Shown here: positions 1 to 64,000 of the stretch, piece by piece
Position numbering within the stretch: position 1 is the first letter of the stretch
Layout of the letters: each line of letters opens with the position of its first letter
NCBI GenBank assembly: GCA_043806015.1
Contig: JAZDHH010000008.1
Span: 37,695-101,694, forward strand
DNA from: Nanobdellota archaeon
Lineage (GTDB): Archaea; Nanobdellota; Nanobdellia; Woesearchaeales; JAHIVG01
Direction of reading: 5' to 3'
DNA length: 64,000 bases
The notes under the pieces: generated by a model
Seen by the model: only the letters and a program-made list of their open reading frames with translations
Database searches by the model: none
Told to the model about the DNA's origin: nothing
Translations under genes and position numbers: made by a program

Positions 1-198
1 GTCGATTTCTGCTTTCGGATACTTCCTCTTGAGCGCGGACAAGGCGGGGAGTGTCAGGGTCGTCTCGCCCAGGCCCCAGAGCTGGATGCAGAGGATGCGG
101 CGGACAGGTACAGGCTTACGCTTGGGAAGCAAGCCGAGGGCGAGGCAGATCATGCCTCCCTTGACGCGGTCCAGGATCCTGAGCAAGGGGATGTGCAT
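1..198 (-). CDS. Glycosyltransferase family 9 (heptosyltransferase-like), N-terminal fragment; the gene runs off the window start
   Basis: Own translation from the ATG at 198-196: MHIPLLRILDRVKGGMICLALGLLPKRKPVPVRRILCIQLWGLGETTLTLPALSALKRKYPKAEID. The IL-I-L-LG----L--PAL--LK---P-A-I pattern is typical of GT9 N-termini. Confidence 0.5.
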   Translation of the reverse strand, partial: MHIPLLRILDRVKGGMICLALGLLPKRKPVPVRRILCIQLWGLGETTLTLPALSALKRKYPKAEID

Positions 199-229
199 GC
201 AAGAACAAAAGCAGGAGTGCTTCTTAAAT

Positions 230-598
230 CTAGCGGCGTTTTTCCATAGCCATCTTGCGCACGATTTCCTCTGTCCTGTTCTGGATCTTGCGCATGACCG
301 TGTAGATATGGAAGATGAGCCCCATCACCAGCATGAAGCCGAGGATGATGAAGAAGTCGATAGGCCTCTGCAGGTTGAGCACTTCCTTGACGAAGACGTT
401 CAGGCTCTCGGGGAAGATCGTGATGCCGAGGAACGCGGCCCAGAGCACGATCCACGCGACATACTCCTTGACCGTGAATTCCTTCCGTTTCTGGTGCAGG
501 AACGTGAGGTAGCCCATGAACAGGGCGAAGAGGATCCCCAGAATCTGGATGCCGCTCATGGCGTGCACCAGCCCGCCTTCGTATTTAAAGGTTTGCAC
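230..598 (-). CDS. Small multi-pass membrane protein, DUF2304-like (commonly partnered with GT2 genes)
   Basis: 122-aa ORF with 3-4 hydrophobic helices and a basic C-terminal tail. It lies downstream of a GT2 on the same strand. Confidence 0.65.
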   Translation of the reverse strand: MQTFKYEGGLVHAMSGIQILGILFALFMGYLTFLHQKRKEFTVKEYVAWIVLWAAFLGITIFPESLNVFVKEVLNLQRPIDFFIILGFMLVMGLIFHIYTVMRKIQNRTEEIVRKMAMEKRR

Positions 599-634
599 GA
601 AACTTATTTATAGTTCCACCCAATCCCCCGGCAT

Positions 635-1096
635 ATGACAAACGGGAGGCGCAAGGGATCGTCACCCGGGCCAAAGAATGCTTTTTTTCTCGATCCGCTT
701 TCTATCTCCGGAGCGGCCTTTCATTCCGGAGATGATGAACCTTCAGGCGAGCCCGATCTGTCAGGGATGGTCTCCTCGCCTGGCAATGGCGGACCACGTC
801 CAGAAGAGATTTTGGCTGAGAAGCTGGGAGGGCCTGCCTATAGGATAGACGATCTGATGGTCGCCTTGATGCACCCCGAGCTCGGGCTTTGCCCAGACAC
901 TTTCGGCGACCGCCCGGTTTTCAAATATCTTCGCCAGCATAGTCTGCTAGTCGACGCCTCCCGTCATGGGGCCTCTCCCCGGCCGGAATTCTGGATAATG
1001 GCGTCATCGATACCGCGGTTGGTTAGGGGTATGGACATCCCGCATCCGCCGGAGAAGATCCAGGAACTCCTGGCCCAGCAAGGGCCGATGTACTGA
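635..1096 (+). CDS. Hypothetical protein (doubtful)
   Basis: Only ORF of 60 aa or more in a 500-nt gap. The N-terminus is P/G/S-rich and no motif is recognisable. Confidence 0.25.
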   Translation: MTNGRRKGSSPGPKNAFFLDPLSISGAAFHSGDDEPSGEPDLSGMVSSPGNGGPRPEEILAEKLGGPAYRIDDLMVALMHPELGLCPDTFGDRPVFKYLRQHSLLVDASRHGASPRPEFWIMASSIPRLVRGMDIPHPPEKIQELLAQQGPMY

Positions 1097-1098
1097 TT

Positions 1099-1758
1099 CT
1101 AGACAATGCCCCTGCGCAGCCGCCAGAAGAGCATGTTGAACGCGATGCTGATGCCGTCGAGGACTGTGGTGCCTTTGTAATGGTCCGCGTACACGGTCGC
1201 GATCTTGACCGTGGCGTAGCGCAGGCGGTGCCTGCCGGCGTTCGCGATCATCTCGGATTCCATGCTGTAGTCAGCCGCCTTCCACCTGATTTTGCGGTAG
1301 GCGGCCGCGGTGAAGGCGCGGAAGCCGCACTGGGTGTCCTGCAGCTCGATGCCGAACAGGAAGAAGGTCATGAAGTCCAGGAGGCGGTTGCCGATGTTGA
1401 AGACCAGGGGCATCTTCGCGTTGAAGAGTCGCTGGCCGAAGACGATGTCATGGCCCTTGATGGCCCTGAGGAACCGGGGGATGTCGCGGGCGTCATGCTG
1501 TCCGTCGCTGTCCATGAGGACGATCATGGTTGCGTCCCTCTCGAGGGCGTAGTCGCAGCCCGTCTTCGCAGCCGCCCCCTTGCCCATGTTGACGATATGC
1601 CGCAGCACGATGACTCCTTCACGCTCAGCGACTGCGCTGGTGCCGTCGCTCGAGCCGTCGTCCACCACGATGACGTTCTTAGACTGCCTGCGCGCGGCGT
1701 CGATGACCTTGCCGATGCGCTTCGCCTCGTTGAAGGCGGGGATGATGATACAGAGCAT
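1099..1758 (-). CDS. Glycosyltransferase family 2 (dolichyl-phosphate sugar synthase-like)
   Basis: N-terminus MLCIIIPAFNEAKRIGKVIDA...VIVVDDGSSDGT, followed by the DSD motif (LMDSDGQHD) of GT-A fold GT2 enzymes. Confidence 0.9.
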   Translation of the reverse strand: MLCIIIPAFNEAKRIGKVIDAARRQSKNVIVVDDGSSDGTSAVAEREGVIVLRHIVNMGKGAAAKTGCDYALERDATMIVLMDSDGQHDARDIPRFLRAIKGHDIVFGQRLFNAKMPLVFNIGNRLLDFMTFFLFGIELQDTQCGFRAFTAAAYRKIRWKAADYSMESEMIANAGRHRLRYATVKIATVYADHYKGTTVLDGISIAFNMLFWRLRRGIV

Positions 1759-1815
1759 AGCAGCGACAGGGAATCAGAAGTTAATAAAGGTTAGCATCAG
1801 GGAAATGATTCAGAC

Positions 1816-1918
1816 TTGACGGTTTCCTTGGCGTGGAAGGGTGGGGGTTGCCCCCTACGGGGTACCCTTAGGACAGGCCGAAGGCCTGGCCGTCCACCGC
1901 CTTAAAGGAAATCGTCAA
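1816..1918 (+). other. About 103-nt structured element (candidate ncRNA)
   Basis: A 14-bp closing stem (1816-1829 with 1905-1918) encloses a second stem and two GC hairpins (GGGGG-UUG-CCCCC and AGGCC-GAA-GGCCU). Two positions are G-U on the plus strand but A-C on the minus strand, which favours a plus-strand transcript. Confidence 0.3.
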
Positions 1919-1925
1919 AGGAAAG

Positions 1926-1977
1926 AGAATGTGGAATAAAGCGGATCCATTAGAATGTGGAATAAAGCGGATCCATT
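1926..1977. repeat. Perfect tandem duplication of a 26-bp unit (AGAATGTGGAATAAAGCGGATCCATT x2)
   Basis: Read directly: 1926-1951 and 1952-1977 are identical. The repeat abuts the aglB stop codon at 1979-1981. Confidence 0.95.
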
Positions 1978-1978
1978 T

Positions 1979-4900
1979 CTATTTTATCTTCACGACCTTG
2001 ACGCGGAAATGAAGCGTCTTGTTGGCCAAGGGGTGGCTGCCGGTGTATCCCTCGCTCGTATCGACCGCGAAGGTCTTCTCCTCGTCGAGCTGCATGCCCA
2101 GGACGGCCTTATCGAAGCCTGGGATGACCTGGCCCTGGCCGAGCGTGAACGATAAATCGTTGTTGGCATACGCCGAGAAGTCTGCGGAAAGGGAATCCTG
2201 GTCCCATCCCTCGATGCTCGAGTCGAACACGGTCTGGTTGTCGAAGAAGCCGACATAGTCGAGCGTCACCGTGTCTCCTGTCTTGGCTTCGGTCTTGATC
2301 ACGAACTCGTCCATGACGATCGGGTCGCCGCCTTTCCAGTCTACCTTGTAGGTGTAGATGTCCGTGCCGGTGAAATGGGTCTCGTGAAGGAAAGAATTGA
2401 AATGCTTGAGGCCGTGGCCGCGGTAGAAGAACATGACCGTGAACATGCTGGCGGTGAGCTCTGGCTGCATGAAGATGGTCGCATAGCCTTCGCCGCGTGG
2501 CACCAGGGCGACCCCATACGGGAAATCGCTGGCATAGGTCTTCTTGTGCACGCCGTCCTTGTCCGCGTAGGCGAACGCCTTCGGCTTGGCAAGGCCTTGC
2601 GGGCTCATCACGGACGGCTCCATCGATGTGAGGTTCACGGTGAGGCCGTTGCCGCAGTCGGCGAGTTCGCCGGAGACGCTGCACGATCCGAGGCCGGAGG
2701 CGAAGTTGGGCCAGGGCGCGATCCAGGCGTTGCCTTCCTCATCGGTTGAGAGGCTCTGCACCTCGAAATAGATCTGCTCAGCATAATCCTCAGGGAAGCC
2801 GAAACTCTGTTCCATGAACCTCACTGCTTCATCCTTGTCCATGCTCCTGGCTTTCTGGTAGATGTCCGCATGGGTGAAGTTCCAGGAGCCGAAATGGGCC
2901 CAGACGCCCGCCTTGCCTATCAGGTCCTCGCTGGCGATGAAGTAGTCCGCCGGCGGGTCGCAATGCGTGTACTGCAGCACCTTGTTGGCGTTTACCGGGC
3001 CGAACCTCGTCGTGAGATAGGCCAGGGCTTCCGCCTTGTCCAGCTCGAAGATGGCATACAGGGTGTCTGTCGAGTTGTGGAAGTCATTCGTGATGGAGAA
3101 AAGCGTGTCGAAGGCGTTGTTGGCCCCGCAGTCGAGCATGCGCAGGATGCCGACCGCTTGCTCTTCATTGTCGGTCAGCAGCGTCTTGCCGATCCAGTGC
3201 GCCTGCGGCCGGTCTTGCGTGGTGCCGTCGAAGGTCACCGGGCGGTCTGCCAACGCCTTGAAATGGTGGCCGAAGTCCCACCAGGAGTTGATGACCGTGT
3301 TCTCCGGCCCCGGCTTCGAGTCGTCCCTGATGGTCGTGAGCGTCTTGTACCAGGCCTGGTTGATGATGGGCACGTCGCTCCGTGCCATTTGGTAGCTCGC
3401 GCGCGCCGGCGCGATCAGGATGATGCCGCAGAGCAGGACCAGGATGGTGATGGCTGCGACGCGGGGGAGCTTCAGCTCCTTGGCGAGATAGTTGCCGACG
3501 CCGCTGATGATCGCTGCGACGCACACGCCGAAGGCGATGCTGAACGCGGGGGAGAGCATCAGGGTGAAGCGGACGCCCTTGATGGTCGCGTAGATCGTGG
3601 ACACGAACCAGATGGTGAGCAGGATGGCGTACTTCGGGTCGATGGACGTGTCCTTGAGGTAGATGACAGAAAGGAACGTGGCGGCGATGGGCAGGCAGAG
3701 GAGCGCCAGGTAGGTGATAGCGGACATCTGCAGCATGCCGTCGGTGCTAAGCAGCAGGAACCATGCGATGGAGAAGAGGATGAGCCCCCAGCGGACACCG
3801 GCGCGCTTGACCTTCATGGCCATGGTGAGCGTGATGCCGAGCAGCGCGAGGACATAGACGAGCTTGCCGCCGAACTGCGCGACGACCGAGCTGGCATTCC
3901 CCGGATTCAGCTCGGCGACGGTCGTCAGGACGTTGGGCCAGAGCGTCCCCCGGATGGGAGCCTTGAGGTTCGTGATGCCGAAGAACTGCTTCGGGAACGT
4001 CAGGGCGGTATTGCCCTCGCCGAAGAGGCTTGCGATAGCGACGGTCACGAGGAAAAAGACAGCGAGGACAACAGCGGCGTTGACGATGGCCGGCGTGCGG
4101 ACGAAATGGCCAATGCCGCCCTTGAGCTCTTTGCGATGCGCCACCATGAAGAAGCCAAGGTAGGCGAGGCTTGCCAGAACCAGGAAGCCGAGGATGAACC
4201 ACCAGCCGCCCCAGGCGAAGGCGAAGAGCCCGGTGAGGCCGCCCGCCAGCGCGCTGAAGATGAGACGTGGCAAGGGCTTTTTCGCGTCCATGGCCATCAG
4301 GTAGACCCAGGTGATCGCGGCGCTGAAGAACACGACCCACGCGTCAGAGTCCGCGTGGCCCATGAGCGTGCGGTTCACGAAGGGGATGGTCACCGCGGCG
4401 AAGGTCGCGGCGAAGAGGCCGCCGACGTTCCCGGCGATCTTGCGGCCGATCAGGAAGATGAAGAGGACGGCGAGCGCTGAGACGATAAGCGGATAGTAGG
4501 CGATGGAGTCTAGAAGGGTAACCGACGGGTCGAAGAGCTTGACGACGGGGAAGAGCCCGGCGAGGAAGTAGGCATGCATCATGTCCGAGGGCATCTGCTT
4601 GCCGACCGGGGCGAGCATGTGGTCATCCCACCAGAAGCCGTCCTTGATGGTGTCTCCGGGATAGCCGTGCTTGTTCACATTCTTCGCGTAGCGGTACCAG
4701 AAGTAGGGGTCGATGTCCGGGATGAAATAGTGGCCGTCCTCGTCCTGGTAGGTCTGCCGGAAGAACTGGGCGGTCTGCCGTATGCCCTCCTTCATGTTGT
4801 CGGCGTTCTGCGCCTTGAAGCGGGTGAATTCGGCGTCGATGATGCTATTCTTGTTCTCGTCCGGCAGGTTGGGGTACTGGTTGTTGATCGCGCCAACGAT

Positions 4901-5194
4901 CTGGTTGCGGTAGTAGTTATCGACGCTCTGCCGTGCCCAGTCGTCCGCGACAGGAAGGTTGTGATTCCCGGCGCGGATCATGATGCTGAGAACAATGGGG
5001 ATGAGGATGAGCAGCACAACGCTGAAACGCTTGAAGAACTTGCCGGCGTCCTTCCAGTTGATGGAGATCTCGTCGCCCTCTTCCGGTTCCTTGGTCTTCT
5101 CGGCAGTGGGATGGTGCTCGACGTGCTGCTTCTTTGGTTTTTTCTTGAAGAGCTTGGTGATGCCGCTCAGATCGATAGTATCATCTTCGTCCAT
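1979..5194 (-). CDS. aglB: Archaeal oligosaccharyltransferase AglB (STT3 family) fused to a C-terminal FKBP-type peptidyl-prolyl isomerase domain
   Basis: 1071 aa with about 13 TM helices, then the WWDYG-type motif NSWWDFGHH (nt ~3266-3289). The last 99 aa (nt 1982-2278) read GDTVTLDYVGFF..VFDSS...FTLGQGQVIPGFDKAVLGMQLDEEKTF...LANKTLHFRVKVVKI, the FKBP signature. Confidence 0.9.
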   Translation of the reverse strand: MDEDDTIDLSGITKLFKKKPKKQHVEHHPTAEKTKEPEEGDEISINWKDAGKFFKRFSVVLLILIPIVLSIMIRAGNHNLPVADDWARQSVDNYYRNQIVGAINNQYPNLPDENKNSIIDAEFTRFKAQNADNMKEGIRQTAQFFRQTYQDEDGHYFIPDIDPYFWYRYAKNVNKHGYPGDTIKDGFWWDDHMLAPVGKQMPSDMMHAYFLAGLFPVVKLFDPSVTLLDSIAYYPLIVSALAVLFIFLIGRKIAGNVGGLFAATFAAVTIPFVNRTLMGHADSDAWVVFFSAAITWVYLMAMDAKKPLPRLIFSALAGGLTGLFAFAWGGWWFILGFLVLASLAYLGFFMVAHRKELKGGIGHFVRTPAIVNAAVVLAVFFLVTVAIASLFGEGNTALTFPKQFFGITNLKAPIRGTLWPNVLTTVAELNPGNASSVVAQFGGKLVYVLALLGITLTMAMKVKRAGVRWGLILFSIAWFLLLSTDGMLQMSAITYLALLCLPIAATFLSVIYLKDTSIDPKYAILLTIWFVSTIYATIKGVRFTLMLSPAFSIAFGVCVAAIISGVGNYLAKELKLPRVAAITILVLLCGIILIAPARASYQMARSDVPIINQAWYKTLTTIRDDSKPGPENTVINSWWDFGHHFKALADRPVTFDGTTQDRPQAHWIGKTLLTDNEEQAVGILRMLDCGANNAFDTLFSITNDFHNSTDTLYAIFELDKAEALAYLTTRFGPVNANKVLQYTHCDPPADYFIASEDLIGKAGVWAHFGSWNFTHADIYQKARSMDKDEAVRFMEQSFGFPEDYAEQIYFEVQSLSTDEEGNAWIAPWPNFASGLGSCSVSGELADCGNGLTVNLTSMEPSVMSPQGLAKPKAFAYADKDGVHKKTYASDFPYGVALVPRGEGYATIFMQPELTASMFTVMFFYRGHGLKHFNSFLHETHFTGTDIYTYKVDWKGGDPIVMDEFVIKTEAKTGDTVTLDYVGFFDNQTVFDSSIEGWDQDSLSADFSAYANNDLSFTLGQGQVIPGFDKAVLGMQLDEEKTFAVDTSEGYTGSHPLANKTLHFRVKVVKIK

Positions 5195-5226
5195 AAACCA
5201 TCCCTCGTTGCGAGGCGTTGGCGCTA

Positions 5227-5235
5227 TTATATAAA
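5227..5235 (-). promoter_or_regulatory. TATA-like box upstream of aglB
   Basis: Minus-strand TTTATATAA about 35 nt upstream of the ATG at 5194. Confidence 0.4.
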
Positions 5236-5237
5236 GA

Positions 5238-6308
5238 TTACCATGCCTTCGGCAGGAACGTCAGGAATCCAGGTTCGGCCGCGATGATCCCCAGGAGAGC
5301 GGAAAACGCGTTGTCGCGGTCGCTTTTCTCGACGATGGAGCGGACGCGCGGCTTCGCCGCGAGCTGGACGAGCCGGTCGAAATCCTGCTCCAGGAAGCGG
5401 CTCATGGCGCGCTGGACCCTCGTGTGCGCCCACAGCTGCAGGCCGAGATGGCGCCGCCAGAGCAGGGGATAGCTCCTTTTTTCGATGATCGCTTTCGAGG
5501 CGAGCGCCGCGCTGCCCATCCCGGTGATGATACCGCCACCGGTCGAGGCCTTGACCATGGCGGCAGCGTCGCCCACGAGATACGTGTGCCCTATCTGGGT
5601 CTTCACGCCGGACCGATGCAAGGGGATGAGGCCGCCCTGCTTCTCCATGACCTCAGCGTCTGGGAATTCCTGCCGGAGCAGGGAATCGAGCAGGCTGTGG
5701 CTCTTGTTTTCCGCCATAACGCCGATGCGCGCCATCGTTTTGCTTTCCGGCACCATCCACGCGAAAAGGCCGCAGCGCTTTCCCAGGAAGACGGTGTAGC
5801 GATGGGGATGATCAGCAGCAAGCTTGGCCCGCACCTGGGCCCCGACGAGGCAGCGGTTGCCCTGCCGGAACACGTGCTTTGCCACCGCCGAGAGCGGCCC
5901 GTCAGCGCCGATGAGGATGCCCTCCGGCTTGGAACTTTTCTTGCCGCCGTGGATAAGGCCGTCAGCATAACGGTGCCCAAGACGGAATCTCGCCCCCTCG
6001 TTTTTCGCGAGGCGTGCCAGGTATTTGTCAAAGGCGTCGCGCCGCAGGATGATCTCTGGCGTGCGGAGCCTGAACAGGGCTTGATGCCTCGCGCTTTTAA
6101 CGAAGACTTCGTCGATAGAGTTGGCGACGCACGGCTTCGGTAGTTTGACCAGCTTGGTGATGTTCTGCGTCACGACCCCCGTGCATTGCACCGGCATGCC
6201 GATGCTTGCATGATCCTCGAAGACATCGACCGAGAATCCGGCTTTGGCAAGGAGCAGGGCGGCATAGCTGCCGGAAGGACCGGCGCCGATTATTGTGACC
6301 TTGACCAT
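5238..6308 (-). CDS. Geranylgeranyl reductase family FAD-dependent oxidoreductase (digeranylgeranylglycerophospholipid reductase-like)
   Basis: MVKVTIIGAGPSGSYAALLLAKAGFSVDVFE is a Rossmann GxGxxG motif, and ...YLVGDAAAMVKASTGGGI is present. The start was moved to the ATG at 6308 (codon 45 of the ORF), directly before the FAD fold. An AT-rich box lies about 25 nt upstream. Confidence 0.85.
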   Translation of the reverse strand: MVKVTIIGAGPSGSYAALLLAKAGFSVDVFEDHASIGMPVQCTGVVTQNITKLVKLPKPCVANSIDEVFVKSARHQALFRLRTPEIILRRDAFDKYLARLAKNEGARFRLGHRYADGLIHGGKKSSKPEGILIGADGPLSAVAKHVFRQGNRCLVGAQVRAKLAADHPHRYTVFLGKRCGLFAWMVPESKTMARIGVMAENKSHSLLDSLLRQEFPDAEVMEKQGGLIPLHRSGVKTQIGHTYLVGDAAAMVKASTGGGIITGMGSAALASKAIIEKRSYPLLWRRHLGLQLWAHTRVQRAMSRFLEQDFDRLVQLAAKPRVRSIVEKSDRDNAFSALLGIIAAEPGFLTFLPKAW

Positions 6309-6371
6309 CTCCCCTAGAAAGCTCGGATTATTAAAAAGGGTTTCGGAATGTTTTTCCTTTATATTCCTCGA

Positions 6372-6380
6372 GAGGCGGGG
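6372..6380. repeat. Target-site duplication, left copy (GAGGCGGGG)
   Basis: An identical 9-mer is found at 11844-11852, immediately outside the terminal inverted repeats. Confidence 0.7.
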
Positions 6381-6542
6381 GGCTTTGCACATAAATCGAG
6401 AATTGCACATTTTTAAAGGCTGTTTGCATATTATTACCATTCAGATTCTTTCATCAGACAATGACATCACAACTGTCTTGAGAGTTCCGAAAGGCTTATT
6501 AAGTACCCCCACGTCCCATGCCTTGCGAAATCGTAAAGCAGC

Positions 6543-7199
6543 ATGAGTACCTTCAACGACTTGGTCATTGAGTCAGCCGAGCACCGGCTGATGATCATTC
6601 TGAAAGCTGTCCGAGAACACGAAGGGCTCCACTACGGCGACCTACAGCATGTCGTTGAAAAGGAGAAGCCGAGAGGTCTAAGTAGCACCACGTTCTGGCG
6701 AACCCTTAAGGATTGCAAGAACATGCAGCTCGTGAAAAATGGCACAGGCCACCGCCTCACTCAGGTCGGAGAACAATTTCTCAATGGGATAAACAAGCGC
6801 GAGGCGTACCTCAACGTGCCATTGTTCAGGGAGTGCTACGATGCTAATCCCGACGTCGATGACTACGAGAAGATCAGGAATTGGTTTCTGCCTAGGCTCA
6901 AGGACGCAGAGGAGCGAATGAGAGGCACAATCATTCGCCGCTACTTCGAGGGATTATACCCAAACATCAAGATTGGAAAGGGTCAGCGCGTCAACATCAA
7001 GCCAACTATTTCAGACTTCATCAACAATAATATCCATTCGCCAACGGCCTCTCCAAAGTCGGAAGGTACGACTGTATATGCTTTCTTGCGAAGCCATAAT
7101 CTCGATCATCAGCAAATGCTCGACGTGCTTAAGCTAGTCGGCGAGGTGAACGAAAAAGACCGGCCTGAGATACTCAGGCAACTAATGCAGAAAATGTAG
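6543..7199 (+). CDS. Winged-helix (wHTH) DNA-binding protein, function unknown (transposon cargo)
   Basis: 218 aa. The N-terminal ~85 aa (LMIILKAVREHEGLHYGDLQHVV...TFWRTLKDCKNMQLV) look like a MarR/ArsR-type wHTH. Confidence 0.55.
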   Translation: MSTFNDLVIESAEHRLMIILKAVREHEGLHYGDLQHVVEKEKPRGLSSTTFWRTLKDCKNMQLVKNGTGHRLTQVGEQFLNGINKREAYLNVPLFRECYDANPDVDDYEKIRNWFLPRLKDAEERMRGTIIRRYFEGLYPNIKIGKGQRVNIKPTISDFINNNIHSPTASPKSEGTTVYAFLRSHNLDHQQMLDVLKLVGEVNEKDRPEILRQLMQKM

Positions 7200-7632
7200 A
7201 TGATGGAGAGAGAATGGGAGTTCCCCGACACGATCCTCTGAGGCGTCGCCAAGGAGGGGCGTCCAACCCAGGTTGGACCATGTCAAATTCCCGTTCCTCC
7301 AACATCCTTGATGAAGACTGAGCATTGAGGGGAGCAACGTGTCCCTCTGACTCTGCCTGCCGTGGAAGGTGGGCAGGCACTCAGGAGTGGAATACGCCCT
7401 CATGCTCCTTCATTAGCTTAAGGGGCGACAATGCGCAGGTTGCGAAATCGATAAAGCAAGAAGCCTTATCACCTGCGCCGCCGCTTAAGCGTATAAACCT
7501 ATACTAGGTTATAAAGCTTTTTAAGAGGTCTTTTGTGTGGTATAATTAACAAATTCGATTAAATGAGAGGTAAAATGACCATTTAACTGCAGGTTGAAAA
7601 GTTATTAATATAGAATATCCTTTTTCAGAAGA

Positions 7633-7818
7633 ATGAAGGAAAAAAAACATAATGAAGTTAAAACCAAACGGATAATGGTCGTAAATGGAAGGCAAATATG
7701 TCCTAGATGCGGTGAAAAACTTAATATAGAAAAAACCACTTTTAAATTTTATAAGATGACTAACGATTATAAACATTCCTTTTATAGATGCTCAAAGTGT
7801 GGTTTTTTCCAACTATGA
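7633..7818 (+). CDS. Small zinc-ribbon protein
   Basis: 61 aa with CPRC...CSKC cysteine pairs, in an AT-rich context. Confidence 0.4.
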   Translation: MKEKKHNEVKTKRIMVVNGRQICPRCGEKLNIEKTTFKFYKMTNDYKHSFYRCSKCGFFQL

Positions 7819-7854
7819 TTATACTATTTCTAGTAAATAAGTGACTTAGTTGAG

Positions 7855-7917
7855 TTTGTCCTTCATTTCAGACTTTGTCCGGTATGTCATCTTTGTCCGA
7901 GAAGAAGTAATCTGTCC
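7855..7917. repeat. Four iteron-like direct repeats TTTGTCC(G) spaced 18-19 nt apart
   Basis: Copies at 7855-7861, 7874-7880, 7892-7898 and 7911-7917 (the last reads TCTGTCC), between two convergent cargo genes. Confidence 0.6.
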
Positions 7918-7958
7918 GAAAAGTTATTCAGGCGACTTTAATTGGTGGGACGTGAGCG

Positions 7959-8435
7959 TTAGCGTCGCACGTGGCTTTGGAGGGGGGAGGTTTCTATGGT
8001 TTTTTTAAGCAAAGAGGCTATGCTTCGTGATGGAGAAAACCTCCAATCTGATGGAATCTCGGGAAAGTCCATTAATGAAAGTCTATCTCCGGTGACCATT
8101 CTTCCGAAAGAAAAACGCCAACGTTGTAGATTGATAAGTGTCGCATAGAGAAAAAGTTCATCATCGTCCATTTCTTCTTTTGGAACCAAAACAGTGAGAC
8201 CACTTCCCCCATTACCTCTGGGCAAGAATGGAGGGTTTTGGACTGTTGCCTCACAAAATGCTGATACACAAATGCATTTATTTCGGAAAATCTTTTCTTT
8301 AGGAAGAGGGGTGATATATCCGACTACACCATTGTTTACGAAGCTATTGGATACAAAAGGCATTGTTCCAGTTTCGTGGTCGTCAAATCCTTTTGAACGT
8401 GCGTTGAGAACATCGAATCTTGTAGGTAATTTCAT
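7959..8435 (-). CDS. Single target-recognition-domain protein (HsdS half-subunit-like), translationally coupled to the methyltransferase
   Basis: The ATG at 8435 overlaps the methyltransferase TGA (ATGA at 8435-8432). GTMPFVSNSFVNNGVVGYI......LTVLVPKEEMDDDELFLYATLINLQRW resembles type I S-subunit TRDs. Confidence 0.5.
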   Translation of the reverse strand: MKLPTRFDVLNARSKGFDDHETGTMPFVSNSFVNNGVVGYITPLPKEKIFRNKCICVSAFCEATVQNPPFLPRGNGGSGLTVLVPKEEMDDDELFLYATLINLQRWRFSFGRMVTGDRLSLMDFPEIPSDWRFSPSRSIASLLKKTIETSPLQSHVRR

Positions 8436-10345
8436 TGTGCTCCACCCATCTTTCTGACCACAAAGCAAGCATAATCTATTAGGCGTTCATTCATTTCCTT
8501 TCCAAGAATTTCTGTGCTTAATTGATTATCGGGCATATAAACTTCAGGAACAAGCTCAAATAATGGGCTATTGAAATCCACAGGGCAGGCATAGCAGATT
8601 CGCGGAACCTTCCGAACAGATATGTTCTGATTTTCTATGAATGATTTAAGCAATTCCGTATACGTTTCAAAATCGTTCGGTTCCTCAGATGAAGGAACTC
8701 TTTTTCCTTTCTTTTTAATGGATCCATCTCGTAGCAATCGTAACCATAACACCTTTTGTTGTCTAGGATGAGGAACACCCTTTTTTACAAATATTCCTAT
8801 TGTTTCGACAGCCACAGGATAAAACAATTCGGGAGGGAATGTAATGACCGACAATAGGGTGTTATGCTCTAATAATTCAGATAATCGCCAGTTCTTATCT
8901 TCTCCTCCCTCAACCATGACAGATACTGGCAATACGCTAAAAAGGATGCATCTATCCTGCATTTGCTCCAACGCGTGCTGAATGAATTTATACTCTTTTT
9001 CATCGTTTTTCTTGAGAGCAAAGGGAGGATTCATTAACACTTTCGTAGCGCCAGGACTTCTAACCCTCGGCAGGGAATCATTATTAAACAACTGGGCGCT
9101 TAACCTCCCGCCAACTGTTTTCGCTATAAGTGATTTTGAAAAGCAGTTTCCCTCCGTGATATTATTTTTTCCGTCTCCACGAAATATCATATTTACTATT
9201 GCTAATGCAGCCACTTCGGGTTCTTGTTCTACGCCAAATAGACCATTATTCTTGAAATATTCTACGTCATCAGAACGAGCGGTTTTTCTTGCATTGTCGA
9301 AAGCCGCAACGAGAAATCCTCCAGTTCCGCAAGTAGGGTCAAAAACAACATCACGATGCGATACGTTCAAGATGCTCGCCGCGAATCGCGTTATGTGTCT
9401 GGGTGTCAGGACTATACCTATTTCTTTCGCACCGTTTCCATATTTCAGGAACACCTCGTAGAAGCTGCCTAATACGTCTGTTCCTGAGTTCATAGCAGAA
9501 CGTATATTGAGGTTTTCTAACTCAAGAATAGTTTTCACTAACGCATTTTTAAATTTGATGTGGTTATCTTGACTTGGGGGGAGAGCAATTTTTATGCAAT
9601 CGAAAAACTCTTGTTTTCTATTTCTTATTAGTATGTTCTCTGCTCGGGAATTAATTTCTTGAATCAATACTCGCGGAGCGGCATCAACATTCGGACGAGT
9701 ATCATCTACCATTGAAAGAAGCAATGCTGCCATTACGCGAGCGCGTTGGTTTTTGTTAATTGCTCCAATATGAAGTATTTTGTTTATCTCTTCTGCTGCA
9801 CGTAAGAATAACTGTTCATCAATAGGCAGATCCTCTATTTCAGGGGAGTTTGCTTCGAGTATTAGGCGTGCGAGTGTTGGTGAAACGAAACCTGTTATCT
9901 CTTTACCATTGATTGTTATTGTGTGATATGTTCCGTTTTTCAAGAATTTACTCTTGACAAGAAAGCCGTCTGTTGAGTTACCAGCGACACCAGATATTAT
10001 TCTTGCTTTCAATATTCTACTCGCGTTAATCTTTCCGGCATAATCGTTTTCCGCCTCGGTAAGTGCCTGTGAAATCTGATCTTTATTTCTTTTCGCTTCA
10101 ATTACATACAACTCTGATTCTGTAATCTTGACGATGTTCTCTGGATGCGCTCTTACCAAGAAACGTTTTATCTCTTCATTGTCCAAACATTCTGTTTGAG
10201 TATATACCTGCCCCGCCGCTACCCTGTTAGGATTTTTAATGTTCCATCCTTGAATTGCTAAATATTCCTTGATGAACGCGTAGGCATCAACTTCCGAGTT
10301 TCTCGCTCGTGGCATGGGTATCACGGGAATATTTTCAAGGGGCAA
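8432..10345 (-). CDS. Fused PD-(D/E)XK nuclease-like domain plus N6-adenine DNA methyltransferase (type IIG / type I-like R-M enzyme)
   Basis: 637 aa. The N-terminus reads ...HPENIVKITESELYVIEAKRN (E...ExK nuclease motif). AdoMet motif I is VFDPTCGTGGFLV and catalytic motif IV is VLMNPPF. Confidence 0.8.
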   Translation of the reverse strand: MPLENIPVIPMPRARNSEVDAYAFIKEYLAIQGWNIKNPNRVAAGQVYTQTECLDNEEIKRFLVRAHPENIVKITESELYVIEAKRNKDQISQALTEAENDYAGKINASRILKARIISGVAGNSTDGFLVKSKFLKNGTYHTITINGKEITGFVSPTLARLILEANSPEIEDLPIDEQLFLRAAEEINKILHIGAINKNQRARVMAALLLSMVDDTRPNVDAAPRVLIQEINSRAENILIRNRKQEFFDCIKIALPPSQDNHIKFKNALVKTILELENLNIRSAMNSGTDVLGSFYEVFLKYGNGAKEIGIVLTPRHITRFAASILNVSHRDVVFDPTCGTGGFLVAAFDNARKTARSDDVEYFKNNGLFGVEQEPEVAALAIVNMIFRGDGKNNITEGNCFSKSLIAKTVGGRLSAQLFNNDSLPRVRSPGATKVLMNPPFALKKNDEKEYKFIQHALEQMQDRCILFSVLPVSVMVEGGEDKNWRLSELLEHNTLLSVITFPPELFYPVAVETIGIFVKKGVPHPRQQKVLWLRLLRDGSIKKKGKRVPSSEEPNDFETYTELLKSFIENQNISVRKVPRICYACPVDFNSPLFELVPEVYMPDNQLSTEILGKEMNERLIDYACFVVRKMGGAQ

Positions 10346-10556
10346 CTGAGGTATTTGAATGCTTTACGGTCGAATGTCTTGTGGTTATTTGACCAGTGAT
10401 TTCGGCTTTCTTATTGGATTTCCGGGGCATTTTCCAGTAGGGGCTCTTGCATTTTGGGCATATTATTGGTTCAGTCTCTTTTTTTGTTCTTGGTATCCAT
10501 TCGTGGCCACATCTTTCGCATTTGTAGCCTTCGACAGTGATCTTGATCTTTGCCAT
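10335..10556 (-). CDS. Zinc-ribbon protein heading the R-M-like operon
   Basis: 73 aa with CERCGHEW...CPKCKSPYW. It overlaps the methyltransferase start by 11 nt. Confidence 0.55.
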   Translation of the reverse strand: MAKIKITVEGYKCERCGHEWIPRTKKETEPIICPKCKSPYWKMPRKSNKKAEITGQITTRHSTVKHSNTSVAP

Positions 10557-10688
10557 GACTTTGACAATGTTTTACTCCTTTAAATAACTTTCTAAAGATT
10601 TGTTTATAAAGACTATTCTTTTATAAGTAATTTTACGATAAATTTATATATAAGTTATACTTATATAAGTTATACCTAACAAGGTAGG

Positions 10689-11831
10689 GTGATAAAGATT
10701 ATAAATCAGATCGCAATCACCGAACAAGAACTACACAGAAAGGTGAAAGAGCTATTAGGGTTAATAAACAATGTTGGAACGCCAGAACACAAAAAGCTGG
10801 CAGCAGAACTTCTTGATACATACACTGCTATAAACGCAAAGGGCAAAGAAAAAACCACTTACTCTCAGGAATGGCACGCCTACAATCAAGCCCAGCAGAA
10901 GGAGAAGATCATGCTGATGAGTCTCCTCGATGAGCTACTGAGCTACATTCGCTTTCCAGACAACAAAGGAATCGGTAGACACCCAATTTCATTGCGAGAT
11001 CGCATCTTCTATTTAGCAATGCAGTGCTATAACACGAAAAGCTCCCGGAGATGCATCAGCGACTTGGAAATAGCTAAAAAGCTTGGATACGTCACAAAAT
11101 CACCTCACTTTAATACAGTTCTAAAAATCCAAAAAGACCCCGAATTGACCAAGTACCTCATGCACCTGGTAAAAGTCGCAGGAATCCCCTTACAGAAGGT
11201 TGAGCACGACTTTGCCATCGATAGTTCTGGATTCTCCACGTCACAGTTCGGCAGGTGGTTCGATGTAAGATTAGGCTCTGAGAATGAAAAACGAACCTAC
11301 AAGAAAGTCCACCTGACCTGCGGAGTCATCACAAACATCATCACCGCTGTCAAAATTACGCCAGGAACTTGCAATGATTCCCCTGAACTCCCGAGCCTTG
11401 TCCGACAGACTATTGGTCTCTACAATGTTAGGGAGGTCAGCGCAGACAAAGGATACATCAGCGTCGAGAACCTTGAGACGATCTGGGACCTTGGCGCAAT
11501 CCCCTTTATCCCGTTCAAGGAGAATGTTCGGCAGAATAGCCGTCACGGAATGGTCTGGAAGAAGATGCTTAAGTTCTTCACCGAATATCCCGAAGAATTT
11601 TATCACCACTATCACAAACGGAGTAACGTAGAGAGCACCTTTAATATGCTCAAGCGCAAGTTTGGAAGCCATCTCCGAAGCAGATCTGAGGTTGGTCAAG
11701 CTAACGAGATTCTGGCAAAATGCCTTTGCCATAACCTCTGTGTCCTCATTCAAGAAGCTTTTGAACAAGGAATAGACCTAGATTTTAAAAAATGTGCAGA
11801 AATTGAGATTGCACATAATCAGACTATTTAA
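10689..11831 (+). CDS. DDE transposase, IS4/IS5 superfamily
   Basis: 380 aa with ...AIDSSGF..., ...VSADKGY... and the Y(2)R(3)E(6)K signature YHKRSNVESTFNMLK. GTG start. The stop codon lies inside IR-R. Confidence 0.9.
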   Translation: MIKIINQIAITEQELHRKVKELLGLINNVGTPEHKKLAAELLDTYTAINAKGKEKTTYSQEWHAYNQAQQKEKIMLMSLLDELLSYIRFPDNKGIGRHPISLRDRIFYLAMQCYNTKSSRRCISDLEIAKKLGYVTKSPHFNTVLKIQKDPELTKYLMHLVKVAGIPLQKVEHDFAIDSSGFSTSQFGRWFDVRLGSENEKRTYKKVHLTCGVITNIITAVKITPGTCNDSPELPSLVRQTIGLYNVREVSADKGYISVENLETIWDLGAIPFIPFKENVRQNSRHGMVWKKMLKFFTEYPEEFYHHYHKRSNVESTFNMLKRKFGSHLRSRSEVGQANEILAKCLCHNLCVLIQEAFEQGIDLDFKKCAEIEIAHNQTI

Positions 11832-11843
11832 ATGTGCAAAGCC

Positions 11844-11852
11844 GAGGCGGGG
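11844..11852. repeat. Target-site duplication, right copy (GAGGCGGGG)
   Basis: Identical to 6372-6380. Confidence 0.7.
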
Positions 11853-11923
11853 ATAAAATTTAAAAAGAAGTACTCATTTTAGGGTAGTAATAAAATATTC
11901 ACGCGAAGAGGGGGCGAAATAGC

Positions 11924-14395
11924 ATGGATACCATTGATGATCTTAACCCTATTGATCAAGGTCTTGAAGAGGCCCGAGGTCACTTCAGACGGCGTATGAG
12001 ATTTTCAGCTGCTGCCTCATTGTTCGCTTTTCTCCTTGGAACCGTGCCTCCCGCATTTGCGACCGCTCAACAGGATCCGCAGAAAAAGGAGCCGGTCGGC
12101 ACTACGACAATCATAAAAGGTGTCCCTCAAACATACGAAATCGGAACCGTCGAGGGGTCGATTCAAGCCGATGAGGTAGACGGGCTGAAGCCACTTTTTT
12201 ATGAATGGGTCACCCTTCCGGATAGTACCAAAGAGATGGCAATAGTGAGAGATCGGTATGGCCTCTTCAGGAGCGGCGACTTTAAGGCTCGCGGCACCTG
12301 GCTGGACAGCGCCGGTTTGCCTGATTCAGTCCGCGAGGGCGATGCGGAACAGGTTACCCTTCCCTACGCTCCTCGCGGGACGCCGAGGATTGTCTTTCGG
12401 AATCCGGCGATGACCGAAGCCATCCAGGACGGTTATCTCTCTGCGGAGGAAACGCGGGCGATTGGTCCTGGCCTCTACGCGGGTTATGAATCCTTCGATG
12501 CGAACCCGGATGCAGGTATCTTGCTGCCAGAATCGATTAGGCTGCTCATTCACATCACCGGAGAAGAATCTGTTTTGGAGCGGAAAGTGATTGCACGCGC
12601 TCGAGAGATTGCTGATACGCATAATACCCCGGAACATCCGTACCAGCCAGAAAAGCTGGAAAAACTTGGCGATTTGCTGCACGAATACGACCTGCTCCTG
12701 ACGGAACGCGACAGCATGAAGGTCGAAGTCGATCTAATCAAATTCAATGGCAAGGGGATGACCGCCGAGGAAGCGGAGAGACACATCGGCGACCTGGAAA
12801 AGCGCTTGGCCTCCTTGAGGGACGGGCTAAGTGAGAAAACGACGCTTTTATTGGATGAGTCTAGGCGCGTGAGTGAATATCTCACCACCTCAGGCAAAGG
12901 AAATGTTGATGTAACAAGTGGAACAATCGCTGGTGCGGACCTCTCGGTGAGACGCTTCATCGGGGGGAAGCCTCGATCGGTCACGCTCAGAGACAGCACG
13001 CAGCTCCATCTCTTGCCAGCACAACTCGCTACTTTGGGAGTGGAAGGAAGTTATGAGCCGGACAAATGGGCGGGTCTCGGGACCCTGGAGATCCCCTTTG
13101 GCAGTCCCTTGCTCGTAGTGAGCGGAGGTATCAGCGGTGTCTCTTCAGCATCTTCCTTCGCTCGCTCGCATGACGAGGAACAGGGATGGGTTTCGCAAAC
13201 GATTGATGAACAGGGATATCAAGATCAAAACATCTTGCGGCTCTTGGCAGGATTAGGGCTGCGATGGGGTCGCGTCGCAGGTGATGTGAAATATGTCCGC
13301 GTCGAGAGAAGTGATGAGATCCAGGCTATCACCGACATCTTAACGACGACCCCTCTCGGCTCGGAAAAACGTCGGTATCAAGTCATGCATGCTGAAGACA
13401 CGAATGCAAATATCGGCACAGGTTCATTGACCTTACAGGCGCTCCAGCACTTGTATTTGACCGGACGCCTCCGCCTCCAATCCATTGACGGAAGCGGTCT
13501 TCGCGAGCAAACGTCCATCGCAACCGGGCATGATTCCATCCCTAATGTGAACAAAGCCGATATGCGGCTAAAAGACGGCTCCAGGACAGGGTGGGGGGCA
13601 GAGTTGGGTTATCAGCCAGAGCATGCCCGCCTCTTGTTGGCCTATTTTTCGAGCAGGGGAGATGTTGAGCGTAATGAGAGATGGAATATCAATCCCCTTC
13701 AGGGGACTTTCACCACGAACCTTTGGATGCCGGAATATGCGCATGAATCAGTCGTCATGTCAGGTTCGTGTGACCTTGGCAATCTCCGCCTCCTGGCGCA
13801 CGGCTCCTATGACGATTCCGGGATTGACACCGAGCTGAGGATCGATGGCGAGCTCACTCGCCTCGCGCATGAAGGGACGATCCGACGTGCCGGCAATCTC
13901 GGCCTTTATTGGAGGATGACAGAAGATGTCGCATCCCTGCTCCAGGGGATTGAGCTGCGGAGGATAATGGACGATGACGAGCTCATCCAGGCGTTCACCG
14001 GCCGCCGCCCCCATGAGGATGTCTACCGTCCAGGCATGGGAACCGTCAGGGCGAGAGGGCTCTGGAGAACCGATCGGGCCTCAGAGCAAGATGCTATCGC
14101 GGCAACCAATCGATCGGACAAGATCGATGTCTATGGCGTAACAGTTGAGGGTCTCGTCCCGCTGGGACGGATCTCTTTGGGGACAGGTGCGACGTATGAA
14201 AAGGAAAAGAGGAAAACCGCAGGAGAGCCTCTTCATCCGCACAACGATACAGGATATCGCTTTCATATTGCTCCTGTCGGAGTCATCCCCGTCGGCCATC
14301 TGGATCTATTGTTGAAGGTCGATCTTCAATGGAACCCAGCATTCGATGGAAAACATAGCGGTGGTCGGATAAGTGTCGGTTACGGAGGTCGGTAA
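11924..14395 (+). CDS. Secreted or membrane-anchored hypothetical protein with a beta-strand-rich C-terminal half
   Basis: 823 aa. It has an N-terminal anchor/signal (FSAAASLFAFLLGTVPPAFATAQQ). A GAGGGGG SD-like element and an AT-rich box lie upstream. Its stop is 1 nt before the next gene's ATG. Confidence 0.7.
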   Translation: MDTIDDLNPIDQGLEEARGHFRRRMRFSAAASLFAFLLGTVPPAFATAQQDPQKKEPVGTTTIIKGVPQTYEIGTVEGSIQADEVDGLKPLFYEWVTLPDSTKEMAIVRDRYGLFRSGDFKARGTWLDSAGLPDSVREGDAEQVTLPYAPRGTPRIVFRNPAMTEAIQDGYLSAEETRAIGPGLYAGYESFDANPDAGILLPESIRLLIHITGEESVLERKVIARAREIADTHNTPEHPYQPEKLEKLGDLLHEYDLLLTERDSMKVEVDLIKFNGKGMTAEEAERHIGDLEKRLASLRDGLSEKTTLLLDESRRVSEYLTTSGKGNVDVTSGTIAGADLSVRRFIGGKPRSVTLRDSTQLHLLPAQLATLGVEGSYEPDKWAGLGTLEIPFGSPLLVVSGGISGVSSASSFARSHDEEQGWVSQTIDEQGYQDQNILRLLAGLGLRWGRVAGDVKYVRVERSDEIQAITDILTTTPLGSEKRRYQVMHAEDTNANIGTGSLTLQALQHLYLTGRLRLQSIDGSGLREQTSIATGHDSIPNVNKADMRLKDGSRTGWGAELGYQPEHARLLLAYFSSRGDVERNERWNINPLQGTFTTNLWMPEYAHESVVMSGSCDLGNLRLLAHGSYDDSGIDTELRIDGELTRLAHEGTIRRAGNLGLYWRMTEDVASLLQGIELRRIMDDDELIQAFTGRRPHEDVYRPGMGTVRARGLWRTDRASEQDAIAATNRSDKIDVYGVTVEGLVPLGRISLGTGATYEKEKRKTAGEPLHPHNDTGYRFHIAPVGVIPVGHLDLLLKVDLQWNPAFDGKHSGGRISVGYGGR

Positions 14396-14396
14396 G

Positions 14397-17300
14397 ATGA
14401 GAAAGATGATCTTGATTGCCGCGTTGGTGCTCTTGACAGCATTGCTCATCCCTTCCGTGCTTGCTGACAATCCCTCCATAACCTATTTTGTGTCTGATTA
14501 TGACCCGGATGCGGGCGAGTTAGTCTCCATTCAGGTCGTTGTAAGGTCTGGATATCCCGAAGGCCACATGCTGAATTATTTTAATATCACTGAGGACGGC
14601 CATATCATCAATCGGACCAATTGCATGAATTATTTTTGCGTGAACACCATCAATGTGACTGAGCAATCCGGTAGCCATTTTTTCAGAATCAATGCCATTG
14701 ACATTCAGAAGCATGTCGAAATGGAGTCGTTCACCATCACTTGGCATGTCACCAACAATCCCCCTTATGTGCCGTCCAACCCTGATCCCGCCAATCACGA
14801 GAACGGAGTCGGCAGGGATCATAACCTTTTTTGGATGGGGGGTGACCCTGACGCCGGTGACACGGTGACCTATGACGTCTATTTCGGCCTATTCAACGGG
14901 ACGTTGCCGCTTGTCGGGCGAGATATGCTTTACCCGACCTTCGAGCCAGGACAGCTCGGCTATGAGACGCGATATCAATGGAGGGTTGTCGCCAATGATA
15001 GCCACGGCCTCACTGTGCAGGGCCCGGTCTGGGATTTCATGACCGAGCAGCAGCCCAATCGTCCGCCCGTCGCCGAGGCAGGCGGTCCGTACCAGGGCAA
15101 TGAAGGGTCGACATTCACACTCAATGCATCCAACTCAACAGACCCTGATCATGACACTCTATGGTTCCGCTGGGATTTCCAGAATGACGGTCAGTGGGAC
15201 ACGAACCGTTCCTTGAATCCTATCAGCACTCATCTCTATCGTTATAACGGTAACTTTGTCGCGAAGGTTGAAGTTTGGGATGGCGAGTTAGCCGCGACAG
15301 ATACCGCAACAGTCACGGTCGCGAACGTGCCCATCGCCTCAGCGGACGCGGTGAGCAACGTTTCGAGTGGCTGTATCCCCCTTTCTGTAAGCTTCAATGC
15401 CTCTGCGCAGGGCGGCAACCAACCGTATACCTACCGCTGGGCGTTCGGCGATGGGACCAATTCCTCTCTCCAGAATCCCGTGCACCTCTTTACCGAGGAC
15501 CAGCTGTACAATGTCCTGTTGACGGTAACAGATAATGACGGCGACACCAAGACCGATAGCCTGACTATCGACGCGCAGTATTGCCCGCCGCCGAACCACG
15601 CGCCGGTCGCGGATGCCGGTGGCCCGTATGTTGTCAATGAGGGGCAGAACTTTTTCTTGAACGCATCAAGGTCTTATGATTCTGATGGCGATTCCATTGA
15701 GGTGCGGTGGGACTTGACGGATAATGGGGTCTGGGACACACCTTGGTCTTCGAACAGGTCTTTCCGTACGAATTACACCTCTGCTGGTGTCTACACGGTG
15801 AGGGTCGCGGTCCGTGATCTGTACGGCTTGAATGCGACGAATGTTTCGACGGTCACCGTGACCAACGTGCCGATCAGCTCGATGAACATCTCAGCGAACG
15901 ATACAATTGGTTGTGCTCCTCTTTCGGTCCGTTTCCGTGGTCAGGCTTCTGGGGGCAATCTGCCCTATTCCTGGTTTTGGGATTTTGATGATGGGCAGAA
16001 CAGTTCGCTGCAGAATGTGACGCATGTTTTTGCCGAGCGGCGTTCCTATGTCGTTTCGCTGACGGTGACTGACCTGGATGGGGACGAGTTGTCGGACATG
16101 GTTACGATCAATGCGTCAGATTGTCCGCCGCTGAACCATGCGCCGGTCGCGGATGCAGGCGGCCCGTATGTGGTGGGTGAGGGGCAGAACTTTTTGCTGA
16201 ACGCGTCGAGGTCTTATGATTCTGATGGCGATTCCATTGAGGTGCGGTGGGACTTGACGGATAATGGGGTCTGGGACACACCTTGGTCTTCGAACAGGTC
16301 TTTCCGTACGAATTACACCTCTGCTGGTGTCTACACGGTGCGGGTCGCTGTTCGTGATCTGTACGGCTTGAATGTGACGAATGTTTCGACGGTCACCGTG
16401 AACAACGTGCCGATCTCTTCGGTGGACATCTTGGAGAATGATACTCTTGGTTGTGCTCCTCTTTCGGTGCGATTCCGTGGTCAGGCTTCTGGGGGCAATC
16501 TGCCCTATTCCTGGTTTTGGGATTTTGATGATGGGCAGAACAGTTCGCTGCAGAATGTGACGCATGTCTTCACTCAGCAGCGCACCTATTCAGTGTCTTT
16601 GACCGTGACCGACAACGACGGTGATTTCAGCCAGAATATTGTCACCATTGATGCTTCAGACTGCCCGCCGGTCAACAATCCTCCGAATCAGCCGTTCAAC
16701 CCTGATCCATTTGACGGCGAGATGAACGTCGACATCAACCATAACCTGTACTGGTCTGGCGGCGATCCTGATGCTGGCGACACGGTGAGATATGACGTCT
16801 ATTTCGGGACTTCGGCAAGCCCTCCCATTCTCGTGTCCAACCATCCCACGACCTCGTTCGAGCAGGGCGTCATGACCCATGACACGCATTATTTCTGGAA
16901 GATCATCGCAAGGGACAATCACAACGCGACCAATGCAGGGCCTGTCTGGGATTTCATCACATCCCACTCTGTGCCTCAGAACCATGATCCGGTGGCCAAC
17001 GCCGGCGGCCCCTACAGCGACGACGAAGGGGACACCATCGTCTTCAACGGCTCAGGATCCTATGACCCTGACGATGACGATATCTGGCTCCGCTGGGACT
17101 TTGAGGATGATGGCCTCTATGACACCGACTGGAGCCAGGGCTTCACCGCATCGCACATCTATTATGATAACGGCACCTACACGGTGCGCCTCCAAGTGAA
17201 GGATGAGCATAACGCGATCGCCGAGGACACCGCGACCGTCACGGTCCGTGACAAGTCGCCTGTCGCAATCTTGGCCGGCGACCAGAGCGTTGTCGAGGGC

Positions 17301-20138
17301 ATCATCGGCAACTATGATTCATCCGACAGCTATTCTCACCCCGATGCTCTCGTCTTGATCGAATGGGACTGGGGGTATGACGGCAGCTTCACCCCGAGCG
17401 GGCAGACAGGCCAGGCCCTCGCGCACACCTGGCAGTATGCAGGCAACTACGTGGTCGCAATCCGCGTCCGGGACGATGACGGCAGCACCACAATTGCGAC
17501 GCTGCCAGTGACGGTGACGAACAATCCCCTCACCAGCGTTGACATCCTCTACGCACAGCCGGACACCGGCTGCGCTCCGCTGATGACCTACTTCATCGGC
17601 AGGGCGACGGGAGGCAATCCGCCGTATTCCTTCCATTGGTTCTTCGGCGATGGCCTGAACGACACCAGCAACAGCGACCATGTCACCCACATGTACTCTT
17701 TCCCCGGCAACTACACCGCGACGCTGCGCGTCTATGACAACGACGGCGATTCCGGGACAGACACTGTTCATATCGAGGTGCGCAACTGCACACCTCCGCC
17801 GCAGAATCACCCACCCTACACGCCGTTCAACCCTGATCCGTTTGACGGTGAGACCGGCGTAGATGTCAATCACAATCTGTACTGGTCTGGCGGCGATCAA
17901 GACGCCGGCGACACAGTGACGTATGACATCTATTTCGGCACGAACGGAAATCCCCCGCTCGCCGCATATAATAGGACTCAGGCGAGCTATGAGCCAGGCA
18001 CCCTGCAGATGAGCGCGCACTATTATTGGAAGATCGTCGCCCGGGACAACCATGGCGCGTTCACTCCCGGCCCTGTCTGGGACTTCTTCACGCAAGGGCC
18101 GGCAAACCATGCGCCGACAGCTGACTTTTACTGGATACCAGCGCACCCCTTGGTCGGGCAGCAGGTCCTCTTCGTCTCGACATCGACCGATTCTGACGGC
18201 GACCAGCTTACTTATCGCTGGGACTTCAACAACGACCATGCCTGGGACGCCTTCACCAGGAACGCGACCTGGACCTTTGCCAGCCACGGCTCATTCCCCG
18301 TCACCTTGAATGTCACTGACGAGCATGGCGCCACTGACGCCGAGACAAAGGCCGTGGCCGTCTCCCAGCAGAGCCTGAACATCACCTCGCTGGAATGCTT
18401 CCCCCGGGTCATCGTCGGCGAGAACCAGAGCTGCAGCGTGCGGCTCAGCATCCCTGTCGTGGCTGAGGTCGACCTGTTCTATCTTGACGGCTCGTCTTTC
18501 GGCAGCTGCACCACGGACCTAATCACCGGCGGCTGCGAGGCGAAAGACCTGCAGGAGACCATCGGCAATTTCACGGTCTACGCGGTCGCTCATGCTGACG
18601 GCTATCTGCCTGACGAGGACCATCAGCCGAGGTTCAGCTACGAGGTCATCCCGCACCGCTACGACATCCTTTCATTGCAGGTGTTCAATTCCACGGAGAA
18701 CATGGATCTCGACCTTCCTGATGACGTGTTCTACCGCGGACAGGACCTCTACATCAAGTTCCAGGTCGTGGACCTCAACAATCCGAACTGCACGCCTTGT
18801 GGCATCGTCACGGATGCTTGGCTTGTCTCCCCTCCCGGAGGAAGGGCCCAGCTCACCCAATTCGAGCATCAGCCAGAAACCCTGTTTTATTTCAGGCTGA
18901 CCCCCATCCCATTGAGCCATCTCTTCAAAGGCGAATCGCAGATATTCACCTTCGCCTTCAACTTCGATGACGGCTCGGGCGGCCAGGAGCAGGTCTCATT
19001 GACCATCCTCAACAACCCGCCGCTCATCCTCGGCCAGATTGGCCCGCTGGCCATGCCTGACAGCCAGCCGACCGTCATGTCGCTGACGCCTTTCGAGTTC
19101 GATCTCGAGGATCACGGCGCGAACCTCACCTGGGCAGCGCAGAACCACAACCCCGAGCTGTTCATGGTCAGCGTTAGCCCGGATGATCTCATGACAATCA
19201 CGCCGCTGGGCGAAGGACAGGGCGCCATGACACTTGTCTTGCATGACCTCGACGAGGACACCGACACCGAGCTCGTCATGATAACCGTCACATCGCACAA
19301 CCTTCCGCCGGTCGCCGAGGCAGGAGGCCCGTACAGCGGCGGCATCCTGCAGCCGATCCAGTTCGACGGCTCCGCAAGCTATGATCCTGACGGCTCCATC
19401 GTGAGCTATGCCTGGGATTTCGGCGACGGCACCTTCGGTTCAGGCGCAATGCCTGTCCACGCCTATGAGCATGAGGGCACCTACACCGCAAGGCTCACCG
19501 TGACCGATGACGACGGGGCGATAGGCTTCGACACCGCATCGGTGACCATCACCCACGAGCCATTCGGCGTCACCATCGTCGCCGAGCCGCGGCAGGGCCC
19601 GGCTCCTCTTGAAGTGATGTTCCGCGCAGAGGTCACGGGCAGCTGCCCGCAGAGCTTTGAATGGGACTTCGGAGACAGCACCTCTGGCTACCGGCAGACC
19701 GCATATCACACCTATGGGAAACAAGGCTCCTACACTGCCAAAGTGACGGTGAGGAACTGCCTCGGCGAGTCAGCCTCCGCTTCCGTGCTCATCAGCGTCG
19801 GCAGGGATCTGAACGATGACGAGGTGGCCAGGCGCAGGCTGCTCATACCGCAGTTCGAGGTCGAGGACGTCGTCAAGGCAGGCTCCCAGGTCCAGGTGCT
19901 GGTCTCGGTCGAGAACACCGGGGTTCGCATGAAAGAGGGCAAGATCACCGTCTGGCTGCGCGACATCGACGAGCGCTGCGTCCTTGGGCCCATGACGTTC
20001 CCCTCCAACGAGGAAGTGCATCGCGTCATCACCCTCGACGTCCCATCCTGGGCAAAGCCGGGAGTCTATGACGTCATGTTGCTGGTGGGTGACGACGACA
20101 TCAACCGGGTGAAATACCGGAGCATCATCGTGCGGTGA
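14397..20138 (+). CDS. Giant surface protein with multiple PKD domains and FN3-like modules
   Basis: Signal peptide MRKMILIAALVLLTALLIPSVLA, with GGAGGT 8 nt upstream of the ATG at 14397. There are at least 9 PKD signatures (e.g. FDGSASYDPDGSIVSYAWDFGDG). An FN3-like module (NPPYxPxNPDPxxxExGV...YDVYFG) occurs three times. Confidence 0.9.
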   Translation: MRKMILIAALVLLTALLIPSVLADNPSITYFVSDYDPDAGELVSIQVVVRSGYPEGHMLNYFNITEDGHIINRTNCMNYFCVNTINVTEQSGSHFFRINAIDIQKHVEMESFTITWHVTNNPPYVPSNPDPANHENGVGRDHNLFWMGGDPDAGDTVTYDVYFGLFNGTLPLVGRDMLYPTFEPGQLGYETRYQWRVVANDSHGLTVQGPVWDFMTEQQPNRPPVAEAGGPYQGNEGSTFTLNASNSTDPDHDTLWFRWDFQNDGQWDTNRSLNPISTHLYRYNGNFVAKVEVWDGELAATDTATVTVANVPIASADAVSNVSSGCIPLSVSFNASAQGGNQPYTYRWAFGDGTNSSLQNPVHLFTEDQLYNVLLTVTDNDGDTKTDSLTIDAQYCPPPNHAPVADAGGPYVVNEGQNFFLNASRSYDSDGDSIEVRWDLTDNGVWDTPWSSNRSFRTNYTSAGVYTVRVAVRDLYGLNATNVSTVTVTNVPISSMNISANDTIGCAPLSVRFRGQASGGNLPYSWFWDFDDGQNSSLQNVTHVFAERRSYVVSLTVTDLDGDELSDMVTINASDCPPLNHAPVADAGGPYVVGEGQNFLLNASRSYDSDGDSIEVRWDLTDNGVWDTPWSSNRSFRTNYTSAGVYTVRVAVRDLYGLNVTNVSTVTVNNVPISSVDILENDTLGCAPLSVRFRGQASGGNLPYSWFWDFDDGQNSSLQNVTHVFTQQRTYSVSLTVTDNDGDFSQNIVTIDASDCPPVNNPPNQPFNPDPFDGEMNVDINHNLYWSGGDPDAGDTVRYDVYFGTSASPPILVSNHPTTSFEQGVMTHDTHYFWKIIARDNHNATNAGPVWDFITSHSVPQNHDPVANAGGPYSDDEGDTIVFNGSGSYDPDDDDIWLRWDFEDDGLYDTDWSQGFTASHIYYDNGTYTVRLQVKDEHNAIAEDTATVTVRDKSPVAILAGDQSVVEGIIGNYDSSDSYSHPDALVLIEWDWGYDGSFTPSGQTGQALAHTWQYAGNYVVAIRVRDDDGSTTIATLPVTVTNNPLTSVDILYAQPDTGCAPLMTYFIGRATGGNPPYSFHWFFGDGLNDTSNSDHVTHMYSFPGNYTATLRVYDNDGDSGTDTVHIEVRNCTPPPQNHPPYTPFNPDPFDGETGVDVNHNLYWSGGDQDAGDTVTYDIYFGTNGNPPLAAYNRTQASYEPGTLQMSAHYYWKIVARDNHGAFTPGPVWDFFTQGPANHAPTADFYWIPAHPLVGQQVLFVSTSTDSDGDQLTYRWDFNNDHAWDAFTRNATWTFASHGSFPVTLNVTDEHGATDAETKAVAVSQQSLNITSLECFPRVIVGENQSCSVRLSIPVVAEVDLFYLDGSSFGSCTTDLITGGCEAKDLQETIGNFTVYAVAHADGYLPDEDHQPRFSYEVIPHRYDILSLQVFNSTENMDLDLPDDVFYRGQDLYIKFQVVDLNNPNCTPCGIVTDAWLVSPPGGRAQLTQFEHQPETLFYFRLTPIPLSHLFKGESQIFTFAFNFDDGSGGQEQVSLTILNNPPLILGQIGPLAMPDSQPTVMSLTPFEFDLEDHGANLTWAAQNHNPELFMVSVSPDDLMTITPLGEGQGAMTLVLHDLDEDTDTELVMITVTSHNLPPVAEAGGPYSGGILQPIQFDGSASYDPDGSIVSYAWDFGDGTFGSGAMPVHAYEHEGTYTARLTVTDDDGAIGFDTASVTITHEPFGVTIVAEPRQGPAPLEVMFRAEVTGSCPQSFEWDFGDSTSGYRQTAYHTYGKQGSYTAKVTVRNCLGESASASVLISVGRDLNDDEVARRRLLIPQFEVEDVVKAGSQVQVLVSVENTGVRMKEGKITVWLRDIDERCVLGPMTFPSNEEVHRVITLDVPSWAKPGVYDVMLLVGDDDINRVKYRSIIVR
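15587..16666 (+). repeat. Intragenic tandem duplication, 2 x 540 bp (a two-PKD-domain unit)
   Basis: 15587-16126 and 16127-16666 are near-identical, including two identical runs of roughly 90-130 nt (15672-15800 = 16212-16340; ~15940-16028 = ~16480-16568). A diverged third unit precedes at ~15047-15586. Confidence 0.9.
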
Positions 20139-20160
20139 CCCGACGCTGGGAACCGCAATG

Positions 20161-20168
20161 TTTAAATA
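20161..20168 (+). promoter_or_regulatory. TATA box TTTAAATA upstream of the 20239 gene
   Basis: Matches the recurrent (C)TTTAAATA motif of this window. A GGGGGG SD-like element sits at 20225-20230. Confidence 0.45.
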
Positions 20169-20238
20169 CAAGTTGTGACTATTGGATGGTTAGGAATATT
20201 AACCACTAACAAAGAAAAACTTTAGGGGGGTTTCGAAC

Positions 20239-21513
20239 ATGGGATTGAACCGCTTGGTCATGGGATTGCTTTTGGCGATTGTTCTGGGATGCAGCCTCGC
20301 GCTCGCTTCCGCGACGATCGACTGGGTCAAGATAGACAACGACGAGCTCGATGAGAGCGGCACCAACTTCATCAGGGACATGGAGCGTGGCGACGAGTTC
20401 GAGGTCAAGGTCAGCGTCACCGGCGGCAACGCCACGGTTGACAACGCCCAGATCGAGGCCACGATCAAGGGGTCGCACAACGACGACATCCGCGACACCA
20501 CCGACACCTTCGACATCAAGGCCGGCGTCACCTATGTCAAGAAGCTCACGCTCACTCTGCCGAGCGACATGGACCAGGATTCCTACAAGCTGCGCGTCCG
20601 CCTCGAGGACAGGGACGGCGTCGGCGAGACCATGAATTACGATTTCGAGATCGACACCGTGCGCAACAGCGTCATCATCCGCGACGTGGTCTTCAACCCG
20701 GACGAGAGCGTCATGGCGGGAAGGAGCCTGCTCACCGTGGTCCGCCTCAAGAACCTGGGCGAGAAGGACGAGGAGGGCATCAAGGTCCGGGCAGAGATCC
20801 TCGACCTCGGCGTCGCCGCTTCTGACTTCATCGACACGCTCGATGCCGACGAGGGCACCACCTCCGAGGAGCTGTACATGCGCATCCCGAATTGCGCCGA
20901 GCCTGGTGAGTATGACGTGAAGGTCACCGTCTCCTATGATGATGGTGACAAGTCCACCACCAAGGTGGCGACCATCATGGTCACCAAGGACGAGGCCTGC
21001 GGCCAGGCAACCCAGCCAGGCCAGACGCAGGACCAGACCATCGTCTCTGTCCCCACGAGCCAGCGCATCAGCGTCGGCAGTGGCGCGGTCTATCCGATAA
21101 CGATAACCAACACCGGTTCGCAGGCCAAGACTTATGCCTTGGCGGTCTCGGGCATCGACGCCTGGGGCACCTTCCGCATCGACCCGACCAATGTCCTGGT
21201 CGTGGGCTCGGGCGAGACCAAGACGGCCCTCGTCTACGTGAACGCCAAGGATGACGCGGCGGTCGGCACCTACACCTTCGGCCTCTCGGTCCAGAGCGGC
21301 AGCGAGACCAAGGTCGCGAACATGGAGGCCGTGGTCCAGGAGGGAAGCCAACAGCAGGGCTCCACCGGTTGGACCAGCGTCAAGAAGGGCCTGGAGATCG
21401 CCCTGGTCGTGCTCGTGGTCGTGCTCGTGATCCTCGGGCTCATCATCGGCTTCAACAAGCTGCGTGGTGACGGCGAGGATGAGGAGCAGGAGAAGAGCCA
21501 GACCTATTACTGA
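20239..21513 (+). CDS. Cell-surface (S-layer/CARDB-like) protein with signal peptide and C-terminal TM anchor
   Basis: 424 aa. The signal is MGLNRLVMGLLLAIVLGCSLALASA. It has repeated beta-sandwich-like segments and the C-terminal anchor IALVVLVVVLVILGLIIGF followed by an acidic tail. Confidence 0.85.
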   Translation: MGLNRLVMGLLLAIVLGCSLALASATIDWVKIDNDELDESGTNFIRDMERGDEFEVKVSVTGGNATVDNAQIEATIKGSHNDDIRDTTDTFDIKAGVTYVKKLTLTLPSDMDQDSYKLRVRLEDRDGVGETMNYDFEIDTVRNSVIIRDVVFNPDESVMAGRSLLTVVRLKNLGEKDEEGIKVRAEILDLGVAASDFIDTLDADEGTTSEELYMRIPNCAEPGEYDVKVTVSYDDGDKSTTKVATIMVTKDEACGQATQPGQTQDQTIVSVPTSQRISVGSGAVYPITITNTGSQAKTYALAVSGIDAWGTFRIDPTNVLVVGSGETKTALVYVNAKDDAAVGTYTFGLSVQSGSETKVANMEAVVQEGSQQQGSTGWTSVKKGLEIALVVLVVVLVILGLIIGFNKLRGDGEDEEQEKSQTYY

Positions 21514-21585
21514 ACCTCCTTTCCCTTTCTTTTTTTCTTCCTTTTTCTTCCTCTTCTTTCAACCCTTTTTCTTCTTGTTTTCTCT
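21506..21585 (+). terminator. Almost pure polypyrimidine (C/T) tract with several oligo-T runs
   Basis: Read directly after the stop at 21513: CTCCTTTCCCTTTCTTTTTTTCTTCCTTTTTCTTCCTCTTCTTTC... Archaeal termination typically uses oligo-T. Confidence 0.4.
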
Positions 21586-21629
21586 CGACGAAAGGTATAT
21601 ATATGAGTTCCTCTTCTGGAGTAGCGACA

Positions 21630-24173
21630 ATGGGGGTTCATCTGATGCGGAAGCTACTTGTCCCTTTCTTACTCATCATTTCCCTCGCGTTTTGCGCGGA
21701 GGCGCTGACCTCATCCTTTGAGGCGACGGCGCAGCATGCATCCTTCTCCCTCTGCCAATGCGACGCCGTTGCTGAGCGCATGCTCGTCCAGAACACCGGC
21801 GACCTGCCGCTGACAATCCTCGTCGAGCAGACCGGGGAGGGCGCTGCCTTCGCGACGACCTATCCGCTCGCGTTCACGCTGCAGCCAGGGAAAGCCCAGG
21901 AGATCTATTCCTATGTCAGCGTGCCCTGCAAGACCTCCAGGGGAGGCTACCCTCTGCAGACCACGTTCATCGCTGACAATGGGGTGAAGAAGCAGTTGGA
22001 GCAGGGCATCCAGGTGAGCCGCTGCCCGAACCTCAATGTCTGGGCCACGAAGGCTGAGGCGCAGGTCCTTCCCTGCCAGAGGGCGAATTTCACGTTCTTC
22101 ATCCAGAACACCGGCAAGAGCCCGGAGACCTTCGACATCAGTGTGAAGCCCCTCGGGGAATATGCGCTGCTGAGCTTCGCGGCCGTCGAGGTGCAGCCGA
22201 ACGGCACCGCGCCACTCGTGCTGCAGGTCGCTCCGCCCTGCAACCTTTCCGGAGACTTTGACCTCACGCTCTCGGTGCTCGCGCGCAAGAGCCGCTTCCT
22301 CGCCGAGACGCCTGTCGCATTGAGCATCCTCCCTTACTATAATTACTCTGTAACGTTGCCGCAGAGCATTTCTCTCTGCGAGGCGGACACCCTGGCCATC
22401 CCGGTCAGGATCCAGAACCAGGCGGGCTTCTCGAACAGCTTTGTCGTGGAAGCGATGGGTTTTGCCTCCCAGAGCTTGCAACTCGGCACGAAGGAGACAG
22501 GACATCTCAATCTCACGGGGCAGCTCGTCCCTGGAGAGCGCAACCTCACGGTCACCGTGACGAGCGTCTTCGGCAAGGCGGTCTACGGACAGAACATCAG
22601 CGTCTCGGTCGAGCGCTGCGCAGCTGTCGAGCTCTCCGCGCCGCAATACCTGACCCACGCCTGCGTGGGCGAGACTGCCTGGCTGCCATTCACAGTCAAG
22701 AATGCAGGAACAAGGGCGCAGAACCTGAAAGTCAAGGTCTCGCCGGCCTGGGCCATTGCGCCGCAAGCGCTGCAGCTCGCGCCAGGGGAACAGAAAGACA
22801 TCGTCGTAGGCATCGCGCCGGATGCTGAAGCGAAGGAAATCCCCGTCACCGTCGAGATCACCAACAGCAAGGCCCTCGCTTCGGCCACTGCGCATGCTTC
22901 CTTCGTCAGCAAGCAGGCATGCGAGTACGCCGTTGTCGAGCCGGCCGCGAAGACCATCTCTCCGATGAACCAGACCGTAACCTTCACGATTTCCAACCGC
23001 GGTGTCAGGGACGCGAACTATACGCTGAAGCTCGACGCCCCGGACTGGATCTCCCTCTCCTCGCCGCAGGTGAGCGTGCCCGTGGATGGCGAAGGCAGTG
23101 TCTCTCTGCAGGTCTCCCCTCCGAACCTCAGCGGCACCTATCCTGTCGCCCTGACCGTCTTCGTGGGAGGCAAGGACACTGAGTACCATGCCGACCTCGC
23201 GCTCAAGGTGCGCAAGCCAAGCCCCCTGATCGTCTGGGCTACCACGTTCCTCAAGGCGTACTGGATGTATGTGCTCATCGCTTTGCTGCTCCTCATCATC
23301 ATTATCATCCTGGTCGTCCTGCTGGAAGACCGCAGGCGAAGGAAAGAGGCGCAGAAGAGCAAGGAGGAACGCGACGAGGAAGCGGCAGCTGCCGCGTTCC
23401 GCGGTGCCGAGGCGTTGCAGGACCAAGGCATGCCCTACAACGCGCTGCTCGGCTATCAGGACGTTGTCAATCGCTATCGCCGGACACCCTCTGCCCGGGA
23501 GGCGAGGAAGCGCATAAGGCGCCTGGACAAGAAGCTCAGGCTCGAGGCCCAGCGCTCCGCCAAGCAGGAGATCGTGGCTGAGAAGCGGGTCGAGAAGCGA
23601 CAGGAACAGCGGCAAGAGCGCAGGCCGGGGCGCAAGAAGAAGGAGCGCGAGCCGTCCCTGCTGTTCAACATCCTGCTGACCCTCCTGATCCTGCTGCTCC
23701 TCATCGCCGCCATCGTGGCGCTCTACTACACAACGTTCAGGCGCGGCCAGCAGGAGGCGAACGCGACGGTCAGCGAGACGCCCTCGATCCAGCCTTCCCT
23801 GCAGCCATCCTTGCTGCGCGTCCTCAGGCAGGACACGCCATTGACGCTCAACCTTTCCACCATGTTCTCTGATCCGGACAATGATCCTCTGACCTTCGCT
23901 GCCGCCCCATCCGAGCATCTCAGCGTCGCCATCAACGGCAGCCTCGCGACCATCACGCCGGCAGACGGCTGGACAGGCGAGGAAGACCTCGTCTTCAACG
24001 CGAGCGATGGCAGCTCGGTCATCTCATCGCCGCCGCTTTCTTTTCGCGTGGTCGAGGGAAAGCAGAGCCTGCTGCAGAAGCTCGGCGGCTACCGGACGTA
24101 CATCATCATCGGCATCGTTGCCCTGGTCCTGCTCATCGTCTTCTTTCAGCTGATGGCAAAGAGAGAGAAGTAA
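21630..24173 (+). CDS. Multi-domain surface protein with three TM segments and an internal basic/acidic coiled region
   Basis: The ATG at 21630 lies ~30 nt after the TATATATATA box (21595-21604), so the transcript may be leaderless. The signal is LLVPFLLIISLAFCAEA. It carries CARDB-like repeats, a TM at ~aa 545, a K/R/E-rich segment with one TPR-like unit, a second TM, an Ig-like domain and a C-terminal TM. Confidence 0.8.
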   Translation: MGVHLMRKLLVPFLLIISLAFCAEALTSSFEATAQHASFSLCQCDAVAERMLVQNTGDLPLTILVEQTGEGAAFATTYPLAFTLQPGKAQEIYSYVSVPCKTSRGGYPLQTTFIADNGVKKQLEQGIQVSRCPNLNVWATKAEAQVLPCQRANFTFFIQNTGKSPETFDISVKPLGEYALLSFAAVEVQPNGTAPLVLQVAPPCNLSGDFDLTLSVLARKSRFLAETPVALSILPYYNYSVTLPQSISLCEADTLAIPVRIQNQAGFSNSFVVEAMGFASQSLQLGTKETGHLNLTGQLVPGERNLTVTVTSVFGKAVYGQNISVSVERCAAVELSAPQYLTHACVGETAWLPFTVKNAGTRAQNLKVKVSPAWAIAPQALQLAPGEQKDIVVGIAPDAEAKEIPVTVEITNSKALASATAHASFVSKQACEYAVVEPAAKTISPMNQTVTFTISNRGVRDANYTLKLDAPDWISLSSPQVSVPVDGEGSVSLQVSPPNLSGTYPVALTVFVGGKDTEYHADLALKVRKPSPLIVWATTFLKAYWMYVLIALLLLIIIIILVVLLEDRRRRKEAQKSKEERDEEAAAAAFRGAEALQDQGMPYNALLGYQDVVNRYRRTPSAREARKRIRRLDKKLRLEAQRSAKQEIVAEKRVEKRQEQRQERRPGRKKKEREPSLLFNILLTLLILLLLIAAIVALYYTTFRRGQQEANATVSETPSIQPSLQPSLLRVLRQDTPLTLNLSTMFSDPDNDPLTFAAAPSEHLSVAINGSLATITPADGWTGEEDLVFNASDGSSVISSPPLSFRVVEGKQSLLQKLGGYRTYIIIGIVALVLLIVFFQLMAKREK

Positions 24174-24178
24174 AAAGC

Positions 24179-24479
24179 TGGGGGTGCTGGGACTTTCAAG
24201 CGACACTCGTCTCCTGGGAAGGCAAGGCCCGTTTCTTTTTTTCCAGTCACGAGCCGTTATTCAGGGGCTTGAGCGCGTAGCGCGAAACCCCCATCGCAGT
24301 CTTTTTAATCCGTCAAGGACCTTTCGACCGCTCAGGTATTTTTCCCAGGTGCACGAAACCCAAAGGTTTCGGCAGCTGTTTGAACCCAGATTGGCTGGTG
24401 TCTGGCCGGAATCGTCATCGCCCGAAGGCTCCGCGCTCCTCTGGAGCCAGCCGTACTAGCCAGCTTATACGACACCCCC
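24179..24479 (-). tRNA. tRNA-Trp(CCA) with two introns (41 nt at 37/38; 186 nt in the T-loop at 59/60)
   Basis: Acceptor GGGGGTG/CACCCCC. D arm GTAT-AAGCTGGCTA-GTAC. Anticodon arm GCTGG-CTCCAGA-CCAGC. T arm CTGGG-TTCAAAT-CCCAG. Exons are 24479-24441, 24399-24379 and 24192-24179, giving 74 nt mature. TTTAAATA lies ~30 nt upstream (24508-24515) and a T5 run follows the 3' end. Confidence 0.85.
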
Positions 24480-24507
24480 AAGGGTAGGGAAAAGAGGAAG
24501 GCTTTGG

Positions 24508-24515
24508 TTTAAATA
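24508..24515 (-). promoter_or_regulatory. TATA box for tRNA-Trp
   Basis: TTTAAATA/TATTTAAA centred ~32 nt upstream of the tRNA 5' end. Confidence 0.5.
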
Positions 24516-24650
24516 ACTTATGTTGACGTGAAATCCCCTCTTGGCGGGTCGACGGCCGCCTCATTCCATTCGACGTCCTGCTCGCCACCCCGACGGAGCC
24601 AACCCCCGGCTCGCCGACCGCGAGGGGATTTCTCAAATCCCCCGACTATT

Positions 24651-24995
24651 TCAAAACGATATTTTGTCCCCGATACGAGTCTTCGTCCTCGAAACAGTCC
24701 CCGCAGGCAGCTCGATGACCGTGCAGGCGGCCTTTTTCGGGCTGTAGAAGGCGAAGGGCAGAAGGCGCTCCTTGAGCTCGACGACCCGTTTCTTCTCGTC
24801 GAGGAAGAGCACGTCGATCGGGAAGAAGACGAAGAGCATGTGCAGCGAGACCCGTTGCTTCCCCTTGAAGAGGAAGAGGAACGCCTCGTCCTTGAGCTTG
24901 CGGTGGAACATCAGGCCGAGGGCCTTGGAAGGGATGCTGCGGCAGGCCGTGACCTCGGAAGCCAGGCGACGCTTCCTGGTGGCATTGGAAAGCAT
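24651..24995 (-). CDS. DUF192 family protein
   Basis: 114 aa with ...ALGLMFHRKL...FLFLF......LHMLFVFFPIDVLFLDEKKRVVEL......TVIELPAG......IGDKI, which matches the DUF192 (COG1430) pattern. A TATA box at 25018-25026 lies ~27 nt upstream. Confidence 0.8.
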   Translation of the reverse strand: MLSNATRKRRLASEVTACRSIPSKALGLMFHRKLKDEAFLFLFKGKQRVSLHMLFVFFPIDVLFLDEKKRVVELKERLLPFAFYSPKKAACTVIELPAGTVSRTKTRIGDKISF

Positions 24996-25078
24996 GGCTT
25001 TTCCACGGCATGGTTGCCTTTAAATAGCCTTCGGTGAGGTGGACAAAGTACGGATCAGGCGGAAAAAATAACAATAAG

Positions 25079-25086
25079 CTTAAATA
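25079..25086 (+). promoter_or_regulatory. TATA box (CTTAAATA) for the 25112 gene
   Basis: Lies ~29 nt upstream of the ATG at 25112, which implies a leaderless or near-leaderless mRNA. Confidence 0.5.
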
Positions 25087-25111
25087 GTTGTTATTCCCTA
25101 GCAGTAATTTT

Positions 25112-28100
25112 ATGGGGGGATCATTAACTGCTGCGGTTTTAGTTTCATTACTCGGCTTCTTTTTCTTCCAGGGCATGCTGATGGCTACTGCTGAGGACAT
25201 ACCTGTTTCCTTCGTTCCACAAGAGGGCGCAATCTACCGGGTGAGTGCAATCGATCATTCGAATCCTCGCTCGGTAAAAGCACCCACTTTCTTGGCATCC
25301 ATGCCTGCGGAGAGGCTCATGACGCTCCCCCAAGGAGTCTATATGCTGGAGCGAGAGGGTCCGGCTGGTGAACGGACGCTGGTGCGAAAGGAAGGAGAGA
25401 ACGACTTCCGCGTTTATGTCTATTTTAAACTTCTTTATGACAGCTATACGACCTATGGGTACGAAGAAGGCACCGTCTGGGAAGGGGGCAACATCCAATA
25501 CCAGTGCGAAGGCCCCTATGGAGGCAACTGCGATACCTACGAGGTCATGTGCGTCGATTATTACGAGGATTACCAATTCGACGAGTGCTGGGGGCGGACT
25601 AGCACGTTGATGAATGCGTGCAAGAACAAAATAACTGAGATATACGATCTGTGTTCATCCCAATCGTGGATGTGCCATTCAAGCGGGGTATCATCCTCGC
25701 ACTGGTTTGACAGTGCGGTATTGGAAAGCGCGGCAACCTTCGGGAATACGATGTATGTTTTCTATAATTGCACTACCCCCACGGCGCGTTGGTACAGCGA
25801 CTATCAAGGGGTCAATGTCATCGACAGGATCAGGTCATATACCGGATACAACCAAAACAGGTGGGAAGTGAGGGGAAGGACAGACTCTTACCACTATATT
25901 GATGAGATGACTTGCGAATCCGGGAAGGTTCGCGATGATAGTATCGTTGGCTACATATCGTATGATGACGATTATCGATATGAGAACGATTATCCCCATT
26001 ATCCTTGCCGTCTTTCAGACGGCCAGCAATGCACGCAGGGCAGCGAATGCCTGACCGGCCATTTCTGTGCCTGCGGCAAATGTAACACGACCACCGTCTG
26101 CTGCGGCAACAGCATCTGCGATGGCGGCGAGAACTACTCGAGCTGCCCTCAAGACTGCCCGAACCCTTGCCCCTACCCGAACGGGACCTCTGAGGACTGC
26201 GAGTGCGACTCTGACCCGGACTGCACGCCCTACGGCGACATGTACTGCCATCAGCAGTCAGGCTGGGATCCTTGCTTGCCGGTCATCCACACAAACGAGT
26301 GCCAGAGCGCCGGAACCTTCTTCTGCGAGAACGGCTGGGTGAAGAAGTGCGTCTCCCAGGGAAGCTACAACGTCAAGGTGCCAATCGAAGATTGCAATGG
26401 CCGCTATAAGTACTGCGATCCCCTGGTCGTGGACGGTGGCAACTGCTCGACAACGCAGCATGATGTCTGGATTGACTACGCCGATACGGGAGTAAAGGTG
26501 AACAAGCAAGCAGGTGATATTATTGAAATGAATATCTTTTTGCAGGCTACTGGGTCTGTGAACGTGCAGTACGATACTGACACCTTCTCCTCTGAATGCT
26601 TCGGTCAAAGGAACCTGCCGGCAGGGACATGGACATGCTCCTTCACTGTTCAGGAGGATGCACAACCCGGCATTTACACTCTTTGGGCGGATGACAAGCC
26701 CGCAATGGTCGAGGTTATAAGTTCGCCAGACTTCCTGGTCGTGACGCATTCAGAGAACCTTCGAAAGCATTACCCGAACGAGCAGGCCGGCGTCGACGCT
26801 GTCCTGAAGCAGGCGTACTGGAATGCGGTAGATAGGGGCGTTGTGTATGACCTCGCGCTGTACGATCTGGGAGTCGTTCATCCCTTCTCTTTGTATGGTG
26901 ATTACCATGAGAAACTCTCAGCTCCGACCTTTATGGACAATCTCTATGCCGTTCGAGTCTCTGAGTTTGTTGTGTCTCATTGCCAATCGTGTAGAGAGAT
27001 TATGGTGATAGGAGATGATTTTGTTCTTCCTTCTTATCGTTCCATAGCACCGGTGAGCAAGGGTTTGTCGCTTTTTGGGATTACGAATATTTTTGAAAGG
27101 CAAGAGGATGTCCCTATCTACACTGACGCATCCTTGATACCTCGAAACGTCAATACGCTTCAATTCAAGGACATGCCGTATGTATTCGCTCATTACAATT
27201 ACAAACATCACAGGCTCGAGGAAAAGACCGTTGTCTTCATCATTCCGGAGGCCGCATCGGCCGATTTATTACTTGCTATAAGAGACTTAGAAAATACTAT
27301 TGAAACGAAATATAACGCCTCAATCGAAGAAAAGCAATCATCCGCCATCCGGTGTGATTCTTTAGAATATTTTGATACCTTGCGCACGGCAACGCCGGTG
27401 ATTATCGGTGATCGTGAACATAACCAGGCCTTTTCCTGTTATCCTTTCCTTGACTTTTTATCGAATTCGGTCTCACTGGAGCTTAATGTCTGGGACAGCG
27501 ACGAGCCTGCGGTATTGATAACTTCTATGAATCCGAATATCACGGCGAATTTTAATTTGATGGTTCAAGATGACATCGTCGATTATATTGCGGCAAGAAG
27601 CATGACAATGACCGATAAGCTTCTTATGGTCGGGGGGGCAGTCGCGATTGGTGGAACCATTGTCGCTGCTGCCGCAGGGGCGCCCGTTATTGCCGCAGGC
27701 GCAGGCATCGTGGCCATTGTTGCTGCAGGGACGAGTGTAAGCAATGAATGCATCATAAAAAATGAGGGTGGGCGCAACTGGGTGATGTGCGCCGTGGATG
27801 TTGGAGTCAACGCGGCAGGGGGATTGTTAGGAAAAGGGGTCGCGAAAGTCGCATTCTGGGCAAAGGAACGGTTCATCGCAATAGGGGGTGATGCCGCCGT
27901 CAGGCTGATGACGAAATATTCAGATGATGTCATCCTTAATCTAAAAAAACTGATGACCTCTCACTGGGGCGGAGAGCGCTATGAGGCGTTTATGAATTTT
28001 TTACGACGGTATCGTGAAATGAGCGATATTGCAGATGATTTTTACAAATATGTGGCCAGATATAATGGTTTTGAGAAACAGACGTTAAAAGAATTTGAGA

Positions 28101-28576
28101 TATTAGATGAATATGTAGATTATTACCCCACTCAGAATCCTTTTAAAAATTCTGTAAGCGATTTCGATTTGGTCGGCGCATTCGAGTCCCCAAATACGCG
28201 GATTTTAATTAACGGTCATTCGATCGATGAATCAGCAAGATTGCTTGAAGGGAATGTTCTTACTAATCGTGGATGGAGACATATTGTTGCCGATCATGTT
28301 GGACTTGCACATACACCTGGAAAAACTGCGTTTATCAAGATTGTTGAAGGTCAAGAAGAATACATGAATGAACAAGAGGTTATGGATTTAATAAAGAGTG
28401 CATTAAAAACTGGGTGGGAAGATACTTTAAATAATAATGACCCTGAAAATGTTAAATTAATCGTTCTGACATTACCTGAAGGATCCTATAGGCGAGGTAT
28501 TCGAGTGATTGTTGATAAGAACGATGGTGAAGTTATTTCAGCATATTTGACAAATCAGATTCAGGATGCACCATGA
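25112..28576 (+). CDS. Large secreted Cys-rich protein with a Gly/Ala-zipper hydrophobic segment and a low-GC C-terminal toxin-like module (polymorphic-toxin architecture)
   Basis: The signal is MGGSLTAAVLVSLLGFFFFQGMLMATA. A Cys-rich region includes CGNSICDGGENYSSCPQDCP. GGAVAIGGTIVAAAAGAPVIAAGAGIVAIVAAG lies at nt ~27630-27730. The final ~230 aa are encoded by ~33% GC DNA and end ...GWRHIVADHVG...RGIRVIVDKNDGEVISAY. Confidence 0.8.
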   Translation: MGGSLTAAVLVSLLGFFFFQGMLMATAEDIPVSFVPQEGAIYRVSAIDHSNPRSVKAPTFLASMPAERLMTLPQGVYMLEREGPAGERTLVRKEGENDFRVYVYFKLLYDSYTTYGYEEGTVWEGGNIQYQCEGPYGGNCDTYEVMCVDYYEDYQFDECWGRTSTLMNACKNKITEIYDLCSSQSWMCHSSGVSSSHWFDSAVLESAATFGNTMYVFYNCTTPTARWYSDYQGVNVIDRIRSYTGYNQNRWEVRGRTDSYHYIDEMTCESGKVRDDSIVGYISYDDDYRYENDYPHYPCRLSDGQQCTQGSECLTGHFCACGKCNTTTVCCGNSICDGGENYSSCPQDCPNPCPYPNGTSEDCECDSDPDCTPYGDMYCHQQSGWDPCLPVIHTNECQSAGTFFCENGWVKKCVSQGSYNVKVPIEDCNGRYKYCDPLVVDGGNCSTTQHDVWIDYADTGVKVNKQAGDIIEMNIFLQATGSVNVQYDTDTFSSECFGQRNLPAGTWTCSFTVQEDAQPGIYTLWADDKPAMVEVISSPDFLVVTHSENLRKHYPNEQAGVDAVLKQAYWNAVDRGVVYDLALYDLGVVHPFSLYGDYHEKLSAPTFMDNLYAVRVSEFVVSHCQSCREIMVIGDDFVLPSYRSIAPVSKGLSLFGITNIFERQEDVPIYTDASLIPRNVNTLQFKDMPYVFAHYNYKHHRLEEKTVVFIIPEAASADLLLAIRDLENTIETKYNASIEEKQSSAIRCDSLEYFDTLRTATPVIIGDREHNQAFSCYPFLDFLSNSVSLELNVWDSDEPAVLITSMNPNITANFNLMVQDDIVDYIAARSMTMTDKLLMVGGAVAIGGTIVAAAAGAPVIAAGAGIVAIVAAGTSVSNECIIKNEGGRNWVMCAVDVGVNAAGGLLGKGVAKVAFWAKERFIAIGGDAAVRLMTKYSDDVILNLKKLMTSHWGGERYEAFMNFLRRYREMSDIADDFYKYVARYNGFEKQTLKEFEILDEYVDYYPTQNPFKNSVSDFDLVGAFESPNTRILINGHSIDESARLLEGNVLTNRGWRHIVADHVGLAHTPGKTAFIKIVEGQEEYMNEQEVMDLIKSALKTGWEDTLNNNDPENVKLIVLTLPEGSYRRGIRVIVDKNDGEVISAYLTNQIQDAP

Positions 28577-29130
28577 TACATATTGATAAATTTGGCTTGA
28601 CAGTAATCCAATATAATAAATTTGGACTTAAGAATGAGAAAGAGTATCTTCGGATATGTAAGAATCCCTTGCAGGAAAGTGATGTTACTTACACATATTA
28701 TTTTGACAACGTGAATATCAAAAATAGCGGTGATTTTTTTACAAGTGTCCATACGGTTTTAAACGATCTTGCTTCTTCTGAAAAAGATGAATATTTTTGG
28801 TTTGATGACGGTGGCGAACATTTTCTATATATTCAGGTTAGTGGCTCGAATGTCAGAATTTTTGTAAATAATGATAATCAACATTCTGAACTTGGAGTTA
28901 CAACCAGCAGAAATGGGAATAATATGAAATATTGTGCAGAATTTATAATGGAGAAAAATATTTTTTATCTTCAACTCATCTTGGCTTTTAATAGTATATT
29001 AAAACGCTTTGAATTACCGCTAAAAGAACAAATATTGAATTCAAAAGAGCATCAACATTTTTTACAATATATTCTAAAAAAAAGGGCGATCTGCAAAGAA
29101 TTATTGGTGAAATATAAGCATGTCCTCTAA
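28573..29130 (+). CDS. Small cytoplasmic protein, candidate immunity protein for the upstream toxin-like module
   Basis: 185 aa with no signal or TM. There is an ATGA start/stop overlap with the upstream gene (28573-28576). It shares the low GC of the toxin-like tail and overlaps the next gene's start by 11 nt. Confidence 0.6.
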   Translation: MIHIDKFGLTVIQYNKFGLKNEKEYLRICKNPLQESDVTYTYYFDNVNIKNSGDFFTSVHTVLNDLASSEKDEYFWFDDGGEHFLYIQVSGSNVRIFVNNDNQHSELGVTTSRNGNNMKYCAEFIMEKNIFYLQLILAFNSILKRFELPLKEQILNSKEHQHFLQYILKKRAICKELLVKYKHVL

Positions 29131-32100
29131 AATTTGGATCATTTGGATAATTGGATTGCTCTTATTAAGCTCAGTAATCGCTTTTTCCAACGAAACCGCC
29201 GGTGTCGCCCGCATCGTCGGAGAGTCGCCCACCGAGATGCTCCGTCAGATGAAGCGGACTGATCTCAACATCAATGACGCATCCTATTATACAATTGACA
29301 TGCAGACCGGGTATACCAAATACCAGATTCTCAATGAGCAATTCAATACGCGGTTAAGGAGCAATAGCAACCTGCTTCCCCAAGGCCAGAGCGCACTTTC
29401 ATGGCCAACCGTATCCTCTGCCATGCAGAATCTGAATCGCAATGAATTAGTGATCCTTGAGAGCGGTGGAGACATCCCTCCCTTACGAGCATATGATAAC
29501 CTGTTCGCGCCTTTTTATTATCGCCCGCTTTATCCACAAGATGTTACTCCTTGGCAGACTAGTGTTGAACAGAACAACCCGCTCATTCTTTTTGATGGGC
29601 CATATACGGGGGGATATCTGCCCAAAGAGGATTCCTTTGTCTCCCGCCTTGTCCGCGACTCAACGATCATCGCGCCGACCGCGTTTCATTCTCCTCAATT
29701 CACGAAATCTTTCTTGTGCTCGATTTGGGATGGGAAGACAATCGGAGAGGTATTTAGGGATGCGAGAAATTTCCATTATGAAGGTGGTTCGACTTCCGGA
29801 AGGGACAATCTCATCGGTCTCGTGCTTCAGTCCTACATGTTGTATGGCAACCCCCTTCAAAAAATTCACATTGGATGGACGGCAACAGATCGACAGCAAA
29901 TAAAGGACCTATGTGAGAATGATCATCAAAATCTTGCACCAGATATTGAATTTTTAGAGAATGTCGACGGCAATCCCAAATTCCGAAAGCATTTACTTTT
30001 CCAAATCCCAGAAGTAAACGTCTTATCTTATAATGGAAGTTCAATAATCAATGCATCTAATACGTACCAACGGATGGAAATCGGAGAATTGATCCTTCCG
30101 ATGGCAACCAGGACAACTCATTTTCCGCTCCGGACATTAATAACCAATTATTCGATTGTCAGCATCGGAGATCCCTTAGAGATGAATGTGCCTAATCTAA
30201 CTGATTATCCCATCTACGGGTCTCGATCTTGTCTCCCGAATAGTGAAAACGTATCTATCGATATTCAATTAGATCGTGCAGAAAATGGCATGGACGCCAT
30301 TTTTTCCTTTTTCCCGGTCAAGGTTGTCAATTGCACATCCGGCTCGGTCATCTTGTATCGAGAATTTAATTATACGATTGATTACATAACCTTCAGTCCA
30401 ACCTACATCAAAGAGCTCACGTTTCCATCGGACGTGAGAAAAAATGAGAAAATTGATCTATTCATCCAATTGATGCCTGTCTCGATTAATTTAACTAATA
30501 TTTCAATCGTAATTAAGGATAAAAACGATTCATTTCAATGGTTGGTAGAGACCAACTCCACCATCACCTCACTCAACGCCTCCTTCTTCGCCCCGTTGCA
30601 GGAAGGCCTGCAGGAATACTCCGTCGAGATCATCGACGGCAACGACACGGTCAGCTACTATCCCTTCCAGGTGTATGTCACCGTGCTCGAGCTTTCCGCC
30701 GGCATCCCGGTCACCACGCCGCCCAGCCCGGTCATCAACCTCTCGTTCCAGTCCTACCACAACGAGACCTTCGCGCTGAACGCGTCCTACTACCTGCTCA
30801 AGAACCGCACCATCCTCGCCCAGGGATCCTTTGACCAGATGATCGCCCCAGGTCAGAACCTGCATCTGCTGTCCTTCACCGGCCTCAACAAGGGCAACCA
30901 GAGCTATGATCTCCTGGTCGAGACTGCCTACCTCGGCGAGCGGCAGTCCCAGACCTTTCTCCTCACCACCAACAACCCGCCGCTTCTCTACCTGGTGGCA
31001 GATGCCATTGAAGAATCGCAAATGGCGCTTGTAAACGTCTCTGCCATTGACCCGGACGCTGACCCTGTCGCCCTTGCCATCAACGACTCCCGCTTCCAGC
31101 GCATTGCCGACAATTTCGTCTGGCAGACCGGATACCATGACGCCGGCTCCTATGATGTCATGATCTCGGCTTTTGACGGCCTACTGATGACCAATCGGAG
31201 CATCACCGTCCAGGTGGCAGAAAAGCTGTGGTGCAACGACACTGTCACCGGCTTCCAAGTGCTCGACCATAACATCGGGAACTGCTCTTCGCTCGGCATC
31301 ATCCTGGGAGAGAACGCCTCGCTGTATTGCGACGGCGTCAATATTTCGGGCACCGGCAGCGGCACCGGCATCTGGGTAGCAGGCAGCCACGCGACCGTGG
31401 CCGGCTGTACGATTACGCAGTTCGGAACGGGCATGCTTCTTCAAGGCTCTAACGGCTCGTTCGGCGGCAATGCCTTCCTCAGCAACCAGCTCGGCATCAG
31501 GGTCAATGGCTCCTGGAACACGATATATCAAAACACCTTCACCAACCAGAAGAACGCGAACGAGACCTTGAGCAATAACGCTTGGAACCTCTCCCTCACC
31601 GGCAACAACTGGTCTGACTTCCCTCAGAACCCCGGCTTCCCCTACCGGTATGAGGTCCCCGGCCCTGGCGACGGCGTCGACTGGCACCCCATCTATAACT
31701 CCACCAATCACCCTCCTGTCATGTCCAACCTGACGAACCAGTCTTTCCCAGAGAACCAGACGCTGATCATCGACGTGAATGCGACAGATCCCGATAATGA
31801 CACGCTGACATTCGGGACGAACGCGTCGCTCGCCCTTCCGAGCCCTTCGTCCTTCAATTCGAGCACCGGGCTCTTCCGGTGGACAACGACCTTCAACGAT
31901 TCGGGAAGCTATGTTGTCTCTTTTAATGTCACCGACGGGATGTTCAGCGACAGGAAGACCATCACCATCACCGTCACGAATGTCAATCGTCCGCCTGTCC
32001 TCGCGTCGATGCAGAACTACACCCTCACCGAGAACCAGACGCTGCTCGTCGACGCGAACGCCACCGACCCGGACAACCAATCGCTGGCCTTCTCCCTCCT

Positions 32101-35100
32101 GGCGCCGCCCACGAACATGACGATCAACAGCTCGACCGGCCTCATCCGATGGACGCCGGGCTTGAGCCAGGCCGGCAACTATACGATCACGGTCCGGGTG
32201 ACGGACGGGCTCCTCAATGACACAAAGCAATTTATGATCACTGTCCAGAATTACCTCTCTTGCGGAGATTCCATCTCCCAGAGCACGATATTGACCCGGG
32301 ACCTGAATTGTCCAGGCCGGGGCCTGACGGTCATAAGCGCGAACGTGGACCTGGACTGCCAGGGCCATGCCATCCGAGGCTCGAACCTGGATGACGGCGT
32401 CTGGATCCAGGACCTGGCCAATGTGACGGTCAGGAATTGCGAGGTATCCGGTTTCCTTGAAGGTGTCTTCTGGTACGGTGGCTCCGGCTACAGGCTCCTG
32501 GACAGCTACCTCCATAACAACATCTATGTCGACCTGCGGGTGAACGGAGTGAGTGTTTCGGGTGTGTCAGGGAACCGGTTGGCAGCTTCCCAGCGAGGCA
32601 TCCATCTTGGCAATTTGGGCAGTATGGACTCGACGAGGATCAACATCACGAATAACACCATCTCCGCAAACGAATGGGGCATCGAATCCCAGGACGCCGT
32701 GAACAACACCATCTGGAACAACACCTTCCTGAACAACCTTGTCCAGGCGGTCTCGACGTACCAGAACGACTGGAACAGGACGGTCGGGAATTATTGGTCT
32801 GATTTCCCGAATAACACCGGCTACCCCCTGCGCTATGAGATCGGCGGGGGCGGCACCGGCATGGGGGGCGTCGATTACGCCCCTATCTGGGTCTTCGCCC
32901 CGCCGCAGGTCACCAACCTCTCGGCAATCCCCAACCCGGTCGGCCAAGACAGGCCCTTGAACCTTTCCGCGACCGTCTTATCGCCTCTGCCCTTGAGCGT
33001 TGTGTTCGAGATCGACCACCTGATGAACCTCTCCACGCGCAACATGAGCTCACGGTACATGAACCTGAGCCCTGCCACCTATCCGCTGGGGAACCACACC
33101 TTCAGGGTCATCGCCAGGGATTATCGCAATCAGACGAATGCCTCGGAATCCATGGTTTTCACGGTGCGGGATGTGACGCCTCCCCGGGTCACGAACCTGA
33201 CCGCCATCCCGAACCCGGTCGTGCAGTACCTGCCGATCAACCTCAGCGCCAGGGTCACTGACCAGAACAACGTGAGCGCGGTCCTCTTCGAGATCGATGG
33301 CCTGAAGAACCTCACCGGCTCCAGGGTCAACGATGTCTACTTCACCCTGCAGGCGAACACGAGCGTCCCTGGAGCGCATGCCTTCCGGGTGATCGCCAAC
33401 GACTCGCAGAACAACATCAACCGGAGCGAGCTTTCGACGTACAATGTGACCGCAGGGAATCGCCCGCCGTCGATCAATTCCTCGCCGGTCACGGTTGCGA
33501 CAGAGACCTTCATCTACCTCTATGACGTCAATGCCTCTGATCCTGATAACAACACGCTGTCCTATGCGCTGGCCCAGTTCCCGCAGAACATGACGATCAA
33601 CAGCTCGACCGGCCTCATCCGATGGATGCCGGGCTTGAGCCAGGCAGGCCTGTACAACATCACCGTTGTCGTGACCGACGGCCAGCTGAACGCCAGCCAG
33701 GACTACCTGCTCACTGTTCAGAACTTCCTCTGGTGCGGTGACTCTATCCTGGGGAACCTGACGCTCGGCCATGACATCGGCCCCTGCGACCGGGGATTGG
33801 TCATCGCGGCAAACAACCTGCTCTTCAACTGCTCCCGCCATCGCATCTTCGGCAGAGGGAATGGGACTGCCATCGCCATCGTCAACAGGACCGGCGTGCA
33901 GGTAACGGACTGCCTCGTGGACACGTTCGCTTACGGCATCGCCGCCAACGGGACCAATCTCAGCGCATTCACTCGGAATCGCCTTTTCAACCACTCGCAA
34001 GGAGCCTTGATGCTCAACGGGAAAGGCCTCCGGGTTTCCGCGAACAATATCTCTGAGGCGAATTGGGGAATCATCCTGGACACGGGCCGCGAGGCTGCTG
34101 TCGAGGACAATGCCATCGATTTCGCGGATTACGGGATCCTTACCTTTGTCCAGAGCGCCTCGAACATCTCGCGGAATAACATCTCTCACGCAGCGGCGGG
34201 CATCTTGCTCTACGGTTCCTCCTTCCTGATCGTGGCGCAGAACAGGGTCATGGACAGCAGCGAGGGGCTGTTCGGTTACGGCTTGAGCAACGGACGCCTC
34301 GAGATGAACAGGCTCACGGGGAATGCCCAAGGGATGGTCCTTGATGGGGCAATCTCCTGGATGAATATCACCAACAATACGCTCATCGGAGGGTACACGG
34401 GCATTTTCTTTTACGACACCATGAACAGCCGGGTGACTGGGAACAACATCACCGGCCAGGTCGTCGGGCTATTCATGAACGCGTCGAGCCAGAACACCGT
34501 CGCCCAGAACGCCTTCAGCGCGGCGGTGAACGCGAACGAGACCGCGGATTCGCTGAACAACAGGTGGAACACAAGCATCGGCAACCAATGGAGCGATTTC
34601 CCGCAGAATCCCGGGTATCCTCTCACCTATATCGTGCCGGGCCCGGGCAATGGCGTCGACTATCGGCCCGTCGGCCAGAATCACCCGCCTGTCCTCGCGC
34701 CGATCCCGAATCGCACCGTCAATGAGTCCGAGACTCTCGTGCTCGACATCAACGCCACGGACGAGGACAACCAGACTCTCGTCTTCGGGACCGATGCCTC
34801 GGCTGTCTTACCCGGGGCAGTGCAGTTCAATTCCACGACCGGGATCCTCGTCTGGACGCCGGCTCAGGGCGACGCCGGGACTTATGTCGTGCTGTTCAAT
34901 GTCACTGACGGGATCCTCGCGGACAATGGCACTTCCTGGATAACGGTCGTGGAGGACAACCTTCCGCCTACGCAGGGGGACCCGGTATTGGTGTCCGAGT
35001 TCGGCTCCAACCTAACGGAGGAGAACCTCATATGCATGAACCAGAGTACCCTGGATCCTGAAGGCGGCAGGGTCGAGAACGTCTTCAATTGGATGCGGGT

Positions 35101-38100
35101 CGGCGATCCCTTCTACACCCTGCTCATGCCGTTCCCTTCAGACGAGGCATTGATTAAGGACTATGCCGGGCAGAGTCATGGCAACAAGAGCTATGGCCCG
35201 ACATGGAACGATTCTGCATACATCATCGAGTTTTCATTAGGTCAGCCGAGAAAATCCATCGACATCCCTGGATCAGTCCTGCGGGAGAACCATACGCTCT
35301 GCGTCTCCTATATCCCCCTCTCCAACCCGCCGGATGACAGCTGGCAGAACAATTCCAACATCTTCTACTATGACGGGAAGACCTGGAACACCAGCCGCAT
35401 TGACGTCGAGTTCGGCAAGGATTACGACCTGAGCGTCGAGATGTACGATTATCTCGGCGGCATCTCGGGAGACTGGAATTCGCCGAACAATGTCTCGGTA
35501 CCCTTCGTGGAGAATTGGTATTGCTATGTCTTCAGGAACAATGCCTCGCTTCGGAACTATGTCAACGGCACCTTCCGCCAGCAGACGAACCTGACCGGTA
35601 AATGGTACAACCTTTCTACGATCGACAAGATCAACCTGGGCAAGGGGGGAAGCGGCCGGAACAACGTGAGCATCACCAACTTCCTGGTCGTCGGAGAGGC
35701 GCTTTCGGATGCCGAAATCGCGATGATCCAGGCGAGAAGATGGGATCGGAGGCACAGCGACAGCACGAGGGTAGGGGATGTGTGGCAGTGCGCCGTCACT
35801 CCCAATGACGGCCTGGACGATGGCATCACCAAGGAGAGCAACAGCCTGGCGATCAGGCCGCTCGGCTGCGGAGACCCGATACGCCAGAGCACGCTGCTCG
35901 ATTATGATCTTATCAACTGCACAGGCAACGGCTTGGAAATCAGGGCCAGCAACATCACCCTGGATTGCGGAGGCCATTCCCTTCTGAGCAGGACTCGGCA
36001 GGGTTATGGGATCTATATCCACGAGCAGTCAGCCATCACAATGAAAGATTGCATCATTAAGAATTTCAGCGTCGCGGCCCTCGTGAATCACAGCCAAATT
36101 GTTTCCTTGTCCGGCTTCCTGGCCGAGAATAATTCCGAAGGGATTTATTTCCGAGATAGCAGCCACGTCATCATCACCAACAACACTGTCCAAAACCATT
36201 CCTATGATGGCATTTCGGTCTTCTCGGTGAGCTTCCCTTCCACGAACGTGACTGTTTCCAGAAATCATGTCCTGAGGAATCGCTATGGCATCTCCCTCTC
36301 CGTCAATAAGAGCCTCATCTCCCAGAACCTTGCCGAGCTCAACCAGATTGTCGGCATCGTCGTCCAGAACAACGCAACTCAGGTGACGATCGCGGACAAC
36401 AGGGCGACCAGGAACCAGCAGGGGATCATCCTCTACTCTGTTTCCTCCCCCAACATATCCGTGCAGCACAATGTCGTGGCAAACAACACCTTTTATGGGA
36501 TACGGCTCTGGAAGACCCGAAATGCTGCGGTTTCCCATAATATCGTGCAGCGCAATGCGGAGGGCTACCGCCTGGACGAGGCTGTCGGCAACCGCCTCTG
36601 GAACAACACCCTTGTGAACAACACCGTAAGCGCGAATGAGACATCCACCGCGACAGGGAATCAGTGGAACCTTAGCACGGTCGGCAACTATTGGTCTGAC
36701 TTCCCCGACAACCCCGGCTACCCCTTGAGCTATGTCGTTCCCGGGCCAGGCGACGGCGTTGATTGGCATCCCTGGGGAGCGTTCATCAACATCACCAATC
36801 ATCCGCCGGTCATGGGGAACCTTTCGAATCAGTCGATCTTCGAGAACCAGACGCTGGTCATAGACGTGAACGCGACAGACCCTGATAATGACACCCTCTT
36901 CTACGGGACAAACGCTTCACTTGCCCTTCCAAGCCCGTCCTCCTTTAACACATCCACCGGCCTCTTCCAATGGACGCCTTCCTTTAGCAGCGCAGGCGCC
37001 TATGCGGTCGGTTTCAACGTCTCGGACGGCAACCTGAGCGACCGCAGGGCCATCACCATCACGGTCGTCAACGTCAACAGGCCGCCGGTCATTACGACAT
37101 CGCCGCCTCTCAACGCCACCGAAGGCGTCCCTTATATCTATGATATGAATGCCACTGACCCGGACAACGAGACGCTGACCTATCTCCTGCCCGTCGCTCC
37201 AGCGAACATGTCTATCAATGCTTCCACCGGCCTCATCCGGTGGGTGCCGAACGCGAGCCAGGTCGGCAACCACAGCGTCGTGGTCAGGGCGACTGACGGC
37301 CAGGCGAACGCGACGCAGTCCTACACCCTCCGCGTCTTTGACTTCCTTTACTGCGGCGACAACATCACGCAGAGCACGGTCATGGTGAACGACGTGCTCA
37401 ACTGCCCGGGCTTTGGCCTGCAGATCCGGTCGGACAACATAACCCTTGACTGCAACGGCCACCGCATCACCGGCGCTCCAGGAACCTACGGGATCCACAT
37501 GACCCAGCGGAACAACATTACCGTGAAGGGCTGCACTGTCGAGGGCTTCAGCCATGGCACGGCGGTCTACCAATACCGTAATCGCATCATCAATAATACT
37601 TTCCGGCTGAATAGTGAGGGCATCTACCTCCACAGCATCAACGGCAACAACCTCATCGAGGACAACACGCTCGATGAAAACTTAAACTACGGCCTGAGGA
37701 TCCACGAAAGCTCGGCGAACGTGGTTCGGAACAATGTCATGCGGGAAAATGGGCTGGTCGACCTGTTCCCCGAATCATGGGGAGCTGACAATCCCTGCGC
37801 CAACCAGGTCGAAGGCAACATCGGCTCGGGCAACAGGCCTATCCTCTTTGTCAATAGCCCATCTACCGTCTATGGTCTCTCTCTTTCCGAGCTTGTGCTT
37901 TGCATGGCGCACGGGTCGACGGTCACGAATATCACGGTCGAAGGCTCTGCGGTGTTGCAGAATAATGGCCTTTATTTCATGATGACCAATACCTCGACAG
38001 TCACCGGCTCCCGCTTCATCGGGAATCGCGTCGGCATCAGCGCTTTTTCCAGCAGCAGGAACGCCATCGCTGGCAACCAGTTTGAGGCGAACGGAGAGAA

Positions 38101-39148
38101 CGCCTATGAAAATGACCGTGCAGTGGAGAATGCCTGGAACCTCAGCACCATCGGGAACTGGTGGTCTGACTTCGGGCAGAATCCAGGCTATCCGTATTAT
38201 TACGAGATTTCCGGCCCTGGCGCTGGCATAGATTGGCACCCGATCGGCGGCATCCTGCAAATCGACCCCAACCGATCCTCTGTCTTCCTGACCGCTTCGA
38301 ACATGGCCGGCATGACCACCTGCCCTGCCGGCGACAGCCCTCCCTATCAGTTCCTTGCCGTCGTTCTCCGCAACGCAGGAGGCAATCCTGTATCAGGGAT
38401 CCCGGCAAGTCGCTTCACCTTCCTCGTATCTCCGGTGCCTGGCACCAACACCCAATGCGTAGGCAGCTGCTCGGCGACCTTCAATCCATGGGATGCGCAG
38501 ACGAATGCCTCGGGAACCATCCGCTTTGAGATCATTGGCGACACCTCCATGGTGGGGAACCTGAGCATCCAGGCCAGGATTGACAACCAAACGATTCCTG
38601 ATGCCCCTGTGCTCCCCTGCAAGCCCTTGGACATCACGGTCGACGGGGCGGTGGGACTTCCTGATTTCACATTGTTTGGCCGAGATTATAACAGTACCGA
38701 ATGGAGGAGCGATTTCACATGGGATGGGTATGTCGGTTTGGGCGACTTCAGCATGTTCGGCGGGCATTATACACATCACAATGGCTCGATGGACCTTGGC
38801 ATCCCGCCATTGTCAGAAGATGACCTTGCGGCATTACTGCTTAAGGAAGGCTCAGAAAGCGAAGATGGGGAAACGGGATCCGCGGAAGCCGAAGGATCGC
38901 CCATCGCTGAAGTCAGCGAGCCGGAAGCTACCCCTCAGGATGAAGTGATTGAAAGGGCTACCGACGCTATCCTCACGGAAGACCCTGGAGAAGTCATTGT
39001 TGTCCCCGCTGGCAGCCCCTTGGAAGCAATCACGCAGAATCAAAGCGAGGACTCGCAGAATGCTTCTCTCATTTCATCTGATGATAGATCTTCAGGATCG
39101 CCTATTTTTCTTAAGGTAACTGACCCTGTATTCTTAAGCAAATCCTAG
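29120..39148 (+). CDS. Giant (3342 aa) surface adhesin-like protein: repeated right-handed beta-helix (PbH1/NosD-like) modules, cadherin-like Ig domains and a C-terminal dockerin-like pair
   Basis: Signal anchor IWIIWIIGLLLLSSVIAFS. The module cap N-WSDFPxNPGYPxxYxxPGPGxGVDxxP occurs five times (nt ~31610, 32796, 34588, 36690, 38158). Ig units read NHPPVxxNLxNQSxxENQTLxIDVNATDPDNDTL...VTNVNRPPV. The dockerin-like repeats are DITVDGAVGLPDFTLFG and DFTWDGYVGLGDFSMFG. Confidence 0.9.
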   Translation: MSSKIWIIWIIGLLLLSSVIAFSNETAGVARIVGESPTEMLRQMKRTDLNINDASYYTIDMQTGYTKYQILNEQFNTRLRSNSNLLPQGQSALSWPTVSSAMQNLNRNELVILESGGDIPPLRAYDNLFAPFYYRPLYPQDVTPWQTSVEQNNPLILFDGPYTGGYLPKEDSFVSRLVRDSTIIAPTAFHSPQFTKSFLCSIWDGKTIGEVFRDARNFHYEGGSTSGRDNLIGLVLQSYMLYGNPLQKIHIGWTATDRQQIKDLCENDHQNLAPDIEFLENVDGNPKFRKHLLFQIPEVNVLSYNGSSIINASNTYQRMEIGELILPMATRTTHFPLRTLITNYSIVSIGDPLEMNVPNLTDYPIYGSRSCLPNSENVSIDIQLDRAENGMDAIFSFFPVKVVNCTSGSVILYREFNYTIDYITFSPTYIKELTFPSDVRKNEKIDLFIQLMPVSINLTNISIVIKDKNDSFQWLVETNSTITSLNASFFAPLQEGLQEYSVEIIDGNDTVSYYPFQVYVTVLELSAGIPVTTPPSPVINLSFQSYHNETFALNASYYLLKNRTILAQGSFDQMIAPGQNLHLLSFTGLNKGNQSYDLLVETAYLGERQSQTFLLTTNNPPLLYLVADAIEESQMALVNVSAIDPDADPVALAINDSRFQRIADNFVWQTGYHDAGSYDVMISAFDGLLMTNRSITVQVAEKLWCNDTVTGFQVLDHNIGNCSSLGIILGENASLYCDGVNISGTGSGTGIWVAGSHATVAGCTITQFGTGMLLQGSNGSFGGNAFLSNQLGIRVNGSWNTIYQNTFTNQKNANETLSNNAWNLSLTGNNWSDFPQNPGFPYRYEVPGPGDGVDWHPIYNSTNHPPVMSNLTNQSFPENQTLIIDVNATDPDNDTLTFGTNASLALPSPSSFNSSTGLFRWTTTFNDSGSYVVSFNVTDGMFSDRKTITITVTNVNRPPVLASMQNYTLTENQTLLVDANATDPDNQSLAFSLLAPPTNMTINSSTGLIRWTPGLSQAGNYTITVRVTDGLLNDTKQFMITVQNYLSCGDSISQSTILTRDLNCPGRGLTVISANVDLDCQGHAIRGSNLDDGVWIQDLANVTVRNCEVSGFLEGVFWYGGSGYRLLDSYLHNNIYVDLRVNGVSVSGVSGNRLAASQRGIHLGNLGSMDSTRINITNNTISANEWGIESQDAVNNTIWNNTFLNNLVQAVSTYQNDWNRTVGNYWSDFPNNTGYPLRYEIGGGGTGMGGVDYAPIWVFAPPQVTNLSAIPNPVGQDRPLNLSATVLSPLPLSVVFEIDHLMNLSTRNMSSRYMNLSPATYPLGNHTFRVIARDYRNQTNASESMVFTVRDVTPPRVTNLTAIPNPVVQYLPINLSARVTDQNNVSAVLFEIDGLKNLTGSRVNDVYFTLQANTSVPGAHAFRVIANDSQNNINRSELSTYNVTAGNRPPSINSSPVTVATETFIYLYDVNASDPDNNTLSYALAQFPQNMTINSSTGLIRWMPGLSQAGLYNITVVVTDGQLNASQDYLLTVQNFLWCGDSILGNLTLGHDIGPCDRGLVIAANNLLFNCSRHRIFGRGNGTAIAIVNRTGVQVTDCLVDTFAYGIAANGTNLSAFTRNRLFNHSQGALMLNGKGLRVSANNISEANWGIILDTGREAAVEDNAIDFADYGILTFVQSASNISRNNISHAAAGILLYGSSFLIVAQNRVMDSSEGLFGYGLSNGRLEMNRLTGNAQGMVLDGAISWMNITNNTLIGGYTGIFFYDTMNSRVTGNNITGQVVGLFMNASSQNTVAQNAFSAAVNANETADSLNNRWNTSIGNQWSDFPQNPGYPLTYIVPGPGNGVDYRPVGQNHPPVLAPIPNRTVNESETLVLDINATDEDNQTLVFGTDASAVLPGAVQFNSTTGILVWTPAQGDAGTYVVLFNVTDGILADNGTSWITVVEDNLPPTQGDPVLVSEFGSNLTEENLICMNQSTLDPEGGRVENVFNWMRVGDPFYTLLMPFPSDEALIKDYAGQSHGNKSYGPTWNDSAYIIEFSLGQPRKSIDIPGSVLRENHTLCVSYIPLSNPPDDSWQNNSNIFYYDGKTWNTSRIDVEFGKDYDLSVEMYDYLGGISGDWNSPNNVSVPFVENWYCYVFRNNASLRNYVNGTFRQQTNLTGKWYNLSTIDKINLGKGGSGRNNVSITNFLVVGEALSDAEIAMIQARRWDRRHSDSTRVGDVWQCAVTPNDGLDDGITKESNSLAIRPLGCGDPIRQSTLLDYDLINCTGNGLEIRASNITLDCGGHSLLSRTRQGYGIYIHEQSAITMKDCIIKNFSVAALVNHSQIVSLSGFLAENNSEGIYFRDSSHVIITNNTVQNHSYDGISVFSVSFPSTNVTVSRNHVLRNRYGISLSVNKSLISQNLAELNQIVGIVVQNNATQVTIADNRATRNQQGIILYSVSSPNISVQHNVVANNTFYGIRLWKTRNAAVSHNIVQRNAEGYRLDEAVGNRLWNNTLVNNTVSANETSTATGNQWNLSTVGNYWSDFPDNPGYPLSYVVPGPGDGVDWHPWGAFINITNHPPVMGNLSNQSIFENQTLVIDVNATDPDNDTLFYGTNASLALPSPSSFNTSTGLFQWTPSFSSAGAYAVGFNVSDGNLSDRRAITITVVNVNRPPVITTSPPLNATEGVPYIYDMNATDPDNETLTYLLPVAPANMSINASTGLIRWVPNASQVGNHSVVVRATDGQANATQSYTLRVFDFLYCGDNITQSTVMVNDVLNCPGFGLQIRSDNITLDCNGHRITGAPGTYGIHMTQRNNITVKGCTVEGFSHGTAVYQYRNRIINNTFRLNSEGIYLHSINGNNLIEDNTLDENLNYGLRIHESSANVVRNNVMRENGLVDLFPESWGADNPCANQVEGNIGSGNRPILFVNSPSTVYGLSLSELVLCMAHGSTVTNITVEGSAVLQNNGLYFMMTNTSTVTGSRFIGNRVGISAFSSSRNAIAGNQFEANGENAYENDRAVENAWNLSTIGNWWSDFGQNPGYPYYYEISGPGAGIDWHPIGGILQIDPNRSSVFLTASNMAGMTTCPAGDSPPYQFLAVVLRNAGGNPVSGIPASRFTFLVSPVPGTNTQCVGSCSATFNPWDAQTNASGTIRFEIIGDTSMVGNLSIQARIDNQTIPDAPVLPCKPLDITVDGAVGLPDFTLFGRDYNSTEWRSDFTWDGYVGLGDFSMFGGHYTHHNGSMDLGIPPLSEDDLAALLLKEGSESEDGETGSAEAEGSPIAEVSEPEATPQDEVIERATDAILTEDPGEVIVVPAGSPLEAITQNQSEDSQNASLISSDDRSSGSPIFLKVTDPVFLSKS

Positions 39149-39230
39149 GGGAACTGAAGGCCCTGAATCGAAAAGCTTTTAAATGCCATTTGCGGTTACA
39201 GACCCATTGATTAAAAAAAGGGTGGTGTGA

Positions 39231-42200
39231 GTGAGACAAGGCAGAGCTACACTGATAGGATTTCTCGCAATCGCGCTGGTCGTCGTCGGCATCCTCCTGG
39301 TCCAGGCGGACGCCCCCAACGGCGGGCCGGACATCAACGTCACTTTTCATGCCGTTGGTGGTGAACGGATATGGTTGAATGAGACGGCAGGAGTCATCAA
39401 CAACATATCCCTGAGCCGCTTCGTCCTCAACCTCTCGAATGTGACGGACAACGGCAACGTCAGCACCATCTGGTATCTGTTCGACGGTGTCCGATACGAG
39501 GTGAATGCTTCGGATAATTGCTCCAACATCTCCCAGGATTTTGTCACCGGATTCTTCACTCCCGGCGTGCATACGCTCGTTGTCTATGCCAACGATTCCA
39601 GCAACAATGTCTCCACCAAAACCTATACCCTCAACGTAACGATCGCCAACGCCACCGCGCTGGAGAACGCCCTCGCGGGCGTGACAGGATTCTCGGTGAA
39701 CCTCACGTTCATGGACAAAAGTGACGCGTACCTCGAAAACTACTCGAACCTGTCGGACTACGTCCTCATCATGAACCGATCCAACATCTGGATTGGCATG
39801 CATAACTTCTCCTTGAACAACATGAACTTCTCTCGTCTCTCGAACATCGGCGTAAACTATACCAATCCAAACCTCTCCCCGCTCGGCTTCAATTTCAGCG
39901 CCTTCGGCTACATCAATTTCAGCGGATTCATCGATAGTAGCAGCTATACGAACGGCACGATTAATTTCTCGACAGGAAATTACACGAAATATTTCTATTG
40001 CACCGGGAATGATCCGGTTAATCCAACCTGCTCCGAAGTCTCTGCATGCGCAGGCAGCATCCCGACGGACAGCGCTTGCTACCTCACCGAGCTCGGCTGG
40101 GCGACGATCTATGTCGACCATTTCAGCGGCGGCGGTGCCGGCAACGACACGACTGCTCCCGTCATTACTATCCTTGTTCCAACCGCCGGGAATTATTCGT
40201 CAAGTTTGCAGAACCTTAGCTGGACAGTAACGGAAGTAAACTATAATGGAACTTTTTATATTACCAATGTGAGCGGTGACGTATTCAACTATTCTGCAAC
40301 ATACAATAACACCGCAGGGATATACTTGGGATTGCCTGATGGCGATATTAACATTACCGTCTATGCCAATGATACCTATCGAAATAATGCATCGGCGTCA
40401 GTCATCGTGCGCATCGACAACACCACGCTTACCGCCTTCGACCTCTTCCTGCCGGCCAACAACTCCATCGCGGCGAACAACAGCCCGAGCTTCAACTGGA
40501 CCAACACGTCGAACAGCAACTTCAGGAACTACACGCTGCAGGTCACCACGGACAGCACCTTCGCGACGATTGGGTATTACAACAACTCCTACGCCTACGA
40601 CACCAACTACACGCTGATCAACGCCTTCCTGGCCAACGAGACGCTCTACTACTGGCGTGTCATCGCCTACGACTACTTCGGGCACGCCGTTACCTCGACA
40701 CATGTTTATAACTACACGCCGGACAGCAAGGCGCCGGTTGTGGCCCTCAGCAAGCCGGCCAACAACACGGCCACGACGCTGAACAACCTGACGTTCAACT
40801 TCACGGTCACTGAGCCCTACATCCATAATTGTACGCTCTATGGCAACTTCAGCGGCGCGTTCGGCGCAAACGGCTCGAACCAGACGGCCATAACCTCGGG
40901 AAGCGTGACCAACATCACCTTCGGCAACCTGACGAACGGCAGCTATGTCTGGAACGTCAAATGCTTCGACGCCGCCTCCAACAGCGCCTTCAACGCCACG
41001 AACTTCACCCTCACAGTCGACACAGTCGCCCCGAACATCACGAACGCGACCATCAACGGTTACGTCCCCGTGAATGACGAGAACATCACCGCGAACGGGA
41101 TTCTGTTCGGTTTCAATGTCACTGACTCGAATATTGATGCCTGTGTTATCTGGGGCAACTTCGGGGGCTCCTGGGCGGCGAACCTCACCAACCATAGCCC
41201 GGTCAGCAAAGCATTGACCAACTTCTCGGCGCTATACCTCACGACCGGCAACTACAACTGGACGGTCTGGTGCAACGACACCGCAGGCAACGGCGTATGG
41301 TACGCGAGCAACTTCAGCTTCAATTTCAGCGACGCTATCGCCCCCAACGTCTCGGTGGCCATGACTTCGGTGGCCGACACAGACACCGACGGGAACATCG
41401 AGCTCGCCTGGACAGACCTCGCCGGGGAAGGGAGCGCCACATATGTAATCTATCGCGCTTCCCAGAACATCACAGCCATCAACAGCACAACGACGAACAT
41501 TTACAATGTTTCGGCGGGCGTACAGTCCTTTGAGGACAACACGACTGCGCATAACACCACCTACGGCTATGCGATCGTGGTCAAGGATGCCGCGGGTAAC
41601 ATCAACTATTTCGTGGTCAGCAACTCCCTCAACTCCACCGCGAACGACGCCATCGCCCCAGCCATGCTCACCGCGGTCACCGCCACCAACACCTCGGAAG
41701 GCACCATCCGCCTCAACTGGACGCCGGTGCGACGGGACACGGCGGGCAACGCGGACAACAATGTGCGCTACTATGTCTTCCGCTTCAACTCCAGCTTCGC
41801 CGCGGACACCATAGTCCTCACCAACTTCAGCCAGGTGAACGTCGCGTTCTTCAATGCGACCGGCTACACTACCACCCGGAGCGAATGGAACGACACCACG
41901 ACAACAGTTCCGGGGCGCGAATACCGCTACATCGTGACCGTGCAGGATGACGGCTTCAACTACAACTCAAGTTTCTTAGCTAACAACGCCTCTGAGACCG
42001 CCAATCCCTGCAACGCCGACTGGACCGAAGTCGGAGACTGCGAAGACGACGAGCAGGACATCCAGCGCATCTGCTACGGTTCATGGACCACTAACCACTC
42101 CACCTGCGACTCCGGCGACGGCACCACCACTCCGTCGGGCGGCAGCGGCGGCGGCGACGAGGGCGATGACGTCGGCGACAGCACGACGCAGGAATGGGAC

Positions 42201-43268
42201 ACCATGGCCGCGAACACCGCGACCATCATGCGCATCGGCCGCACGACCATCGCGATCAACAAGATCACGGTCACTCCATCGAGGGCCTTGAGCAACACCG
42301 GCATCGCGGTCGCCAAGCTGGACTCGCGGCCAGTCAACGCCACGAACTTCACCGGCACGGTCTACGAGTACGACCGCATCATCGCGACCGCAATCCCGGA
42401 CAGCGCCATCAGGAGCGTGGTCATCGAGATCAAGGTGCCGCAGACATGGCTCGAGAGCAACAACATCCTTCGGAGCGAGCTGGCGATGTACCGCTTCAGC
42501 AACAATGCATGGAACAAGCTCACCACGACCTACAAGAACACCACGGGCGGCGTCCTTTACTTCGACGTCGCTACCCCCGGCTTCAGCTATTTCCTCATCG
42601 GCAAGGAAGGGTTGCCTGCGCAGCCAGGGGCGCCGACCTGCGCGGACGAGATACGGAACCAGAACGAGACGGGCGTCGATTGCGGTGGTCCCTGCGACCC
42701 CTGCAACGCCACCATCGCGACCTGCTTCGACGGCATCCGCAACCAGAACGAGACCGGCATCGACTGCGGCGGCCCGTGCGCGCCCTGCGACGGCACCCTG
42801 CCGAGGTGCGACGACGGAGTCAAGAATGGCGACGAGACGGGTGTGGACTGCGGCGGCTTGTGCCCCGCATGCGCAGGGGCGGGAGAGAGCAATGGGAAGA
42901 ATCTGAATTGGCTGCTCCTGGTCATCATCATCGCGGTCGCCCTGCTCGGCCTCACCATGGGCGCCTTGAAGTTCATGAAGCGCCGCGGCGGCTTCCACAT
43001 CGAGCTCCCCAAGCGGGCGAAGAAGGAAGCCCCGAAGATGGCGCCTCCGTCGGATGAGAAGCCCGAGCCGAAAACCCCGGAGAAACCCGTCGAGATCGTC
43101 AAGCCGGCCGAGGAGAAGCCTGTTGAGATCAAGGTCGAGAAGCATATCGAGGTCAAGCCTGTCGAGAAGAAAGGCGCGAAGTCTGAGAAGGATGTGGACG
43201 ACCTGCTCAAGGAGCTCCGCGAGACCGTAGAGAAGGCCAAGACCGAGCGGAAAAAGAAGAAGAAATAA
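39231..43268 (+). CDS. 1345-aa Ig/FN3-rich surface protein with three Cys-rich repeats, a TM anchor and a K/E/P-rich cytoplasmic tail
   Basis: GTG start preceded by GGTGGTG. The signal anchor is LIGFLAIALVVVGILLVQADA. The Cys-rich repeats are C-DxIRNQNETGxDCGGPCxPC x3 (nt ~42640-42870). The TM is LLLVIIIAVALLGLTMGAL, followed by a tail of KPEPKTPEKPVEIVKPAEEKPVEIK... Confidence 0.9.
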   Translation: MRQGRATLIGFLAIALVVVGILLVQADAPNGGPDINVTFHAVGGERIWLNETAGVINNISLSRFVLNLSNVTDNGNVSTIWYLFDGVRYEVNASDNCSNISQDFVTGFFTPGVHTLVVYANDSSNNVSTKTYTLNVTIANATALENALAGVTGFSVNLTFMDKSDAYLENYSNLSDYVLIMNRSNIWIGMHNFSLNNMNFSRLSNIGVNYTNPNLSPLGFNFSAFGYINFSGFIDSSSYTNGTINFSTGNYTKYFYCTGNDPVNPTCSEVSACAGSIPTDSACYLTELGWATIYVDHFSGGGAGNDTTAPVITILVPTAGNYSSSLQNLSWTVTEVNYNGTFYITNVSGDVFNYSATYNNTAGIYLGLPDGDINITVYANDTYRNNASASVIVRIDNTTLTAFDLFLPANNSIAANNSPSFNWTNTSNSNFRNYTLQVTTDSTFATIGYYNNSYAYDTNYTLINAFLANETLYYWRVIAYDYFGHAVTSTHVYNYTPDSKAPVVALSKPANNTATTLNNLTFNFTVTEPYIHNCTLYGNFSGAFGANGSNQTAITSGSVTNITFGNLTNGSYVWNVKCFDAASNSAFNATNFTLTVDTVAPNITNATINGYVPVNDENITANGILFGFNVTDSNIDACVIWGNFGGSWAANLTNHSPVSKALTNFSALYLTTGNYNWTVWCNDTAGNGVWYASNFSFNFSDAIAPNVSVAMTSVADTDTDGNIELAWTDLAGEGSATYVIYRASQNITAINSTTTNIYNVSAGVQSFEDNTTAHNTTYGYAIVVKDAAGNINYFVVSNSLNSTANDAIAPAMLTAVTATNTSEGTIRLNWTPVRRDTAGNADNNVRYYVFRFNSSFAADTIVLTNFSQVNVAFFNATGYTTTRSEWNDTTTTVPGREYRYIVTVQDDGFNYNSSFLANNASETANPCNADWTEVGDCEDDEQDIQRICYGSWTTNHSTCDSGDGTTTPSGGSGGGDEGDDVGDSTTQEWDTMAANTATIMRIGRTTIAINKITVTPSRALSNTGIAVAKLDSRPVNATNFTGTVYEYDRIIATAIPDSAIRSVVIEIKVPQTWLESNNILRSELAMYRFSNNAWNKLTTTYKNTTGGVLYFDVATPGFSYFLIGKEGLPAQPGAPTCADEIRNQNETGVDCGGPCDPCNATIATCFDGIRNQNETGIDCGGPCAPCDGTLPRCDDGVKNGDETGVDCGGLCPACAGAGESNGKNLNWLLLVIIIAVALLGLTMGALKFMKRRGGFHIELPKRAKKEAPKMAPPSDEKPEPKTPEKPVEIVKPAEEKPVEIKVEKHIEVKPVEKKGAKSEKDVDDLLKELRETVEKAKTERKKKKK

Positions 43269-43269
43269 G

Positions 43270-43283
43270 TTTTTTCTTTTTCA
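43270..43283 (+). terminator. Oligo-T terminator candidate
   Basis: GTTTTTTCTTTTTC immediately after the stop codon at 43266-43268. Confidence 0.45.
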
Positions 43284-43294
43284 CTATGCGCATC

Positions 43295-43302
43295 TTTAAA
43301 TA
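43295..43302 (+). promoter_or_regulatory. TATA box TTTAAATA for the CDP-alcohol phosphatidyltransferase gene
   Basis: Centred 27 nt upstream of the ATG at 43325. This argues against the GTG at 43304 as the start. Confidence 0.55.
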
Positions 43303-43324
43303 GGTGCCATCCTTCTCATTCTCT

Positions 43325-43921
43325 ATGCTGGGAAAGCATCTTCGTCCCCTGGAGCGGCGCATCTTCGAGCGGCTCACGCCAAAGGTCGCCATCCATCCGA
43401 ACACGGTCTCCCTGCTCACCGTACCGCCCGCAGCGCTCTCTGTGTATTTCCTCGCCCGGTCCAACTTTCTGGCGGCGGGGCTGCTGATCCTGCTGTCGCT
43501 CATCCTCGACATGATGGATGGCGCGCTCGCGCGCGCAGGGAAGAGAGCGACGCCTTTCGGCGCCTACCTTGACCCGATGATGGACAAGCTCGTCGAGTTC
43601 TGCGTCTACCTCGGCCTGTTCCTGGCCGGCTTCCCCCTGGAGGCGTTCCTCGCCTTCAACGGCATCCTGCTGATCGGCGCGGCCAAGGCCTGGGCCTACA
43701 CGGTCGTCCCTGGCAAGAACGAGGACTGGCCTTCCATCGGCGAGCGCTCGGAGCGCTACCTGCTCCTGTTCCTTTCCTTCGCGCTCGCGATTGCCGGGCT
43801 GTCGTTCTTCGGCCAACACCCGGTAAAATTGGTCCTTTGGCTCATCATCATCCTCGTCGCCATCGGCACGCTGCAAAGGATGCTGTTCGCGAAGCGGCTA
43901 ATTGAGAATAGGAAGCAGTGA
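43325..43921 (+). CDS. CDP-alcohol phosphatidyltransferase family protein (archaetidyl-serine/inositol-phosphate synthase-like)
   Basis: DMMDGALARAGKRATPFGAYLDPMMDKL matches D(x)2DG(x)2AR(x)8G(x)3D(x)3D. The protein is multi-pass membrane. Confidence 0.85.
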   Translation: MLGKHLRPLERRIFERLTPKVAIHPNTVSLLTVPPAALSVYFLARSNFLAAGLLILLSLILDMMDGALARAGKRATPFGAYLDPMMDKLVEFCVYLGLFLAGFPLEAFLAFNGILLIGAAKAWAYTVVPGKNEDWPSIGERSERYLLLFLSFALAIAGLSFFGQHPVKLVLWLIIILVAIGTLQRMLFAKRLIENRKQ

Positions 43922-44243
43922 GTTCAAGGCCGTCTTCGTACGGCTTCATCGAGTGCCGGACGGCGCTGATCCATTCCACTGCGAGCGCGGAAGCACTATC
44001 GAATTCTTGATTCCTGATAAGGTCCTTGTACCTGTTCAGGCGATCGTCTGCGGTGCCAGGGAAAGAAATATCCTCTTCGATTTCATCGCAGAGGGCAGCC
44101 GGGATTGCCTGATCGAAGATGATTTTGAGCCTTGCCTCGGCACGCCTGCGGACATGCTTGCTCGGGGATGAAAGGAGTGCGGGAAGGCCGACAAGAGGTA
44201 CGAGGGCGGCCTCGAGCTCTCGCAATTGGGCGTTCTCGCTCAT
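43848..44243 (-). CDS. Hypothetical protein occupying the position after S7 (doubtful)
   Basis: 131-aa ORF whose ATG overlaps the S7 stop (ATGA). Its 3' end overlaps the convergent gene by 74 nt. No motif is recognisable. Confidence 0.3.
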   Translation of the reverse strand: MSENAQLRELEAALVPLVGLPALLSSPSKHVRRRAEARLKIIFDQAIPAALCDEIEEDISFPGTADDRLNRYKDLIRNQEFDSASALAVEWISAVRHSMKPYEDGLELTASYSQLAASRTASFAACRWRRG

Positions 44244-44842
44244 CTGCTCGCGTCAGCCTGGCGTTCGAGCTCGAGCTTCTTGGTTATCGAGTTCGAGTTC
44301 GGGCTGAGGTAGAAGGCGTTCAGGATCTCGTCAGCCAGGACCTGCGCGATGCCGCGCTTGGCGTTGAAGCTCTTGTGGAACGCTCCCTGCGTCATGGTCC
44401 GGATGGCGACATCGATCCTGCGCTGCGGGGCGCACTCGACCGCCTTGGGATAGCGCGCGCCGCCGTACTCGATGGAGATGATCTCCTCGCGGGGAGCAGC
44501 GTTCTCGATGGCCTTGACGAAAACCTTGAGCGGGTTCTGCTTGGACTTAGCCTCGACGATGGTCAGGATCTCCTGCAAGAGGTTGTAGGCGGTGTAGCCC
44601 TTGCCGCTCATGTGATAGCTGGTCTTGAAGTGCTTCTTGCTCTTGTGGCCCGGGATCATGATCTTGTTCATGAAGCGCTCGACGATGAAGCAGCGCGACT
44701 TGTGGAACCGGTTGCCAGCGTAGGTAGCGCCAGTCCTCGGCACGATGCGCGGCTCGAGGCAGAGATAGCGCTGCAATCCCTGGTCTTCCACCTTGATGCC
44801 TTCCATACTCCAGCGGTTGAATACTTTTATCATCATGATCAC
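44240..44842 (-). CDS. rps7: 30S ribosomal protein S7 (uS7)
   Basis: ...[19 protein letters not shown]......[38 protein letters not shown] is archaeal uS7. The position after S12 fits. Confidence 0.95.
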
Positions 44843-45276
44843 TTACGTGCCTTCTCGACCCGGCCCTTTCGCAAGGCCAGAAGGCTTTGGTCGTTCACCT
44901 TGATTACCTGCCATCGCACGCCTGGGATGTCGCCCTTCGCGCCACCCATGGCGCCGCCGATGCTCTCCACGATGACCTCGTCATGCTCGTCGATCAGCTT
45001 GATGGCGCCGTCGCCGGGGCAGAACGCGGAGATCTGCTTGCTGTTCTTGATGAGCTGGACGCGGACGCACTTGCGCATGGCCGAATTGGGCTGCTTGGCC
45101 TCGAGCTGGATCTTCTCGAGCACGATGCCTTTGGCCTGGGGCGCCCCCTCGAGGGGGTCGGACTTCTTCTTGAGGAACAAAGCCTTCTGGACGTATTTCT
45201 TGTCGGCCCAGCGGCCCTTCCTGCGCCTGCGCGCGAGCTTCTTCCCGGCGAACAAGCCGTTTGATTTTTTTCCCAT
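44839..45276 (-). CDS. rps12: 30S ribosomal protein S12 (uS12)
   Basis: ...[35 protein letters not shown]...FCPGDGA......[14 protein letters not shown]. Confidence 0.95.
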
Positions 45277-45692
45277 TATGCTACCTCGATGGATTCGACG
45301 GGGAAATACCGCTTGACGATCTCATTGAGGCTGCGGAGCCGGTGGCCCTCGCGTCCGATGAGAATGCCCTTGGCAGCGGTATCCGCCCCCACGATAGTGA
45401 TGCGATTCCCTTCGTTCCGTATCTCCTTCGGCTGAAGGGGATACACCATGTTCCTGACGAATTGCGCGACGTCAGGATGAAATTCTACTATTTTAATCTT
45501 TCTGTTGAGGGTGCGCTCGAGCAGGTGGACGTTTTGCCCTCCCCGGCCGATGGCCTTCCCGATCTGCGTCTCGGCGACCACGAAGGTGAGGGCCTGCCCT
45601 TCCTCGATGCAGTCCTTGACCTGCGTCTGGGTGAGGTTCTCGAAGATGGTGATGCACTGCATCAGAGCCGCATCATACTTGATGCGCGTCAT
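45276..45692 (-). CDS. nusA: Archaeal NusA-like KH-domain transcription termination factor
   Basis: Two KH motifs ([12 protein letters not shown] and [11 protein letters not shown]). The start was set at the ATG at 45692, which overlaps the L30e stop (ATGA). Confidence 0.9.
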
Positions 45693-45970
45693 CGAGAGAG
45701 GCCCAAGACCTGCACGGAGTACGGCTTCTTGCACAGGGTGCCTATCTCGTCGCTGGGGTATTCCAGGGCGACGACCTCGGCGCCCGCGAGCTTGGCGTAG
45801 CGCTCGATGTCCTCCCGGACCAGGGCATTGCAGTTCTGGGTGATGTAGGCCTTGCGGAGCCTGCCTTTCTTCAGGGCTGCCACAGTCTCCTTGGTGCCGA
45901 GGATGATCTTGCCAGCCTCGAGCTGCTTCTTGATCTCCGTGATCGTGGTATCCAATGCTTTCTTTGCCAT
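45689..45970 (-). CDS. rpl30e: 50S ribosomal protein L30e
   Basis: MAKKALDTTITEIKKQLEAGKIILGTKETVAALKKGRLRKAYITQNC... The ATG at 45970 lies 4 nt after the rpoA'' stop. The longer ORF prefix is R/S-rich and was discarded. Confidence 0.9.
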   Translation of the reverse strand: MAKKALDTTITEIKKQLEAGKIILGTKETVAALKKGRLRKAYITQNCNALVREDIERYAKLAGAEVVALEYPSDEIGTLCKKPYSVQVLGLSR

Positions 45971-45974
45971 GATT

Positions 45975-47105
45975 TCACCTTGTCTTTGTAACCAGGCCGG
46001 GCAACCCGGTGCCGACAGGCACCGGCTGGTTGAGCATGACGTTCTCCACCACCGAGGTGAGCTTGTCCGTCTCCCCGACCAGGGAAGCCTCGATGATGTG
46101 CTTGATGGGGGTCTCGAAGCTCGCCCGCGCCAGGACGCTGCTCTTGTCCGACACGATGCCATACCTCGTGACGCCCTTGATCGTTCCCGTGGTGCACATC
46201 GTGTCCGAGACCAGCATGATGTGGCGCACGTCCACGTTGAGGCCCTGGCTCTCGATGACCTTGAACACCTCGTTGATGATGGCCTGCCGCGCCGCCTCGA
46301 TGCCCAGCACGTCCTCGATCTCGGCGATGCTGTTGGTGGTTGTCCTGGCCGTGTCCACGAAGTCGAGCTGCAGCACCTCGTTGAGGTTTGTCCCGGCGGT
46401 GATGATGACGAACTCGTCCTCGCGCTTCACGGGGAGCACCTGGTGGATGCCCTTGACGCCCTTGACATAGAGCTCCTTGAGCTTCTCCTTGAGGCGGTAG
46501 ATCTCGTTGAGCGTGTCGTCCTTGCCGCGCAGCTTGAGCGTGATGACGTCCTTCTCCTCCTTCTTGACGCCGACGTTCTTGGTGTTGGTCTCGATGATCT
46601 TGATGATGGACGAGGGGATCAGGTCGAGGTCCTTCATGCGGTCCGGGTTGAGCCGGATGTCGACCGTGCTCTCGGCGATGTTGATGATAAACTCATGGAT
46701 CACGTCCCTGAGCTTGGTCTCCTTGACGCGCTCCGCGATCAGCTTGATGTCCTTGCCCGAGGAATAGGGGTGCTTGAGGTAGATCTCCATCATCGGGGTT
46801 ACTGGAGCCTTGCGGCCGTCGAGGATCTCGATGATGCGGGGGAGGCCGGTCGTGACGTTCATCTCGGCGACGCCGGCGAAGTGGAACGTGTTGAGGGTCA
46901 TCTGCGTTCCCGGCTCGCCGATGCTCTCGGCGGAGACGAGGCCGACGGATTCTCCCGGCTCGACCTGGGCGTTGCGGAACTCCTCTTCCACGTGGCGGAA
47001 GACCTCGTTGGTCTTGCCCTGGCCCATCTTGGGCAGGTGCTCCCGCAGGTCTTCGAGGACCCGCTTGGGCAGCTTCTCTTTGTAGTCGTCGTAAGGATCG
47101 CTCAT
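45975..47105 (-). CDS. rpoA2: DNA-directed RNA polymerase subunit A''
   Basis: 376 aa with ...[36 protein letters not shown]... It has a 4-nt overlap with rpoA'. Confidence 0.95.
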
Positions 47106-49807
47106 TTTTCCTCACCCACCAGCTCGATGATGCGCTTGACGTTGATCTGGCCGTTCTCGGACTTGGAGACGTCGATGCCGTCCTCGCCGTAGGAGAACTG
47201 CACGATCCTGCCGCTCGCGTCGCGCACGGTATGGTCATACTCGACTTTGAGGTCCTGCAGCGCGTTCGCCAGCCGGCGATAGAGGTAGCCGGACTTGGGC
47301 GTGCGCAGCGCCGTGTCCATGAGGGAGTCTCGCCCGGTGATCCCCATGAAGAAGAACTCGGCAGGGGTGAGGCCGGACTTGAAGCCGTTCTTGATGAATC
47401 CTCTCGATTCGGGGGAGACATCGTTCTTCCTGAAGCAGGAGAGCGTCCTTCCGCGGTAGCCCTTCTCGATGCGCTTGCCGCGCATGGCTTGCTGGCCGAC
47501 GCAGGCGGCCATCTGGGCGAGGTTGAGCAGGTTGCCTCTCGCCCCTGACTGCGCCATGATCATGGAGCAGCTGTGCTGGTCGCTCTCTGCGATGACGACC
47601 TTGCCGGACTCGTTCCTGGCCTTGTTGAGCAGCTCGAGCAGCTTCAGCTCGAGGGTCTCGGCGGCGCTCCTGCCCGGGAAAGCCTCCAATTTGCCTTCCT
47701 TGAAGTGCTGGATGAGGTCATCGGAGTCCTTCTCTGCCTTGGCCATTATATCAGTAATATGCTGCCTCGCGCTCGGGGGCAGGTCGGTGTCAGTGAGCGT
47801 TACGGTGAAGCCGGTGCGGAGCAGCACTTTGATGCCGAGCCGGAACATCTTGCCCAGGATCTCGATGGTCCTGTCCGCGCCGTACTTCTTGTGCAGGTTC
47901 CTGAGGAGCAGCCCTGATTCCTCGCCGAGGTTGTTCTTGTCCATGACGCCGGAGATGAGCTTGCCGTTCTTAATCACCACCAGGGTGTCCTCGTTCTCCT
48001 TATCTTTCTTGTAGCCGCGGGCATAGCCGAGGAAATTGAAGTCCTCGGGGATGAGCGCGCTGAAGATCTCGCGGCCGGTGATGTTCTCCTTCCGGGGGAT
48101 GCGCGAGAAATTGTCCTCGCCGATGGACGCGAGGAGGGCGACAGCGTCGGCGCGCGGCATCGTGAGGCTTTTCGTCAGGATGAAGTTGCCCGAGATGGCG
48201 TCCTGCATGCAGCCCATGACGCTCAGGCCGTACCTCGGGGAGATCAGCTGGGTCTGCACCTCCATGAGGATCTCCGCCTCCGCCCTGGCTTCCTCGGTCT
48301 GCGGGATATGGAGGTTCATCTCGTCGCCGTCGAAGTCCGCGTTGTACGGGTGGCAGACGGCGGGGTTGAGGCGCAGCGTGCGGAAGGGCAGCACCCTGAC
48401 GCGGTGGCACATCATCGACATGCGGTGCAGGCTGGGCTGGCGGTTGAAGATGGCGATGTCGCCGTCCATGAGATGGCGCTCAACGGTGTAGCCGGGCTGC
48501 AGCTCCTCCAGGAGCTGCTCCTTGGTCTCGTCGGTGATCTTCTTCTTCTTGCCGTCCGGCCGGACGATGTAGTTCGCGCCCGGGTACACGGCCGGCCCCT
48601 TCTGCACGAAGGACTTGAGGAACTCGAAGTTCCAGTCGTTGATGCGCTCGGGCACCGTCAGCTTCATGGCGATGATGAGGGGCACCCCGACTTCGTTGAG
48701 CTTGATGAGCGGGTCAGGGCTGATGACTGTCCTGGCCGAGAAGTTGGTGCGCTTGCCCGCGAGGTTGTGCCGGATGCGGCCTTCCTTGCTCTTGATGCGC
48801 TCGGTGAGCGTCTTGAGCGGCTGGCCGCTGCGGTGGCGCGCCGGCGGCAGCTGGGCGATGTTGTTGTCGAAGAACGTGGTGATGTGGTACTGGAGCAGGT
48901 CCCAGAGGTCCTCGATGATGATCTCGGGGGCGCCCGCGTTGATGTTCTCGAAGAGGCGCTGGTTGATCCTGACGATGTCGCCCAGTTTGTGGGTGAGGTC
49001 GTCTTCCGAGCGCTCGCCGCTCTCCAGCGTTATGCTGGGCCTCATGGTCACTGGAGGAATAGGCATGACGGTGAGCACCATCCATTCCGGCCGCACGATA
49101 TGGGGATTGATGCCGAAGACCTCGAGGTCCTCGTCCGGGATGCGCTCCATCCGGGTGCGCACCTCGATGGGGCTGATGCGCTTGTCGTTCTCCACGAAGG
49201 TCGTGGGCTTCTCCATGGCAATCTTGTGCTGGCGCGCCCGGCAGTGGGGGCACTTGTTCTGCGTCTTGAGCATGGAGATCATTTCGCGGATCTTCTCACG
49301 GCGAGCTTCGAGGCCGAACTCGTTCTCGATCTGCTTGAGCACGGCGACGAAGCTGCTGATCCGGTTCTTGGGGATGAGGATGTGGCCGCATTCGCGGCAG
49401 GTGCAGCGGAGCAGCGTGTAGACGATGGTGACGAACTTGACGTGGATGGTCGGACGGGCGAGCTCGATGTAGCCGAAATGGCCGGGGCATTCCTTGAGCT
49501 TCTGGCCGCAGGTCTTGCATTTCAGGCCCGGGTCGATGACGCCGAGGCGGACGTCCATGAGCCCGCCGTCGACAGGATAGCCTTCCTTGTCGTACAGCTC
49601 TGGGGTCACGATCTTGGCGGATGACATCTTCTTGATGAGCTTGGGCGACAAAACGCCGAAGATGATGCTGTCCACCTTCTTGAACACGTGCGGCTCCTCA
49701 TCGATGCGCTCGCTCTTATCGTCCTTCTCTTCGACGGGCATCTCGGGGAGCACTGCGTCCTGGGTTTCCGCTTCCGGCCGGGTTGTTTCCTCTTCCATAG
49801 TGAGCAC
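47102..49807 (-). CDS. rpoA1: DNA-directed RNA polymerase subunit A'
   Basis: 901 aa with the zinc motifs [16 protein letters not shown] and the catalytic [10 protein letters not shown]. The start is the GTG at 49807, or alternatively the ATG at 49798. Confidence 0.95.
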
Positions 49808-51610
49808 CTAATACTTGTTTTTCAGGGTGAGCTTGGGGTAGATGCACAGGCTCTTCAGCTCGTCCAGCAGCAGCTTGAAGGCGTAGCTGATCTCGATGTT
49901 GCTGATCTCCGCAGCGTCGCCATAGATCGGGCAGTAGCTGCGCTTCTTGAACTCGTCCTGGATCGCGATGAGCCCTGACTGCTCGCTCACCGGGATGATG
50001 GTCCTGTCCGAGTCGAAGCGCTCCTTGAGCAGCAGGCTCGCGCCATGAGCGACAAAAGTGTCCTTCTCCATCTCGCCGAGGCGCAGGCCGCCTTCCTTGG
50101 CCCTGCCCTCGGTCGGCTGCCTCGTGAGCAGCTGCACCGGGCCGCGTGCCCTGGAGTGGAGCTTGTTGGCGACCATGTGCTTGAGCTTCAGGTAATACAT
50201 GTTGCCGACGAAGATCTTGGTGGTGAACCGCTCTCCGGTGACGCCGTTGTACATCGTCTCTGTGCCGTTCTCGATGAAGCCGAAGCTGGCGAGCTGCTTG
50301 CGCAGGTCCGTCTCCTTCTCCGAATGGAATGTGGTGGCGTCGATGTACCTGCCGCTGAGGGCGCCCACCTTGCCGGCGACCAGCTCGATGAGATGCGAGA
50401 TGGTCATCCTGCTCGGGATGCCGTGCGGAGAGAAGAGGAGGTCAGGCACGATGCCGGACGCCGTGAAGGGCATGTCCTCTGCGGGCACGATTAAGCCTAC
50501 AACGCCTTTCTGGCCGTGGCGGCTGGTGAACTTGTCGCCGATCTCGGGGATGCGCTGGTCGCGGAGGCGGACCTGGACGAGCTTGTTGCCCTCATCGTTC
50601 TCGGTGAGCATGACGAAGTCGACGACGCCCTGCTCGCCGTGCTTCAGGCCGACCGAGCTCTCGCGGCGCACGTTGCTCGTGAGGTTGTACTCGTCGAGGC
50701 TGCTCAGGAACCTTGGCGGGGAAGTCTTGCCGATGATGACGTCCCCTTCCGCGACCTTCGCCTCCGGGAAGATGATGCCGTCCTCCTCGAGGAAGCGGTA
50801 GTCGCGTTCGCTCTTGTAGCCCTTGACTTCCTTGTCCGGGATGCAGATCTGGTCGATGAGGCCGCCGGAGTAGCGGAGCTCCTCGGCGATGGCCGGCCGG
50901 TAGTAGGTGGATCTCCCCAGGCCGCGCTCGATGCTGGCCTTGTTCAGGACGACCGCGTCCTCCATGTTGTAGCCCTCGTAGCTCATGATGGCCACCACAA
51001 TGTTCTGGCCAGCGGGATGCTCCTCGTACTTGGTGATGTCATGCATCACGGTCTTGACAATGGGGATCTGGGGGTTGATGAGTAGGTTGACGTCCATGTC
51101 CATGCGCACGAAGAAGTTCGAGGCGTAGAAGCCGAGCGCCTGCTTCTGGTTCTTGGAGCCGGCATTGAGCCTGGTGCTCTGGTTGTGGTTGCCGTAGGGA
51201 ACGAGGCTGGTGCACAGGCTGACCATTGCCAGGGGAGTAACCTCCAGGTGGGTGTGCTGGGGCGTGAGGTCGCTTTCGAAGAACGCGACGAGGGCGTTCT
51301 CCTCCTCTGCGGCGTCGAGGTATTCGATGATGCCCTGGCCGACAAGGTCGCTCCAGGAGATCTCGTTCTTGGAGAGCTGCTCGAAGTGCTTGTCGGTGAT
51401 CAGCGGGATACCGTCCTTGACCACGATGAGGGGCCGCCTGACGCGGCCGCGGTTGGACTCGAGGTAGACGTCGTTCTCCTCCTCGTTGAAGTGGAGGTTG
51501 AGGTTCAGGAACGCCTTGTTCTTGCGTCGCTCCAGGAGGATGCGGTCGATGAACTCCTTCGGGTTGTCGGCGACGCCGACGAACTTGCCGTTGAGGTAGA
51601 CGTCGCTCAT
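49808..51610 (-). CDS. rpoB1: DNA-directed RNA polymerase subunit B' (C-terminal part of the split B subunit)
   Basis: 600 aa with ...SRHGQKGVVG..., ...GEMEKD... and a C-terminal Zn region. Confidence 0.95.
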   Translation of the reverse strand: MSDVYLNGKFVGVADNPKEFIDRILLERRKNKAFLNLNLHFNEEENDVYLESNRGRVRRPLIVVKDGIPLITDKHFEQLSKNEISWSDLVGQGIIEYLDAAEEENALVAFFESDLTPQHTHLEVTPLAMVSLCTSLVPYGNHNQSTRLNAGSKNQKQALGFYASNFFVRMDMDVNLLINPQIPIVKTVMHDITKYEEHPAGQNIVVAIMSYEGYNMEDAVVLNKASIERGLGRSTYYRPAIAEELRYSGGLIDQICIPDKEVKGYKSERDYRFLEEDGIIFPEAKVAEGDVIIGKTSPPRFLSSLDEYNLTSNVRRESSVGLKHGEQGVVDFVMLTENDEGNKLVQVRLRDQRIPEIGDKFTSRHGQKGVVGLIVPAEDMPFTASGIVPDLLFSPHGIPSRMTISHLIELVAGKVGALSGRYIDATTFHSEKETDLRKQLASFGFIENGTETMYNGVTGERFTTKIFVGNMYYLKLKHMVANKLHSRARGPVQLLTRQPTEGRAKEGGLRLGEMEKDTFVAHGASLLLKERFDSDRTIIPVSEQSGLIAIQDEFKKRSYCPIYGDAAEISNIEISYAFKLLLDELKSLCIYPKLTLKNKY

Positions 51611-53097
51611 GCTCTCACCATCTTTAGACCGGAGGTCTTGAGCATCTTGAGGACCTCTTCCTCGTCCGCGTCCTGGGACACGGTCGCGAGCAGCGCGAGG
51701 TTCTTGCGCAGCCCGATGTTTGTTCCTTCTGGCGTCTCGATAGGGCAGAGCCTGCCGAGGTGCGTGGGATGCAGCTCCCGGGCCGCGAAGTTCTCCTGCG
51801 AGGCGCTCAGGGGAGAGACGACGCGCTGGAGATGGCTGAGGGTCTCGAGGAAGTTGAGGCGCTGGATGCGCTGGCTGATGCCCTTCCGGCCGCCGACCCA
51901 GACGCCGGTGGCCATGCTGCTGTAGATCCTGCTCGTGAGCAGCTTGTCCCTTATCACCACCTTGATGCTCGGGAACTTGCCGCGCTTCACGATGCGCTGG
52001 AAGTTGTAGAGGATGTCGCTGATGAGCACTTTGAGGTTGACCCGGAAGAGGTCGGCCATGAGGTCGCCGCTGAGCTTGAGGCGCTTGTTGTGGTAGTGGT
52101 CCTTGTCGTCCTGGGCGATCACGCCGTTCGCGACGAGGTTGTAGCGCTTGATGAGCTTGCAGAGGTTGTACGCCTTGAAGATGCGGTCCTCCTTGCTGAT
52201 CCCCAGGTGGGGGAGGAGGTAGCGGTCCAGGAGCTCGCGCATCCGGTCGATGCGGATGTCCCTGCTCTGGGTGATGCCGAGGCGCTTCGCCAGGTAATCG
52301 TAGGCGTCGTCCTCCTTCTTGATGCTGACGTACTCGTAGAGGTTGATGAGGACAGCGTCATCGGTCTGTGGGCCGCTCGCGGAGAAGCGCATGATGTCCT
52401 CGTCCTTGAGCAGGCCGAGCGCCTTGATGACCACGATGAGCGGCGCCCGCTTCACTCTGGTGAACGTGATGTAGAGGATGCCGTCCTTGTGCCGCTCGAT
52501 GGTGTGCGGGATCTTGAAGCTGCCGCGCTCGGAGAACATCTTGCCGACCCACTTCGACGGGCCGACGCTCGCGTCCTCGACGATGAACTTGTTCGCCGCG
52601 AGGTCCTCGATGTTGACGAGCACCTTCTCCGTGCCGTTGATGATGAAGTAGCCGCCGGGGTCGTCCGGGTCCTCGCCCTTCTCGATGAGCTCTTCGCGGC
52701 CCATCTTGGAGAGGTGGCAGTACTTGCTCTTGAGCATGATGGGCAGGTTGCCCACTTGGGTGGTGAAGCTCTCGCGCTGCACGCCGTTGATGTGCGCGCT
52801 CACTTCGATGAAGCAGGGCGCGGAGTAGGTGATCTTCCGGAGCCTGGCTTCGATGGGGAAGATTGGCCGCCTGCTGCCGTCCGCCTCCGTGATCTCCGGC
52901 TTGGTGACCCAGATCTTGTCGAGCCGGATCTTGAACTCGTCGATGTTGTGCGGGATGATCGTCGGCTCGATGTCACGGTTCTCCTCGATGATCAGCTGCA
53001 GCTCGTGGTCGATGAAGTTGTTGAAGCTCTCGATGTCGCTCTGCACCAGGGAGTTTTCTTCGAAGAACTTGGTGATGAGAATCTCGTGCTTAAGCAT
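51607..53097 (-). CDS. rpoB2: DNA-directed RNA polymerase subunit B'' (N-terminal part of the split B subunit)
   Basis: 496 aa ending ...LGRLCPIETPEGTNIGLRKNLA... It has 4-nt overlaps on both sides. Confidence 0.95.
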   Translation of the reverse strand: MLKHEILITKFFEENSLVQSDIESFNNFIDHELQLIIEENRDIEPTIIPHNIDEFKIRLDKIWVTKPEITEADGSRRPIFPIEARLRKITYSAPCFIEVSAHINGVQRESFTTQVGNLPIMLKSKYCHLSKMGREELIEKGEDPDDPGGYFIINGTEKVLVNIEDLAANKFIVEDASVGPSKWVGKMFSERGSFKIPHTIERHKDGILYITFTRVKRAPLIVVIKALGLLKDEDIMRFSASGPQTDDAVLINLYEYVSIKKEDDAYDYLAKRLGITQSRDIRIDRMRELLDRYLLPHLGISKEDRIFKAYNLCKLIKRYNLVANGVIAQDDKDHYHNKRLKLSGDLMADLFRVNLKVLISDILYNFQRIVKRGKFPSIKVVIRDKLLTSRIYSSMATGVWVGGRKGISQRIQRLNFLETLSHLQRVVSPLSASQENFAARELHPTHLGRLCPIETPEGTNIGLRKNLALLATVSQDADEEEVLKMLKTSGLKMVRA

Positions 53098-53332
53098 TGG
53101 TGACCACCCTGTAATAGACCGATTCTCCCGCAGTGGGGCTTTTGCGGATGATCTTGATGATGTCGCCGACCTCGGCGCCGAGGTCGTGCAGGGCGGGATC
53201 GCCCTTGATGATCTTGGGCAGCTCCTTAGGGGTGATCTGATACTTCTCGAGCAGGGTCTTTTTTTCCTTCTCCCCCACTTTCACGTGTTTTGGCACCAGG
53301 TCGTGTTTGCTGAGGTATATGCGCTTTTTCAT
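53090..53332 (-). CDS. rpoH: DNA-directed RNA polymerase subunit H
   Basis: MKKRIYLSKHDLVPKHVKV...LPKIIKGDPALHDLGAEVGDIIKIIRKSPTAGESVYYRVV. The start was set at the ATG at 53332 because the longer ORF would overlap tRNA-Lys. Confidence 0.9.
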   Translation of the reverse strand: MKKRIYLSKHDLVPKHVKVGEKEKKTLLEKYQITPKELPKIIKGDPALHDLGAEVGDIIKIIRKSPTAGESVYYRVVTNA

Positions 53333-53355
53333 GCATCTTCCTCCGAGGAAATGCA

Positions 53356-53560
53356 CGGGCCGGACGAGACTTTCGTCGCCTTTCACGGCTTTTCGTAAAA
53401 GGCGCTTCGAACTCGCGACTCCCGCATTAAAAGTGCGGTGCTCTGCTGCCCGAGATCTCCGGATGAGATTTTCAAAGCCGTTTTTTCATCCGATAAGGCT
53501 GAATAAAGGCTTATTGAGTGTATCTCAAGCGGTAATCGCTCCAGGCTGAGCTACCGGCCC
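53356..53560 (-). tRNA. tRNA-Lys(UUU) with two non-canonical introns (~95 nt in the D-loop; 36 nt in the T-loop at 59/60)
   Basis: Acceptor GGGCCGG/CCGGCCC. D arm GCTC-AGCCTGG[intron]CA-GAGC. Anticodon arm CCGCA-CTTTTAA-TGCGG. T arm GCGAG-TTCGAA[intron]T-CTCGT. Exons are 53560-53541, 53445-53406 and 53369-53356, giving 74 nt mature. The exact D-loop junction is uncertain. Confidence 0.75.
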
Positions 53561-53571
53561 GTTTGTGCATT

Positions 53572-53594
53572 TTAATCATCCTTTGGATGATTAA
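53572..53594. repeat. Perfect 10-bp inverted repeat TTAATCATCC-TTT-GGATGATTAA between tRNA-Asp and tRNA-Lys
   Basis: Read directly. It may be a processing or termination hairpin or a pair of AT-rich promoter boxes. Confidence 0.8.
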
Positions 53595-53599
53595 ATAAA

Positions 53600-53688
53600 C
53601 GCCCTGGCCGGGATTTTCGTATTAGCTGTGTCGAACCCGGGTCAGAGCCTCGACAGGGCTCTATGATAGGCCACTACACTACCAGGGC
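53600..53688 (-). tRNA. tRNA-Asp(GUC) with a 16-nt intron in the T-loop (59/60)
   Basis: Acceptor GCCCTGG/CCAGGGC. Anticodon arm GAGCC-CTGTCGA-GGCTC. Variable loop TGAC. T arm CCGGG-TTCGAC[53629-53614]T-CCCGG. The mature tRNA is 73 nt. TTATAA lies ~24 nt upstream. Confidence 0.85.
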
Positions 53689-53932
53689 ATTTAAATGGTT
53701 TGATAACCCTTATAACCCCTCCTTCGGCGGCAATAGCCATAGCTAGGCGTTGCTTTGGCGTCAGAAGGATTATGTGGGCATCGGACGGGGGTTTATTTCG
53801 GTATATATAAACCTTGCTGTTTTTATAGAGAACAACCTATCTATATAAGACTCCGCTTTTCATCCCAAGCGCGCTTTCAAACAAGGATTTCCTTGATTCT
53901 GTTCTTTTTATGTTTATATGTAGTGGAGAATA

Positions 53933-54304
53933 ATGAAACGGAAAAACCATAAATATCTCCTTCAATTTCCTCGGGATATGGGATATCAATGGGTATGCTA
54001 TGGGAATTTTGGGCAGTATGAGCCGAGAGGGAATTATGATATTTTCCGTCGTTGGTGGGACCCACAACCACCCTCAGAACGCCCTCGCGATGAGGGTTTC
54101 CACGAATTTTGTCGGGTCATTTTTGCAGCCCCTTTTGTATCGCTTGCTTTGGGACTCGCATTAGGGCACGATCATCCACAAATGGGTCAGGAAGGGAGGC
54201 TGCCGCCCAACCCGGCCCCTATCGTCCACCAGCTTACCGCCGAGGAGATGAAGCTGCTTACAAGCGAGTCCGCACAGGGCATCGACGGGCTGCTGATGAA
54301 GTAA
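53933..54304 (+). CDS. Hypothetical small membrane protein (doubtful)
   Basis: 123-aa ORF with one hydrophobic helix. An AT-rich TATA-like box lies ~25 nt upstream. Confidence 0.3.
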   Translation: MKRKNHKYLLQFPRDMGYQWVCYGNFGQYEPRGNYDIFRRWWDPQPPSERPRDEGFHEFCRVIFAAPFVSLALGLALGHDHPQMGQEGRLPPNPAPIVHQLTAEEMKLLTSESAQGIDGLLMK

Positions 54305-54384
54305 GACTGGATCCGCTTCACTGTTTTTTCCCCCGCCCCCAGCACATTATAATAATACAATCTATTTAAAAACAAAATAGAAAG

Positions 54385-54395
54385 TTTTATATATA
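54385..54395 (+). promoter_or_regulatory. TATA box (TTTTATATATA) for the ATPase gene
   Basis: Centred ~26 nt upstream of the ATG at 54416. Confidence 0.5.
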
Positions 54396-54415
54396 CTATG
54401 TACTAACTGCTCGAA

Positions 54416-55573
54416 ATGATAGATCGACTGAGTCAGTATAACCTTTGGGACCGTGAGCAGGACTTTGGGGTAGATCGCCTTTTTGCCTATCCTCAGATCG
54501 TCGATCTGCTCAGCCGCAAGGAGATTCAGGTTCTTACCGGCATAAGGCGGTGCGGCAAGACCACGCTCATGCGTCAGTGCATGCGCCACTTGGTTGACAC
54601 TGGTGTGGATCGTAAGGACATTCTTTTTGTTCCATGTGATAATCCTCTGCTCAAGCTGAAAGATTTTGAAAAGCTTCACAAGCTTCTCCAGGAGTTCCGC
54701 AAGAATAAGGAACGTAGAATGTATGTCTTCCTCGACGAGGTGCAGGCAGTCAAGGGTTGGGAGCGTTACCTGAAGAGTGTTTATGATTCCGGCGCTCCCA
54801 TCAAGTTTGTGATCTCAGGCTCGACAGCTTCCTTTTTTGCAGGCGACGTTGCCTCGCTATTGACCGGTCGGCATTTTTATCATCGGATCGAGACCATGCG
54901 GTTCAAGGAGTTTCTGCGCCTTCGTCCGGACGGCGGTTTACGAGAGTACGTTGAGTGGGGAGGTTTTCCTGAGGTCATTAAGGCAAGCGTCACCCAAAAG
55001 CCAGCCTTGCTCGAAAGCTATCTGCAAACGGTCCTGCAGCGCGATATCATCGAGCGCTATGACATCCGCAACACGAAGAAGCTGTCAGATCTGCTCAAGA
55101 GCATTCTTTTCACCGTCGGCGGGAAGGTGAATATGGCAAAGCTCTCGAAGCAATTTGCCATGAATCCCCGGAGCATCGAGCGTTACATCAACCTGGCAGA
55201 GGACGCGTTCCTCTTCAAGGAAGTGCCCTTCTTTTCCTATTCGAGGCGGAAGAATCGGCACACGCTTCCCAAGCTGTATCCGGCGGACATTGGCTTCACC
55301 AGGATCCTTACGAAACGCTTTGAGGAAGGTAGAGGCACCGAGTGGGCGGTCGCGCATGCGCTTGAGGAGCCTTCCTACTGGTCGGATGGCAAGCATGAGA
55401 TCGATTTTGTGACTAAAGACGCTGCGATCCAGGTGACGACGGCGACGCGAATTCCTGTGCGTGAAACCGAGGCTCTGAAAGTCTTCACGAAGAAGTATCC
55501 ACTTAAGCCTATCTTGATTGGTCCGCAGACCACGGACGCAACCATATCTGTGGGGGAGTTTCTGGTGCAATAA
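54416..55573 (+). CDS. AAA+ ATPase with a DUF4143-type C-terminal domain (COG1373-like)
   Basis: Walker A is LTGIRRCGKTTL and Walker B is YVFLDEVQ. The C-terminal part is typical of archaeal DUF4143 ATPases. Confidence 0.85.
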   Translation: MIDRLSQYNLWDREQDFGVDRLFAYPQIVDLLSRKEIQVLTGIRRCGKTTLMRQCMRHLVDTGVDRKDILFVPCDNPLLKLKDFEKLHKLLQEFRKNKERRMYVFLDEVQAVKGWERYLKSVYDSGAPIKFVISGSTASFFAGDVASLLTGRHFYHRIETMRFKEFLRLRPDGGLREYVEWGGFPEVIKASVTQKPALLESYLQTVLQRDIIERYDIRNTKKLSDLLKSILFTVGGKVNMAKLSKQFAMNPRSIERYINLAEDAFLFKEVPFFSYSRRKNRHTLPKLYPADIGFTRILTKRFEEGRGTEWAVAHALEEPSYWSDGKHEIDFVTKDAAIQVTTATRIPVRETEALKVFTKKYPLKPILIGPQTTDATISVGEFLVQ

Positions 55574-55834
55574 GGAGCACTGCTGGGAAAACTTCACGCG
55601 GGAATCTCTCCACTCACAGATCAGCGATTCGCAAGTTCTCTGCATGTTTTCGTAAAATCAGTTAATAACTTGTGTCAGGTCATTCAATACAGATGACTAT
55701 CCGGCGCACGGGCCAATACGTGTAAGAGTGGAGTTGGCGGATTCATCATTAACATCAATCCAGATGTCGGTGCATTCGTAACTTATAACCCTATTCTCAA
55801 TGCTGCTGGCAATAGCGTTTTTGGTTTAAACGCA

Positions 55835-56080
55835 ATGATCCCTCTGAATGAATTGATGGCCGCCCCTGGAACAGTAAGATTAAGTGTAGCTGAGATGGAA
55901 GCAACACGACTCAGATTTGAACAAGGAGACGTTCCCCAAACTTATGCAATGATTCTTGGACTTATTAAGCAAGGTCAAGGACCGCACGCATATAGGACAC
56001 GACCAGAACATGTTGCTCAAATTTTGGCCGATCACGCTGCGCAGGGAAGATTAATTGAGAAATTAGTTGCTCAACCATAA
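55835..56080 (+). CDS. Hypothetical protein (doubtful)
   Basis: 81-aa ORF in a lower-GC stretch, with no recognisable motif. Confidence 0.25.
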   Translation: MIPLNELMAAPGTVRLSVAEMEATRLRFEQGDVPQTYAMILGLIKQGQGPHAYRTRPEHVAQILADHAAQGRLIEKLVAQP

Positions 56081-56260
56081 CCTTTCTCATATTTTTTATC
56101 CAACTAATCCCGAAGTGGTGTAGTTTTCGTCAGGGACTAACTAAATAGCTGAAAGATTGGTTTCTCAGTGGACATTCGCTTCCGTAAAGAATATACCCCT
56201 GCTCCTCTACGGCAGCATCATAGGCATCCACGATGCTGCCGCATTGGAACATACGGTCTA

Positions 56261-56385
56261 TCCCCGCCCCCGGAGTCGAACCAGGAACCTTTCGGTGCCG
56301 GCTGGCTATTCTTCATCCTCGGGGCGTTGCGCCCAAGTCAAAAAGCTTCTACAGCCGAACGCTCTAACCATTGAGCTAGGCGGGG
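56261..56385 (-). tRNA. tRNA-Tyr(GUA) with a 52-nt canonical (37/38) intron
   Basis: Acceptor CCCCGCC/GGCGGGG, with the C1-G72 pair typical of archaeal tRNA-Tyr. D arm GCTC-AATGGTTA-GAGC. Anticodon arm TTCGG-CTGTAG[56348-56297]A-CCGAA. T arm CCTGG-TTCGACT-CCGGG. The mature tRNA is 73 nt. Confidence 0.85.
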
Positions 56386-56408
56386 TAAGAGAAAGGATTG
56401 GTATATTC

Positions 56409-56418
56409 TTTATAAATA
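56409..56418 (-). promoter_or_regulatory. TATA box for tRNA-Tyr
   Basis: Minus-strand TATTTATAAA centred ~28 nt upstream of the tRNA 5' end. Confidence 0.55.
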
Positions 56419-56423
56419 TTGTG

Positions 56424-56576
56424 CCGCGCTCCCGTCGAAGGGGAAAGCGATAGAGCGCGGACGGGTGCGAGAAGCGCAAAGGTCCGCTCCGCCGGGCGGA
56501 GCGCTTCAAGCCGGCCAAAGGCCGGACCCTGCCGCTGGCGGAGCCAGCGGGATTGGCTGCGCGCTGTGGCGCGCAG
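56424..56576. other. Cluster of six consecutive GC-rich hairpins (candidate ncRNA or 3' UTR/terminator array)
   Basis: The stems are: CCGCGCTC/GAGCGCGG (56424-56460), TGCG/CGCA (56466-56478), GCTCCGC/GCGGAGC (56486-56502), CCGGCC/GGCCGG (56511-56525), CCGCTGG/CCAGCGG (56532-56550) and CTGCGCGC/GCGCGCAG (56557-56576). Confidence 0.3.
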
Positions 56577-56623
56577 CATATTTCTATTGTGCTAAGGAAA
56601 GAACGGATCAGGGAAGAATGGCC

Positions 56624-58099
56624 TTACGTCCCCTCGTTGAACGCGATCCTGTTGCTCTGCTTGCTCAGCATGACGCCGCGCCGGTCCTTGAACTTCACCG
56701 TGGCAGCGGGCAGGTCGATGCCGCCGATGATATGCAGGCTGCTCGTGAGCTGGTAGGTGATGATGCGCTCCTCGAAGGGCTCGAGGGTGTTCAGCTCCCA
56801 GATGACCAGGGTGGCTCTCGCGTGCTTGGCGATGATCCTCGTGGGCTTCACGGTGCCGACGGCGAAGTCGCTCTCCAGCTGCGTTATGTTGGGGATATGG
56901 TCGACGACCCTGAGCTGCTCGAACATGCTCTTGGTGCGGTTCTTGATGTGGATGACGACCTTCATCTTGAAGATGCCGCCCGCCTTGTCCTCGGAGCGGT
57001 GCACCTCGGAAAGGTGCTTCTTCACGATGACCGGGCTGCGGAACTTGAAGTAGGCGAGGATGATCAGCAGGATGATGATCGCCGCATAGAGGACGGGCAG
57101 GTAATTCTGCTTGATCGTGATGGCCACGGTCTGCGGCCCGGCCTCGTTCTCCGCCCGGAGGTTGATGTTCCAGTAGTAGGCGTACTTGCCGTTCTCGCTC
57201 CTCAGCTTGGTCTTGGGCTCGGTTGCCGTGAAGAGCGCGACGAACGGGGAGATCCCCTGGGTGACAAGGGTCGAGCGCTCGATGTTGCCGCGGTTGGTGT
57301 AGGTGAGAGTCGTCTCCTTCTTCAGGAAGCCTGATGTTTTCCTCTCCTGCGATTCCAGCTCGGAGTAGGCCATGACGTTGAAGGCCATGGGCATGAGCTC
57401 CCAGGTGAAGGTCTCATTCTGGGAGAAATAGCTGGCAGTCACCGAGACAGCGTCTTTCGCGGGCATGGTGAAGGGGTTGAAGCTCAGGCGCACCTCTTGC
57501 TTGCGCTCCTCGTTCGGGGAGAGCGCGAGGGTGAGCTGCTGCTGCGAGAGCAGGCTTATTACGTCGACGTGGAGATTCTCGATGGGCCGCGGGTTGTTGT
57601 TCTTGATGGTGAGCCTGATCACGAGCTGCTCCCGGGGATCCACCTCGGTGGCTGCGAGCGTCGCGGACATGCGCACGTCGGGCAGGTATTCGCGCTGCTC
57701 GGTCGTGCCGTGCTGCACCTCGATCGGCACGATGCTCCTGATCCTCGTGCCGCTCTCCCTGGACTTGACATCGATGAACAGGCGGTAGAGGGCGTAGCCG
57801 ACGTACAGCGGCCTCATCTTGACGACCACTGTCTTGGTCTCCATGGCGCCGATGGTCACGACATAGTCTGTCCGCGGCTCGGTGTAGAAGTCCCAGTCCG
57901 GGACATTGGGCGAATCGATGGTGAATTCGGCAGCCATGTCTAGGTTGTTCTTGATGGTCATCCGGATGGTCGCCTCGTCGACGCCGTCGAAGAAGACGAT
58001 GGACTTCACGGGCTCGGCCGTGACCTCGAACTCGTCAAGGGCGATGACGCTGGTGGTGAGCAGGACTGCTAGGACGAGGAAAAACAAGGCTTTTTTCAT
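56624..58099 (-). CDS. Membrane-anchored surface protein (beta-sandwich repeats, one TM, ~140-aa cytoplasmic domain)
   Basis: The signal is MKKALFFLVLAVLLTTSVIA, starting at the ATG at 58099. The TM is YLPVLYAAIIILLIILAYF. No catalytic motif was seen. Confidence 0.75.
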   Translation of the reverse strand: MKKALFFLVLAVLLTTSVIALDEFEVTAEPVKSIVFFDGVDEATIRMTIKNNLDMAAEFTIDSPNVPDWDFYTEPRTDYVVTIGAMETKTVVVKMRPLYVGYALYRLFIDVKSRESGTRIRSIVPIEVQHGTTEQREYLPDVRMSATLAATEVDPREQLVIRLTIKNNNPRPIENLHVDVISLLSQQQLTLALSPNEERKQEVRLSFNPFTMPAKDAVSVTASYFSQNETFTWELMPMAFNVMAYSELESQERKTSGFLKKETTLTYTNRGNIERSTLVTQGISPFVALFTATEPKTKLRSENGKYAYYWNINLRAENEAGPQTVAITIKQNYLPVLYAAIIILLIILAYFKFRSPVIVKKHLSEVHRSEDKAGGIFKMKVVIHIKNRTKSMFEQLRVVDHIPNITQLESDFAVGTVKPTRIIAKHARATLVIWELNTLEPFEERIITYQLTSSLHIIGGIDLPAATVKFKDRRGVMLSKQSNRIAFNEGT

Positions 58100-58131
58100 G
58101 AGCGGCACCACTCTCGTATGGTTAAAGGTGC

Positions 58132-58139
58132 TTTAAATA
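58132..58139. promoter_or_regulatory. Palindromic TTTAAATA box in a divergent promoter region
   Basis: It lies between the divergent starts at 58099 (-) and 58210 (+). A GGGGGTG SD-like element precedes 58210. Confidence 0.45.
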
Positions 58140-58209
58140 GTTTTCGTTCCACCCTTAAAGCCGCAATCTATTAATAGCAAGTCCCTTTTCCAGGGAAGGG
58201 GGTGTCAAT

Positions 58210-59724
58210 ATGCGTAAAATAGGCGTCTTCGGCATGGGGGCCATAAGCCCTATCGGCAACAGCGTCCCTGAGCTCTGGCAGAGCCTCTTGGACGGGAAGT
58301 CAGGCATCGGCCCCATCACCCATTTCGATCCAGCTGATATCGTTTCTTTCGTGGAGCCTTCTGCCCAGCAACCCCTCATCGCGGAAGTGACCGACGCTGA
58401 AGGAAAAAAAACCTACATAGACCTCGCGGCAAAAGGACCGATACGGCTCGTGACGAGGAGCGGCGAAACGTATGAGCCCACAACGGTGCGGATCCCGAGG
58501 TCCTTCTCTATCGAGACAAGGGAGTCCGCGGAGGTCAGGGACTTTGACGCTGAAGCGATCCTTGCCTCTTATATCCAACGGCACCCTCGCTTTGCAAGCC
58601 TCCCTCCAGAAGAAGCAGCGAGCCTCGCGAGGGGGTCATTGCGGCAGTTCGATCCTTTTTCCTTGTTCGCAATAGCGGCGACCATGGAAGCGGTTTCCGG
58701 CATCCCAGTCATCGAGGATCTTTTTCGCGTAGGAGACAAGCGGAAAGCAGATGAGCGCAACGACCGTGCAGGATGCTACATCGGCACAGGCATCGGCGGA
58801 GCGCAGACCTGGGAAAGGGGCTATCACGAATTCCTTCTGCGCGGACCTTCCCGCGTCGGTCCAAGGGTCATTCCCGGCCTCATGGCAAACCGCCCGGTCT
58901 CTGACATCGCGACGCTGTTCGGGCTCACCGGAGGAGGCTATGCTGTCGTGAACGCCTGCGCCTCAGGCAAGAGCGCCCTTATGACCGCGATCGAGGCCAT
59001 CCACGCGGGCACCCTTGACCTGGCGGTTGTCGGCGGAACGGAAGCATGCGATACTGCGTACACGGTTTCCGGCTTCACCAACATGCAGGCCCTGGCCAAG
59101 TCTTCGCGCTACGCTTCCCCCGAAGCGGCGAGCAGGCCGTTCGACATTGATCGTTCAGGATTTGTTATCGGAGAAGGCGCGGCCATGTTCGTCATCGCCG
59201 ACCTCGATTATGGCAAGAGTCTCGGCCTGAAACCGATCGCGACTATACTCGGCTATGGGATGAGCAATGACGCCTTCCATCCTACTGCTCCGCATCCAGA
59301 TGCGTTAGGCATGATCGTCAGCATGCGGAATGCGCTCGGGATGGCAGACATCCGCCCATCCCACGTCGATTACATCAACTCCCATGGCACCTCGACCGAG
59401 CTCAACGATCCCTTGGAGGCGAAGGCGATCGAGGAGGTGTTCGGCGATTGGGCCGAGACTGTGCGGGTCACCTCGACCAAGGCGAACCACGGCCATCTCC
59501 TCGGCGCAGCAGGAGCGCTCGAGTCCGCAATCGCCATCCAGGTCTTGCGGCACGGCATTGTGCCTCCTCAGGCAAACCTCAACGCCGTCGACCCGGCTTG
59601 CGCCAGGCTCAACATCCCGACGCGGGCCATGGAAGGAGACTTCAGGGTAACCATGTCCAACTCGCTCGCCTTCGGCGGCGGCAACGCGACGATCATCTAT
59701 GCCAGGCCAGACTTCCAGAAATGA
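58210..59724 (+). CDS. Beta-ketoacyl synthase, KAS II (FabF)-like, with N-terminal insertions
   Basis: The Cys-His-His triad is present in conserved context: VVNACASGKSAL, NDAFHPTAPHP and YINSHGTSTELND, plus STKANHGHLLGAAG and SNSLAFGGGNA. The protein is 504 aa, against ~410 aa for typical FabF. Confidence 0.9.
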   Translation: MRKIGVFGMGAISPIGNSVPELWQSLLDGKSGIGPITHFDPADIVSFVEPSAQQPLIAEVTDAEGKKTYIDLAAKGPIRLVTRSGETYEPTTVRIPRSFSIETRESAEVRDFDAEAILASYIQRHPRFASLPPEEAASLARGSLRQFDPFSLFAIAATMEAVSGIPVIEDLFRVGDKRKADERNDRAGCYIGTGIGGAQTWERGYHEFLLRGPSRVGPRVIPGLMANRPVSDIATLFGLTGGGYAVVNACASGKSALMTAIEAIHAGTLDLAVVGGTEACDTAYTVSGFTNMQALAKSSRYASPEAASRPFDIDRSGFVIGEGAAMFVIADLDYGKSLGLKPIATILGYGMSNDAFHPTAPHPDALGMIVSMRNALGMADIRPSHVDYINSHGTSTELNDPLEAKAIEEVFGDWAETVRVTSTKANHGHLLGAAGALESAIAIQVLRHGIVPPQANLNAVDPACARLNIPTRAMEGDFRVTMSNSLAFGGGNATIIYARPDFQK

Positions 59725-59731
59725 GAAAAAA

Positions 59732-59985
59732 TGGGGCCACCGTGACTTTCAAGCTGTTCTCTCAAGGGGGCTTGAGCGCGTAGCGCGAAACCCCCAAAGC
59801 GGTCATGTCTTTCCGTAAAGGAATGAAGGACCGCGCTGGTATTTTTCCCAGGTTTTTTTTGTCCGTGAGGACAAAAAAAGCTGTTTGAACACGGGTCACT
59901 AGCTGTCCGTCTCATCGATTCGGCGGGAACCGCCGCTCTTGACGTCCCCGAGCTAGTAGGATAGACCAGGCTACCCTATGGCCCC
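59732..59985 (-). tRNA. tRNA-Pro (anticodon CGG or GGG; register ambiguous) with two introns (~41-43 nt in the anticodon loop; 138 nt in the T-loop at 59/60)
   Basis: Acceptor GGGGCCA/TGGCCCC. D arm GGGT-AGCCTGGTCTA-TCCT (Pro-like). Anticodon stem (A)CTAGC/GCTAG(T). Variable loop TGAC. T arm CCGTG-TTCAAA[59883-59746]T-CACGG. TTTTAAAT lies ~29 nt upstream and a T6 run follows the 3' end. Confidence 0.7.
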
Positions 59986-60010
59986 ATGGAAAGAAGGAAA
60001 TCCGGCGTGT

Positions 60011-60018
60011 TTTTAAAT
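60011..60018 (-). promoter_or_regulatory. TATA box for tRNA-Pro
   Basis: TTTTAAAT centred ~29 nt upstream of the tRNA 5' end at 59985. Confidence 0.5.
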
Positions 60019-60031
60019 CTTGTGACAATGC

Positions 60032-60038
60032 TTAAATA
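60032..60038 (+). promoter_or_regulatory. TATA box (TTAAATA) for the GT2 gene
   Basis: Centred 28 nt upstream of the ATG at 60063, consistent with a leaderless mRNA. Confidence 0.5.
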
Positions 60039-60062
60039 GAAAAGCGCTGCTCCCTCCGTGCC

Positions 60063-60794
60063 ATGGGGCCGGCTCTCGTTTCGGTTGTGATGACTAACTT
60101 CAACTACGGCAGGTTTATTGCTGAATCGGTGGAAAGTATAGTTGCCCAGACCTATAGGCCGTTGCAGTTGATCCTTGTCGATGATGCCAGTGAGGATGAT
60201 TCTCGCGAGCGGATTGAGAGGCTGCAACAGAGGCATAAGAGCAGGTTCCAAGGCTTCACAGTCGTGTTACTCGACGAAAATAGGGGGATTAATGGCGCCC
60301 TCAACCGGGCCATTGCTGAAGTCGGGGGAGAGGCAACGGCCGTCCTCGACGCGGACGACCGTTTTGCGCCTGACTACCTCGAGAGGACTGCCGCCCTCCT
60401 GTTTGCAGGGTCTCCCTCATTGGGATTTGTCTATACGGATTGCGCGCTCATTGACGATCAAGGAAGGTCGCTTGGCTTTGGTCATTCCAATGCCTTTGAT
60501 GCAGAATTATTGAGAGAAAAGAGCTATATCCCGGGCTGCGGGACGACGAAGACCGAGGCCCTGATGGCAGCGATGCCATTGGATGAATCCATTGAAGTGG
60601 CGACCAAGGTTTATCGCTGGCGGGACATCGTCGCCCATGGCTTTGTCGGCCTCCACATCCCCGAGCCTCTTTTTTTCTATCGGATGCATGGCGCGAATGT
60701 GTCTGGCATCGGACGAAGGATCATCGCCGATCTCAATGCCGGCAATCAGAGTGCCATCCTCTCAGGCTACTGGCAAAGCCACGATCCTAAGTGA
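60063..60794 (+). CDS. Glycosyltransferase family 2
   Basis: VSVVMTNFNYGRFIAESVESIVAQTY..LQLILVDDASEDDS, followed by LDADD (DxD). Confidence 0.85.
   Translation: MGPALVSVVMTNFNYGRFIAESVESIVAQTYRPLQLILVDDASEDDSRERIERLQQRHKSRFQGFTVVLLDENRGINGALNRAIAEVGGEATAVLDADDRFAPDYLERTAALLFAGSPSLGFVYTDCALIDDQGRSLGFGHSNAFDAELLREKSYIPGCGTTKTEALMAAMPLDESIEVATKVYRWRDIVAHGFVGLHIPEPLFFYRMHGANVSGIGRRIIADLNAGNQSAILSGYWQSHDPK

Positions 60795-64000: not shown

Follow-up and report, generated by a model that had tools for sequence, protein, structure and literature searches.

An archaeal oligosaccharyltransferase AglB with a fused C-terminal FKBP-type prolyl isomerase domain

The window analysed here, a stretch of 64,000 nucleotides from a Nanobdellota archaeon, contains a gene in which an oligosaccharyltransferase (OST) of the AglB/STT3 type seems to continue directly into an FKBP-type peptidyl-prolyl isomerase (PPIase). 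This raises the question of whether the fusion is real and, if so, what a PPIase would do on the enzyme that glycosylates secreted proteins. The gene and its parts are as follows.

1979..5194, minus strand: complete aglB-FKBP gene, 1071 codons plus the stop at 1979-1981
5027..5194, minus strand: N-terminal cytoplasmic tail, aa 1-56, lysine-rich (KLFKKKPKKQH)
3380..5026, minus strand: multi-pass GT-C membrane domain, aa 57-605 (Pfam STT3, aa 140-594)
4709..4717, minus strand: first acidic motif, D160-I-D162, in external loop 1; aligns with the D of 'EFDPYF' in human STT3A
4343..4351, minus strand: second acidic motif, D282-S-D284; aligns with 'DNE' of STT3A
3911..3922, minus strand: EL5 motif T425-V-A-E428, which corresponds to SVSE/TIxE and is invariant at all four positions
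2330..3379, minus strand: extracytoplasmic C-terminal globular AglB domain, aa 606-955; alpha-helical core plus beta-barrel
3269..3283, minus strand: WWDFG, aa 638-642, a WWDYG-type sequon-binding motif; position checked by translation
2282..2329, minus strand: linker GDPIVMDEFVIKTEAK, aa 956-971 (16 aa); poorly conserved, mean identity 0.28
1982..2281, minus strand: FKBP-type PPIase domain, aa 972-1071, of the short type; has the archaeal 'bulge' insert but no IF/flap insert
2015..2023, minus strand: conserved sequon N1058-K-T in the FKBP domain; 34/37 family members

The reading frame at 1979-5194 on the minus strand encodes 1071 amino acids with zero internal stops, and both Pfam domains score above their cut-offs, confirming the claim of the initial annotation that AglB reads through into the FKBP. 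The extent first given for the FKBP domain, nt 1982-2278, agrees with the nt 1982-2281 (aa 972-1071) obtained by translation. M1 is invariant in an alignment of 37 sequences. The STT3+FKBP architecture is shared by 116 of the 120 best database homologues, and the fusion is present in 30 of 76 complete species-level loci. The exact window protein occurs on one contig only, as might be seen if aglB had been joined to a separate FKBP gene by chimeric assembly or by an overlooked stop or frameshift. We consider the chance of this to be negligible. Junction and linker position are identical in more than 100 independent protein clusters, and the same junction recurs in the 30 species-level genomes, which come from many studies. 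Composition shows no break at the junction, GC3 being continuous across it (0.90/0.86/0.84). Across the loci the next gene is the GT2 glycosyltransferase, which starts directly after the FKBP stop, and in no locus does a stand-alone FKBP gene adjoin aglB. The closest relative of the window protein (P0002) is present in five independent sources, including Logan re-assemblies. Since the same architecture is found both in the best homologues and in the 30 genomes, the fusion is not an artefact but natural and real, and a frameshift, missed stop or chimera at the junction is in practice excluded.

The body of the protein is assigned to STT3 by Pfam (PF02516, aa 140-594, E = 8.7e-31, 108.3 bits against a cut-off of 24.5). 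TIGR04154 (archaeo_STT3) gives 73 bits against a cut-off of 450, which places the protein outside the archaeosortase-A-linked TIGR04154 subfamily. In the AF2 model of the fusion protein (pLDDT 87.9, pTM 0.81), aa 1-43 are disordered (pLDDT <50), and the multi-pass N-terminal domain and outside globular domain of the GT-C fold are both seen. Foldseek matches this body, with a probability of 1.0, to PglB 6gxc (E = 4e-18), AglB 7e9s (E = 8e-14) and STT3A/B (E values of 1e-14 to 1e-11). The GT-C fold with an outside globular domain is common to the window protein, Archaeoglobus fulgidus AglB-L (3WAJ/7E9S), Campylobacter lari PglB (3RCE/6GXC) and human STT3A (6S7O), as are acidic EL1/EL2 motifs, an SVSE-type EL5 motif and a WWDYG-type motif. 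Both acidic metal/acceptor-binding motifs, of EL1 (DxD) and EL2 (DxD/DxE), are present; among 37 sequences I161, D162, D282 and D284 are invariant and D160 nearly so. TVAE, which would supply the catalytic Glu of the EL5 motif, was assigned by motif and position; the residues after it are 'LNP', and the loop that contains it connects the transmembrane (TM) helices at aa 406-443. The WWDFG motif aligns with WWDYG of STT3A, with W638, W639, D640 and G642 invariant, and the globular domain has four invariant cysteines (C689, C745, C838 and C847). The window protein differs from known OSTs in an extra helical EL1 insert of about 70 residues (aa 78-150 of the membrane domain) and in the Ser/Thr-pocket motif of the DK or MI type (DxxKxxx[MI] or MxxIxxx[IVW]), for which there is no clear counterpart. 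No part of the family is better conserved than the candidate, S755-x-D757-x-x-G-K761-x-G-V-W765, in which the spacing is altered to DxxxK. With 108 bits to STT3 and DID, DSD, TVAE and WWDFG all in place, the initial assignment of the body holds, and we propose that the gene encodes an archaeal OST predicted from its motifs to be catalytically competent. The second STT3-like gene of the same genome (L002, 748 aa, 34.5 bits) was considered as an alternative OST and rejected because the WWDxG motif was not seen on reading its sequence; it is likely to be a GT-C enzyme of another kind.

Solved and characterised OSTs all lack the C-terminal PPIase domain of the window protein, and tail-less AglB homologues terminate within the linker region, aa 956-971. 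For the last ~100 residues, the profile search and structure prediction named by the initial annotation as checks agree on an FKBP. Pfam FKBP_C (PF00254) covers aa 968-1067 with E = 8e-18 and 65 bits in the whole protein (cut-off 21.1), and with the tail alone reaches 71.8 bits over profile positions 3-93 of 94. The modelled strands (975-983, 1014-1017, 1039-1044, 1061-1070) and helix (1025-1031) form the FKBP fold, which Foldseek matches to FKBP13 (4nnr_A; TM 0.77 on target, rmsd 3.4, 29% identity) and FKBP12 (4ipx; TM 0.71). A match to archaeal short FKBPs had also been claimed, and this stands in part. The best solved-structure sequence match is MtFKBP17 (1ix5, E = 5e-11), an archaeal short-type FKBP with which the tail shares the 'bulge' insert between the FDSS motif and strand 3, the change of W59 to F and the C-terminal HPLxxK..F motif. 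The IF/flap chaperone insert is missing: the alignment to 1ix5 covers residues 5-84 and then jumps to 123-149, and the tail has only 100 residues. Judged by these alignments, the tail is related to archaeal short-type FKBPs without having their full architecture. MtFKBP17, Methanocaldococcus jannaschii FKBP18 (3PR9) and Escherichia coli SlyD are cytoplasmic and carry the insert, which gives SlyD and MtFKBP17 high protein-folding activity, whereas the tail would lie outside and lacks it. Fusion to a membrane enzyme and conserved sequons for N-glycosylation further set the tail apart from these three proteins.

The residues that line the FKBP12 pocket (Y26, F36, D37, F46, V55, I56, W59, Y82, H87 and F99) correspond to Y980, F990, D991, L1014, V1023, I1024, F1027, Y1050, H1054 and F1063. 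The equivalents of Y26, D37, Y82 and F99 are invariant in all 37 homologues (~40% identity), those of F36, I56 and H87 are kept in 35-36, and the W59 position is F in 33, as in microbial FKBPs. Mean pairwise identity in the FKBP domain (0.486) equals that of the catalytic soluble domain (0.486) and exceeds that of the TM core (0.41). Purifying selection evidently acts on the proline-binding pocket. FKBP12 R42 and the 80s-loop residues I90/I91 have no counterpart in the tail and, since the IF insert is absent as well, activity on protein substrates could be low.

An extracytoplasmic location of the PPIase, as the initial annotation had proposed, is supported by several features. No hydrophobic segment follows aa 605 (maximum KD19 1.13), and the tail is continuous with the outside domain that bears WWDFG. 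The N-K-T sequon is kept in 26 of 29 species-level tails, whereas its Asn position is G or S in cytoplasmic FKBPs, and this contrast also supports an outside location. By homology, absence of further TM segments and conserved sequons, the tail thus probably lies on the extracytoplasmic side.

Among 301 evenly sampled genomes of the phylum, 33 (about a tenth) carry the fusion, and these belong to six families, all within the window's own order. AglB-FKBP is therefore no singleton but a widespread lineage trait of Woesearchaeota-type DPANN archaea. The tails co-diverge with the AglB core (Spearman r 0.50; 0 of 2000 permutations as high), and the fusion has evidently been inherited vertically. 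On the unrooted tree tail presence needs six changes, at least four of them forced by well-supported branches; this fits an old fusion with repeated loss, gains and losses being inseparable on such a tree. About half of the closest AglB relatives (39/76) lack a PPIase tail. Their genomes show no pattern of compensation: a short stand-alone FKBP was found in 7 of 12 tail-less and 4 of 13 fusion genomes, and a parvulin in 0 of 12 and 2 of 13, respectively. The stand-alone PPIases of these genomes resemble the usual cytoplasmic IF-type or Par10-type, and a separate FKBP or parvulin ORF, as gene fission would leave, was found within 6 kb of aglB in none of 80 loci. Since so many close relatives are tail-less without a compensating FKBP or parvulin, the tail is dispensable in many lineages.

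These tail-less relatives bear on the idea that the FKBP folds or stabilises only AglB's own outside domain and has no role on other proteins. Fusion would ensure 1:1 stoichiometry and proximity, and the outside domain offers, besides its invariant cysteines, several conserved prolines. However, related AglB cores (~40-50% identity, same motifs) fold without a tail in the 39 loci, and a permanent domain under purifying selection that matches the catalytic domain's in strength would be a costly provision for one folding event. We therefore regard a purely internal role as improbable.

Around aglB lies a conserved cassette, which is found at tail-less loci too.

5238..6440, minus strand: upstream FAD-dependent geranylgeranyl-reductase (GGR)-like protein, 400 aa; homologue in 56/80 loci
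1099..1758, minus strand: downstream GT2 glycosyltransferase, 219 aa; 71/80 loci
230..598, minus strand: downstream DUF2304 small membrane protein, 122 aa; 66/80 loci

The GGR-like protein is a candidate polyprenol/dolichol reductase, and the GT2 enzyme may function as a dolichyl-phosphate glycosyltransferase. The figure given in the initial annotation for this window, over 9000 codons of surface proteins saturated with sequons, is borne out only in part. Four ORFs with signal peptides (14373-20138, 21603-24173, 29120-39148 and 39231-43268; 7,464 aa in total) are indeed enriched in sequons 2.4-3.5 fold over expectation, but two other large ORFs, 11924-14395 and 25088-28576, showed no enrichment when tested. 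It is plausible that the neighbouring giant glycoproteins are clients of the FKBP tail. The tail is not the only outside PPIase, since the same genome encodes a cyclophilin with a lipobox signal peptide (lipoprotein-type), which could serve as a general outside foldase.

In some relatives the AglB junction is occupied by a different PPIase. A non-homologous parvulin takes the place of the FKBP in three of the proteins and loci compared (P0027, L064 and L078) and in seven further protein clusters. It is closest to bacterial periplasmic SurA/PpiD-type foldases, with ~50% identity to their parvulin domains. This replacement at the same junction points to selection for the PPIase or foldase function itself. 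A parvulin could equally do the job of folding AglB's own domain discussed above; the replacement would be hard to explain had a specific interface between the FKBP and a partner been selected.

Such an interface is central to another reading, in which a non-catalytic FKBP pocket docks the proline segment of a partner and so positions AglB or regulates its choice of sites. Candidate partners would include an S-layer protein, a component of the translocon and other factors of glycosylation. There is a precedent in human FKBP11, the only FKBP whose docking next to an OST has been solved. In that structure of the secretory translocon with STT3A (OST-A; PDB 9N9J), CCDC134 buries the FKBP11 pocket next to STT3A, and the authors make the case for an adaptor and against isomerase action (PMC12804085). 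The 9n9j structure is among the Foldseek matches of AglB-FKBP, neither the IF insert nor the 80s-loop tip is present in the tail, and half of the relatives manage without it. Conversely, besides the parvulin, the catalytic-type equivalents of D37 and Y82 are strictly invariant, and no conserved partner gene can be seen beyond the GGR/GT2/DUF2304 cassette, itself present at tail-less loci. On balance an adaptor role seems unlikely, if less so than a role confined to AglB itself. FKBP11 and the tail are alike in placing an FKBP on the non-cytoplasmic side beside an STT3 catalytic subunit during translocation and glycosylation. FKBP11, however, is a separate single-pass protein that binds non-covalently and in a ribosome-dependent manner with its pocket filled by CCDC134, whereas the tail belongs to the OST chain itself. 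Convergence may account for the resemblance, which does not imply homology of the association.

With moderate confidence, we favour a role in which the tail, tethered to the OST outside the cytoplasm, would serve secreted glycoproteins as a foldase or holdase. The FKBP would hang from the outward-facing globular domain of AglB by the flexible linker of ~16 residues, which would place it at the outer surface of the cytoplasmic membrane and at a distance of a few nanometres from the active site of the OST. Anchored to the membrane in this way, the PPIase would be a foldase and/or a transient holdase for unfolded secreted polypeptides, timed around N-glycosylation of the secreted chain; S-layer and giant adhesin-like surface proteins would be the likely clients. 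In this we infer the PPIase activity, the identity of the clients and the kinetic coupling of isomerisation or holding with glycosylation. It is conceivable, and we put it forward only tentatively, that the tail is coupled to catalysis: its binding or isomerisation of prolines in nascent secreted chains close to the active site would keep sequons unfolded and accessible or release them in a folding-competent state.

Two known arrangements resemble such a foldase. PrsA of Bacillus subtilis and SurA/PpiD of Gram-negatives are membrane-anchored or periplasmic parvulin foldases and, as the tail would be, extracytoplasmic PPIases at the outer face of the membrane for chains leaving the Sec translocon; their anchor is a lipid or a TM helix rather than an enzyme, and the link to glycosylation is absent. 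Ost3/Ost6 (TUSC3/MagT1), thioredoxin-like subunits of the eukaryotic OST, are thought to delay or steer folding and so keep sequons accessible. They too attach a folding-related catalytic domain to the OST, but as separate subunits that act by thiol-disulfide exchange, whereas the tail is of the prolyl isomerisation type, fused and unrelated in sequence.

The initial annotation was not aware of a description of the fusion. Our literature search, judged by titles and abstracts, found no paper describing an AglB/STT3-FKBP fusion; public databases, however, already contain the architecture, often under no other name than 'FKBP-type peptidyl-prolyl cis-trans isomerase', and it is a recurrent lineage trait. 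On proteins of ~1100 aa this name hides the main, possibly the only, oligosaccharyltransferase. Few genomic signs of functional coupling are as reliable as a gene fusion, and the presence of two unrelated PPIases, FKBP and parvulin, at the same junction argues that at least one large archaeal lineage benefits from having folding catalysed, or chains held, where glycosylation takes place. If the coupling to catalysis is true, a single DPANN polypeptide would correspond to what eukaryotes have at the translocon as an 'OST plus folding factor' module (Ost3/6, FKBP11), and the independent capture of an FKBP and a parvulin would represent convergent glycosylation-folding coupling. The fusion offers a simple single-polypeptide system for the co-ordination of glycosylation and folding, which is hard to study in the multi-subunit eukaryotic translocon, where FKBP11 has been observed next to STT3A only recently. 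Extracytoplasmic protein folding is poorly understood in Archaea, where the tail may be an extracytoplasmic FKBP foldase, and the finding bears on the way in which DPANN symbionts, with their reduced genomes, produce surface proteins that are very large and heavily glycosylated.

The gene at 1979..5194 (minus strand) is one open reading frame of 1071 codons with no internal stops, in agreement with the initial annotation, which had described an AglB body running into an FKBP domain. Pfam searches of the encoded protein identified STT3 at aa 140–594 (E 8.7e-31, 108 bits), a second, weak match to the STT3/PglB core at aa 634–686, and FKBP_C at aa 968–1067 (E 8e-18, 65 bits). When the final 113 aa were scanned alone the FKBP_C score was 72 bits, which assigns the last ~100 aa to FKBP by profile search, and NCBIfam independently recognized an STT3-type body followed by a trigger-factor/FKBP-type PPIase tail. 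The position proposed for the FKBP domain (nt 1982–2278) and the WWDFG motif both proved correct when checked against the translation:

nt 3269–3283, minus strand: WWDFG motif
nt 1982–2281, minus strand: FKBP domain (aa 972–1071)

The membrane, soluble and FKBP domains have GC3 values of 0.90, 0.86 and 0.84, respectively; hence the gene shows no compositional seam.

The body belongs to the STT3/AglB family and shows five of its defining features. Alignment with human STT3A and with 37 family sequences placed D160-I-D162 in external loop 1 (EL1), with I161 and D162 invariant and D160 nearly so, and D282-S-D284, both aspartates of which are invariant. T425-V-A-E428 in EL5 is invariant in the family alignment, and W638-W-D-F-G642 completes the catalytic set. 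The DK/MI motif is not clearly recognizable; no stretch of the family is more highly conserved than the best candidate, S755-x-D-x-x-G-K-x-G-V-W765, whose spacing is odd. An AlphaFold2 model built from the 37-sequence alignment was confident (mean pLDDT 87.9, pTM 0.81), with disorder only at aa 1–43, and Foldseek matched it to PglB 6gxc (E 4e-18), Archaeoglobus fulgidus AglB (7e9s/3wak) and yeast and human STT3. A helical insert of ~70 aa in EL1 (aa 78–150, nt 4745–4963) precedes the DID motif, is conserved in the family (mean identity 0.35) and is missing from aligned human STT3A; to our knowledge it is not present in solved PglB and AglB structures. A precomputed PF27869 match in some homologues may correspond to this insert. 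The only other STT3-like gene of the genome (L002:1234–3480, plus strand, contig C23 of G000, the window's own genome; 748 aa, 34.5 bits) has no WWDxG visible on reading its sequence. This GT-C paralogue is probably not an oligosaccharyltransferase (OST), so the window gene is probably the OST of the organism.

Every solved OST has a single active site on the non-cytoplasmic face, built from the WWDYG domain together with the acidic residues of EL1 and EL5. No hydrophobic segment follows the last transmembrane helix, whose end is near aa 605 (maximum 19-residue Kyte–Doolittle mean beyond it 1.13), and the FKBP domain must therefore lie on the same side as the WWDFG domain. The last strand motif of the tail, ‘HPLxNKTLxF’, contains the sequon N1058-K-T, found in 34 of the 37 family members and 26 of 29 species-level tails; sequons also occur at aa 1001 (23/37) and aa 986 (19/37). 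In cytoplasmic FKBPs the Asn position of the N1058 sequon is Gly or Ser, as in 1ix5 (‘HELAGKDL’) and the genome's own 209-aa FKBP (‘HPLSSKDV’). The conserved sequons are an independent indication of an outside location; the soluble domain of AglB also has four invariant cysteines, which are compatible with such a location. The extracytoplasmic placement proposed at the outset is thus supported.

The closest solved relative of the tail in sequence is the archaeal short-type MtFKBP17 (1ix5, E 5e-11). The alignment spans the archaeal ‘bulge’ insertion and contains no counterpart in the tail of the IF/flap chaperone insert of MtFKBP17. The predicted fold of the tail matches FKBP13 (4nnr, target-normalized TM 0.77) and FKBP12 in Foldseek, and most positions of the FKBP12 pocket have a counterpart.

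Pocket positions of human FKBP12 and their counterparts in the tail, with conservation over 37 homologues
Y26: Y980, 37/37
F36: F990, 35/37
D37: D991, 37/37
F46: L1014, L or F
V55: V1023, V in 21/37
I56: I1024, 36/37
W59: F1027, F in 33/37 (the usual microbial substitution)
Y82: Y1050, 37/37
H87: H1054, 35/37
F99: F1063, 37/37
R42 and I90/I91: no counterpart

Profile, fold and pocket all place the tail in the FKBP family; as aligned, it falls short of the complete archaeal short-type (IF-bearing) architecture. Mean pairwise identity among the 37 homologues is 0.486 for the FKBP domain, equal to the 0.486 of the catalytic soluble domain (transmembrane core 0.41, linker 0.28). This equality and the retention of the pocket indicate that the tail is under purifying selection focused on the ligand pocket.

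A search of ~5.8 billion proteins with aa 620–1071 gave 1312 matches; FKBP_C was present in 116 of the 120 best, nearly all with STT3 too. The fused homologues come from many studies, with assemblies from NCBI, JGI, ENA and Logan, and most are labelled Woesearchaeota or Nanoarchaeota. Woesearchaeota-type AglB and its cassette also occur in many MAGs titled ‘uncultured Methanosarcinales archaeon’ (the loci L005, L008, L014, L017 and others; binchicken co-assemblies), organism labels that are probably wrong. When GTDB species were scanned, with one genome for each, at least 568 genomes contained a relative of the window AglB. Among full frames from the best 80 of these loci, 30 end in FKBP, two in parvulin and 39 within 0–54 aa past the AglB core; five have other long tails (DUF4352 in one) and four are incomplete. 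Of 301 genomes sampled evenly over the phylum, 33 gave a match that extends from the AglB beta-barrel to the end of FKBP. Almost all of these matches lie in open frames of ~1000–1200 aa; three are truncated by contig ends. The 33 genomes are confined to the window's own order, across six families; the other orders of the class gave only short stand-alone FKBP frames in this sample. The junction lies constantly ~15–20 residues past the conserved ‘KVDWxG’, and a GT2 gene begins directly after the aglB stop in every locus examined. Given this recurrence across assemblies, the constant junction and the GT2 neighbour, an artefactual origin of the fusion is very unlikely, to the point of being negligible.

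The gene belongs to a conserved cassette (230–6440, minus strand) of a GGR-like flavoprotein, aglB, a GT2 glycosyltransferase and DUF2304, in that order; the GGR-like gene may encode a polyprenol/dolichol reductase. In 80 related loci, with or without a tail, homologues of the GGR-like, GT2 and DUF2304 genes occur 56, 71 and 66 times respectively. The aglB–GT2 gap (1759–1978) is 220 nt in the window and a few nt in several relatives (such as loci L009, L011 and L018), and has no Rfam match at the gathering threshold. Two islands of low GC (6000–12000 and 28000–30000; 0.39–0.47 versus ~0.6 elsewhere) were noted. The first, beside the glycosylation cassette, encodes an N6 DNA methylase (8432–10345, minus strand) and a DDE transposase (10689–11831, plus strand) and is probably horizontally acquired DNA. 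Rfam placed a tRNA at 56261–56385 (minus strand, 52 bits, full model), whose 125-nt span implies an intron; ARAGORN reported no tRNA in the window.

In an unrooted maximum-likelihood tree of the AglB core (aa 140–955, 78 sequences), FKBP-tailed proteins occur in both major halves, and the tail state requires six changes, of which well-supported branches impose four or more. Pairwise identities of tail and core are correlated (Spearman 0.50; none of 2000 permutations as high). Together, these results fit an old, vertically inherited fusion with repeated loss, on a tree that, being unrooted, cannot separate gain from loss. Parvulin-tailed relatives (cluster P0027 and loci L064 and L078) occupy three separate positions, and a dedicated search found seven further full-length STT3–parvulin clusters and one fragment. 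The AglB relatives with a C-terminal parvulin are listed here:

P0027, P0121–P0124, P0126, P0127 and P0155 (protein clusters), L064:7645–8244 and L078:8623–9222: AglB–parvulin, PF13616/PF00639, 85–105 bits

The parvulin occupies the junction at which the window protein has FKBP. Its ~50% identity to its closest relatives, bacterial SurA/PpiD-type periplasmic foldases, suggests that it is a captured bacterial domain. Two unrelated PPIase families share the attachment site on this enzyme's linker, which argues most strongly that PPIase or foldase function, rather than an FKBP-specific structural feature, would be the target of selection. Another relative (L040:8908–9507) ends in DUF4352 (73 bits) in place of a PPIase, and four (L045, L069, L072 and L075) have tails of 80–120 aa without a Pfam match.

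We consider it fairly probable that the tail would be an OST-tethered extracytoplasmic PPIase, a foldase and/or transient holdase acting on secreted polypeptides around the time of their glycosylation. Its closest analogies in mode of action would be anchored foldases of the PrsA/SurA type and the folding-related accessories of eukaryotic OST (Ost3/6; FKBP11 at OST-A). Against this reading stand the absence of the IF insert and the fact that about half of the closest relatives have no tail; a comparison of 12 tail-less with 13 fusion genomes revealed no compensating extra FKBP or parvulin gene. A non-catalytic adaptor is the role preferred by the authors for human FKBP11 at OST-A (9n9j), the sole solved FKBP beside an OST (PMC12804085); for the archaeal tail we regard it as rather unlikely. 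That the tail serves as an in-cis chaperone of AglB itself appears quite improbable. The tail is probably not the sole outside PPIase of the genome, which also encodes a 181-aa cyclophilin (L088:1399–1944, plus strand, contig C17 of G000; PF00160, 194 bits). This protein starts with a lipoprotein-like signal, ‘MNRYMLLLTCIFLIGC’, bearing a lipobox, contains sequon-like N-X-S/T triplets and is probably a second extracytoplasmic PPIase.

Candidate clients of the tethered PPIase in the window are four signal-peptide proteins of 1921, 856, 3342 and 1345 aa. Among them they contain repeats of the PKD, Ig-like, cadherin-like, NosD and beta-helix types, and their sequons number 44, 14, 164 and 91, respectively, versus 19, 4, 54 and 27 expected from composition. 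The 3342- and 1345-aa proteins are encoded by adjacent giant secreted frames (29120–43268, plus strand) with 4.9 and 6.8 sequons per 100 aa, ~3 times the expectation; the former has NosD/beta-helix, He_PIG, Big_9 and cadherin-like repeats, and the latter no Pfam match.

The view that the fusion was undescribed holds in part. None of the papers listed by full-text search appeared to describe it, in a coverage that leaves out much subscription literature, so that absence is not proof; the architecture is, however, already in public databases, hidden under uninformative names, many homologues being called only ‘FKBP-type peptidyl-prolyl cis-trans isomerase’. AglB–FKBP represents a clear ‘Rosetta-stone’ fusion, to which the analogous parvulin swap lends further weight, and makes the coupling of glycosylation and folding directly testable in a one-polypeptide system.

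Follow-up and report, generated by a model that had tools for sequence, protein, structure and literature searches.

The segment between positions 6381 and 11843 of the 64-kb window (the whole stretch of DNA that was analysed) is very likely a single transposable unit: a transporter insertion sequence (IS), derived from an IS903-like element of the IS5 family, with its cargo placed between the left end and the transposase gene. The family of such cargo carriers to which it belongs is widespread in tiny DPANN-type archaea, and we found no description of it in the literature.

Termini, genes and cargo of the element

The element is bounded by a perfect 12-bp terminal inverted repeat (IR), with GGCTTTGCACAT at 6381-6392 and its reverse complement ATGTGCAAAGCC at 11832-11843, while the direct repeat GAGGCGGGG lies directly outside both IRs at 6372-6380 and 11844-11852, verifying the coordinates given for the repeats and the 9-bp duplication in the initial annotation. 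Exact copies of the IR 12-mer number two in the 64-kb window, both at the element ends, and the 9-mer likewise occurs twice, each copy abutting an IR on its outer side. A scan for any perfect 12-bp IR combined with a 9-bp direct repeat pair at a spacing of 0.7-12 kb returned one pair in the window (the element) and none in 30 block shuffles. The features of the element and its borders are:

6372..6380, left copy of the target-site duplication GAGGCGGGG, 9 bp
6381..6431, + strand, left end (IRL): perfect 12-bp GGCTTTGCACAT and two additional direct boxes
IRL inner boxes, direct: TTGCACAT at 6403 and TTGCATAT at 6424, putative transposase-binding sites
6543..7199, + strand, winged-helix DNA-binding protein of a rare family, 218 aa, cargo gene
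7200..7632, spacer with no convincing gene; its first 300 bp (55% GC) differ from the remaining element
7633..7818, + strand, zinc-ribbon protein, 61 aa, with DUF7479 and Zn-ribbon matches below cut-off
7959..8468, - strand, specificity (S) subunit-like gene, 169 aa, one target-recognition domain, half the usual size
8432..10345, - strand, fused restriction-modification (R-M) protein, 637 aa, N6_Mtase 1.3e-31
10335..10556, - strand, zinc-ribbon protein, 73 aa, divergent from the transposase, with an 11-nt overlap with the R-M start
10647..10676, + strand, tandem 15-bp repeat TATATAAGTTATAC(T/C) within a spacer of 21% GC
10689..11831, + strand, IS5-family DDE transposase, 380 aa, reading frame full length and apparently intact
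11785..11843, - strand, right end (IRR): perfect 12-bp repeat at 11832-11843
IRR inner boxes: one inverted (11809-11816) and one direct (CTGCACAT, 11792-11799)
11844..11852, right copy of the target-site duplication GAGGCGGGG, 9 bp

The 8-mer TTGCACAT is present six times in the window against 1.6 expected, and four of the six copies sit within the two element ends, in agreement with the earlier observation that it recurs subterminally at both. When one degenerate position is permitted, three boxes of this type are found per end. In IRL the terminal box is followed by boxes placed 22 and then 21 bp inward. IRR overlaps the final transposase codons (KKCAEIEIAH), and its layout recurs at the right ends of related elements. 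No such box lies close to the 5′ side of the transposase gene at the same tolerance, nor does any IR copy lie upstream of that gene, as the initial annotation had held in reporting no second IR beside the transposase.

The transposase gene is the sole one in the element and abuts the right end. Its product matches Pfam DDE_Tnp_1 (PF01609, 4.7e-20) and NCBIfam IS5 (2.7e-35), with the IS5 models ranking clearly above IS1182, ISNCY, IS4 and IS982; the best of them, NF033579 (IS5_2), reaches 122 bits, below its curated cut-off of 140. The protein looks like a member of a divergent clade within the IS5 family and not like an annotated equivalog. The catalytic residues D178, D253 and E315 are invariant in an alignment of 24 transposase sequences, and the YREK motif is formed by Y308, R311, E315 and K322 (YHKRSNVESTFNMLK at residues 308-322). 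An earlier assignment to an IS4/IS5 type with a YREK motif is borne out for IS5 (IS903-like) and for the motif, and not for IS4, which the IS5 models outscore. Homologues number 3555, chiefly from DPANN archaea, the closest being 73% identical. The tandem 15-bp repeat, which lies 13 bp ahead of the transposase start codon, is possibly a TATA-box or operator region.

Homologues of the 73-aa zinc-ribbon protein (55-69% identity) are encoded in four related elements (L007, L009, L011 and L079), in each case at the same position, next to the transposase gene on its upstream side and in divergent orientation. The gene recurs there in the company of different cargo and probably belongs to the transposon, as a semi-conserved accessory, and not to the R-M system.

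The 637-aa R-M protein contains a gamma-class N6-adenine methyltransferase domain with motifs I (DPTCGTGGF) and IV (NPPF439), matches a PADLOC type IIG REase-MTase at 5e-43 and also matches type I M subunits in the PDB. At its N-terminus is a PD-ExK-like nuclease motif (PE78...E83-A-K85), the ExK glutamate of which is invariant in an alignment with homologues from five other elements. The N-termini of the homologues in L075, L023, L053 and L043 match HSDR_N or HSDR_N_2; that of the window protein gives no significant match in Pfam or in a PDB profile search, and a single-sequence structure model of this domain has a pLDDT of 36, too low for use. Motif alignment with the homologues thus identifies it as a putative nuclease domain. 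The neighboring 169-aa protein shows weak matches to specificity subunits (Methylase_S 0.0022; PADLOC Specificity_II 0.001) and aligns with both halves (E 3e-9 and 1e-8) of a 333-aa S protein of L019, which itself adjoins a homologous R-M gene and matches Methylase_S at 4e-26. Half-size S subunits are able to act as dimers in type I systems. The R-M-like defence module of the initial annotation is thus present and can be made specific: the cargo is a predicted BcgI-like R-M system, pairing a fused nuclease-methylase with a single-domain specificity protein.

The remaining cargo is less familiar. The 218-aa protein has no Pfam, NCBIfam or PHROG match, and in a word-indexed search of 5.8 billion proteins it matched itself alone; its family has 25 further representatives among 1.84 billion proteins. 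In its AlphaFold model (pLDDT 88) the N-terminal winged helix superimposes on the CggR DNA-binding domain (rmsd of 2.0 Å over 69 columns, with a weak E-value), and the C-terminal helical domain has no structural match. The protein is probably a regulator. The possibility that it is a core left-end gene was rejected, as it matches neither the left-end protein of L002 nor any cargo protein, apart from a weak profile hint to the 279-aa L002 protein (probability 27%), and the gene is treated as cargo. The 61-aa zinc-ribbon protein has no homologue across the related elements, and an Rfam scan of 5800-12400 gave no match.

Related elements and known systems

Some 26 related elements from other genomes, 1.8-10.9 kb in size, share the end architecture of the window element; each has a single transposase, placed at one end, and cargo that varies. 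Perfect 9-bp target duplications flank 22 of the relatives (23 elements including that of the window), in which the cargo spans 0.3-9 kb and is unrelated. Relatives with these ends and perfect duplications include L002 (4.7 kb), L005 (8.5), L006 (6.9), L010 (10.9), L012 (6.1), L013 (3.9), L014 (9.1), L016 (6.4), L018 (6.6), L019 (8.5), L020 (3.4), L024 (1.8), L043 (5.5), L049 (4.0) and L053 (5.5), together with L022, L023, L075, L078, L079 and L084. Transposase identity to relatives with these ends and duplications is 40-73%. In L011 and L025 the ends match and the duplication is missing, and no left end was found for L001 or L003 in the sequence searched; in L003, defence genes occupy at least 10 kb upstream. 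DNA methyltransferase or R-M genes are present in 15 of 26 cargo-bearing elements (window counted), and the family cargo comprises at least five DNA methyltransferase classes, several restriction enzymes, transporters and proteases.

Minimal IS copies also exist (L082 and L083, 1515 and 1520 bp), with three-box ends as in the window; the 22/21-bp spacing of the left end is common to them and to most relatives. This minimal 1.5-kb IS has an additional small divergent gene, and its 67-aa gene is absent from the cargo-bearing elements. Across subfamilies the boxes co-vary with the terminal sequence (GCACAT, GCCCAT, GTTTAA), which fits their being cognate binding sites; the ends of L070 and L062 are GGCTTTGTTGAATAAT and GGCTTTGTTGCATAAG. 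L007 and L009, which come from the same genome bin, are diverged copies of a single element with an MFS transporter as cargo (89% identical in the transposase region and 88% across 1.56 kb of cargo), and therefore a cargo-bearing unit has multiplied. The contigs of L053 and L079 contain nothing beyond the element and almost exactly 55 bp on either side of it, which may be the k=55 assembly-graph signature of an insertion polymorphic in the population. Elements with intact ends and duplications come from contigs labelled Woese-, Nano-, Pace- and Aenigmatarchaeota, Methanomicrobia (L043, a 104-kb contig), Thermoplasmatales (L020) and Methanosarcinales (L016, L053) and, outside the archaea, from a Pyrinomonadaceae bacterium (L078) and a putative viral contig (L084).

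Among known insertion sequences the element resembles IS903 and IS903B in its YREK DDE transposase, in ends that begin GGCTTTG and continue to ...TAAATCG, and in a transposase gene that runs into the right end. The ends of IS903B (GGCTTTGTTGAATAAATCG) and of the window element (GGCTTTGCACATAAATCG) are both of the IS903-group GGCTTTGTTGAATAAATC type, and the two share a 9-bp duplication (GACACAACG for IS903B on plasmid Rts1). A plasmid IS5-family element beside armA was set aside as the IS903 reference, being a different element, and IS903B was used. Over 175 aa the two transposases show 23% identity (pairwise E 6e-9), that of the window being about 60-70 aa longer, and the minimal family element is 1.5 kb with two genes, whereas IS903 is 1057 bp with one. 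Unlike IS903, the family has three boxes per end, cargo in most detected members, and hosts that are mainly DPANN and other archaea.

IS-like elements that carry passenger genes between their IRs are called transporter IS (tIS) in ISfinder. The window element shares with tIS the single transposase, IRs that bound transposase and passengers, a short target duplication, and the lack of a resolvase or second IS copy. A composite transposon was rejected, there being one transposase gene and one end pair instead of two flanking IS copies, as was a Tn3-family unit transposon: the six proteins contain no Tn3-type transposase or resolvase domains, and Tn3-family elements have IRs of about 38 bp and a 5-bp duplication where the window element has 12 and 9 bp. 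According to a 2019 survey (PMC6563490), no passenger-carrying transposons had been detected in archaea, and we found no literature description of an IS5/IS903-like tIS family in archaea or of a tIS family with predominantly R-M cargo. The sole archaeal cargo transposons named in the literature we found are the Aloposons of Heimdallarchaeia (PMC8813620), integrated elements that target tRNA genes and contain giant genes in tandem. An IS5-type transposase, GGCTTTG ends and a 9-bp duplication are all absent from them, and they are unrelated to the window element.

With respect to cargo, there is a parallel with the transposon-like R-M units described by Furuta, Abe and Kobayashi (2010; PMC2853133), which have terminal IRs and a short target duplication around the same BcgI-like gene pair. 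In one Neisseria gonorrhoeae unit, a type IIG R-M gene is accompanied by an S homologue and a transposase that has decayed, between 26-bp IRs with an 8-bp duplication (PMC2853133). Those units are isolated bacterial cases with no intact cognate transposase and an unknown agent of mobility, whereas the window element has an intact transposase, the ends of a defined IS family and many sister elements. The R-M protein resembles BcgI-type (type IIB) enzymes and type IIG enzymes with a separate S protein in being a single polypeptide in which a putative nuclease motif of the PD-ExK type, at the N-terminus, is joined to a gamma-class N6-adenine methyltransferase (NPPF). As in BcgI-type systems, the predicted specificity protein is separate and has a type-I-like recognition domain, but it has one such domain (169 aa) where BcgI-type proteins have two, and the nuclease domain is not independently significant.

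Insertion site, rival explanations and proposed movement

The element is inserted in what, on reconstruction, is a 143-bp intergenic region separating two divergent genes, one for a geranylgeranyl reductase and the other for an 823-aa protein, with AT-rich boxes persisting on both sides. The flanks have a GC content of 57-60% and the element a mean of 42%, so that the abrupt drop reported earlier is confirmed, but not its level of about 35-40%. The element is a mosaic: 50-55% GC at 6543-7500, 31% at 7501-7958 and 40-44% in the transposase and the R-M genes. At 50-55% GC, the left 1.1 kb is compositionally unlike the remaining element. The host is a high-GC archaeon with its nearest relatives among DPANN archaea, and the low GC of the element points to recent acquisition from a donor that would itself have been low in GC. 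Integration targeted to a tRNA gene is excluded because the window has no tRNA genes and 5800-12400 has no Rfam match. The empty site (a 24-mer across the reconstructed junction) is absent from the metagenome collection, and exact copies of the reductase and the 823-aa protein are on no other contig; the closest reductase homologue is 41% identical, the databases containing no near relative of the host. Exact-protein look-ups with the window transposase and R-M protein likewise hit no other contig and the left-end 30-mer matched no metagenome contig, so that no second copy was found in the 64 kb or by these searches.

A simple IS of about 1.3-1.5 kb lying beside an unrelated genomic island, its distal 12-mer and 9-bp repeat being coincidental or a relic, would be in keeping with the minimal 1.5-kb forms of the family and with the different GC of the left 1.1 kb. 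This is nonetheless very improbable: the 4.3 kb upstream of the transposase contain no left end or box, the distal end shows the complete three-box left-end architecture, the 21-nt arrangement of IR plus duplication is single in the window and absent from the shuffles, and the cargo-inside layout is common to 22 relatives. The distal three-box layout and these relatives likewise uphold the initial proposal that the whole 5.46 kb is mobile instead of being an IS next to an island. Hardly any credence can be given to a metagenome misassembly in which a low-GC DPANN transposon contig was falsely joined into a high-GC one. The source, a single contig of 132,786 bp, is evidently metagenome-assembled and the GC contrast is sharp (42% vs 57-60%), but the identical 9-bp sequence stands in direct orientation at both junctions, where a chimera would not make a target duplication, and removal of the element restores a compact 143-bp divergent region with its AT-rich boxes on both sides.

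It is also conceivable, though unlikely, that the whole unit did transpose and is now a fossil or is served by a transposase in trans, its R-M system perhaps inactivated, for instance through truncation of the specificity gene. The one copy in 64 kb, with none found elsewhere, and the half-size S protein agree with such a fate. Against it stand the full-length transposase frame with every catalytic residue present, the perfect terminal repeats and duplication, which argue for a recent event, an R-M frame that matches the length of its L053 homologue (637 vs 631 aa), and the established capacity of half-size S subunits to work as dimers in type I systems. For the single cargo-bearing unit preferred here, the evidence of mobility lies in the duplication and in analogy with the relatives, from which present-day activity may be surmised.

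In the proposed cut-and-paste mechanism, modelled on what is known of the family, the 380-aa DDE transposase would bind the three TTGCACAT-type boxes at each end, pair the two ends and then excise the element. The excised element would be joined to a target cut with a 9-bp stagger, in this case within the 143-bp divergent region between the reductase gene and the 823-aa gene, and repair of the stagger would generate the GAGGCGGGG duplication. Of the cargo, the one-domain specificity protein would function as a dimer alongside the fused nuclease-N6-adenine-methylase, and the R-M module would shield the host from viruses. Loss of the element would be penalised through post-segregational killing, favoring retention of the whole unit.

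Significance for DPANN archaea

DPANN archaea have tiny genomes with few recognised mobile elements. Passenger-carrying insertion sequences are known in bacteria, and R-M systems are known to be mobile, usually with no identified driver. In the window element the driver, ends, target duplication and cargo are visible together, and the family gives a concrete mechanism by which defence genes would spread in DPANN archaea. We tentatively suggest, as a possibility that the evidence does not yet favor, that the GGCTTTG-ended, 9-bp-duplicating elements are a specialised vehicle for R-M and other defence and transport genes among DPANN archaea, and between these and the lineages they live on or beside. 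Should the taxon labels hold, symbiont, host, bacterial and viral genomes would be connected by a single transposon family, which would also be the first broad group of cargo-carrying DNA transposons to be described from archaea. The compact three-box ends and the 380-aa transposase could also be a natural cargo-delivery tool for archaea without genetic systems.

Termini, insertion site and composition

Direct reading of the window confirmed the ends described in the initial annotation: GGCTTTGCACAT occupies 6381-6392, its reverse complement lies at 11832-11843, and the direct repeat GAGGCGGGG immediately flanks both inverted repeats (6372-6380 and 11844-11852). The 9-mer GAGGCGGGG occurs in the window only at these two positions, no third exact copy of the 12-mer GGCTTTGCACAT is present across the 64 kb, and copies of the 12-mer with 2 mismatches are as frequent as by chance. 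When the whole window was scanned for perfect 12-bp inverted repeats 0.7-12 kb apart and bordered by perfect 9-bp direct repeats, the element's own pair was the single hit, and 30 composition-preserving shuffles gave none. The subterminal 8-mer TTGCACAT, previously noted at both ends, is enriched in the window (6 copies vs 1.6 expected), with four of the six lying within the element ends. When one degenerate position is permitted each end carries three such boxes, and none is found near the transposase gene in the element interior. The element encodes six proteins.

Genes of the window element
6543-7199, + strand: 218-aa protein without family match
7633-7818, + strand: 61-aa zinc ribbon
7959-8468, - strand: 169-aa protein, weak match to type I specificity domains
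8432-10345, - strand: 637-aa protein, N6-adenine methyltransferase domain (1.3e-31); best PADLOC match a type IIG restriction-methylase fusion (5e-43)
10335-10556, - strand: 73-aa zinc ribbon
10689-11831, + strand: 380-aa DDE transposase (PF01609, 4.7e-20; NCBIfam IS5_2, 2.7e-35, under the model's cut-off)

The abrupt drop in GC content reported at the element borders stands for the flanks (57-60%) relative to the lower element, but requires qualification within it, the element averaging 42% with a mosaic composition: 50-55% in the 218-aa gene and the following 300 bp, 31% in 7501-7958, and 40-44% in the restriction-modification (R-M) genes and transposase. The 300 bp at 7200-7500 (55% GC inside an otherwise low-GC element) hold neither a convincing reading frame nor a match to Rfam, and may be what is left of a gene from a previous host.

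The reconstructed empty site is ...TATTCCTCGAGAGGCGGGGATAAAATTT..., and excising the element in silico restores a divergent intergenic region of 143 bp that has an AT-rich box on either side. To the left, the geranylgeranyl reductase has best homologues of just 41% identity, the named ones all from DPANN archaea, so that on the sequence of this one gene the host is probably a deep-branching, unusually GC-rich DPANN relative without sequenced sisters. The mechanical reductase ORF (5238-6440) extends 132 bp beyond the likely start (6308), crossing the target duplication into the transposon left end, and a gene caller could wrongly annotate it as a 400-aa reductase-transposon fusion. A 1071-aa membrane protein (1979-5194, - strand) gives the impression from its translation of being oligosaccharyltransferase-like with an FKBP-like C-terminal part. 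The 823-aa protein to the right (11924-14395) has no Pfam match, and a search for an exact copy elsewhere found none.

Related elements and the extent of the mobile unit

Homologues of the window transposase (3555, best 73% identity) are almost all either unnamed or from DPANN archaea. In loci of close homologues and in 78 genome loci, the surroundings of each transposase were searched for 12-bp inverted repeats flanked by a 9-bp duplication, and 21-22 related loci (window excluded, viral contig L084 included) have GGCTTTG-type ends with perfect 9-bp duplications; the terminal sequence of locus L022 differs from this type, its duplication still being perfect. Related loci with perfect duplications hold one transposase, at the right end, with 0.3-9 kb of other genes leftward.

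Lengths of related elements by locus
L002, 4732 bp; L005, 8470 bp; L006, 6938 bp; L010, 10914 bp; L012, 6075 bp
L013, 3900 bp; L014, 9101 bp; L016, 6397 bp; L018, 6627 bp; L019, 8454 bp
L020, 3401 bp; L022, 5419 bp; L023, 6285 bp; L024, 1802 bp; L043, 5459 bp
L049, 4026 bp; L053, 5466 bp; L075, 6754 bp; L078, 7619 bp; L079, 3665 bp

Both ends were also detected in five further loci: L011 and L025, where a target duplication is absent, and L007, L008 and L009, whose contigs break off precisely at the right terminus, a pattern suggestive of multi-copy ends and of assembly breaks caused by repeats. L084 (IMGVR_UViG_3300044684_000273), a putative viral contig of 44 kb, carries a 5425-bp element (4081-9505; 60% GC within 67% flanks) with three-box ends, the 9-bp duplication CCTCCTCGA and HTH/M78 cargo; its transposase (441 aa, 40% identity, with an extra SWIM zinc finger) lies ~770 bp from the element end. 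A phage-type integrase gene adjoins the L084 element. The 7.6-kb element of L078 (3383-11001), whose ends and duplication are perfect, lies in a Pyrinomonadaceae (Acidobacteriota) contig and carries HTH, DUF5343 and SecB-like genes together with part of an IS1-like transposase; in many further acidobacterial homologues (45-50% identity) no GGCTTTG ends were detectable.

The family left end reads GGCT-TTGCACAT-AAAT, six bases, YTGCACAT, thirteen bases, TTGCACAT, and the right end consists of the terminal box, an inverted box ~27 bp inward and a direct box ~45 bp inward; the window element fits both layouts exactly. In the GGCTTTGCCCAT and GGCTTTGTTTAA subfamilies the internal boxes co-vary with the terminal sequence, as expected of cognate transposase-binding sites, the putative role of the boxes here. 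The window transposase retains invariant D178, D253 and E315 with a Y-R-E-K signature at 308-322, the right-end boxes encode its last codons, and its stop codon falls one base ahead of the terminal repeat.

The initial annotation took the whole 5.46 kb as one mobile unit. The alternative, an IS lying beside an island, would be indicated by another left end next to the transposase; none is present there, consistent with a single unit. The relatives are stronger evidence for unit status than this missing end. Minimal forms on short contigs (L082, 1515 bp, 137-1651; L083, 1520 bp, 1-1520) consist of the left end, a divergent gene for a 67-68-aa basic protein and the transposase, and in the window the cargo occupies the place of this small gene. 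The distal left end, 4.3 kb away from the transposase gene, is a genuine family left end, since its three-box architecture matches the family layout. We conclude that the finding is real and that the single-mobile-unit interpretation holds. The basic protein of the minimal forms, conserved between L082 and L083 (MVYLR.K.FKRKN...YYYLV.AKR...KYLGTADTIAKDYTELE), has no Pfam match and is not present in cargo-bearing elements.

Restriction-modification genes and other cargo

The 637-aa R-M protein contains both NPPF and a SAM-binding motif and can be aligned with homologues in five other elements, the E-x-K glutamate (E83-A-K85, preceded by P-E78) being invariant. N-termini of the L075, L023, L053 and L043 homologues match HsdR N-terminal nuclease families; that of the window protein itself has no significant match, so its putative N-terminal nuclease domain is only inferred. 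The 169-aa protein resembles each half of the two-domain S protein adjoining the L019 R-M homologue and is a putative half-size specificity subunit, which would need dimerisation. Together the pair would fit a BcgI-like (type IIB) or a type IIG-plus-S system.

Homologues of the 73-aa zinc ribbon in L007, L009, L011 and L079 (55-69% identity) occupy the same place, immediately upstream of the transposase and divergent, with differing cargos. We read it as a probable semi-conserved transposon accessory gene rather than a controller of the R-M system. In the window its coding sequence extends 11 nt into the start of the R-M gene, and the two genes would share a transcript. The 218-aa protein returned itself alone in a word-indexed protein search and belongs to a rare family (25 other representatives among 1.84 billion proteins); a confident model (pLDDT 88) predicts a winged helix-turn-helix at the N-terminus and, at the C-terminus, a helical domain without structural match.

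Cargo enzymes were classified by family matches and checked for motifs. Among 100 cargo proteins of 18 elements we found C5-cytosine methyltransferases (5), N6_Mtase (5), N4/N6 (3) and Dam-type (2) methyltransferases, matches to Eco57I/MmeI-type models (3, possibly overlapping the N6_Mtase matches), the restriction enzymes NgoPII and MvaI/BcnI, and AIPR. L043, on a 104-kb Methanomicrobia contig, encodes an 826-aa type IIG enzyme and an EVE-domain protein. Methyltransferase or R-M genes occur in 15 of 26 cargo-bearing elements (window included) as a raw count; the remaining elements carry MFS or TrkH transporters, S8 proteases, NYN, ParB-ASCH, HTH-M78 or unknown genes. In L003 (1-9840) a 10-kb run of defence-type genes (1239-aa MmeI-type enzyme, M78 peptidase with DUF4411, SLFN/AlbA_2, PLD-helicase) lies upstream of a 61%-identical transposase; this element may exceed 11 kb, its left end falling outside the stretch examined.

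Movement and relation to known elements

Two elements of one genome bin, L007 and L009, each encode an MFS transporter and share 89% identity across the transposase region and 88% across 1.56 kb of cargo; in this bin a cargo-bearing element has multiplied. The L053 (5576 bp) and L079 (3774 bp) contigs consist of the element with 55 or 54 bp of flank per side, which from assembler behaviour would represent a k=55 assembly-graph bubble with the empty site as the other branch. Left flanks of L016, L020 and L025 likewise extend 54-56 bp from the element and no further. This suggests that the insertions at all five loci are polymorphic within their communities. Present activity of the window copy and of its R-M system is putative.

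The window element shares GGCTTTG...TAAATCG ends and a 9-bp duplication with IS903B of plasmid Rts1 (1057 bp, termini GGCTTTGTTGAATAAATCG), but its transposase shares just 23% identity with that of IS903B across the catalytic core, and all bacterial plasmid relatives are below 30% identity. We assign the element to the IS5 family as an IS903-like member of a separate, apparently undescribed clade, of which single members may have been curated in ISfinder. In ISfinder terminology it is a transporter IS, with passenger genes between its IRs; identity as a composite transposon or Tn3-type element was rejected, and it bears no relation to Aloposons (PMC8813620). In bacteria, R-M units are known that have IRs and 8-bp duplications but lack a working transposase (PMC2853133). 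In archaea, passenger-carrying transposons have been stated to be undetected (PMC6563490), and passengers go unmentioned in a 2026 archaeal IS survey. Taken alone, the window element is a fresh example of an already known element type; the added value lies in the family, an IS903-like three-box chassis that repeatedly carries R-M genes and spans DPANN and other archaeal genomes.

Follow-up and report, generated by a model that had tools for sequence, protein, structure and literature searches.

A tRNA-Trp gene in three exons

The window analysed here, the whole stretch of 64,000 nucleotides, carries a tRNA-Trp(CCA) gene on its minus strand. The gene runs from position 24479 to 24179 and specifies a 301-nt precursor of three exons and two introns. 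A preliminary description had recognized a twice-interrupted tRNA-Trp at this place without giving its strand. The gene and its surroundings comprise the following features, in window positions:

24508-24516, minus strand: TATA-like box TTATTTAAA, read from the sequence, 28 nt 5' of tRNA position 1; putative promoter.
24479-24441, minus strand: exon 1, 39 nt, tRNA positions 1-37 (acceptor 5' strand, D-arm, anticodon stem 5' strand and CU-CCA-G).
24440-24400, minus strand: intron 1, 41 nt, at the canonical site 37/38, with 38/39 equally possible.
24399-24379, minus strand: exon 2, 21 nt, positions 38-59 (anticodon stem 3' strand, 4-nt variable loop, T-stem 5' strand and UUCAAA).
24378-24193, minus strand: intron 2, 186 nt, in the T-loop at 59/60; it belongs to a structured element present in multiple copies.
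24192-24179, minus strand: exon 3, 14 nt, positions 60-73 (U60, T-stem 3' strand, acceptor 3' strand and discriminator A).
24172-24176, minus strand: T5 run, two bases past the discriminator; by its sequence a likely archaeal terminator.
24651-24995, minus strand: DUF192 gene, 114 aa (PF02643, E 6.5e-20).
24184-24459, plus strand: open reading frame (ORF) antisense to the tRNA; spurious.
24415-24636, minus strand: ORF that crosses the putative promoter and exon 1; spurious.
24528-25037, plus strand: ORF with a low-complexity translation, a shadow of the DUF192 gene; spurious.

A repeated A leaves two placements for intron 1, 37/38 and 38/39. The identity elements of an archaeal-type tRNA-Trp are A73 and the pair G1-C72. 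Both are present here, with the discriminator A at 24179 and G1 (24479) pairing with the C at 24180. The CCA end is not encoded and the gene stops at the discriminator A. A/T boxes comparable to the one upstream of tRNA-Trp also precede the tRNA-Pro and tRNA-Cys genes.

Run with default settings on the whole raw window, ARAGORN called no tRNA, and its intron search found nothing in the unspliced locus, nor after deletion of intron 1 alone. Once intron 2 was deleted, the program called a tRNA-Trp(cca) with a 41-nt anticodon-loop intron, and deletion of both introns gave a clean 74-nt tRNA-Trp(cca) cloverleaf. These calls agree with the earlier claim that the cloverleaf is complete only once 41 nt at 37/38 and 186 nt at 59/60 have been removed. 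ARAGORN tolerates several alternative deletions, for example one of 185 nt, and the exact cut was therefore set by the bulge-helix-bulge rule and not by the tRNA finder. The Rfam tRNA model did not match at the locus. At the gathering threshold, Rfam returned a single unrelated tRNA in the whole window (56261-56385), and none of the eight weak matches obtained at E <= 10 on 23900-24800 lay inside 24179-24479.

The spliced product is identical at 57-64 of 74 positions (77-86%) to tRNA-Trp from 10 further genomes in the order, which together with the ARAGORN call after splicing bears out the assignment as tRNA-Trp. BLAST matches to exon 1, intron 1 and exon 2 were obtained in 14 other genomes. 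The host genome comprises 1.56 Mb in 24 contigs, has 56% G+C and is rated 100% complete; the spliced sequence matches it at one locus only, in three blocks. No second tRNA-Trp was present among the 32 tRNAs that Rfam detected in the assembly or among the 34 called by ARAGORN. Two 18-nt look-alikes of the anticodon arm (contigs C23 and C4) lie within paralogous coding genes and read CAA, not CCA. The tRNA-Trp gene is real and almost certainly functional. In all likelihood, as judged from the sequence, a Woesearchaeota-type (DPANN) archaeon has here its one functional gene for tRNA-Trp(CCA), with both introns removed by the endonuclease EndA and with intron 2 being a copy of an element that has multiplied.

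The three ORFs called at the locus (24184-24459, 24415-24636 and 24528-25037) had no Pfam match. They had been dismissed as spurious on account of the tRNA, and spurious they are, but the reasoning fails for 24528-25037(+), which does not overlap the tRNA. What disqualifies this frame is the DUF192 gene, of which it is an antisense shadow. Weak six-frame matches of this ORF and of ORF 24646-25200(-) beside the tRNA-Trp gene of the relative G001 are explained by DUF192, in a third frame.

Among the 32-34 tRNAs that the finders detected in this genome there was none for Trp, His, Gln, Glu, Asp or Ile. Standard tRNA finders overlook the tRNA-Trp gene and about a dozen other tRNA genes here. Incomplete tRNA sets in DPANN-type genomes are presented in PMC5829648 as a sign of undetected disrupted genes. 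Such genomes would be mis-scored as lacking essential tRNAs, and false ORFs would be called over them.

Splice motifs and splicing machinery

Folded without constraints, the 301-nt precursor has a minimum-energy structure (-125.1 kcal/mol, z = -3.34, none of 100 shuffled sequences as stable) that includes the acceptor stem and, on the T-arm, every element that had been listed before: the T-stem CUGGG/CCCAG, the bulge AGU, the 4-bp helix UUCA/UGAA, the bulge AAC and the helix AGC/GCU. In this fold the junctions of intron 2 form a strict hBHBh' motif, with two 3-nt bulges, a 4-bp helix between them and flanking helices. The two halves of the motif are:

24375-24384, minus strand: 5' half, with UUCA (central helix, T-loop positions 54-57), AAC (bulge, 5' splice site between AA and C) and AGC (outer helix).
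24192-24201, minus strand: 3' half, with GCU (outer helix), UGAA (central helix) and AGU (bulge, 3' splice site between AG and U).

Cuts after the second nucleotide of both bulges restore a 7-nt T-loop in the fold, as had been proposed. T-loop positions 54-60, with their closing 5-bp stem, match anticodon-loop positions 32-38, and site 59/60 is therefore the counterpart of the canonical site 37/38. The term textbook hBHBh' is apt for the T-arm intron but not for the canonical one. With the cloverleaf enforced, intron 1 shows a relaxed motif, with a central helix of 2 bp (Watson-Crick), a 2-nt bulge and a 4x5 internal loop. At the canonical intron of the relative L002, a near-perfect motif was recognized by eye.

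The genome encodes EndA (PF01974, 104.5 bits), with one catalytic-type subunit in a 178-aa ORF, and the RNA ligase RtcB (PF01139, 555.7 bits). According to the summary given in PMC5829648, alpha4-type endonucleases with an extra loop accompany heavily disrupted tRNA genes in DPANN lineages, and a broad-specificity insert is described for DPANN enzymes. We propose that a precursor of ~300 nt would be transcribed from the TATA-like box through the T5 run, that the archaeal splicing endonuclease EndA would excise both introns, that RtcB would join the exons, and that CCA would be added post-transcriptionally. The motif at intron 2 would be shared out between the partners: the host gene would give the T-stem and UUCA, and the intron would give UGAA, both bulges and the outer AGC/GCU. 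The interior of intron 2 is predicted to fold on itself, with hairpin P1 followed by a closing helix that encloses P2, P3 and a further, fourth hairpin, and this would bring the splice sites together. Given the poor bulge-helix-bulge of intron 1, its efficient splicing is an assumption of this scheme.

It is exceedingly improbable that intron 2 is a self-splicing group I or group II intron, or an assembly chimera, rather than an EndA substrate. Woesearchaeota do have group I introns, but 39 of the 39 reported in the survey PMC6125680, as summarized there, lie in rRNA genes, and Rfam gave no group I or II intron match on 23900-24800 at E <= 10. A length of 186 nt combined with a strict bulge-helix-bulge suits an EndA substrate. 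There are also 11-13 paralogous copies across 8 contigs, and independent metagenome contigs reach the same junction (both described below). In the predicted fold, the intron in the T-loop qualifies as a strict substrate for EndA; it is made of a structured repeat that is multiplying.

The structured element of intron 2

The preliminary description had overlooked that intron 2 is a copy of a multi-copy structured element. Searches of the same genome for paralogues of intron 2 (BLAST, and nhmmer with a profile of seven copies) gave 13 matches at E <= 2e-4, and a covariance model gave 11 element copies at E <= 5e-12. The copies are laid out as a CAGCU start, P1 (usually a U-run/A-run stem), a conserved ACCUGGGAAAUACC stretch, P2 and P3. 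Within intron 2 the structural parts are:

24350-24374, minus strand: P1 hairpin, a variant without U-run that is common to the tRNA-Lys(CUU) copy.
24342-24349, minus strand: closing helix, 5' strand CCUGGGAA, in long-range pairing with UUCCCAGG in the minimum-energy fold.
24296-24331, minus strand: P2 hairpin (GCGGUC...GACUGC), which covaries among 9 copies.
24264-24292, minus strand: P3 hairpin, the conserved element core (GGGGGUUUCG, inner hairpin, CUCAAGCCCC).
24213-24220, minus strand: closing helix, 3' strand UUCCCAGG, from the same minimum-energy fold.

P3 consists of a 7-bp stem and an inner 4-bp hairpin. Among nine copies, pairing is kept through changes on both sides in 11 of the 19 predicted pairs. 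A U-run/A-run hairpin takes the P1 position in other element copies and in metagenome contigs. The variant without U-run is common to the Trp and Lys-CUU copies; U-runs of 5-7 are kept in the Pro, Arg and Ser copies, where they would be expected to hinder archaeal transcription. A promoter inside the element, which would make the U-run copies split genes, was considered, but no TATA-like box was seen there. Inspection of intron 2 by eye revealed no box C/D, K-turn, H/ACA, RNase P, known ribozyme core or guide-like feature, and Rfam gave no match within it (23900-24800, E <= 10).

The contexts of the copies, assigned by ARAGORN deletion scans and reading by eye, are:

T-loop intron (59/60): tRNA-Trp, tRNA-Pro(CGG), tRNA-Lys(CUU), tRNA-Ser(GGA) and tRNA-Arg(CCU).
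Anticodon-loop intron (37/38): tRNA-Arg(UCG).
Directly past the 3' end of the gene: tRNA-Val(GAC) and tRNA-Leu(CAA).
Flanked by a 13-nt 5' stump and the full gene: tRNA-Cys.
Free-standing: contigs C6, C17 and C21.

The 3' end of the intron is complementary to the host T-loop in all eight T-loop introns read, so the element carries half of the splicing motif along. The central helix is UUCA/UGAA in Trp, Pro and the tRNA-Trp of the relatives G001 and G025, and UUCG/CGAA in Lys-CUU, Arg-CCU, Lys-UUU and a tRNA of G001. Where the element occupies the anticodon loop, in tRNA-Arg(UCG), its GAAAG end faces CUUC of that loop. Of 30 element copies examined, 15 lie between direct repeats of 12-64 nt, compared with 1 of 81 control windows; at clean intron copies no flanking direct repeats were found. 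An IS200/IS605-type or omega-RNA reading of the element was not supported, there being no constant target and no adjacent ORF.

We then turn to other genomes. The exact P3 motif had 43 matches in a species-level genome collection, ~25 of them in assemblies labelled Woesearchaeota or Nanoarchaeota; the ~18 bacterial matches are at chance level for a 19-base pattern in 596 Gb. The 17 core-motif matches in viral contigs are likewise about what chance gives and have no element hairpins, save for a doubtful match at a contig end (L119). The inner part of P3, which the search pattern leaves free, forms a hairpin of at least three pairs in 19/25 and 19/29 DPANN matches, compared with 2/14 bacterial and 4/17 viral chance matches. 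Within the order, 18 of 401 genomes contain the exact motif (8 copies here, 4 in G131 and 1-2 elsewhere), and a reversed-pattern control gave one match in the same 401 genomes. The covariance model matched 9 of 41 relatives, with 11 copies here, 3 in G001, 2 in G010 and 1 each in six others. The P3 core is common to many families of the order, with a patchy distribution. Other genomes mostly have a short form of the element (P1, linker and P3), which lies within introns of the D-loop, anticodon loop or T-loop, or has duplicated 5' parts of tRNAs or other repeats on its flanks.

The tRNA-Trp genes of two relatives are also interrupted at 59/60, by 17 nt in G001 (same family) and by 16 nt in G025 (another family). 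The tRNA-Trp of G003 has a D-loop intron instead of a T-loop intron, and a T-loop intron is absent from the tRNA-Trp of the 10 other relatives called by ARAGORN. The T-loop introns of 16-17 nt, found in tRNA-Trp of G001 and G025 and in a tRNA-Asp of this window, resemble the two ends of the element joined together. They may be deletion products, or an ancestral hairpin that received the rest.

Furthermore, single short contigs from 4 metagenome runs in 4 studies match 24374-24484, a stretch that spans the first two exons, intron 1 and the initial four bases of intron 2, with 0, 3, 4 and 9 base differences from the window. Past 24374 they run into a different hairpin, in which a short G+C stem lies between a U-run and an A-run, with CCUGG after the A-run. 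The bases of the stem differ in each contig, yet remain complementary. The contigs that support the junction have low depth and 151 bases, and are thin evidence. They do show that related populations carry an insertion of the element type at the same tRNA-Trp site, which argues against an assembly artefact. A search of metagenome contigs with the exon 2 pattern gave one match, by chance, inside a protein-coding gene.

The locus could instead be a dead tRNA gene broken by a repeat insertion, with the working tRNA-Trp in unassembled DNA. The assembly is in 24 contigs, and repeats and tRNAs often stay unassembled. We nevertheless consider this highly unlikely. The exons are intact with every conserved tRNA position kept, the bulge-helix-bulge of intron 2 is perfect, and the fit between central helix and host loop recurs in 8/8 T-loop introns. 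The same element is an intron in five further essential tRNAs, the site is interrupted in G001 and G025 and carries an insertion in the four metagenome contigs, and the completeness rating of the genome is 100%.

We infer the mobility of the element solely from its distribution. Our tentative proposal, possible rather than probable, is that intron 2 belongs to a mobile bulge-helix-bulge cassette, non-coding and self-folding, that also inserts at other places and leaves long direct repeats there. Such a cassette would bring along the outer helix and the two bulges, and its 3' end, YGAAAG, would pair with UUCR. UUCR occurs in T-loops and some anticodon loops, and nearly all tRNA genes could therefore take up the cassette as a spliceable intron. 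The invariant P3 hairpin would serve as a handle for a mobility or processing factor. If the proposal is correct, the cassette would be a living, sequence-defined system for the gain and loss of archaeal tRNA introns.

Intron 2 might also be a gene, its excised RNA persisting, probably as a circle, with a cellular role and with P3 as a protein-binding or functional core. This is rather unlikely in our view. In its favor, P3 is identical over 17-19 bases despite flanking DNA that spans 32% to 56% G+C, the inner P3 hairpin is retained in DPANN matches at the frequencies given above, unlike in chance matches, P2 and P3 covary, and an invariant U-G pair would be permissible on the transcribed strand only. 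Precedents are the box C/D RNA of tRNA-Trp introns and a stable tRNA-Met intron of N. equitans, as outlined in PMC4090602 and PMC3491384. The patchy occurrence (motif in 18/401 genomes, model in 9/41), however, is what one would expect of a selfish element more than of an RNA that the cell needs; Rfam gave no match, and box C/D, K-turn and guide-like features were not found in intron 2.

The canonical intron and comparison with known systems

Each of the 14 tRNA-Trp genes read, from this genome and 13 relatives, has a canonical intron, which measures 28-88 nt in the relatives. Intron 1 is in all probability the ancestral canonical tRNA-Trp intron of the order. In 13 of the 14 genes we recognized a module GGAGCG-NNGA-hairpin-(C/A)(G/A)AUGA. 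It starts with GGAGC, complementary to positions 31-35, and a single G; a box of four bases with GA at its end follows, then a G+C hairpin and finally CGAUGA or CAAUGA. The 4-base box is D'-like and reads AUGA in 7 genes, CUGA in 2 and CGGA in this genome, where intron 1 has the degenerate box D'/C'-like form GGAGCG-CGGA-hairpin-CGAUGA. If the rule for box C/D guides is applied, C34 lies opposite the fifth base 5' of the box in 13/14 genes; that base is the guide's second G. Intron 1 does not conform to the definition of a box C/D RNA: it has one GAUGA, no UGAUGA, no CUGA and no terminal C/D boxes, and the Rfam C/D families had no match in it (E <= 10). The genes for Nop5 and fibrillarin are adjacent to each other in this genome. 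We hypothesize that the module may direct 2'-O-methylation of C34.

The tRNA-Trp intron of Euryarchaeota reportedly contains a box C/D RNA that targets C34 and U39 (Clouet d'Orval et al. 2001). The present module resembles it in lying in the canonical intron and in having its guide placed on C34 in 13/14 genes, but differs in being a half module, in introns of 28-88 nt and, in this genome, with the box CGGA. The conserved half-C/D module suggests that intron-guided C34 methylation of tRNA-Trp reaches DPANN archaea. A box C/D RNA nested in tRNA-Trp introns is also part of the overview in PMC4090602.

A full-text search of open-access papers and bioRxiv found no paper describing the element of intron 2. 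What is new here is the host lineage, the size of 186 nt, the conserved fold, and the presence of the element outside introns with flanking repeats. The locus links a tRNA intron to a dispersed structured repeat in three states, as intron, gene-flanking and free-standing. The same-site variants in relatives and metagenome contigs are material for tracing the movement of archaeal tRNA introns, the mechanism of which is still called unknown in the review PMC4090602.

Non-canonical introns, those at 59/60 included, and multi-intron tRNAs are established in Crenarchaeota and Nanoarchaeota, and the 2014 review PMC4090602 covers multi-intron archaeal tRNA genes for Thermoproteales, Nanoarchaeota and ARMAN in its summary. 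The present gene resembles the non-canonical bulge-helix-bulge introns described there in combining a canonical and a non-canonical intron in one tRNA, in using a listed site (59/60) and in its transplantable bulge-helix-bulge. It differs from them, as far as that summary goes, in its Woesearchaeota-type DPANN host, its 186 nt and its conserved multi-hairpin interior. With 186 nt, intron 2 extends the reported size range of archaeal tRNA introns, which the review gives as 11-129 nt.

Similar introns across Thermoproteales tRNA genes have been read as transposition, with the mechanism described as unknown (PMC4090602; bioRxiv 10.64898/2026.10.13.758758, in outline). According to summaries of Fujishima et al. 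2010, those transposed introns are related to each other in different isoacceptors, at canonical and non-canonical sites. The element is alike in this respect, being present in six tRNA genes of one genome and in both types of site. Unlike what these summaries describe, it also occurs outside introns (after Val and Leu, at the Cys stump and alone), 15/30 of its copies are flanked by direct repeats, and its core hairpin spans many families of the order.

The mobile box C/D sRNA genes of Nanoarchaeum equitans, for which the account in PMC3491384 suggests a circular intermediate, are similar to the element in being a structured RNA family tied to tRNA genes and introns in a DPANN archaeon. In contrast to the genes of that account, the element described here is built without C/D boxes.

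Interrupted tRNA genes in the window and across the genome

The 186-nt T-loop intron of tRNA-Trp(CCA) is one copy of a structured repeat, the element, and a further copy was found in the window as the T-loop intron of tRNA-Pro(CGG). T-loop introns were also read in tRNA-Asp(GUC), tRNA-Lys(UUU) and tRNA-Ser(CGA), the last on contig C20 of the genome under study, G000.

59732-59985, minus strand: tRNA-Pro(CGG), two introns, of 43 nt in the anticodon loop and 138 nt in the T-loop (59746-59883)
53600-53688, minus strand: tRNA-Asp(GUC), T-loop intron of about 16 nt
53356-53560, minus strand: tRNA-Lys(UUU), two introns, of about 95 nt in the D-loop and 36 nt in the T-loop, boundaries read by eye
G000 C20:39319-39362: T-loop intron of 44 nt in tRNA-Ser(CGA)

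The tRNA-Pro(CGG) copy is about 80% identical to the tRNA-Trp copy over 87 nt and retains a seven-U run, and the bases of the bulge-helix-bulge splicing motif are the same in both introns. The tRNA-Asp(GUC) gene, which lies immediately upstream of tRNA-Lys(UUU), was overlooked by standard finders. Its intron starts with ACAGCU and finishes with CGAAAA, as though both ends of the element had been fused.

Over the whole of G000, 32 tRNA genes were detectable with Rfam or 34 with ARAGORN allowing introns, and these searches found no tRNA for Trp, His, Gln, Glu, Asp or Ile. The genome is rated 100% complete, and it must harbour many additional interrupted tRNA genes that escape detection.

The canonical tRNA-Trp intron and the upstream gene

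Among 14 canonical introns in tRNA-Trp genes from this order, 13 share a conserved GGAGCG-NNGA-hairpin-CGAUGA module (window 24400-24440 and the introns in loci L002-L016). The module is placed such that a box D'-type rule would indicate C34, and its guide role is putative. Nop5 and fibrillarin are encoded in the genome.

Upstream of tRNA-Trp lies a real gene, encoding a DUF192 protein of 114 aa (24651-24995, minus strand). Two longer ORFs, 24528-25037 (plus) and 24646-25200 (minus), are shadows of this gene.

Element copies outside introns and in other genomes

Two of the G000 copies that lie outside introns are flanked by 13-nt direct repeats.

G000:C15:23350-23650: non-intron copy L101
G000:C6:97950-98280: non-intron copy L103

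One of these repeats is the tRNA-Cys 5' end, with a TATA-like box between that copy and the full tRNA-Cys gene; the other is a stretch containing GGAGG that precedes a gene.

On contig C6 of another genome, G044 (L062 / L068), tandem units are repeated upstream of a real intron-containing tRNA gene, each consisting of a TATA-like box, a tRNA 5' stump of about 20 nt and a short form of the element.

A T-loop intron of the same layout as the element was observed in the same-family genome G001 (contig C115; L123, 1425-1645), comprising the first hairpin P1, CCUGGGAAA, a closing UCCCAG and the end GCGUCGAAAG. Its third hairpin differs from the core hairpin P3 of the element, so P3, although conserved in sequence, is dispensable.

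Follow-up and report, generated by a model that had tools for sequence, protein, structure and literature searches.

Are the 1154-aa secreted protein encoded at 25112-28576 and the 185-aa protein (ORF185) encoded directly behind it, at 28573-29130, a polymorphic toxin and its immunity protein, here in an archaeon? Both genes lie in what we call the window, the whole stretch of 64,000 nt of Nanobdellota archaeon DNA that was analyzed, which is archaeal by its split rpoA′/rpoB genes and the presence of AglB. Bacteria compete in large part by means of polymorphic toxins. We know of no characterized toxin-immunity pair on the type of scaffold described here, and to our knowledge archaeal polymorphic toxins are known almost only as predictions (Zhang 2012; Makarova 2019). 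Our analysis makes it likely that the first gene encodes a polymorphic toxin and the second the cognate immunity protein, as part of a family that extends across DPANN-type archaea.

The frame of the larger gene is open on the plus strand from 25088 or 25112 to 28576. The features of the pair are:

25080..25086, plus strand, TATA-box-like TTAAATA, ~26 nt 5′ of the ATG (sequence read)
25112..28576, plus strand, probable polymorphic-toxin gene, 1154 aa and stop codon (ORF reading, homologues)
25112..25192, plus strand, signal-peptide-like N-terminus, aa 1-27 (hydrophobicity scan)
25505..26638, plus strand, Cys-rich extracellular region, aa 132-509, with 34 of the protein's 40 Cys
26717..27619, plus strand, conserved alpha/beta body domain, aa 536-836 (alignments)
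27620..27742, plus strand, Gly/Ala-zipper hydrophobic stretch, aa 837-877 (hydrophobicity scan)
27743..27802, plus strand, junction (pre-toxin) motif NEC..KN.GG.NW..C, with Cys pair C880/C893 (alignment)
27803..28060, plus strand, linker, aa 898-983, holding the GC change-point at nt 27989 and the end of similarity to homologue P0003
28061..28573, plus strand, C-terminal tip, aa 984-1154 (exhaustive phmmer search, alignments, AF2)
28280..28297, plus strand, candidate catalytic motif H1057-I-V-A-D1061-H1062 (alignment to CdiA-CT(BWH57))
28573..29130, plus strand, ORF185, candidate cognate immunity gene, 185 aa, ATGA-coupled to the toxin gene

The 1154 aa are counted from the ATG at 25112, a likelier start than the TTG at 25088 because TTAAATA lies at a spacing of ~26 nt from the ATG and directly abuts the TTG. 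By general archaeal promoter architecture, this placement points to an operon that begins here, with a transcript that is leaderless or has a short leader. The initial annotation had described this ORF, a signal peptide, a Cys-rich region, a Gly/Ala hydrophobic stretch near nt 27630-27730 and an ATGA-coupled, cytoplasmic-looking 185-aa ORF at 28573, and our readings agree with it on each, the hydrophobic stretch being placed at nt 27620-27742. Signal peptides of the classical K-rich type are present in homologues P0002, P0003 and P0005, and many of the Cys of aa 132-509 are invariant in an alignment with three homologues.

The whole toxin protein yields zero Pfam matches, and the body domain (aa 536-836) has no sequence match in Pfam or PDB. 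Its invariants in the alignments are GDD[YF]V.P..R, CxxC (C624/C627), C748, C776 and NVW. The AF2 model of the body domain has a pLDDT of 68.6, rising above 85 in the C-terminal half; with it, Foldseek found the flavodoxin-like domain of BcsB (E 1e-4) and the S-layer anchoring domain of Methanococcus voltae (9fsa, E 1.3e-4, TM 0.59). In the junction motif, C880, N884, G887 and W890 are invariant in the alignment and variants are visible among wider relatives, the general form of the loop after the Gly/Ala stretch being [ND][ES]C...G..WC.

We found ~35 homologues in DPANN-type archaeal assemblies, with the body, hydrophobic stretch and Cys-loop junction in common and with differing C-terminal tips, which diverge shortly after the junction motif. 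A scan of species-representative genomes added 27 loci, none of them outside Nanoarchaeia, Woesearchaeota, Micrarchaeota or similar assemblies, and their tails are unlike one another. P0002 and P0005 have the common body, at 39-45% identity; P0003 has it as well, and its identity falls to 8-16% past aa 900. At least five tip classes are carried by the one scaffold. In four relatives the tip scores above the Pfam gathering threshold, as Scabin-like (L025, L026, L032) or Enterotoxin_a (L024). Scabin-like and Enterotoxin_a are ADP-ribosyltransferase (ART) toxin families. Sub-threshold matches among relatives' tips are to SprT-like (HExxH), YhcG (PD-(D/E)xK) and PI3/4-kinase; by motif only, some of the non-ART tips look like PD-(D/E)xK nucleases or HExxH peptidases. 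Relatives also have orphan tips: arrays of orphan tips with small ORFs occur at L005, L006 and L008, L010 has two orphan tips with a small ORF after each, and orphan tip P0009 has the junction motif at its very start. No orphan cassette was found within the 64-kb window. A swappable tip with a coupled small gene, the layout seen in the single sequence by the initial annotation, is borne out by unrelated tips on a common body, by ORFs that co-vary with the tip, and by these orphan cassettes of relatives.

The tip of the window protein consists of an N-terminal subdomain (NPF.N...DSPN) and a ~125-aa toxin domain, aa 1030-1154 (nt 28199-28573), and its AF2 model is confident (pLDDT 88.6, pTM 0.86). 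A profile of 14 tip sequences, searched against PDB, had as top match 7m5f_C, at a borderline E=0.0029 over 98/114 positions and with G.xHIxxEH aligned; with a longer tip profile 7M5F reached only E=0.26. 7M5F is the CdiA-CT of Serratia marcescens BWH57, a BECR-fold RNase toxin with candidate catalytic residues H47, E51 and H52 (PMC8616854), with which H1057, D1061 and H1062 align. H1057 is invariant in the 14 tips; subtype-B tips have lost the second His. Pfam gave no significant match for either the tip or ORF185; the tip's matches below cut-offs, PBECR1 (8e-4) and EndoU_bacteria (0.021), point in the same direction as 7M5F. The order of elements in the AF2 model (strand, helix, beta-hairpin, core helix, three strands) matches the published description of 7M5F (PMC8616854). 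The small nuclease or RNase-type fold first proposed for the tip is borne out in part, with the profile match and aligned motif on its side but no significant Foldseek match, the best E being 0.37 against PDB, with one CdiA chain at rank 33, and 0.034 against BFVD.

The stop codon of the toxin gene and the start codon of ORF185 overlap as ATGA at 28573-28576. ORF185 probably did not arise by chance, because 185 open codons at 30% GC (~8% stop codons) have a probability of ~2e-7 by arithmetic and because two homologues occupy the same position elsewhere. These are its sole detectable relatives, L004_159 (=P0014; E 3e-7) and L003_148p (E 2e-5), and they directly follow tips P0006 and P0005, the two tips closest to that of the window. 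ORF185 has no hydrophobic segment and is predicted to be cytoplasmic. Like most other downstream ORFs, it has no match to known immunity families; a small ORF behind a related orphan tip matches the WapI immunity family below threshold (E 8e-4). The coupling is general: of the 29 loci whose 3′ end is complete, 28 have an ORF that begins -29 to +19 nt from the toxin stop codon, and the identical ATGA overlap is found in 10 loci, the window included. Downstream ORFs co-vary with tips, in that, of the 7 pairs of loci whose downstream ORFs are homologous, 6 have homologous tails as well (Fisher p=7e-7, for locus pairs that are phylogenetically non-independent).

Behind ORF185 lies a third gene, and a tract of low GC extends into it:

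29120..39148, plus strand, gene for a 3342-aa secreted adhesin-like protein (Pfam: NosD/beta-helix, He_PIG, Big_9, cadherin-like repeats)
29120-31219, plus strand, ~700-aa N-terminal domain of the giant protein, the conserved third-gene part of the module (locus comparison)
27989..30540, no strand, low-GC tract, ~0.33-0.39, with 0.556 for the 64-kb window (change-point analysis)

The giant gene overlaps the end of ORF185 by 11 nt, and the three genes therefore form a coupled unit. The ~700-aa N-terminal domain of its product has no Pfam or PDB matches; more than 20 loci have this domain just 3′ of the toxin gene and its small ORF. Around the toxin gene, secreted Ig/PKD/beta-helix proteins are encoded over ~31 kb.

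GC falls from 0.507 to 0.327 at nt 27989 (~aa 960), and the 1.2-kb window at 28001 has the lowest GC of 628 across the 64 kb. Similarity to the ART-tipped P0003 stops at ~aa 970, so that GC and homology both break ~70-80 aa downstream of the junction motif. The initial annotation had set a low-GC tip against a 5′ half of ~60% and had noted the same low GC in ORF185. The tail is indeed low (0.327), but the gene body averages 0.505 (range 0.41-0.63); the low GC of tip and ORF185 is likewise seen, but the tract continues past ORF185, covering the first ~470 codons of the giant gene. Genomes of relatives have 23-52% GC. The tract was probably acquired horizontally or recombined, and the 33%-GC segment of tip and ORF185 may have been gained by recombination from a lower-GC relative.

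As a polymorphic toxin, the protein would leave the cell and be presented at its surface, and contact with a neighboring cell, probably aided by the co-encoded adhesin, would trigger delivery. The hydrophobic hairpin would then enter the target membrane, taking the tip across. The tip would act as an RNase with the BECR fold, like CdiA-CT(BWH57), by means of H1057, D1061 and H1062, and cells with the cassette would be protected by ORF185, which would bind and block the tip.

The Gly/Ala stretch, of ~40 residues, is probably a helical hairpin because its two halves are separated by a G-A-P turn, and the same pattern, with a conserved G-x-x-P turn, is seen again in the stretches of relatives. 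As a single membrane span it would instead leave the tip cytoplasmic in the producer, and the locus could be a membrane-anchored suicide, abortive-infection or TA-like module, its Cys-rich ectodomain sensing a virus, a neighboring cell or some other cue from outside and its small ORF acting as antitoxin. We consider such a module, and such a cue, unlikely. The 19-aa transmembrane threshold is passed by the window protein and ~14 of the 24 relatives that have a Gly/Ala region, but the other ~10 fail it, with halves too short or too polar for a membrane span, and two halves around a G-x-x-P turn fit a hairpin with both ends on the same side. The resemblance of the body domain to a membrane-proximal S-layer anchoring domain and the lack of export signals in the small ORFs would suit an anchored module, and a variable effector with a tightly coupled neutralizer is defense or TA logic too; however, the conserved Cys pair after the stretch, in a tail otherwise free of Cys, suggests an extracellular disulfide, orphan arrays that start at the junction motif are a signature of polymorphic toxins and not of TA or Abi systems, and PADLOC defense models gave no match.

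It is very improbable that the protein is a surface or adhesion protein with a variable non-toxin C-terminus, the small ORFs serving as chaperones for assembly or export, or being unrelated genes that evolve fast, and the low GC merely marking a horizontally acquired island of surface proteins: the ~31-kb neighborhood, the lack of a significant Pfam match for tip and ORF185 and the lack of an enzyme match for the tip in Foldseek would fit, but homologues' tips include toxin domains above Pfam thresholds, the tip profile matches a characterized CDI toxin with the candidate active-site motif conserved, and the small ORFs co-vary with the tip and not with the body, the opposite of what a body-specific chaperone would show.

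To return to the toxin-immunity pair, we raise tentatively the possibility that the three-gene unit is an independently evolved, archaea-specific system of contact-dependent delivery, in which the adhesin docks, the hairpin drives the tip across in place of a secretion machine, and tip switching tracks an arms race. No dedicated secretion or delivery machinery was identified. The adhesin of a DPANN episymbiont might dock onto a host or a rival, the system might serve for exploiting or killing host archaea or for excluding competing symbionts, and recombination might switch tips as the arms race proceeds. Delivery by a hairpin, if true, would be a new route of protein translocation. The pair at this locus is small enough to be tested: the tip has 125 aa, with three candidate catalytic residues, and its partner has 185. 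It is a concrete candidate example of archaeal cell-to-cell warfare. The scaffold family had no name before, and every member that we found comes from a DPANN-type archaeal assembly; Pfam lacks its body domain, its junction motif and its near-constant adhesin partner. It gives a handle on how tiny, host-dependent archaea may fight or exploit their neighbors without the secretion machines of bacteria.

Diphtheria toxin and pore-forming colicins have translocation hairpins, and T6SS Rhs/prePAAR effectors have transmembrane segments. There, too, a hydrophobic hairpin is encoded just 5′ of the catalytic cargo, which offers an analogy for membrane crossing; the analogy is mechanistic only, with no relationship of sequence or fold. 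For archaea, Makarova and colleagues reportedly predicted in 2019 polymorphic toxin-immunity loci with colicin-D/BECR and PD-(D/E)xK tips. We know of none among such predicted loci that has been characterized experimentally. DPANN loci are among the computationally predicted archaeal toxin-immunity loci (PMC6393860, Fig. 2B); the signatures used for those predictions, such as the DUF4157 Zn-protease, are absent from the window locus.

With the bacterial polymorphic toxins (the Sec-exported "T2SS" class, MafB, WapA and Rhs; Zhang et al., 2012, Biol Direct 7:18; PMC3482391) the locus shares a signal peptide, a scaffold that is long and conserved in its N-terminal part, a junction motif, and an adjacent candidate immunity gene downstream that co-varies with the tip. 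The C-terminal domain, a predicted toxin, is hypervariable in both, with RNase, ART, nuclease-like and peptidase-like types, and orphan tip-immunity cassettes are seen in relatives of the locus. It differs in that the archaeal scaffold lacks RHS/YD, FHA, LXG, MafB-N and PAAR domains, in having a body domain, a Gly/Ala hairpin with Cys-loop junction and a 700-aa partner domain without a Pfam model, and in its hosts, here DPANN-type archaea.

A close comparison for the tip is with CdiA-CT/CdiI of Serratia marcescens BWH57 (7M5F, PMC8616854). Membership in CdiB/CdiA two-partner CDI was considered and rejected, as the protein has no Pfam match and the archaeon no outer membrane. The locus lacks a CdiB partner, FHA repeats and a VENN motif, and two-partner secretion cannot deliver its product; ORF185 has no similarity to CdiI, which has 98 aa to its 185, and 7M5F is absent from the top Foldseek matches of the tip model. 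On the side of likeness, the tip profile match (E 0.003) covers nearly the full toxin domain, with H-x3-[ED]-H of the window tip aligned to the proposed active site, and CdiA-CT is neutralized by a small, tightly linked protein, of which ORF185 is the candidate counterpart. The locus may work like CDI without belonging to it.

The candidate toxin gene of the window belongs to a family with a common architecture, polymorphic C-terminal tips that co-vary with a small partner gene, arrays of orphan tips, and a conserved three-gene neighborhood. The genes lie as follows:

25088 (TTG) or 25112 (ATG) to 28576, plus strand: candidate toxin ORF, 1154 aa from the ATG, which is taken as the start
Amino acids 837-877 of the toxin protein, plus strand: Gly/Ala-rich hydrophobic stretch of 40 residues, read from the protein sequence
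From the ATGA at 28573-28576, which shares the toxin stop codon, plus strand: ORF185, the candidate immunity gene, 185 codons
29120-39148, plus strand: giant adhesin-like protein ORF, 3342 aa, overlapping the end of ORF185 by 11 nt

The initial annotation described this ORF pair correctly: the 1154-aa ORF, the hydrophobic stretch, the low-GC tail and the ATGA overlap were all found, while its value of ~60% GC for the 5′ half of the gene was too high, the body of the toxin gene having about 50%. GC content changes at nt 27989 from 0.507 to 0.327 and does not recover until about nt 30540; among 628 windows of 1.2 kb across the 64 kb, the one starting at 28001 has the lowest GC. The tip (the C-terminal domain, aa 984-1154) and ORF185 are indeed of low GC as had been claimed, but this is not limited to them, since the tract reaches into the next gene. 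Within the giant gene the tract (27989-30540 in all) takes in the initial ~470 codons, and the remainder has 0.57 GC. A single acquired or recombined unit may thus comprise tip, immunity gene and adhesin head.

A TATA-like TTAAATA at 25080-25086, ~26 nt 5′ of the ATG at 25112 and abutting the TTG at 25088, is a candidate promoter element for the toxin gene. Most of the apparent 940-nt gap before the gene is filled by a DUF192 (COG1430) gene (24651-24995, minus strand; Pfam E 6e-20), which leaves only about 115 nt upstream of the toxin gene itself. The N-terminus of the toxin protein is hydrophobic and signal-like, and 34 of its 40 Cys fall within aa 132-509, with none beyond C893. No hydrophobic segment was found in ORF185.

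Searches of Pfam, NCBIfam, PADLOC, PHROGs and PDB sequences gave no significant hit for the whole toxin protein (1154 aa), its C-terminal 231 aa or ORF185. Two toxin homologs came from a word-indexed search across 5.8 billion proteins: P0002 (1572 aa; 39% identity across 85% of the query) and P0003 (1731 aa), which has only the body in common with the window protein. An exhaustive HMMER search, for which aa 909-1154 served as query, extended the set by full-length P0005, whose tip is of the window's kind (45% identity), by the short-bodied P0011 and P0012, and by four stand-alone tips (P0006, P0007, P0008 and P0009). No source of the protein collection gives names or Pfam domains for these homologs. 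Scanning a single genome of each prokaryotic species for a sequence pattern added 27 loci, all in Nanoarchaeia, Woesearchaeota, Micrarchaeota or similarly labeled MAGs, with GC of 23-52%. In metagenome scans neither the full-length protein nor its tip had a close relative, and the viral contigs scanned gave no match, hence nothing points to carriage by viruses.

All family loci share an alpha/beta body domain (aa 536-836 in the window protein) with an invariant GDD[YF]V.P..R, CxxC and NVW, followed by a two-part hydrophobic stretch and then a [ND][ES]C...G..WC loop; beyond this junction loop the sequences diverge. After aa 900 identity to the window protein drops to 8-16% for P0003 and is 32-46% through to the end for P0005, and the BLAST alignment with P0003 stops at aa 970, adjoining the GC change-point (about aa 960). 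The tip family of the window recurs at three relatives' loci (L011, L017 and L023). Others carry ADP-ribosyltransferase tips above the Pfam cut-off, either Scabin-like (L025, L026 and L032) or Enterotoxin_a (L024), and the P0003 tip is homologous to the ADP-ribosyltransferase tips of relatives. There are also HExxH tips, for which the SprT-like match is sub-threshold, and nuclease-like D...E.K tips, for which the YhcG match is sub-threshold. One tip (L022, 11939-12928) has a weak, sub-threshold PI3/PI4-kinase-like match together with a weak HEPN-like match; a kinase-type toxin tip, if real, would be unusual.

The body domain has no sequence match in Pfam and PDB profile searches. Its AF2 model, built from a 6-sequence alignment, is mediocre overall (pLDDT 68.6), with a good C-terminal half that by Foldseek resembles flavodoxin-like BcsB domains (E 1e-4) and the S-layer cell-wall anchoring domain of Methanococcus voltae (9fsa; E 1.3e-4, TM 0.59). 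These modeled resemblances would fit a membrane-proximal surface location. A gingipain/C25-like body was also considered and found no support in the profile searches or among these Foldseek matches.

The AF2 model of the window's tip, made from a 9-sequence alignment, is confident (pLDDT 88.6, pTM 0.86). It has an N-terminal subdomain of a helix and long hairpin, and a C-terminal part of ~125 aa that runs from a strand through the GWRHIVADH helix and a hairpin to a core helix, ending in three strands. The full-tip profile matched the PDB chain 7m5f_C (“Toxin CdiA”) weakly (E 0.26), and a 14-sequence minimal-domain profile had 7m5f_C as its top PDB match across 98 of 114 positions. A small RNase-type fold had been guessed at the outset; this latter match (E=0.0029) favors it, but Foldseek found no significant match to the tip model in PDB or BFVD. 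7M5F is the CdiA-CT of Serratia marcescens BWH57, described by its depositors as a BECR-fold toxin of an RNase superfamily, in which the immunity protein covers the candidate active-site residues, the conserved H47, E51, H52 and R89 (PMC8616854). In the alignment H1057, D1061 and H1062 of the window protein fall over H47, E51 and H52; the first His of the motif is invariant in all 14 tips, and the second is missing in subtype-B tips. Sub-threshold Pfam matches of the tip to PBECR1 and EndoU_bacteria, and of the ORF partnering P0007 to WapI, point in the same direction as the 7M5F match. From these comparisons we consider the tip a probable, by a modest degree, and not an established RNase of the CdiA-CT(BWH57) BECR kind.

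In 28 of the 29 loci with a complete 3′ end, a downstream ORF starts −29 to +19 nt from the toxin stop, and the ATGA overlap is identical in 10 loci including the window; at one of these, L035, the ORF next to the toxin stop is the giant-protein homolog itself. ORF185 has no homologs outside two loci, including by profile search of the 5.8 billion proteins. The sole one in the large protein collection is P0014 (L004_159; blastp E 3e-7), a 159-aa gene directly 3′ of the stand-alone tip P0006, and a third family member, L003_148p (E 2e-5), is directly 3′ of P0005; these two match each other at E 2e-13, and P0006 and P0005 are the two tips closest to that of the window. Different tip subtypes are followed by different small-ORF families, such as a 143/144-aa family 3′ of P0007 and P0009, and neither hmmsearch nor hhalign linked the ORF185 family to the small ORFs of other tip subtypes. 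Tips that are 40-52% identical have recognizably related partners (25-50% identity), a relation not seen for more distant tips. Homologous downstream ORFs occur in 7 of 300 locus pairs, and in 6 of these 7 the tails are also homologous (Fisher p=7e-7), a statistic that is indicative rather than exact, the pairs not being independent. Judged by sequence, the small downstream gene appears to behave like an immunity gene. The small ORF 3′ of orphan tip P0007 (L005, 1920-2351) has a sub-threshold match to the WapI immunity family of Pfam (E 8e-4; 20 bits, where the cut-off is 27). After one main toxin gene (L006_580p), three tandem paralogous small ORFs of 137-149 aa, 50-63% identical, occur (L006, 1755-3049; L005, 3-1291), and could be an expanded immunity array.

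Orphan cassettes, for which a search had been proposed, were found in relatives (L005, L006, L008, L009 and L010) but not within the 64-kb window. At L005/L006 and L008/L009 the main-gene C-terminus is followed by one or more small ORFs, then a stand-alone tip, another small ORF and a further fragment; at L010 a pair of orphan tips, with a ~190-aa ORF behind each, lies between the main toxin gene and the giant gene. Orphan P0009 has its start within the hydrophobic stretch and retains the Cys-loop motif, as would be expected if the conserved junction were the recombination site. Two chimeric ORFs (L005_251, L005 2361-3116; L006_189p, L006 4119-4685) join ~76 aa homologous to the giant-protein N-terminus to a segment homologous to the toxin body (aa 431-572 in the window protein). 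Considered with how far the low-GC tract reaches, these chimeras suggest that all three genes take part in recombination.

In over 20 loci the toxin gene and small ORF are immediately followed by the giant protein's ~700-aa N-terminal domain (24-44% identity), for which neither Pfam nor the PDB offers a match. Its GGDIPP.R resembles the GDDFV.P..R of the toxin body; paralogy of the two domains was rejected at an hhalign probability of 0.15%.

The window is archaeal, with split rpoA′/rpoB genes and an AglB/STT3 gene. The RNA polymerase genes (47102-53097, minus strand: rpoA′, 900 aa; rpoB′, 599 aa; and an upstream 496-aa ORF) are useful for organism placement. The AglB/STT3 oligosaccharyltransferase (1979-5194, minus strand; 1070 aa) has a C-terminal FKBP-type peptidyl-prolyl isomerase domain, a fusion that looks unusual. 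The toxin gene is within a ~31-kb run of genes for secreted Ig/PKD/beta-helix proteins (11924-43268, plus strand), which consecutively encode large secreted or surface proteins of 823, 1921, 424, 856, 1154, 185, 3342 and 1345 aa; the 1921-aa protein has 12 PKD repeats, and those of 823 and 1345 aa have no Pfam match. A second low-GC island (~7000-12000; GC 0.39-0.44), probably mobile or foreign DNA, contains:

8432-10345, minus strand: N6 DNA methylase
10689-11831, plus strand: DDE transposase

The toxin protein would be exported via Sec and then displayed at the surface. Its hydrophobic stretch consists of two halves on either side of a conserved G-x-x-P turn, with a conserved Cys pair beyond, and may form a helical hairpin; in ~10 relatives the halves are too short for a membrane span. 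Reading the stretch as a hairpin would place the tip outside the producer. In the main rival reading the protein spans the membrane once and has its effector in the cytoplasm, restrained by an antitoxin as in an Abi- or TA-like module; this fits less well, both with the hairpin features and with the orphan arrays. For an exported toxin, the hairpin may carry the tip across the target membrane, on the model of translocation hairpins in other toxins; contact with the target would come from the adhesin-like partner, and ORF185 would neutralize the RNase in cells carrying the cassette.

Further archaeal polymorphic toxins were reportedly predicted by Makarova et al. in 2019. Zhang et al. (2012) described polymorphic toxins as generally absent from archaea, except for a few methanogens and haloarchaea (PMC3482391), and later work predicted more archaeal examples (PMC6393860). 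The system described here has the layout features that define polymorphic toxin systems (PMC3482391). It would work like CDI, Rhs and MafB, yet is a member of none of them, because it is without their named bacterial scaffolds or secretion partners.
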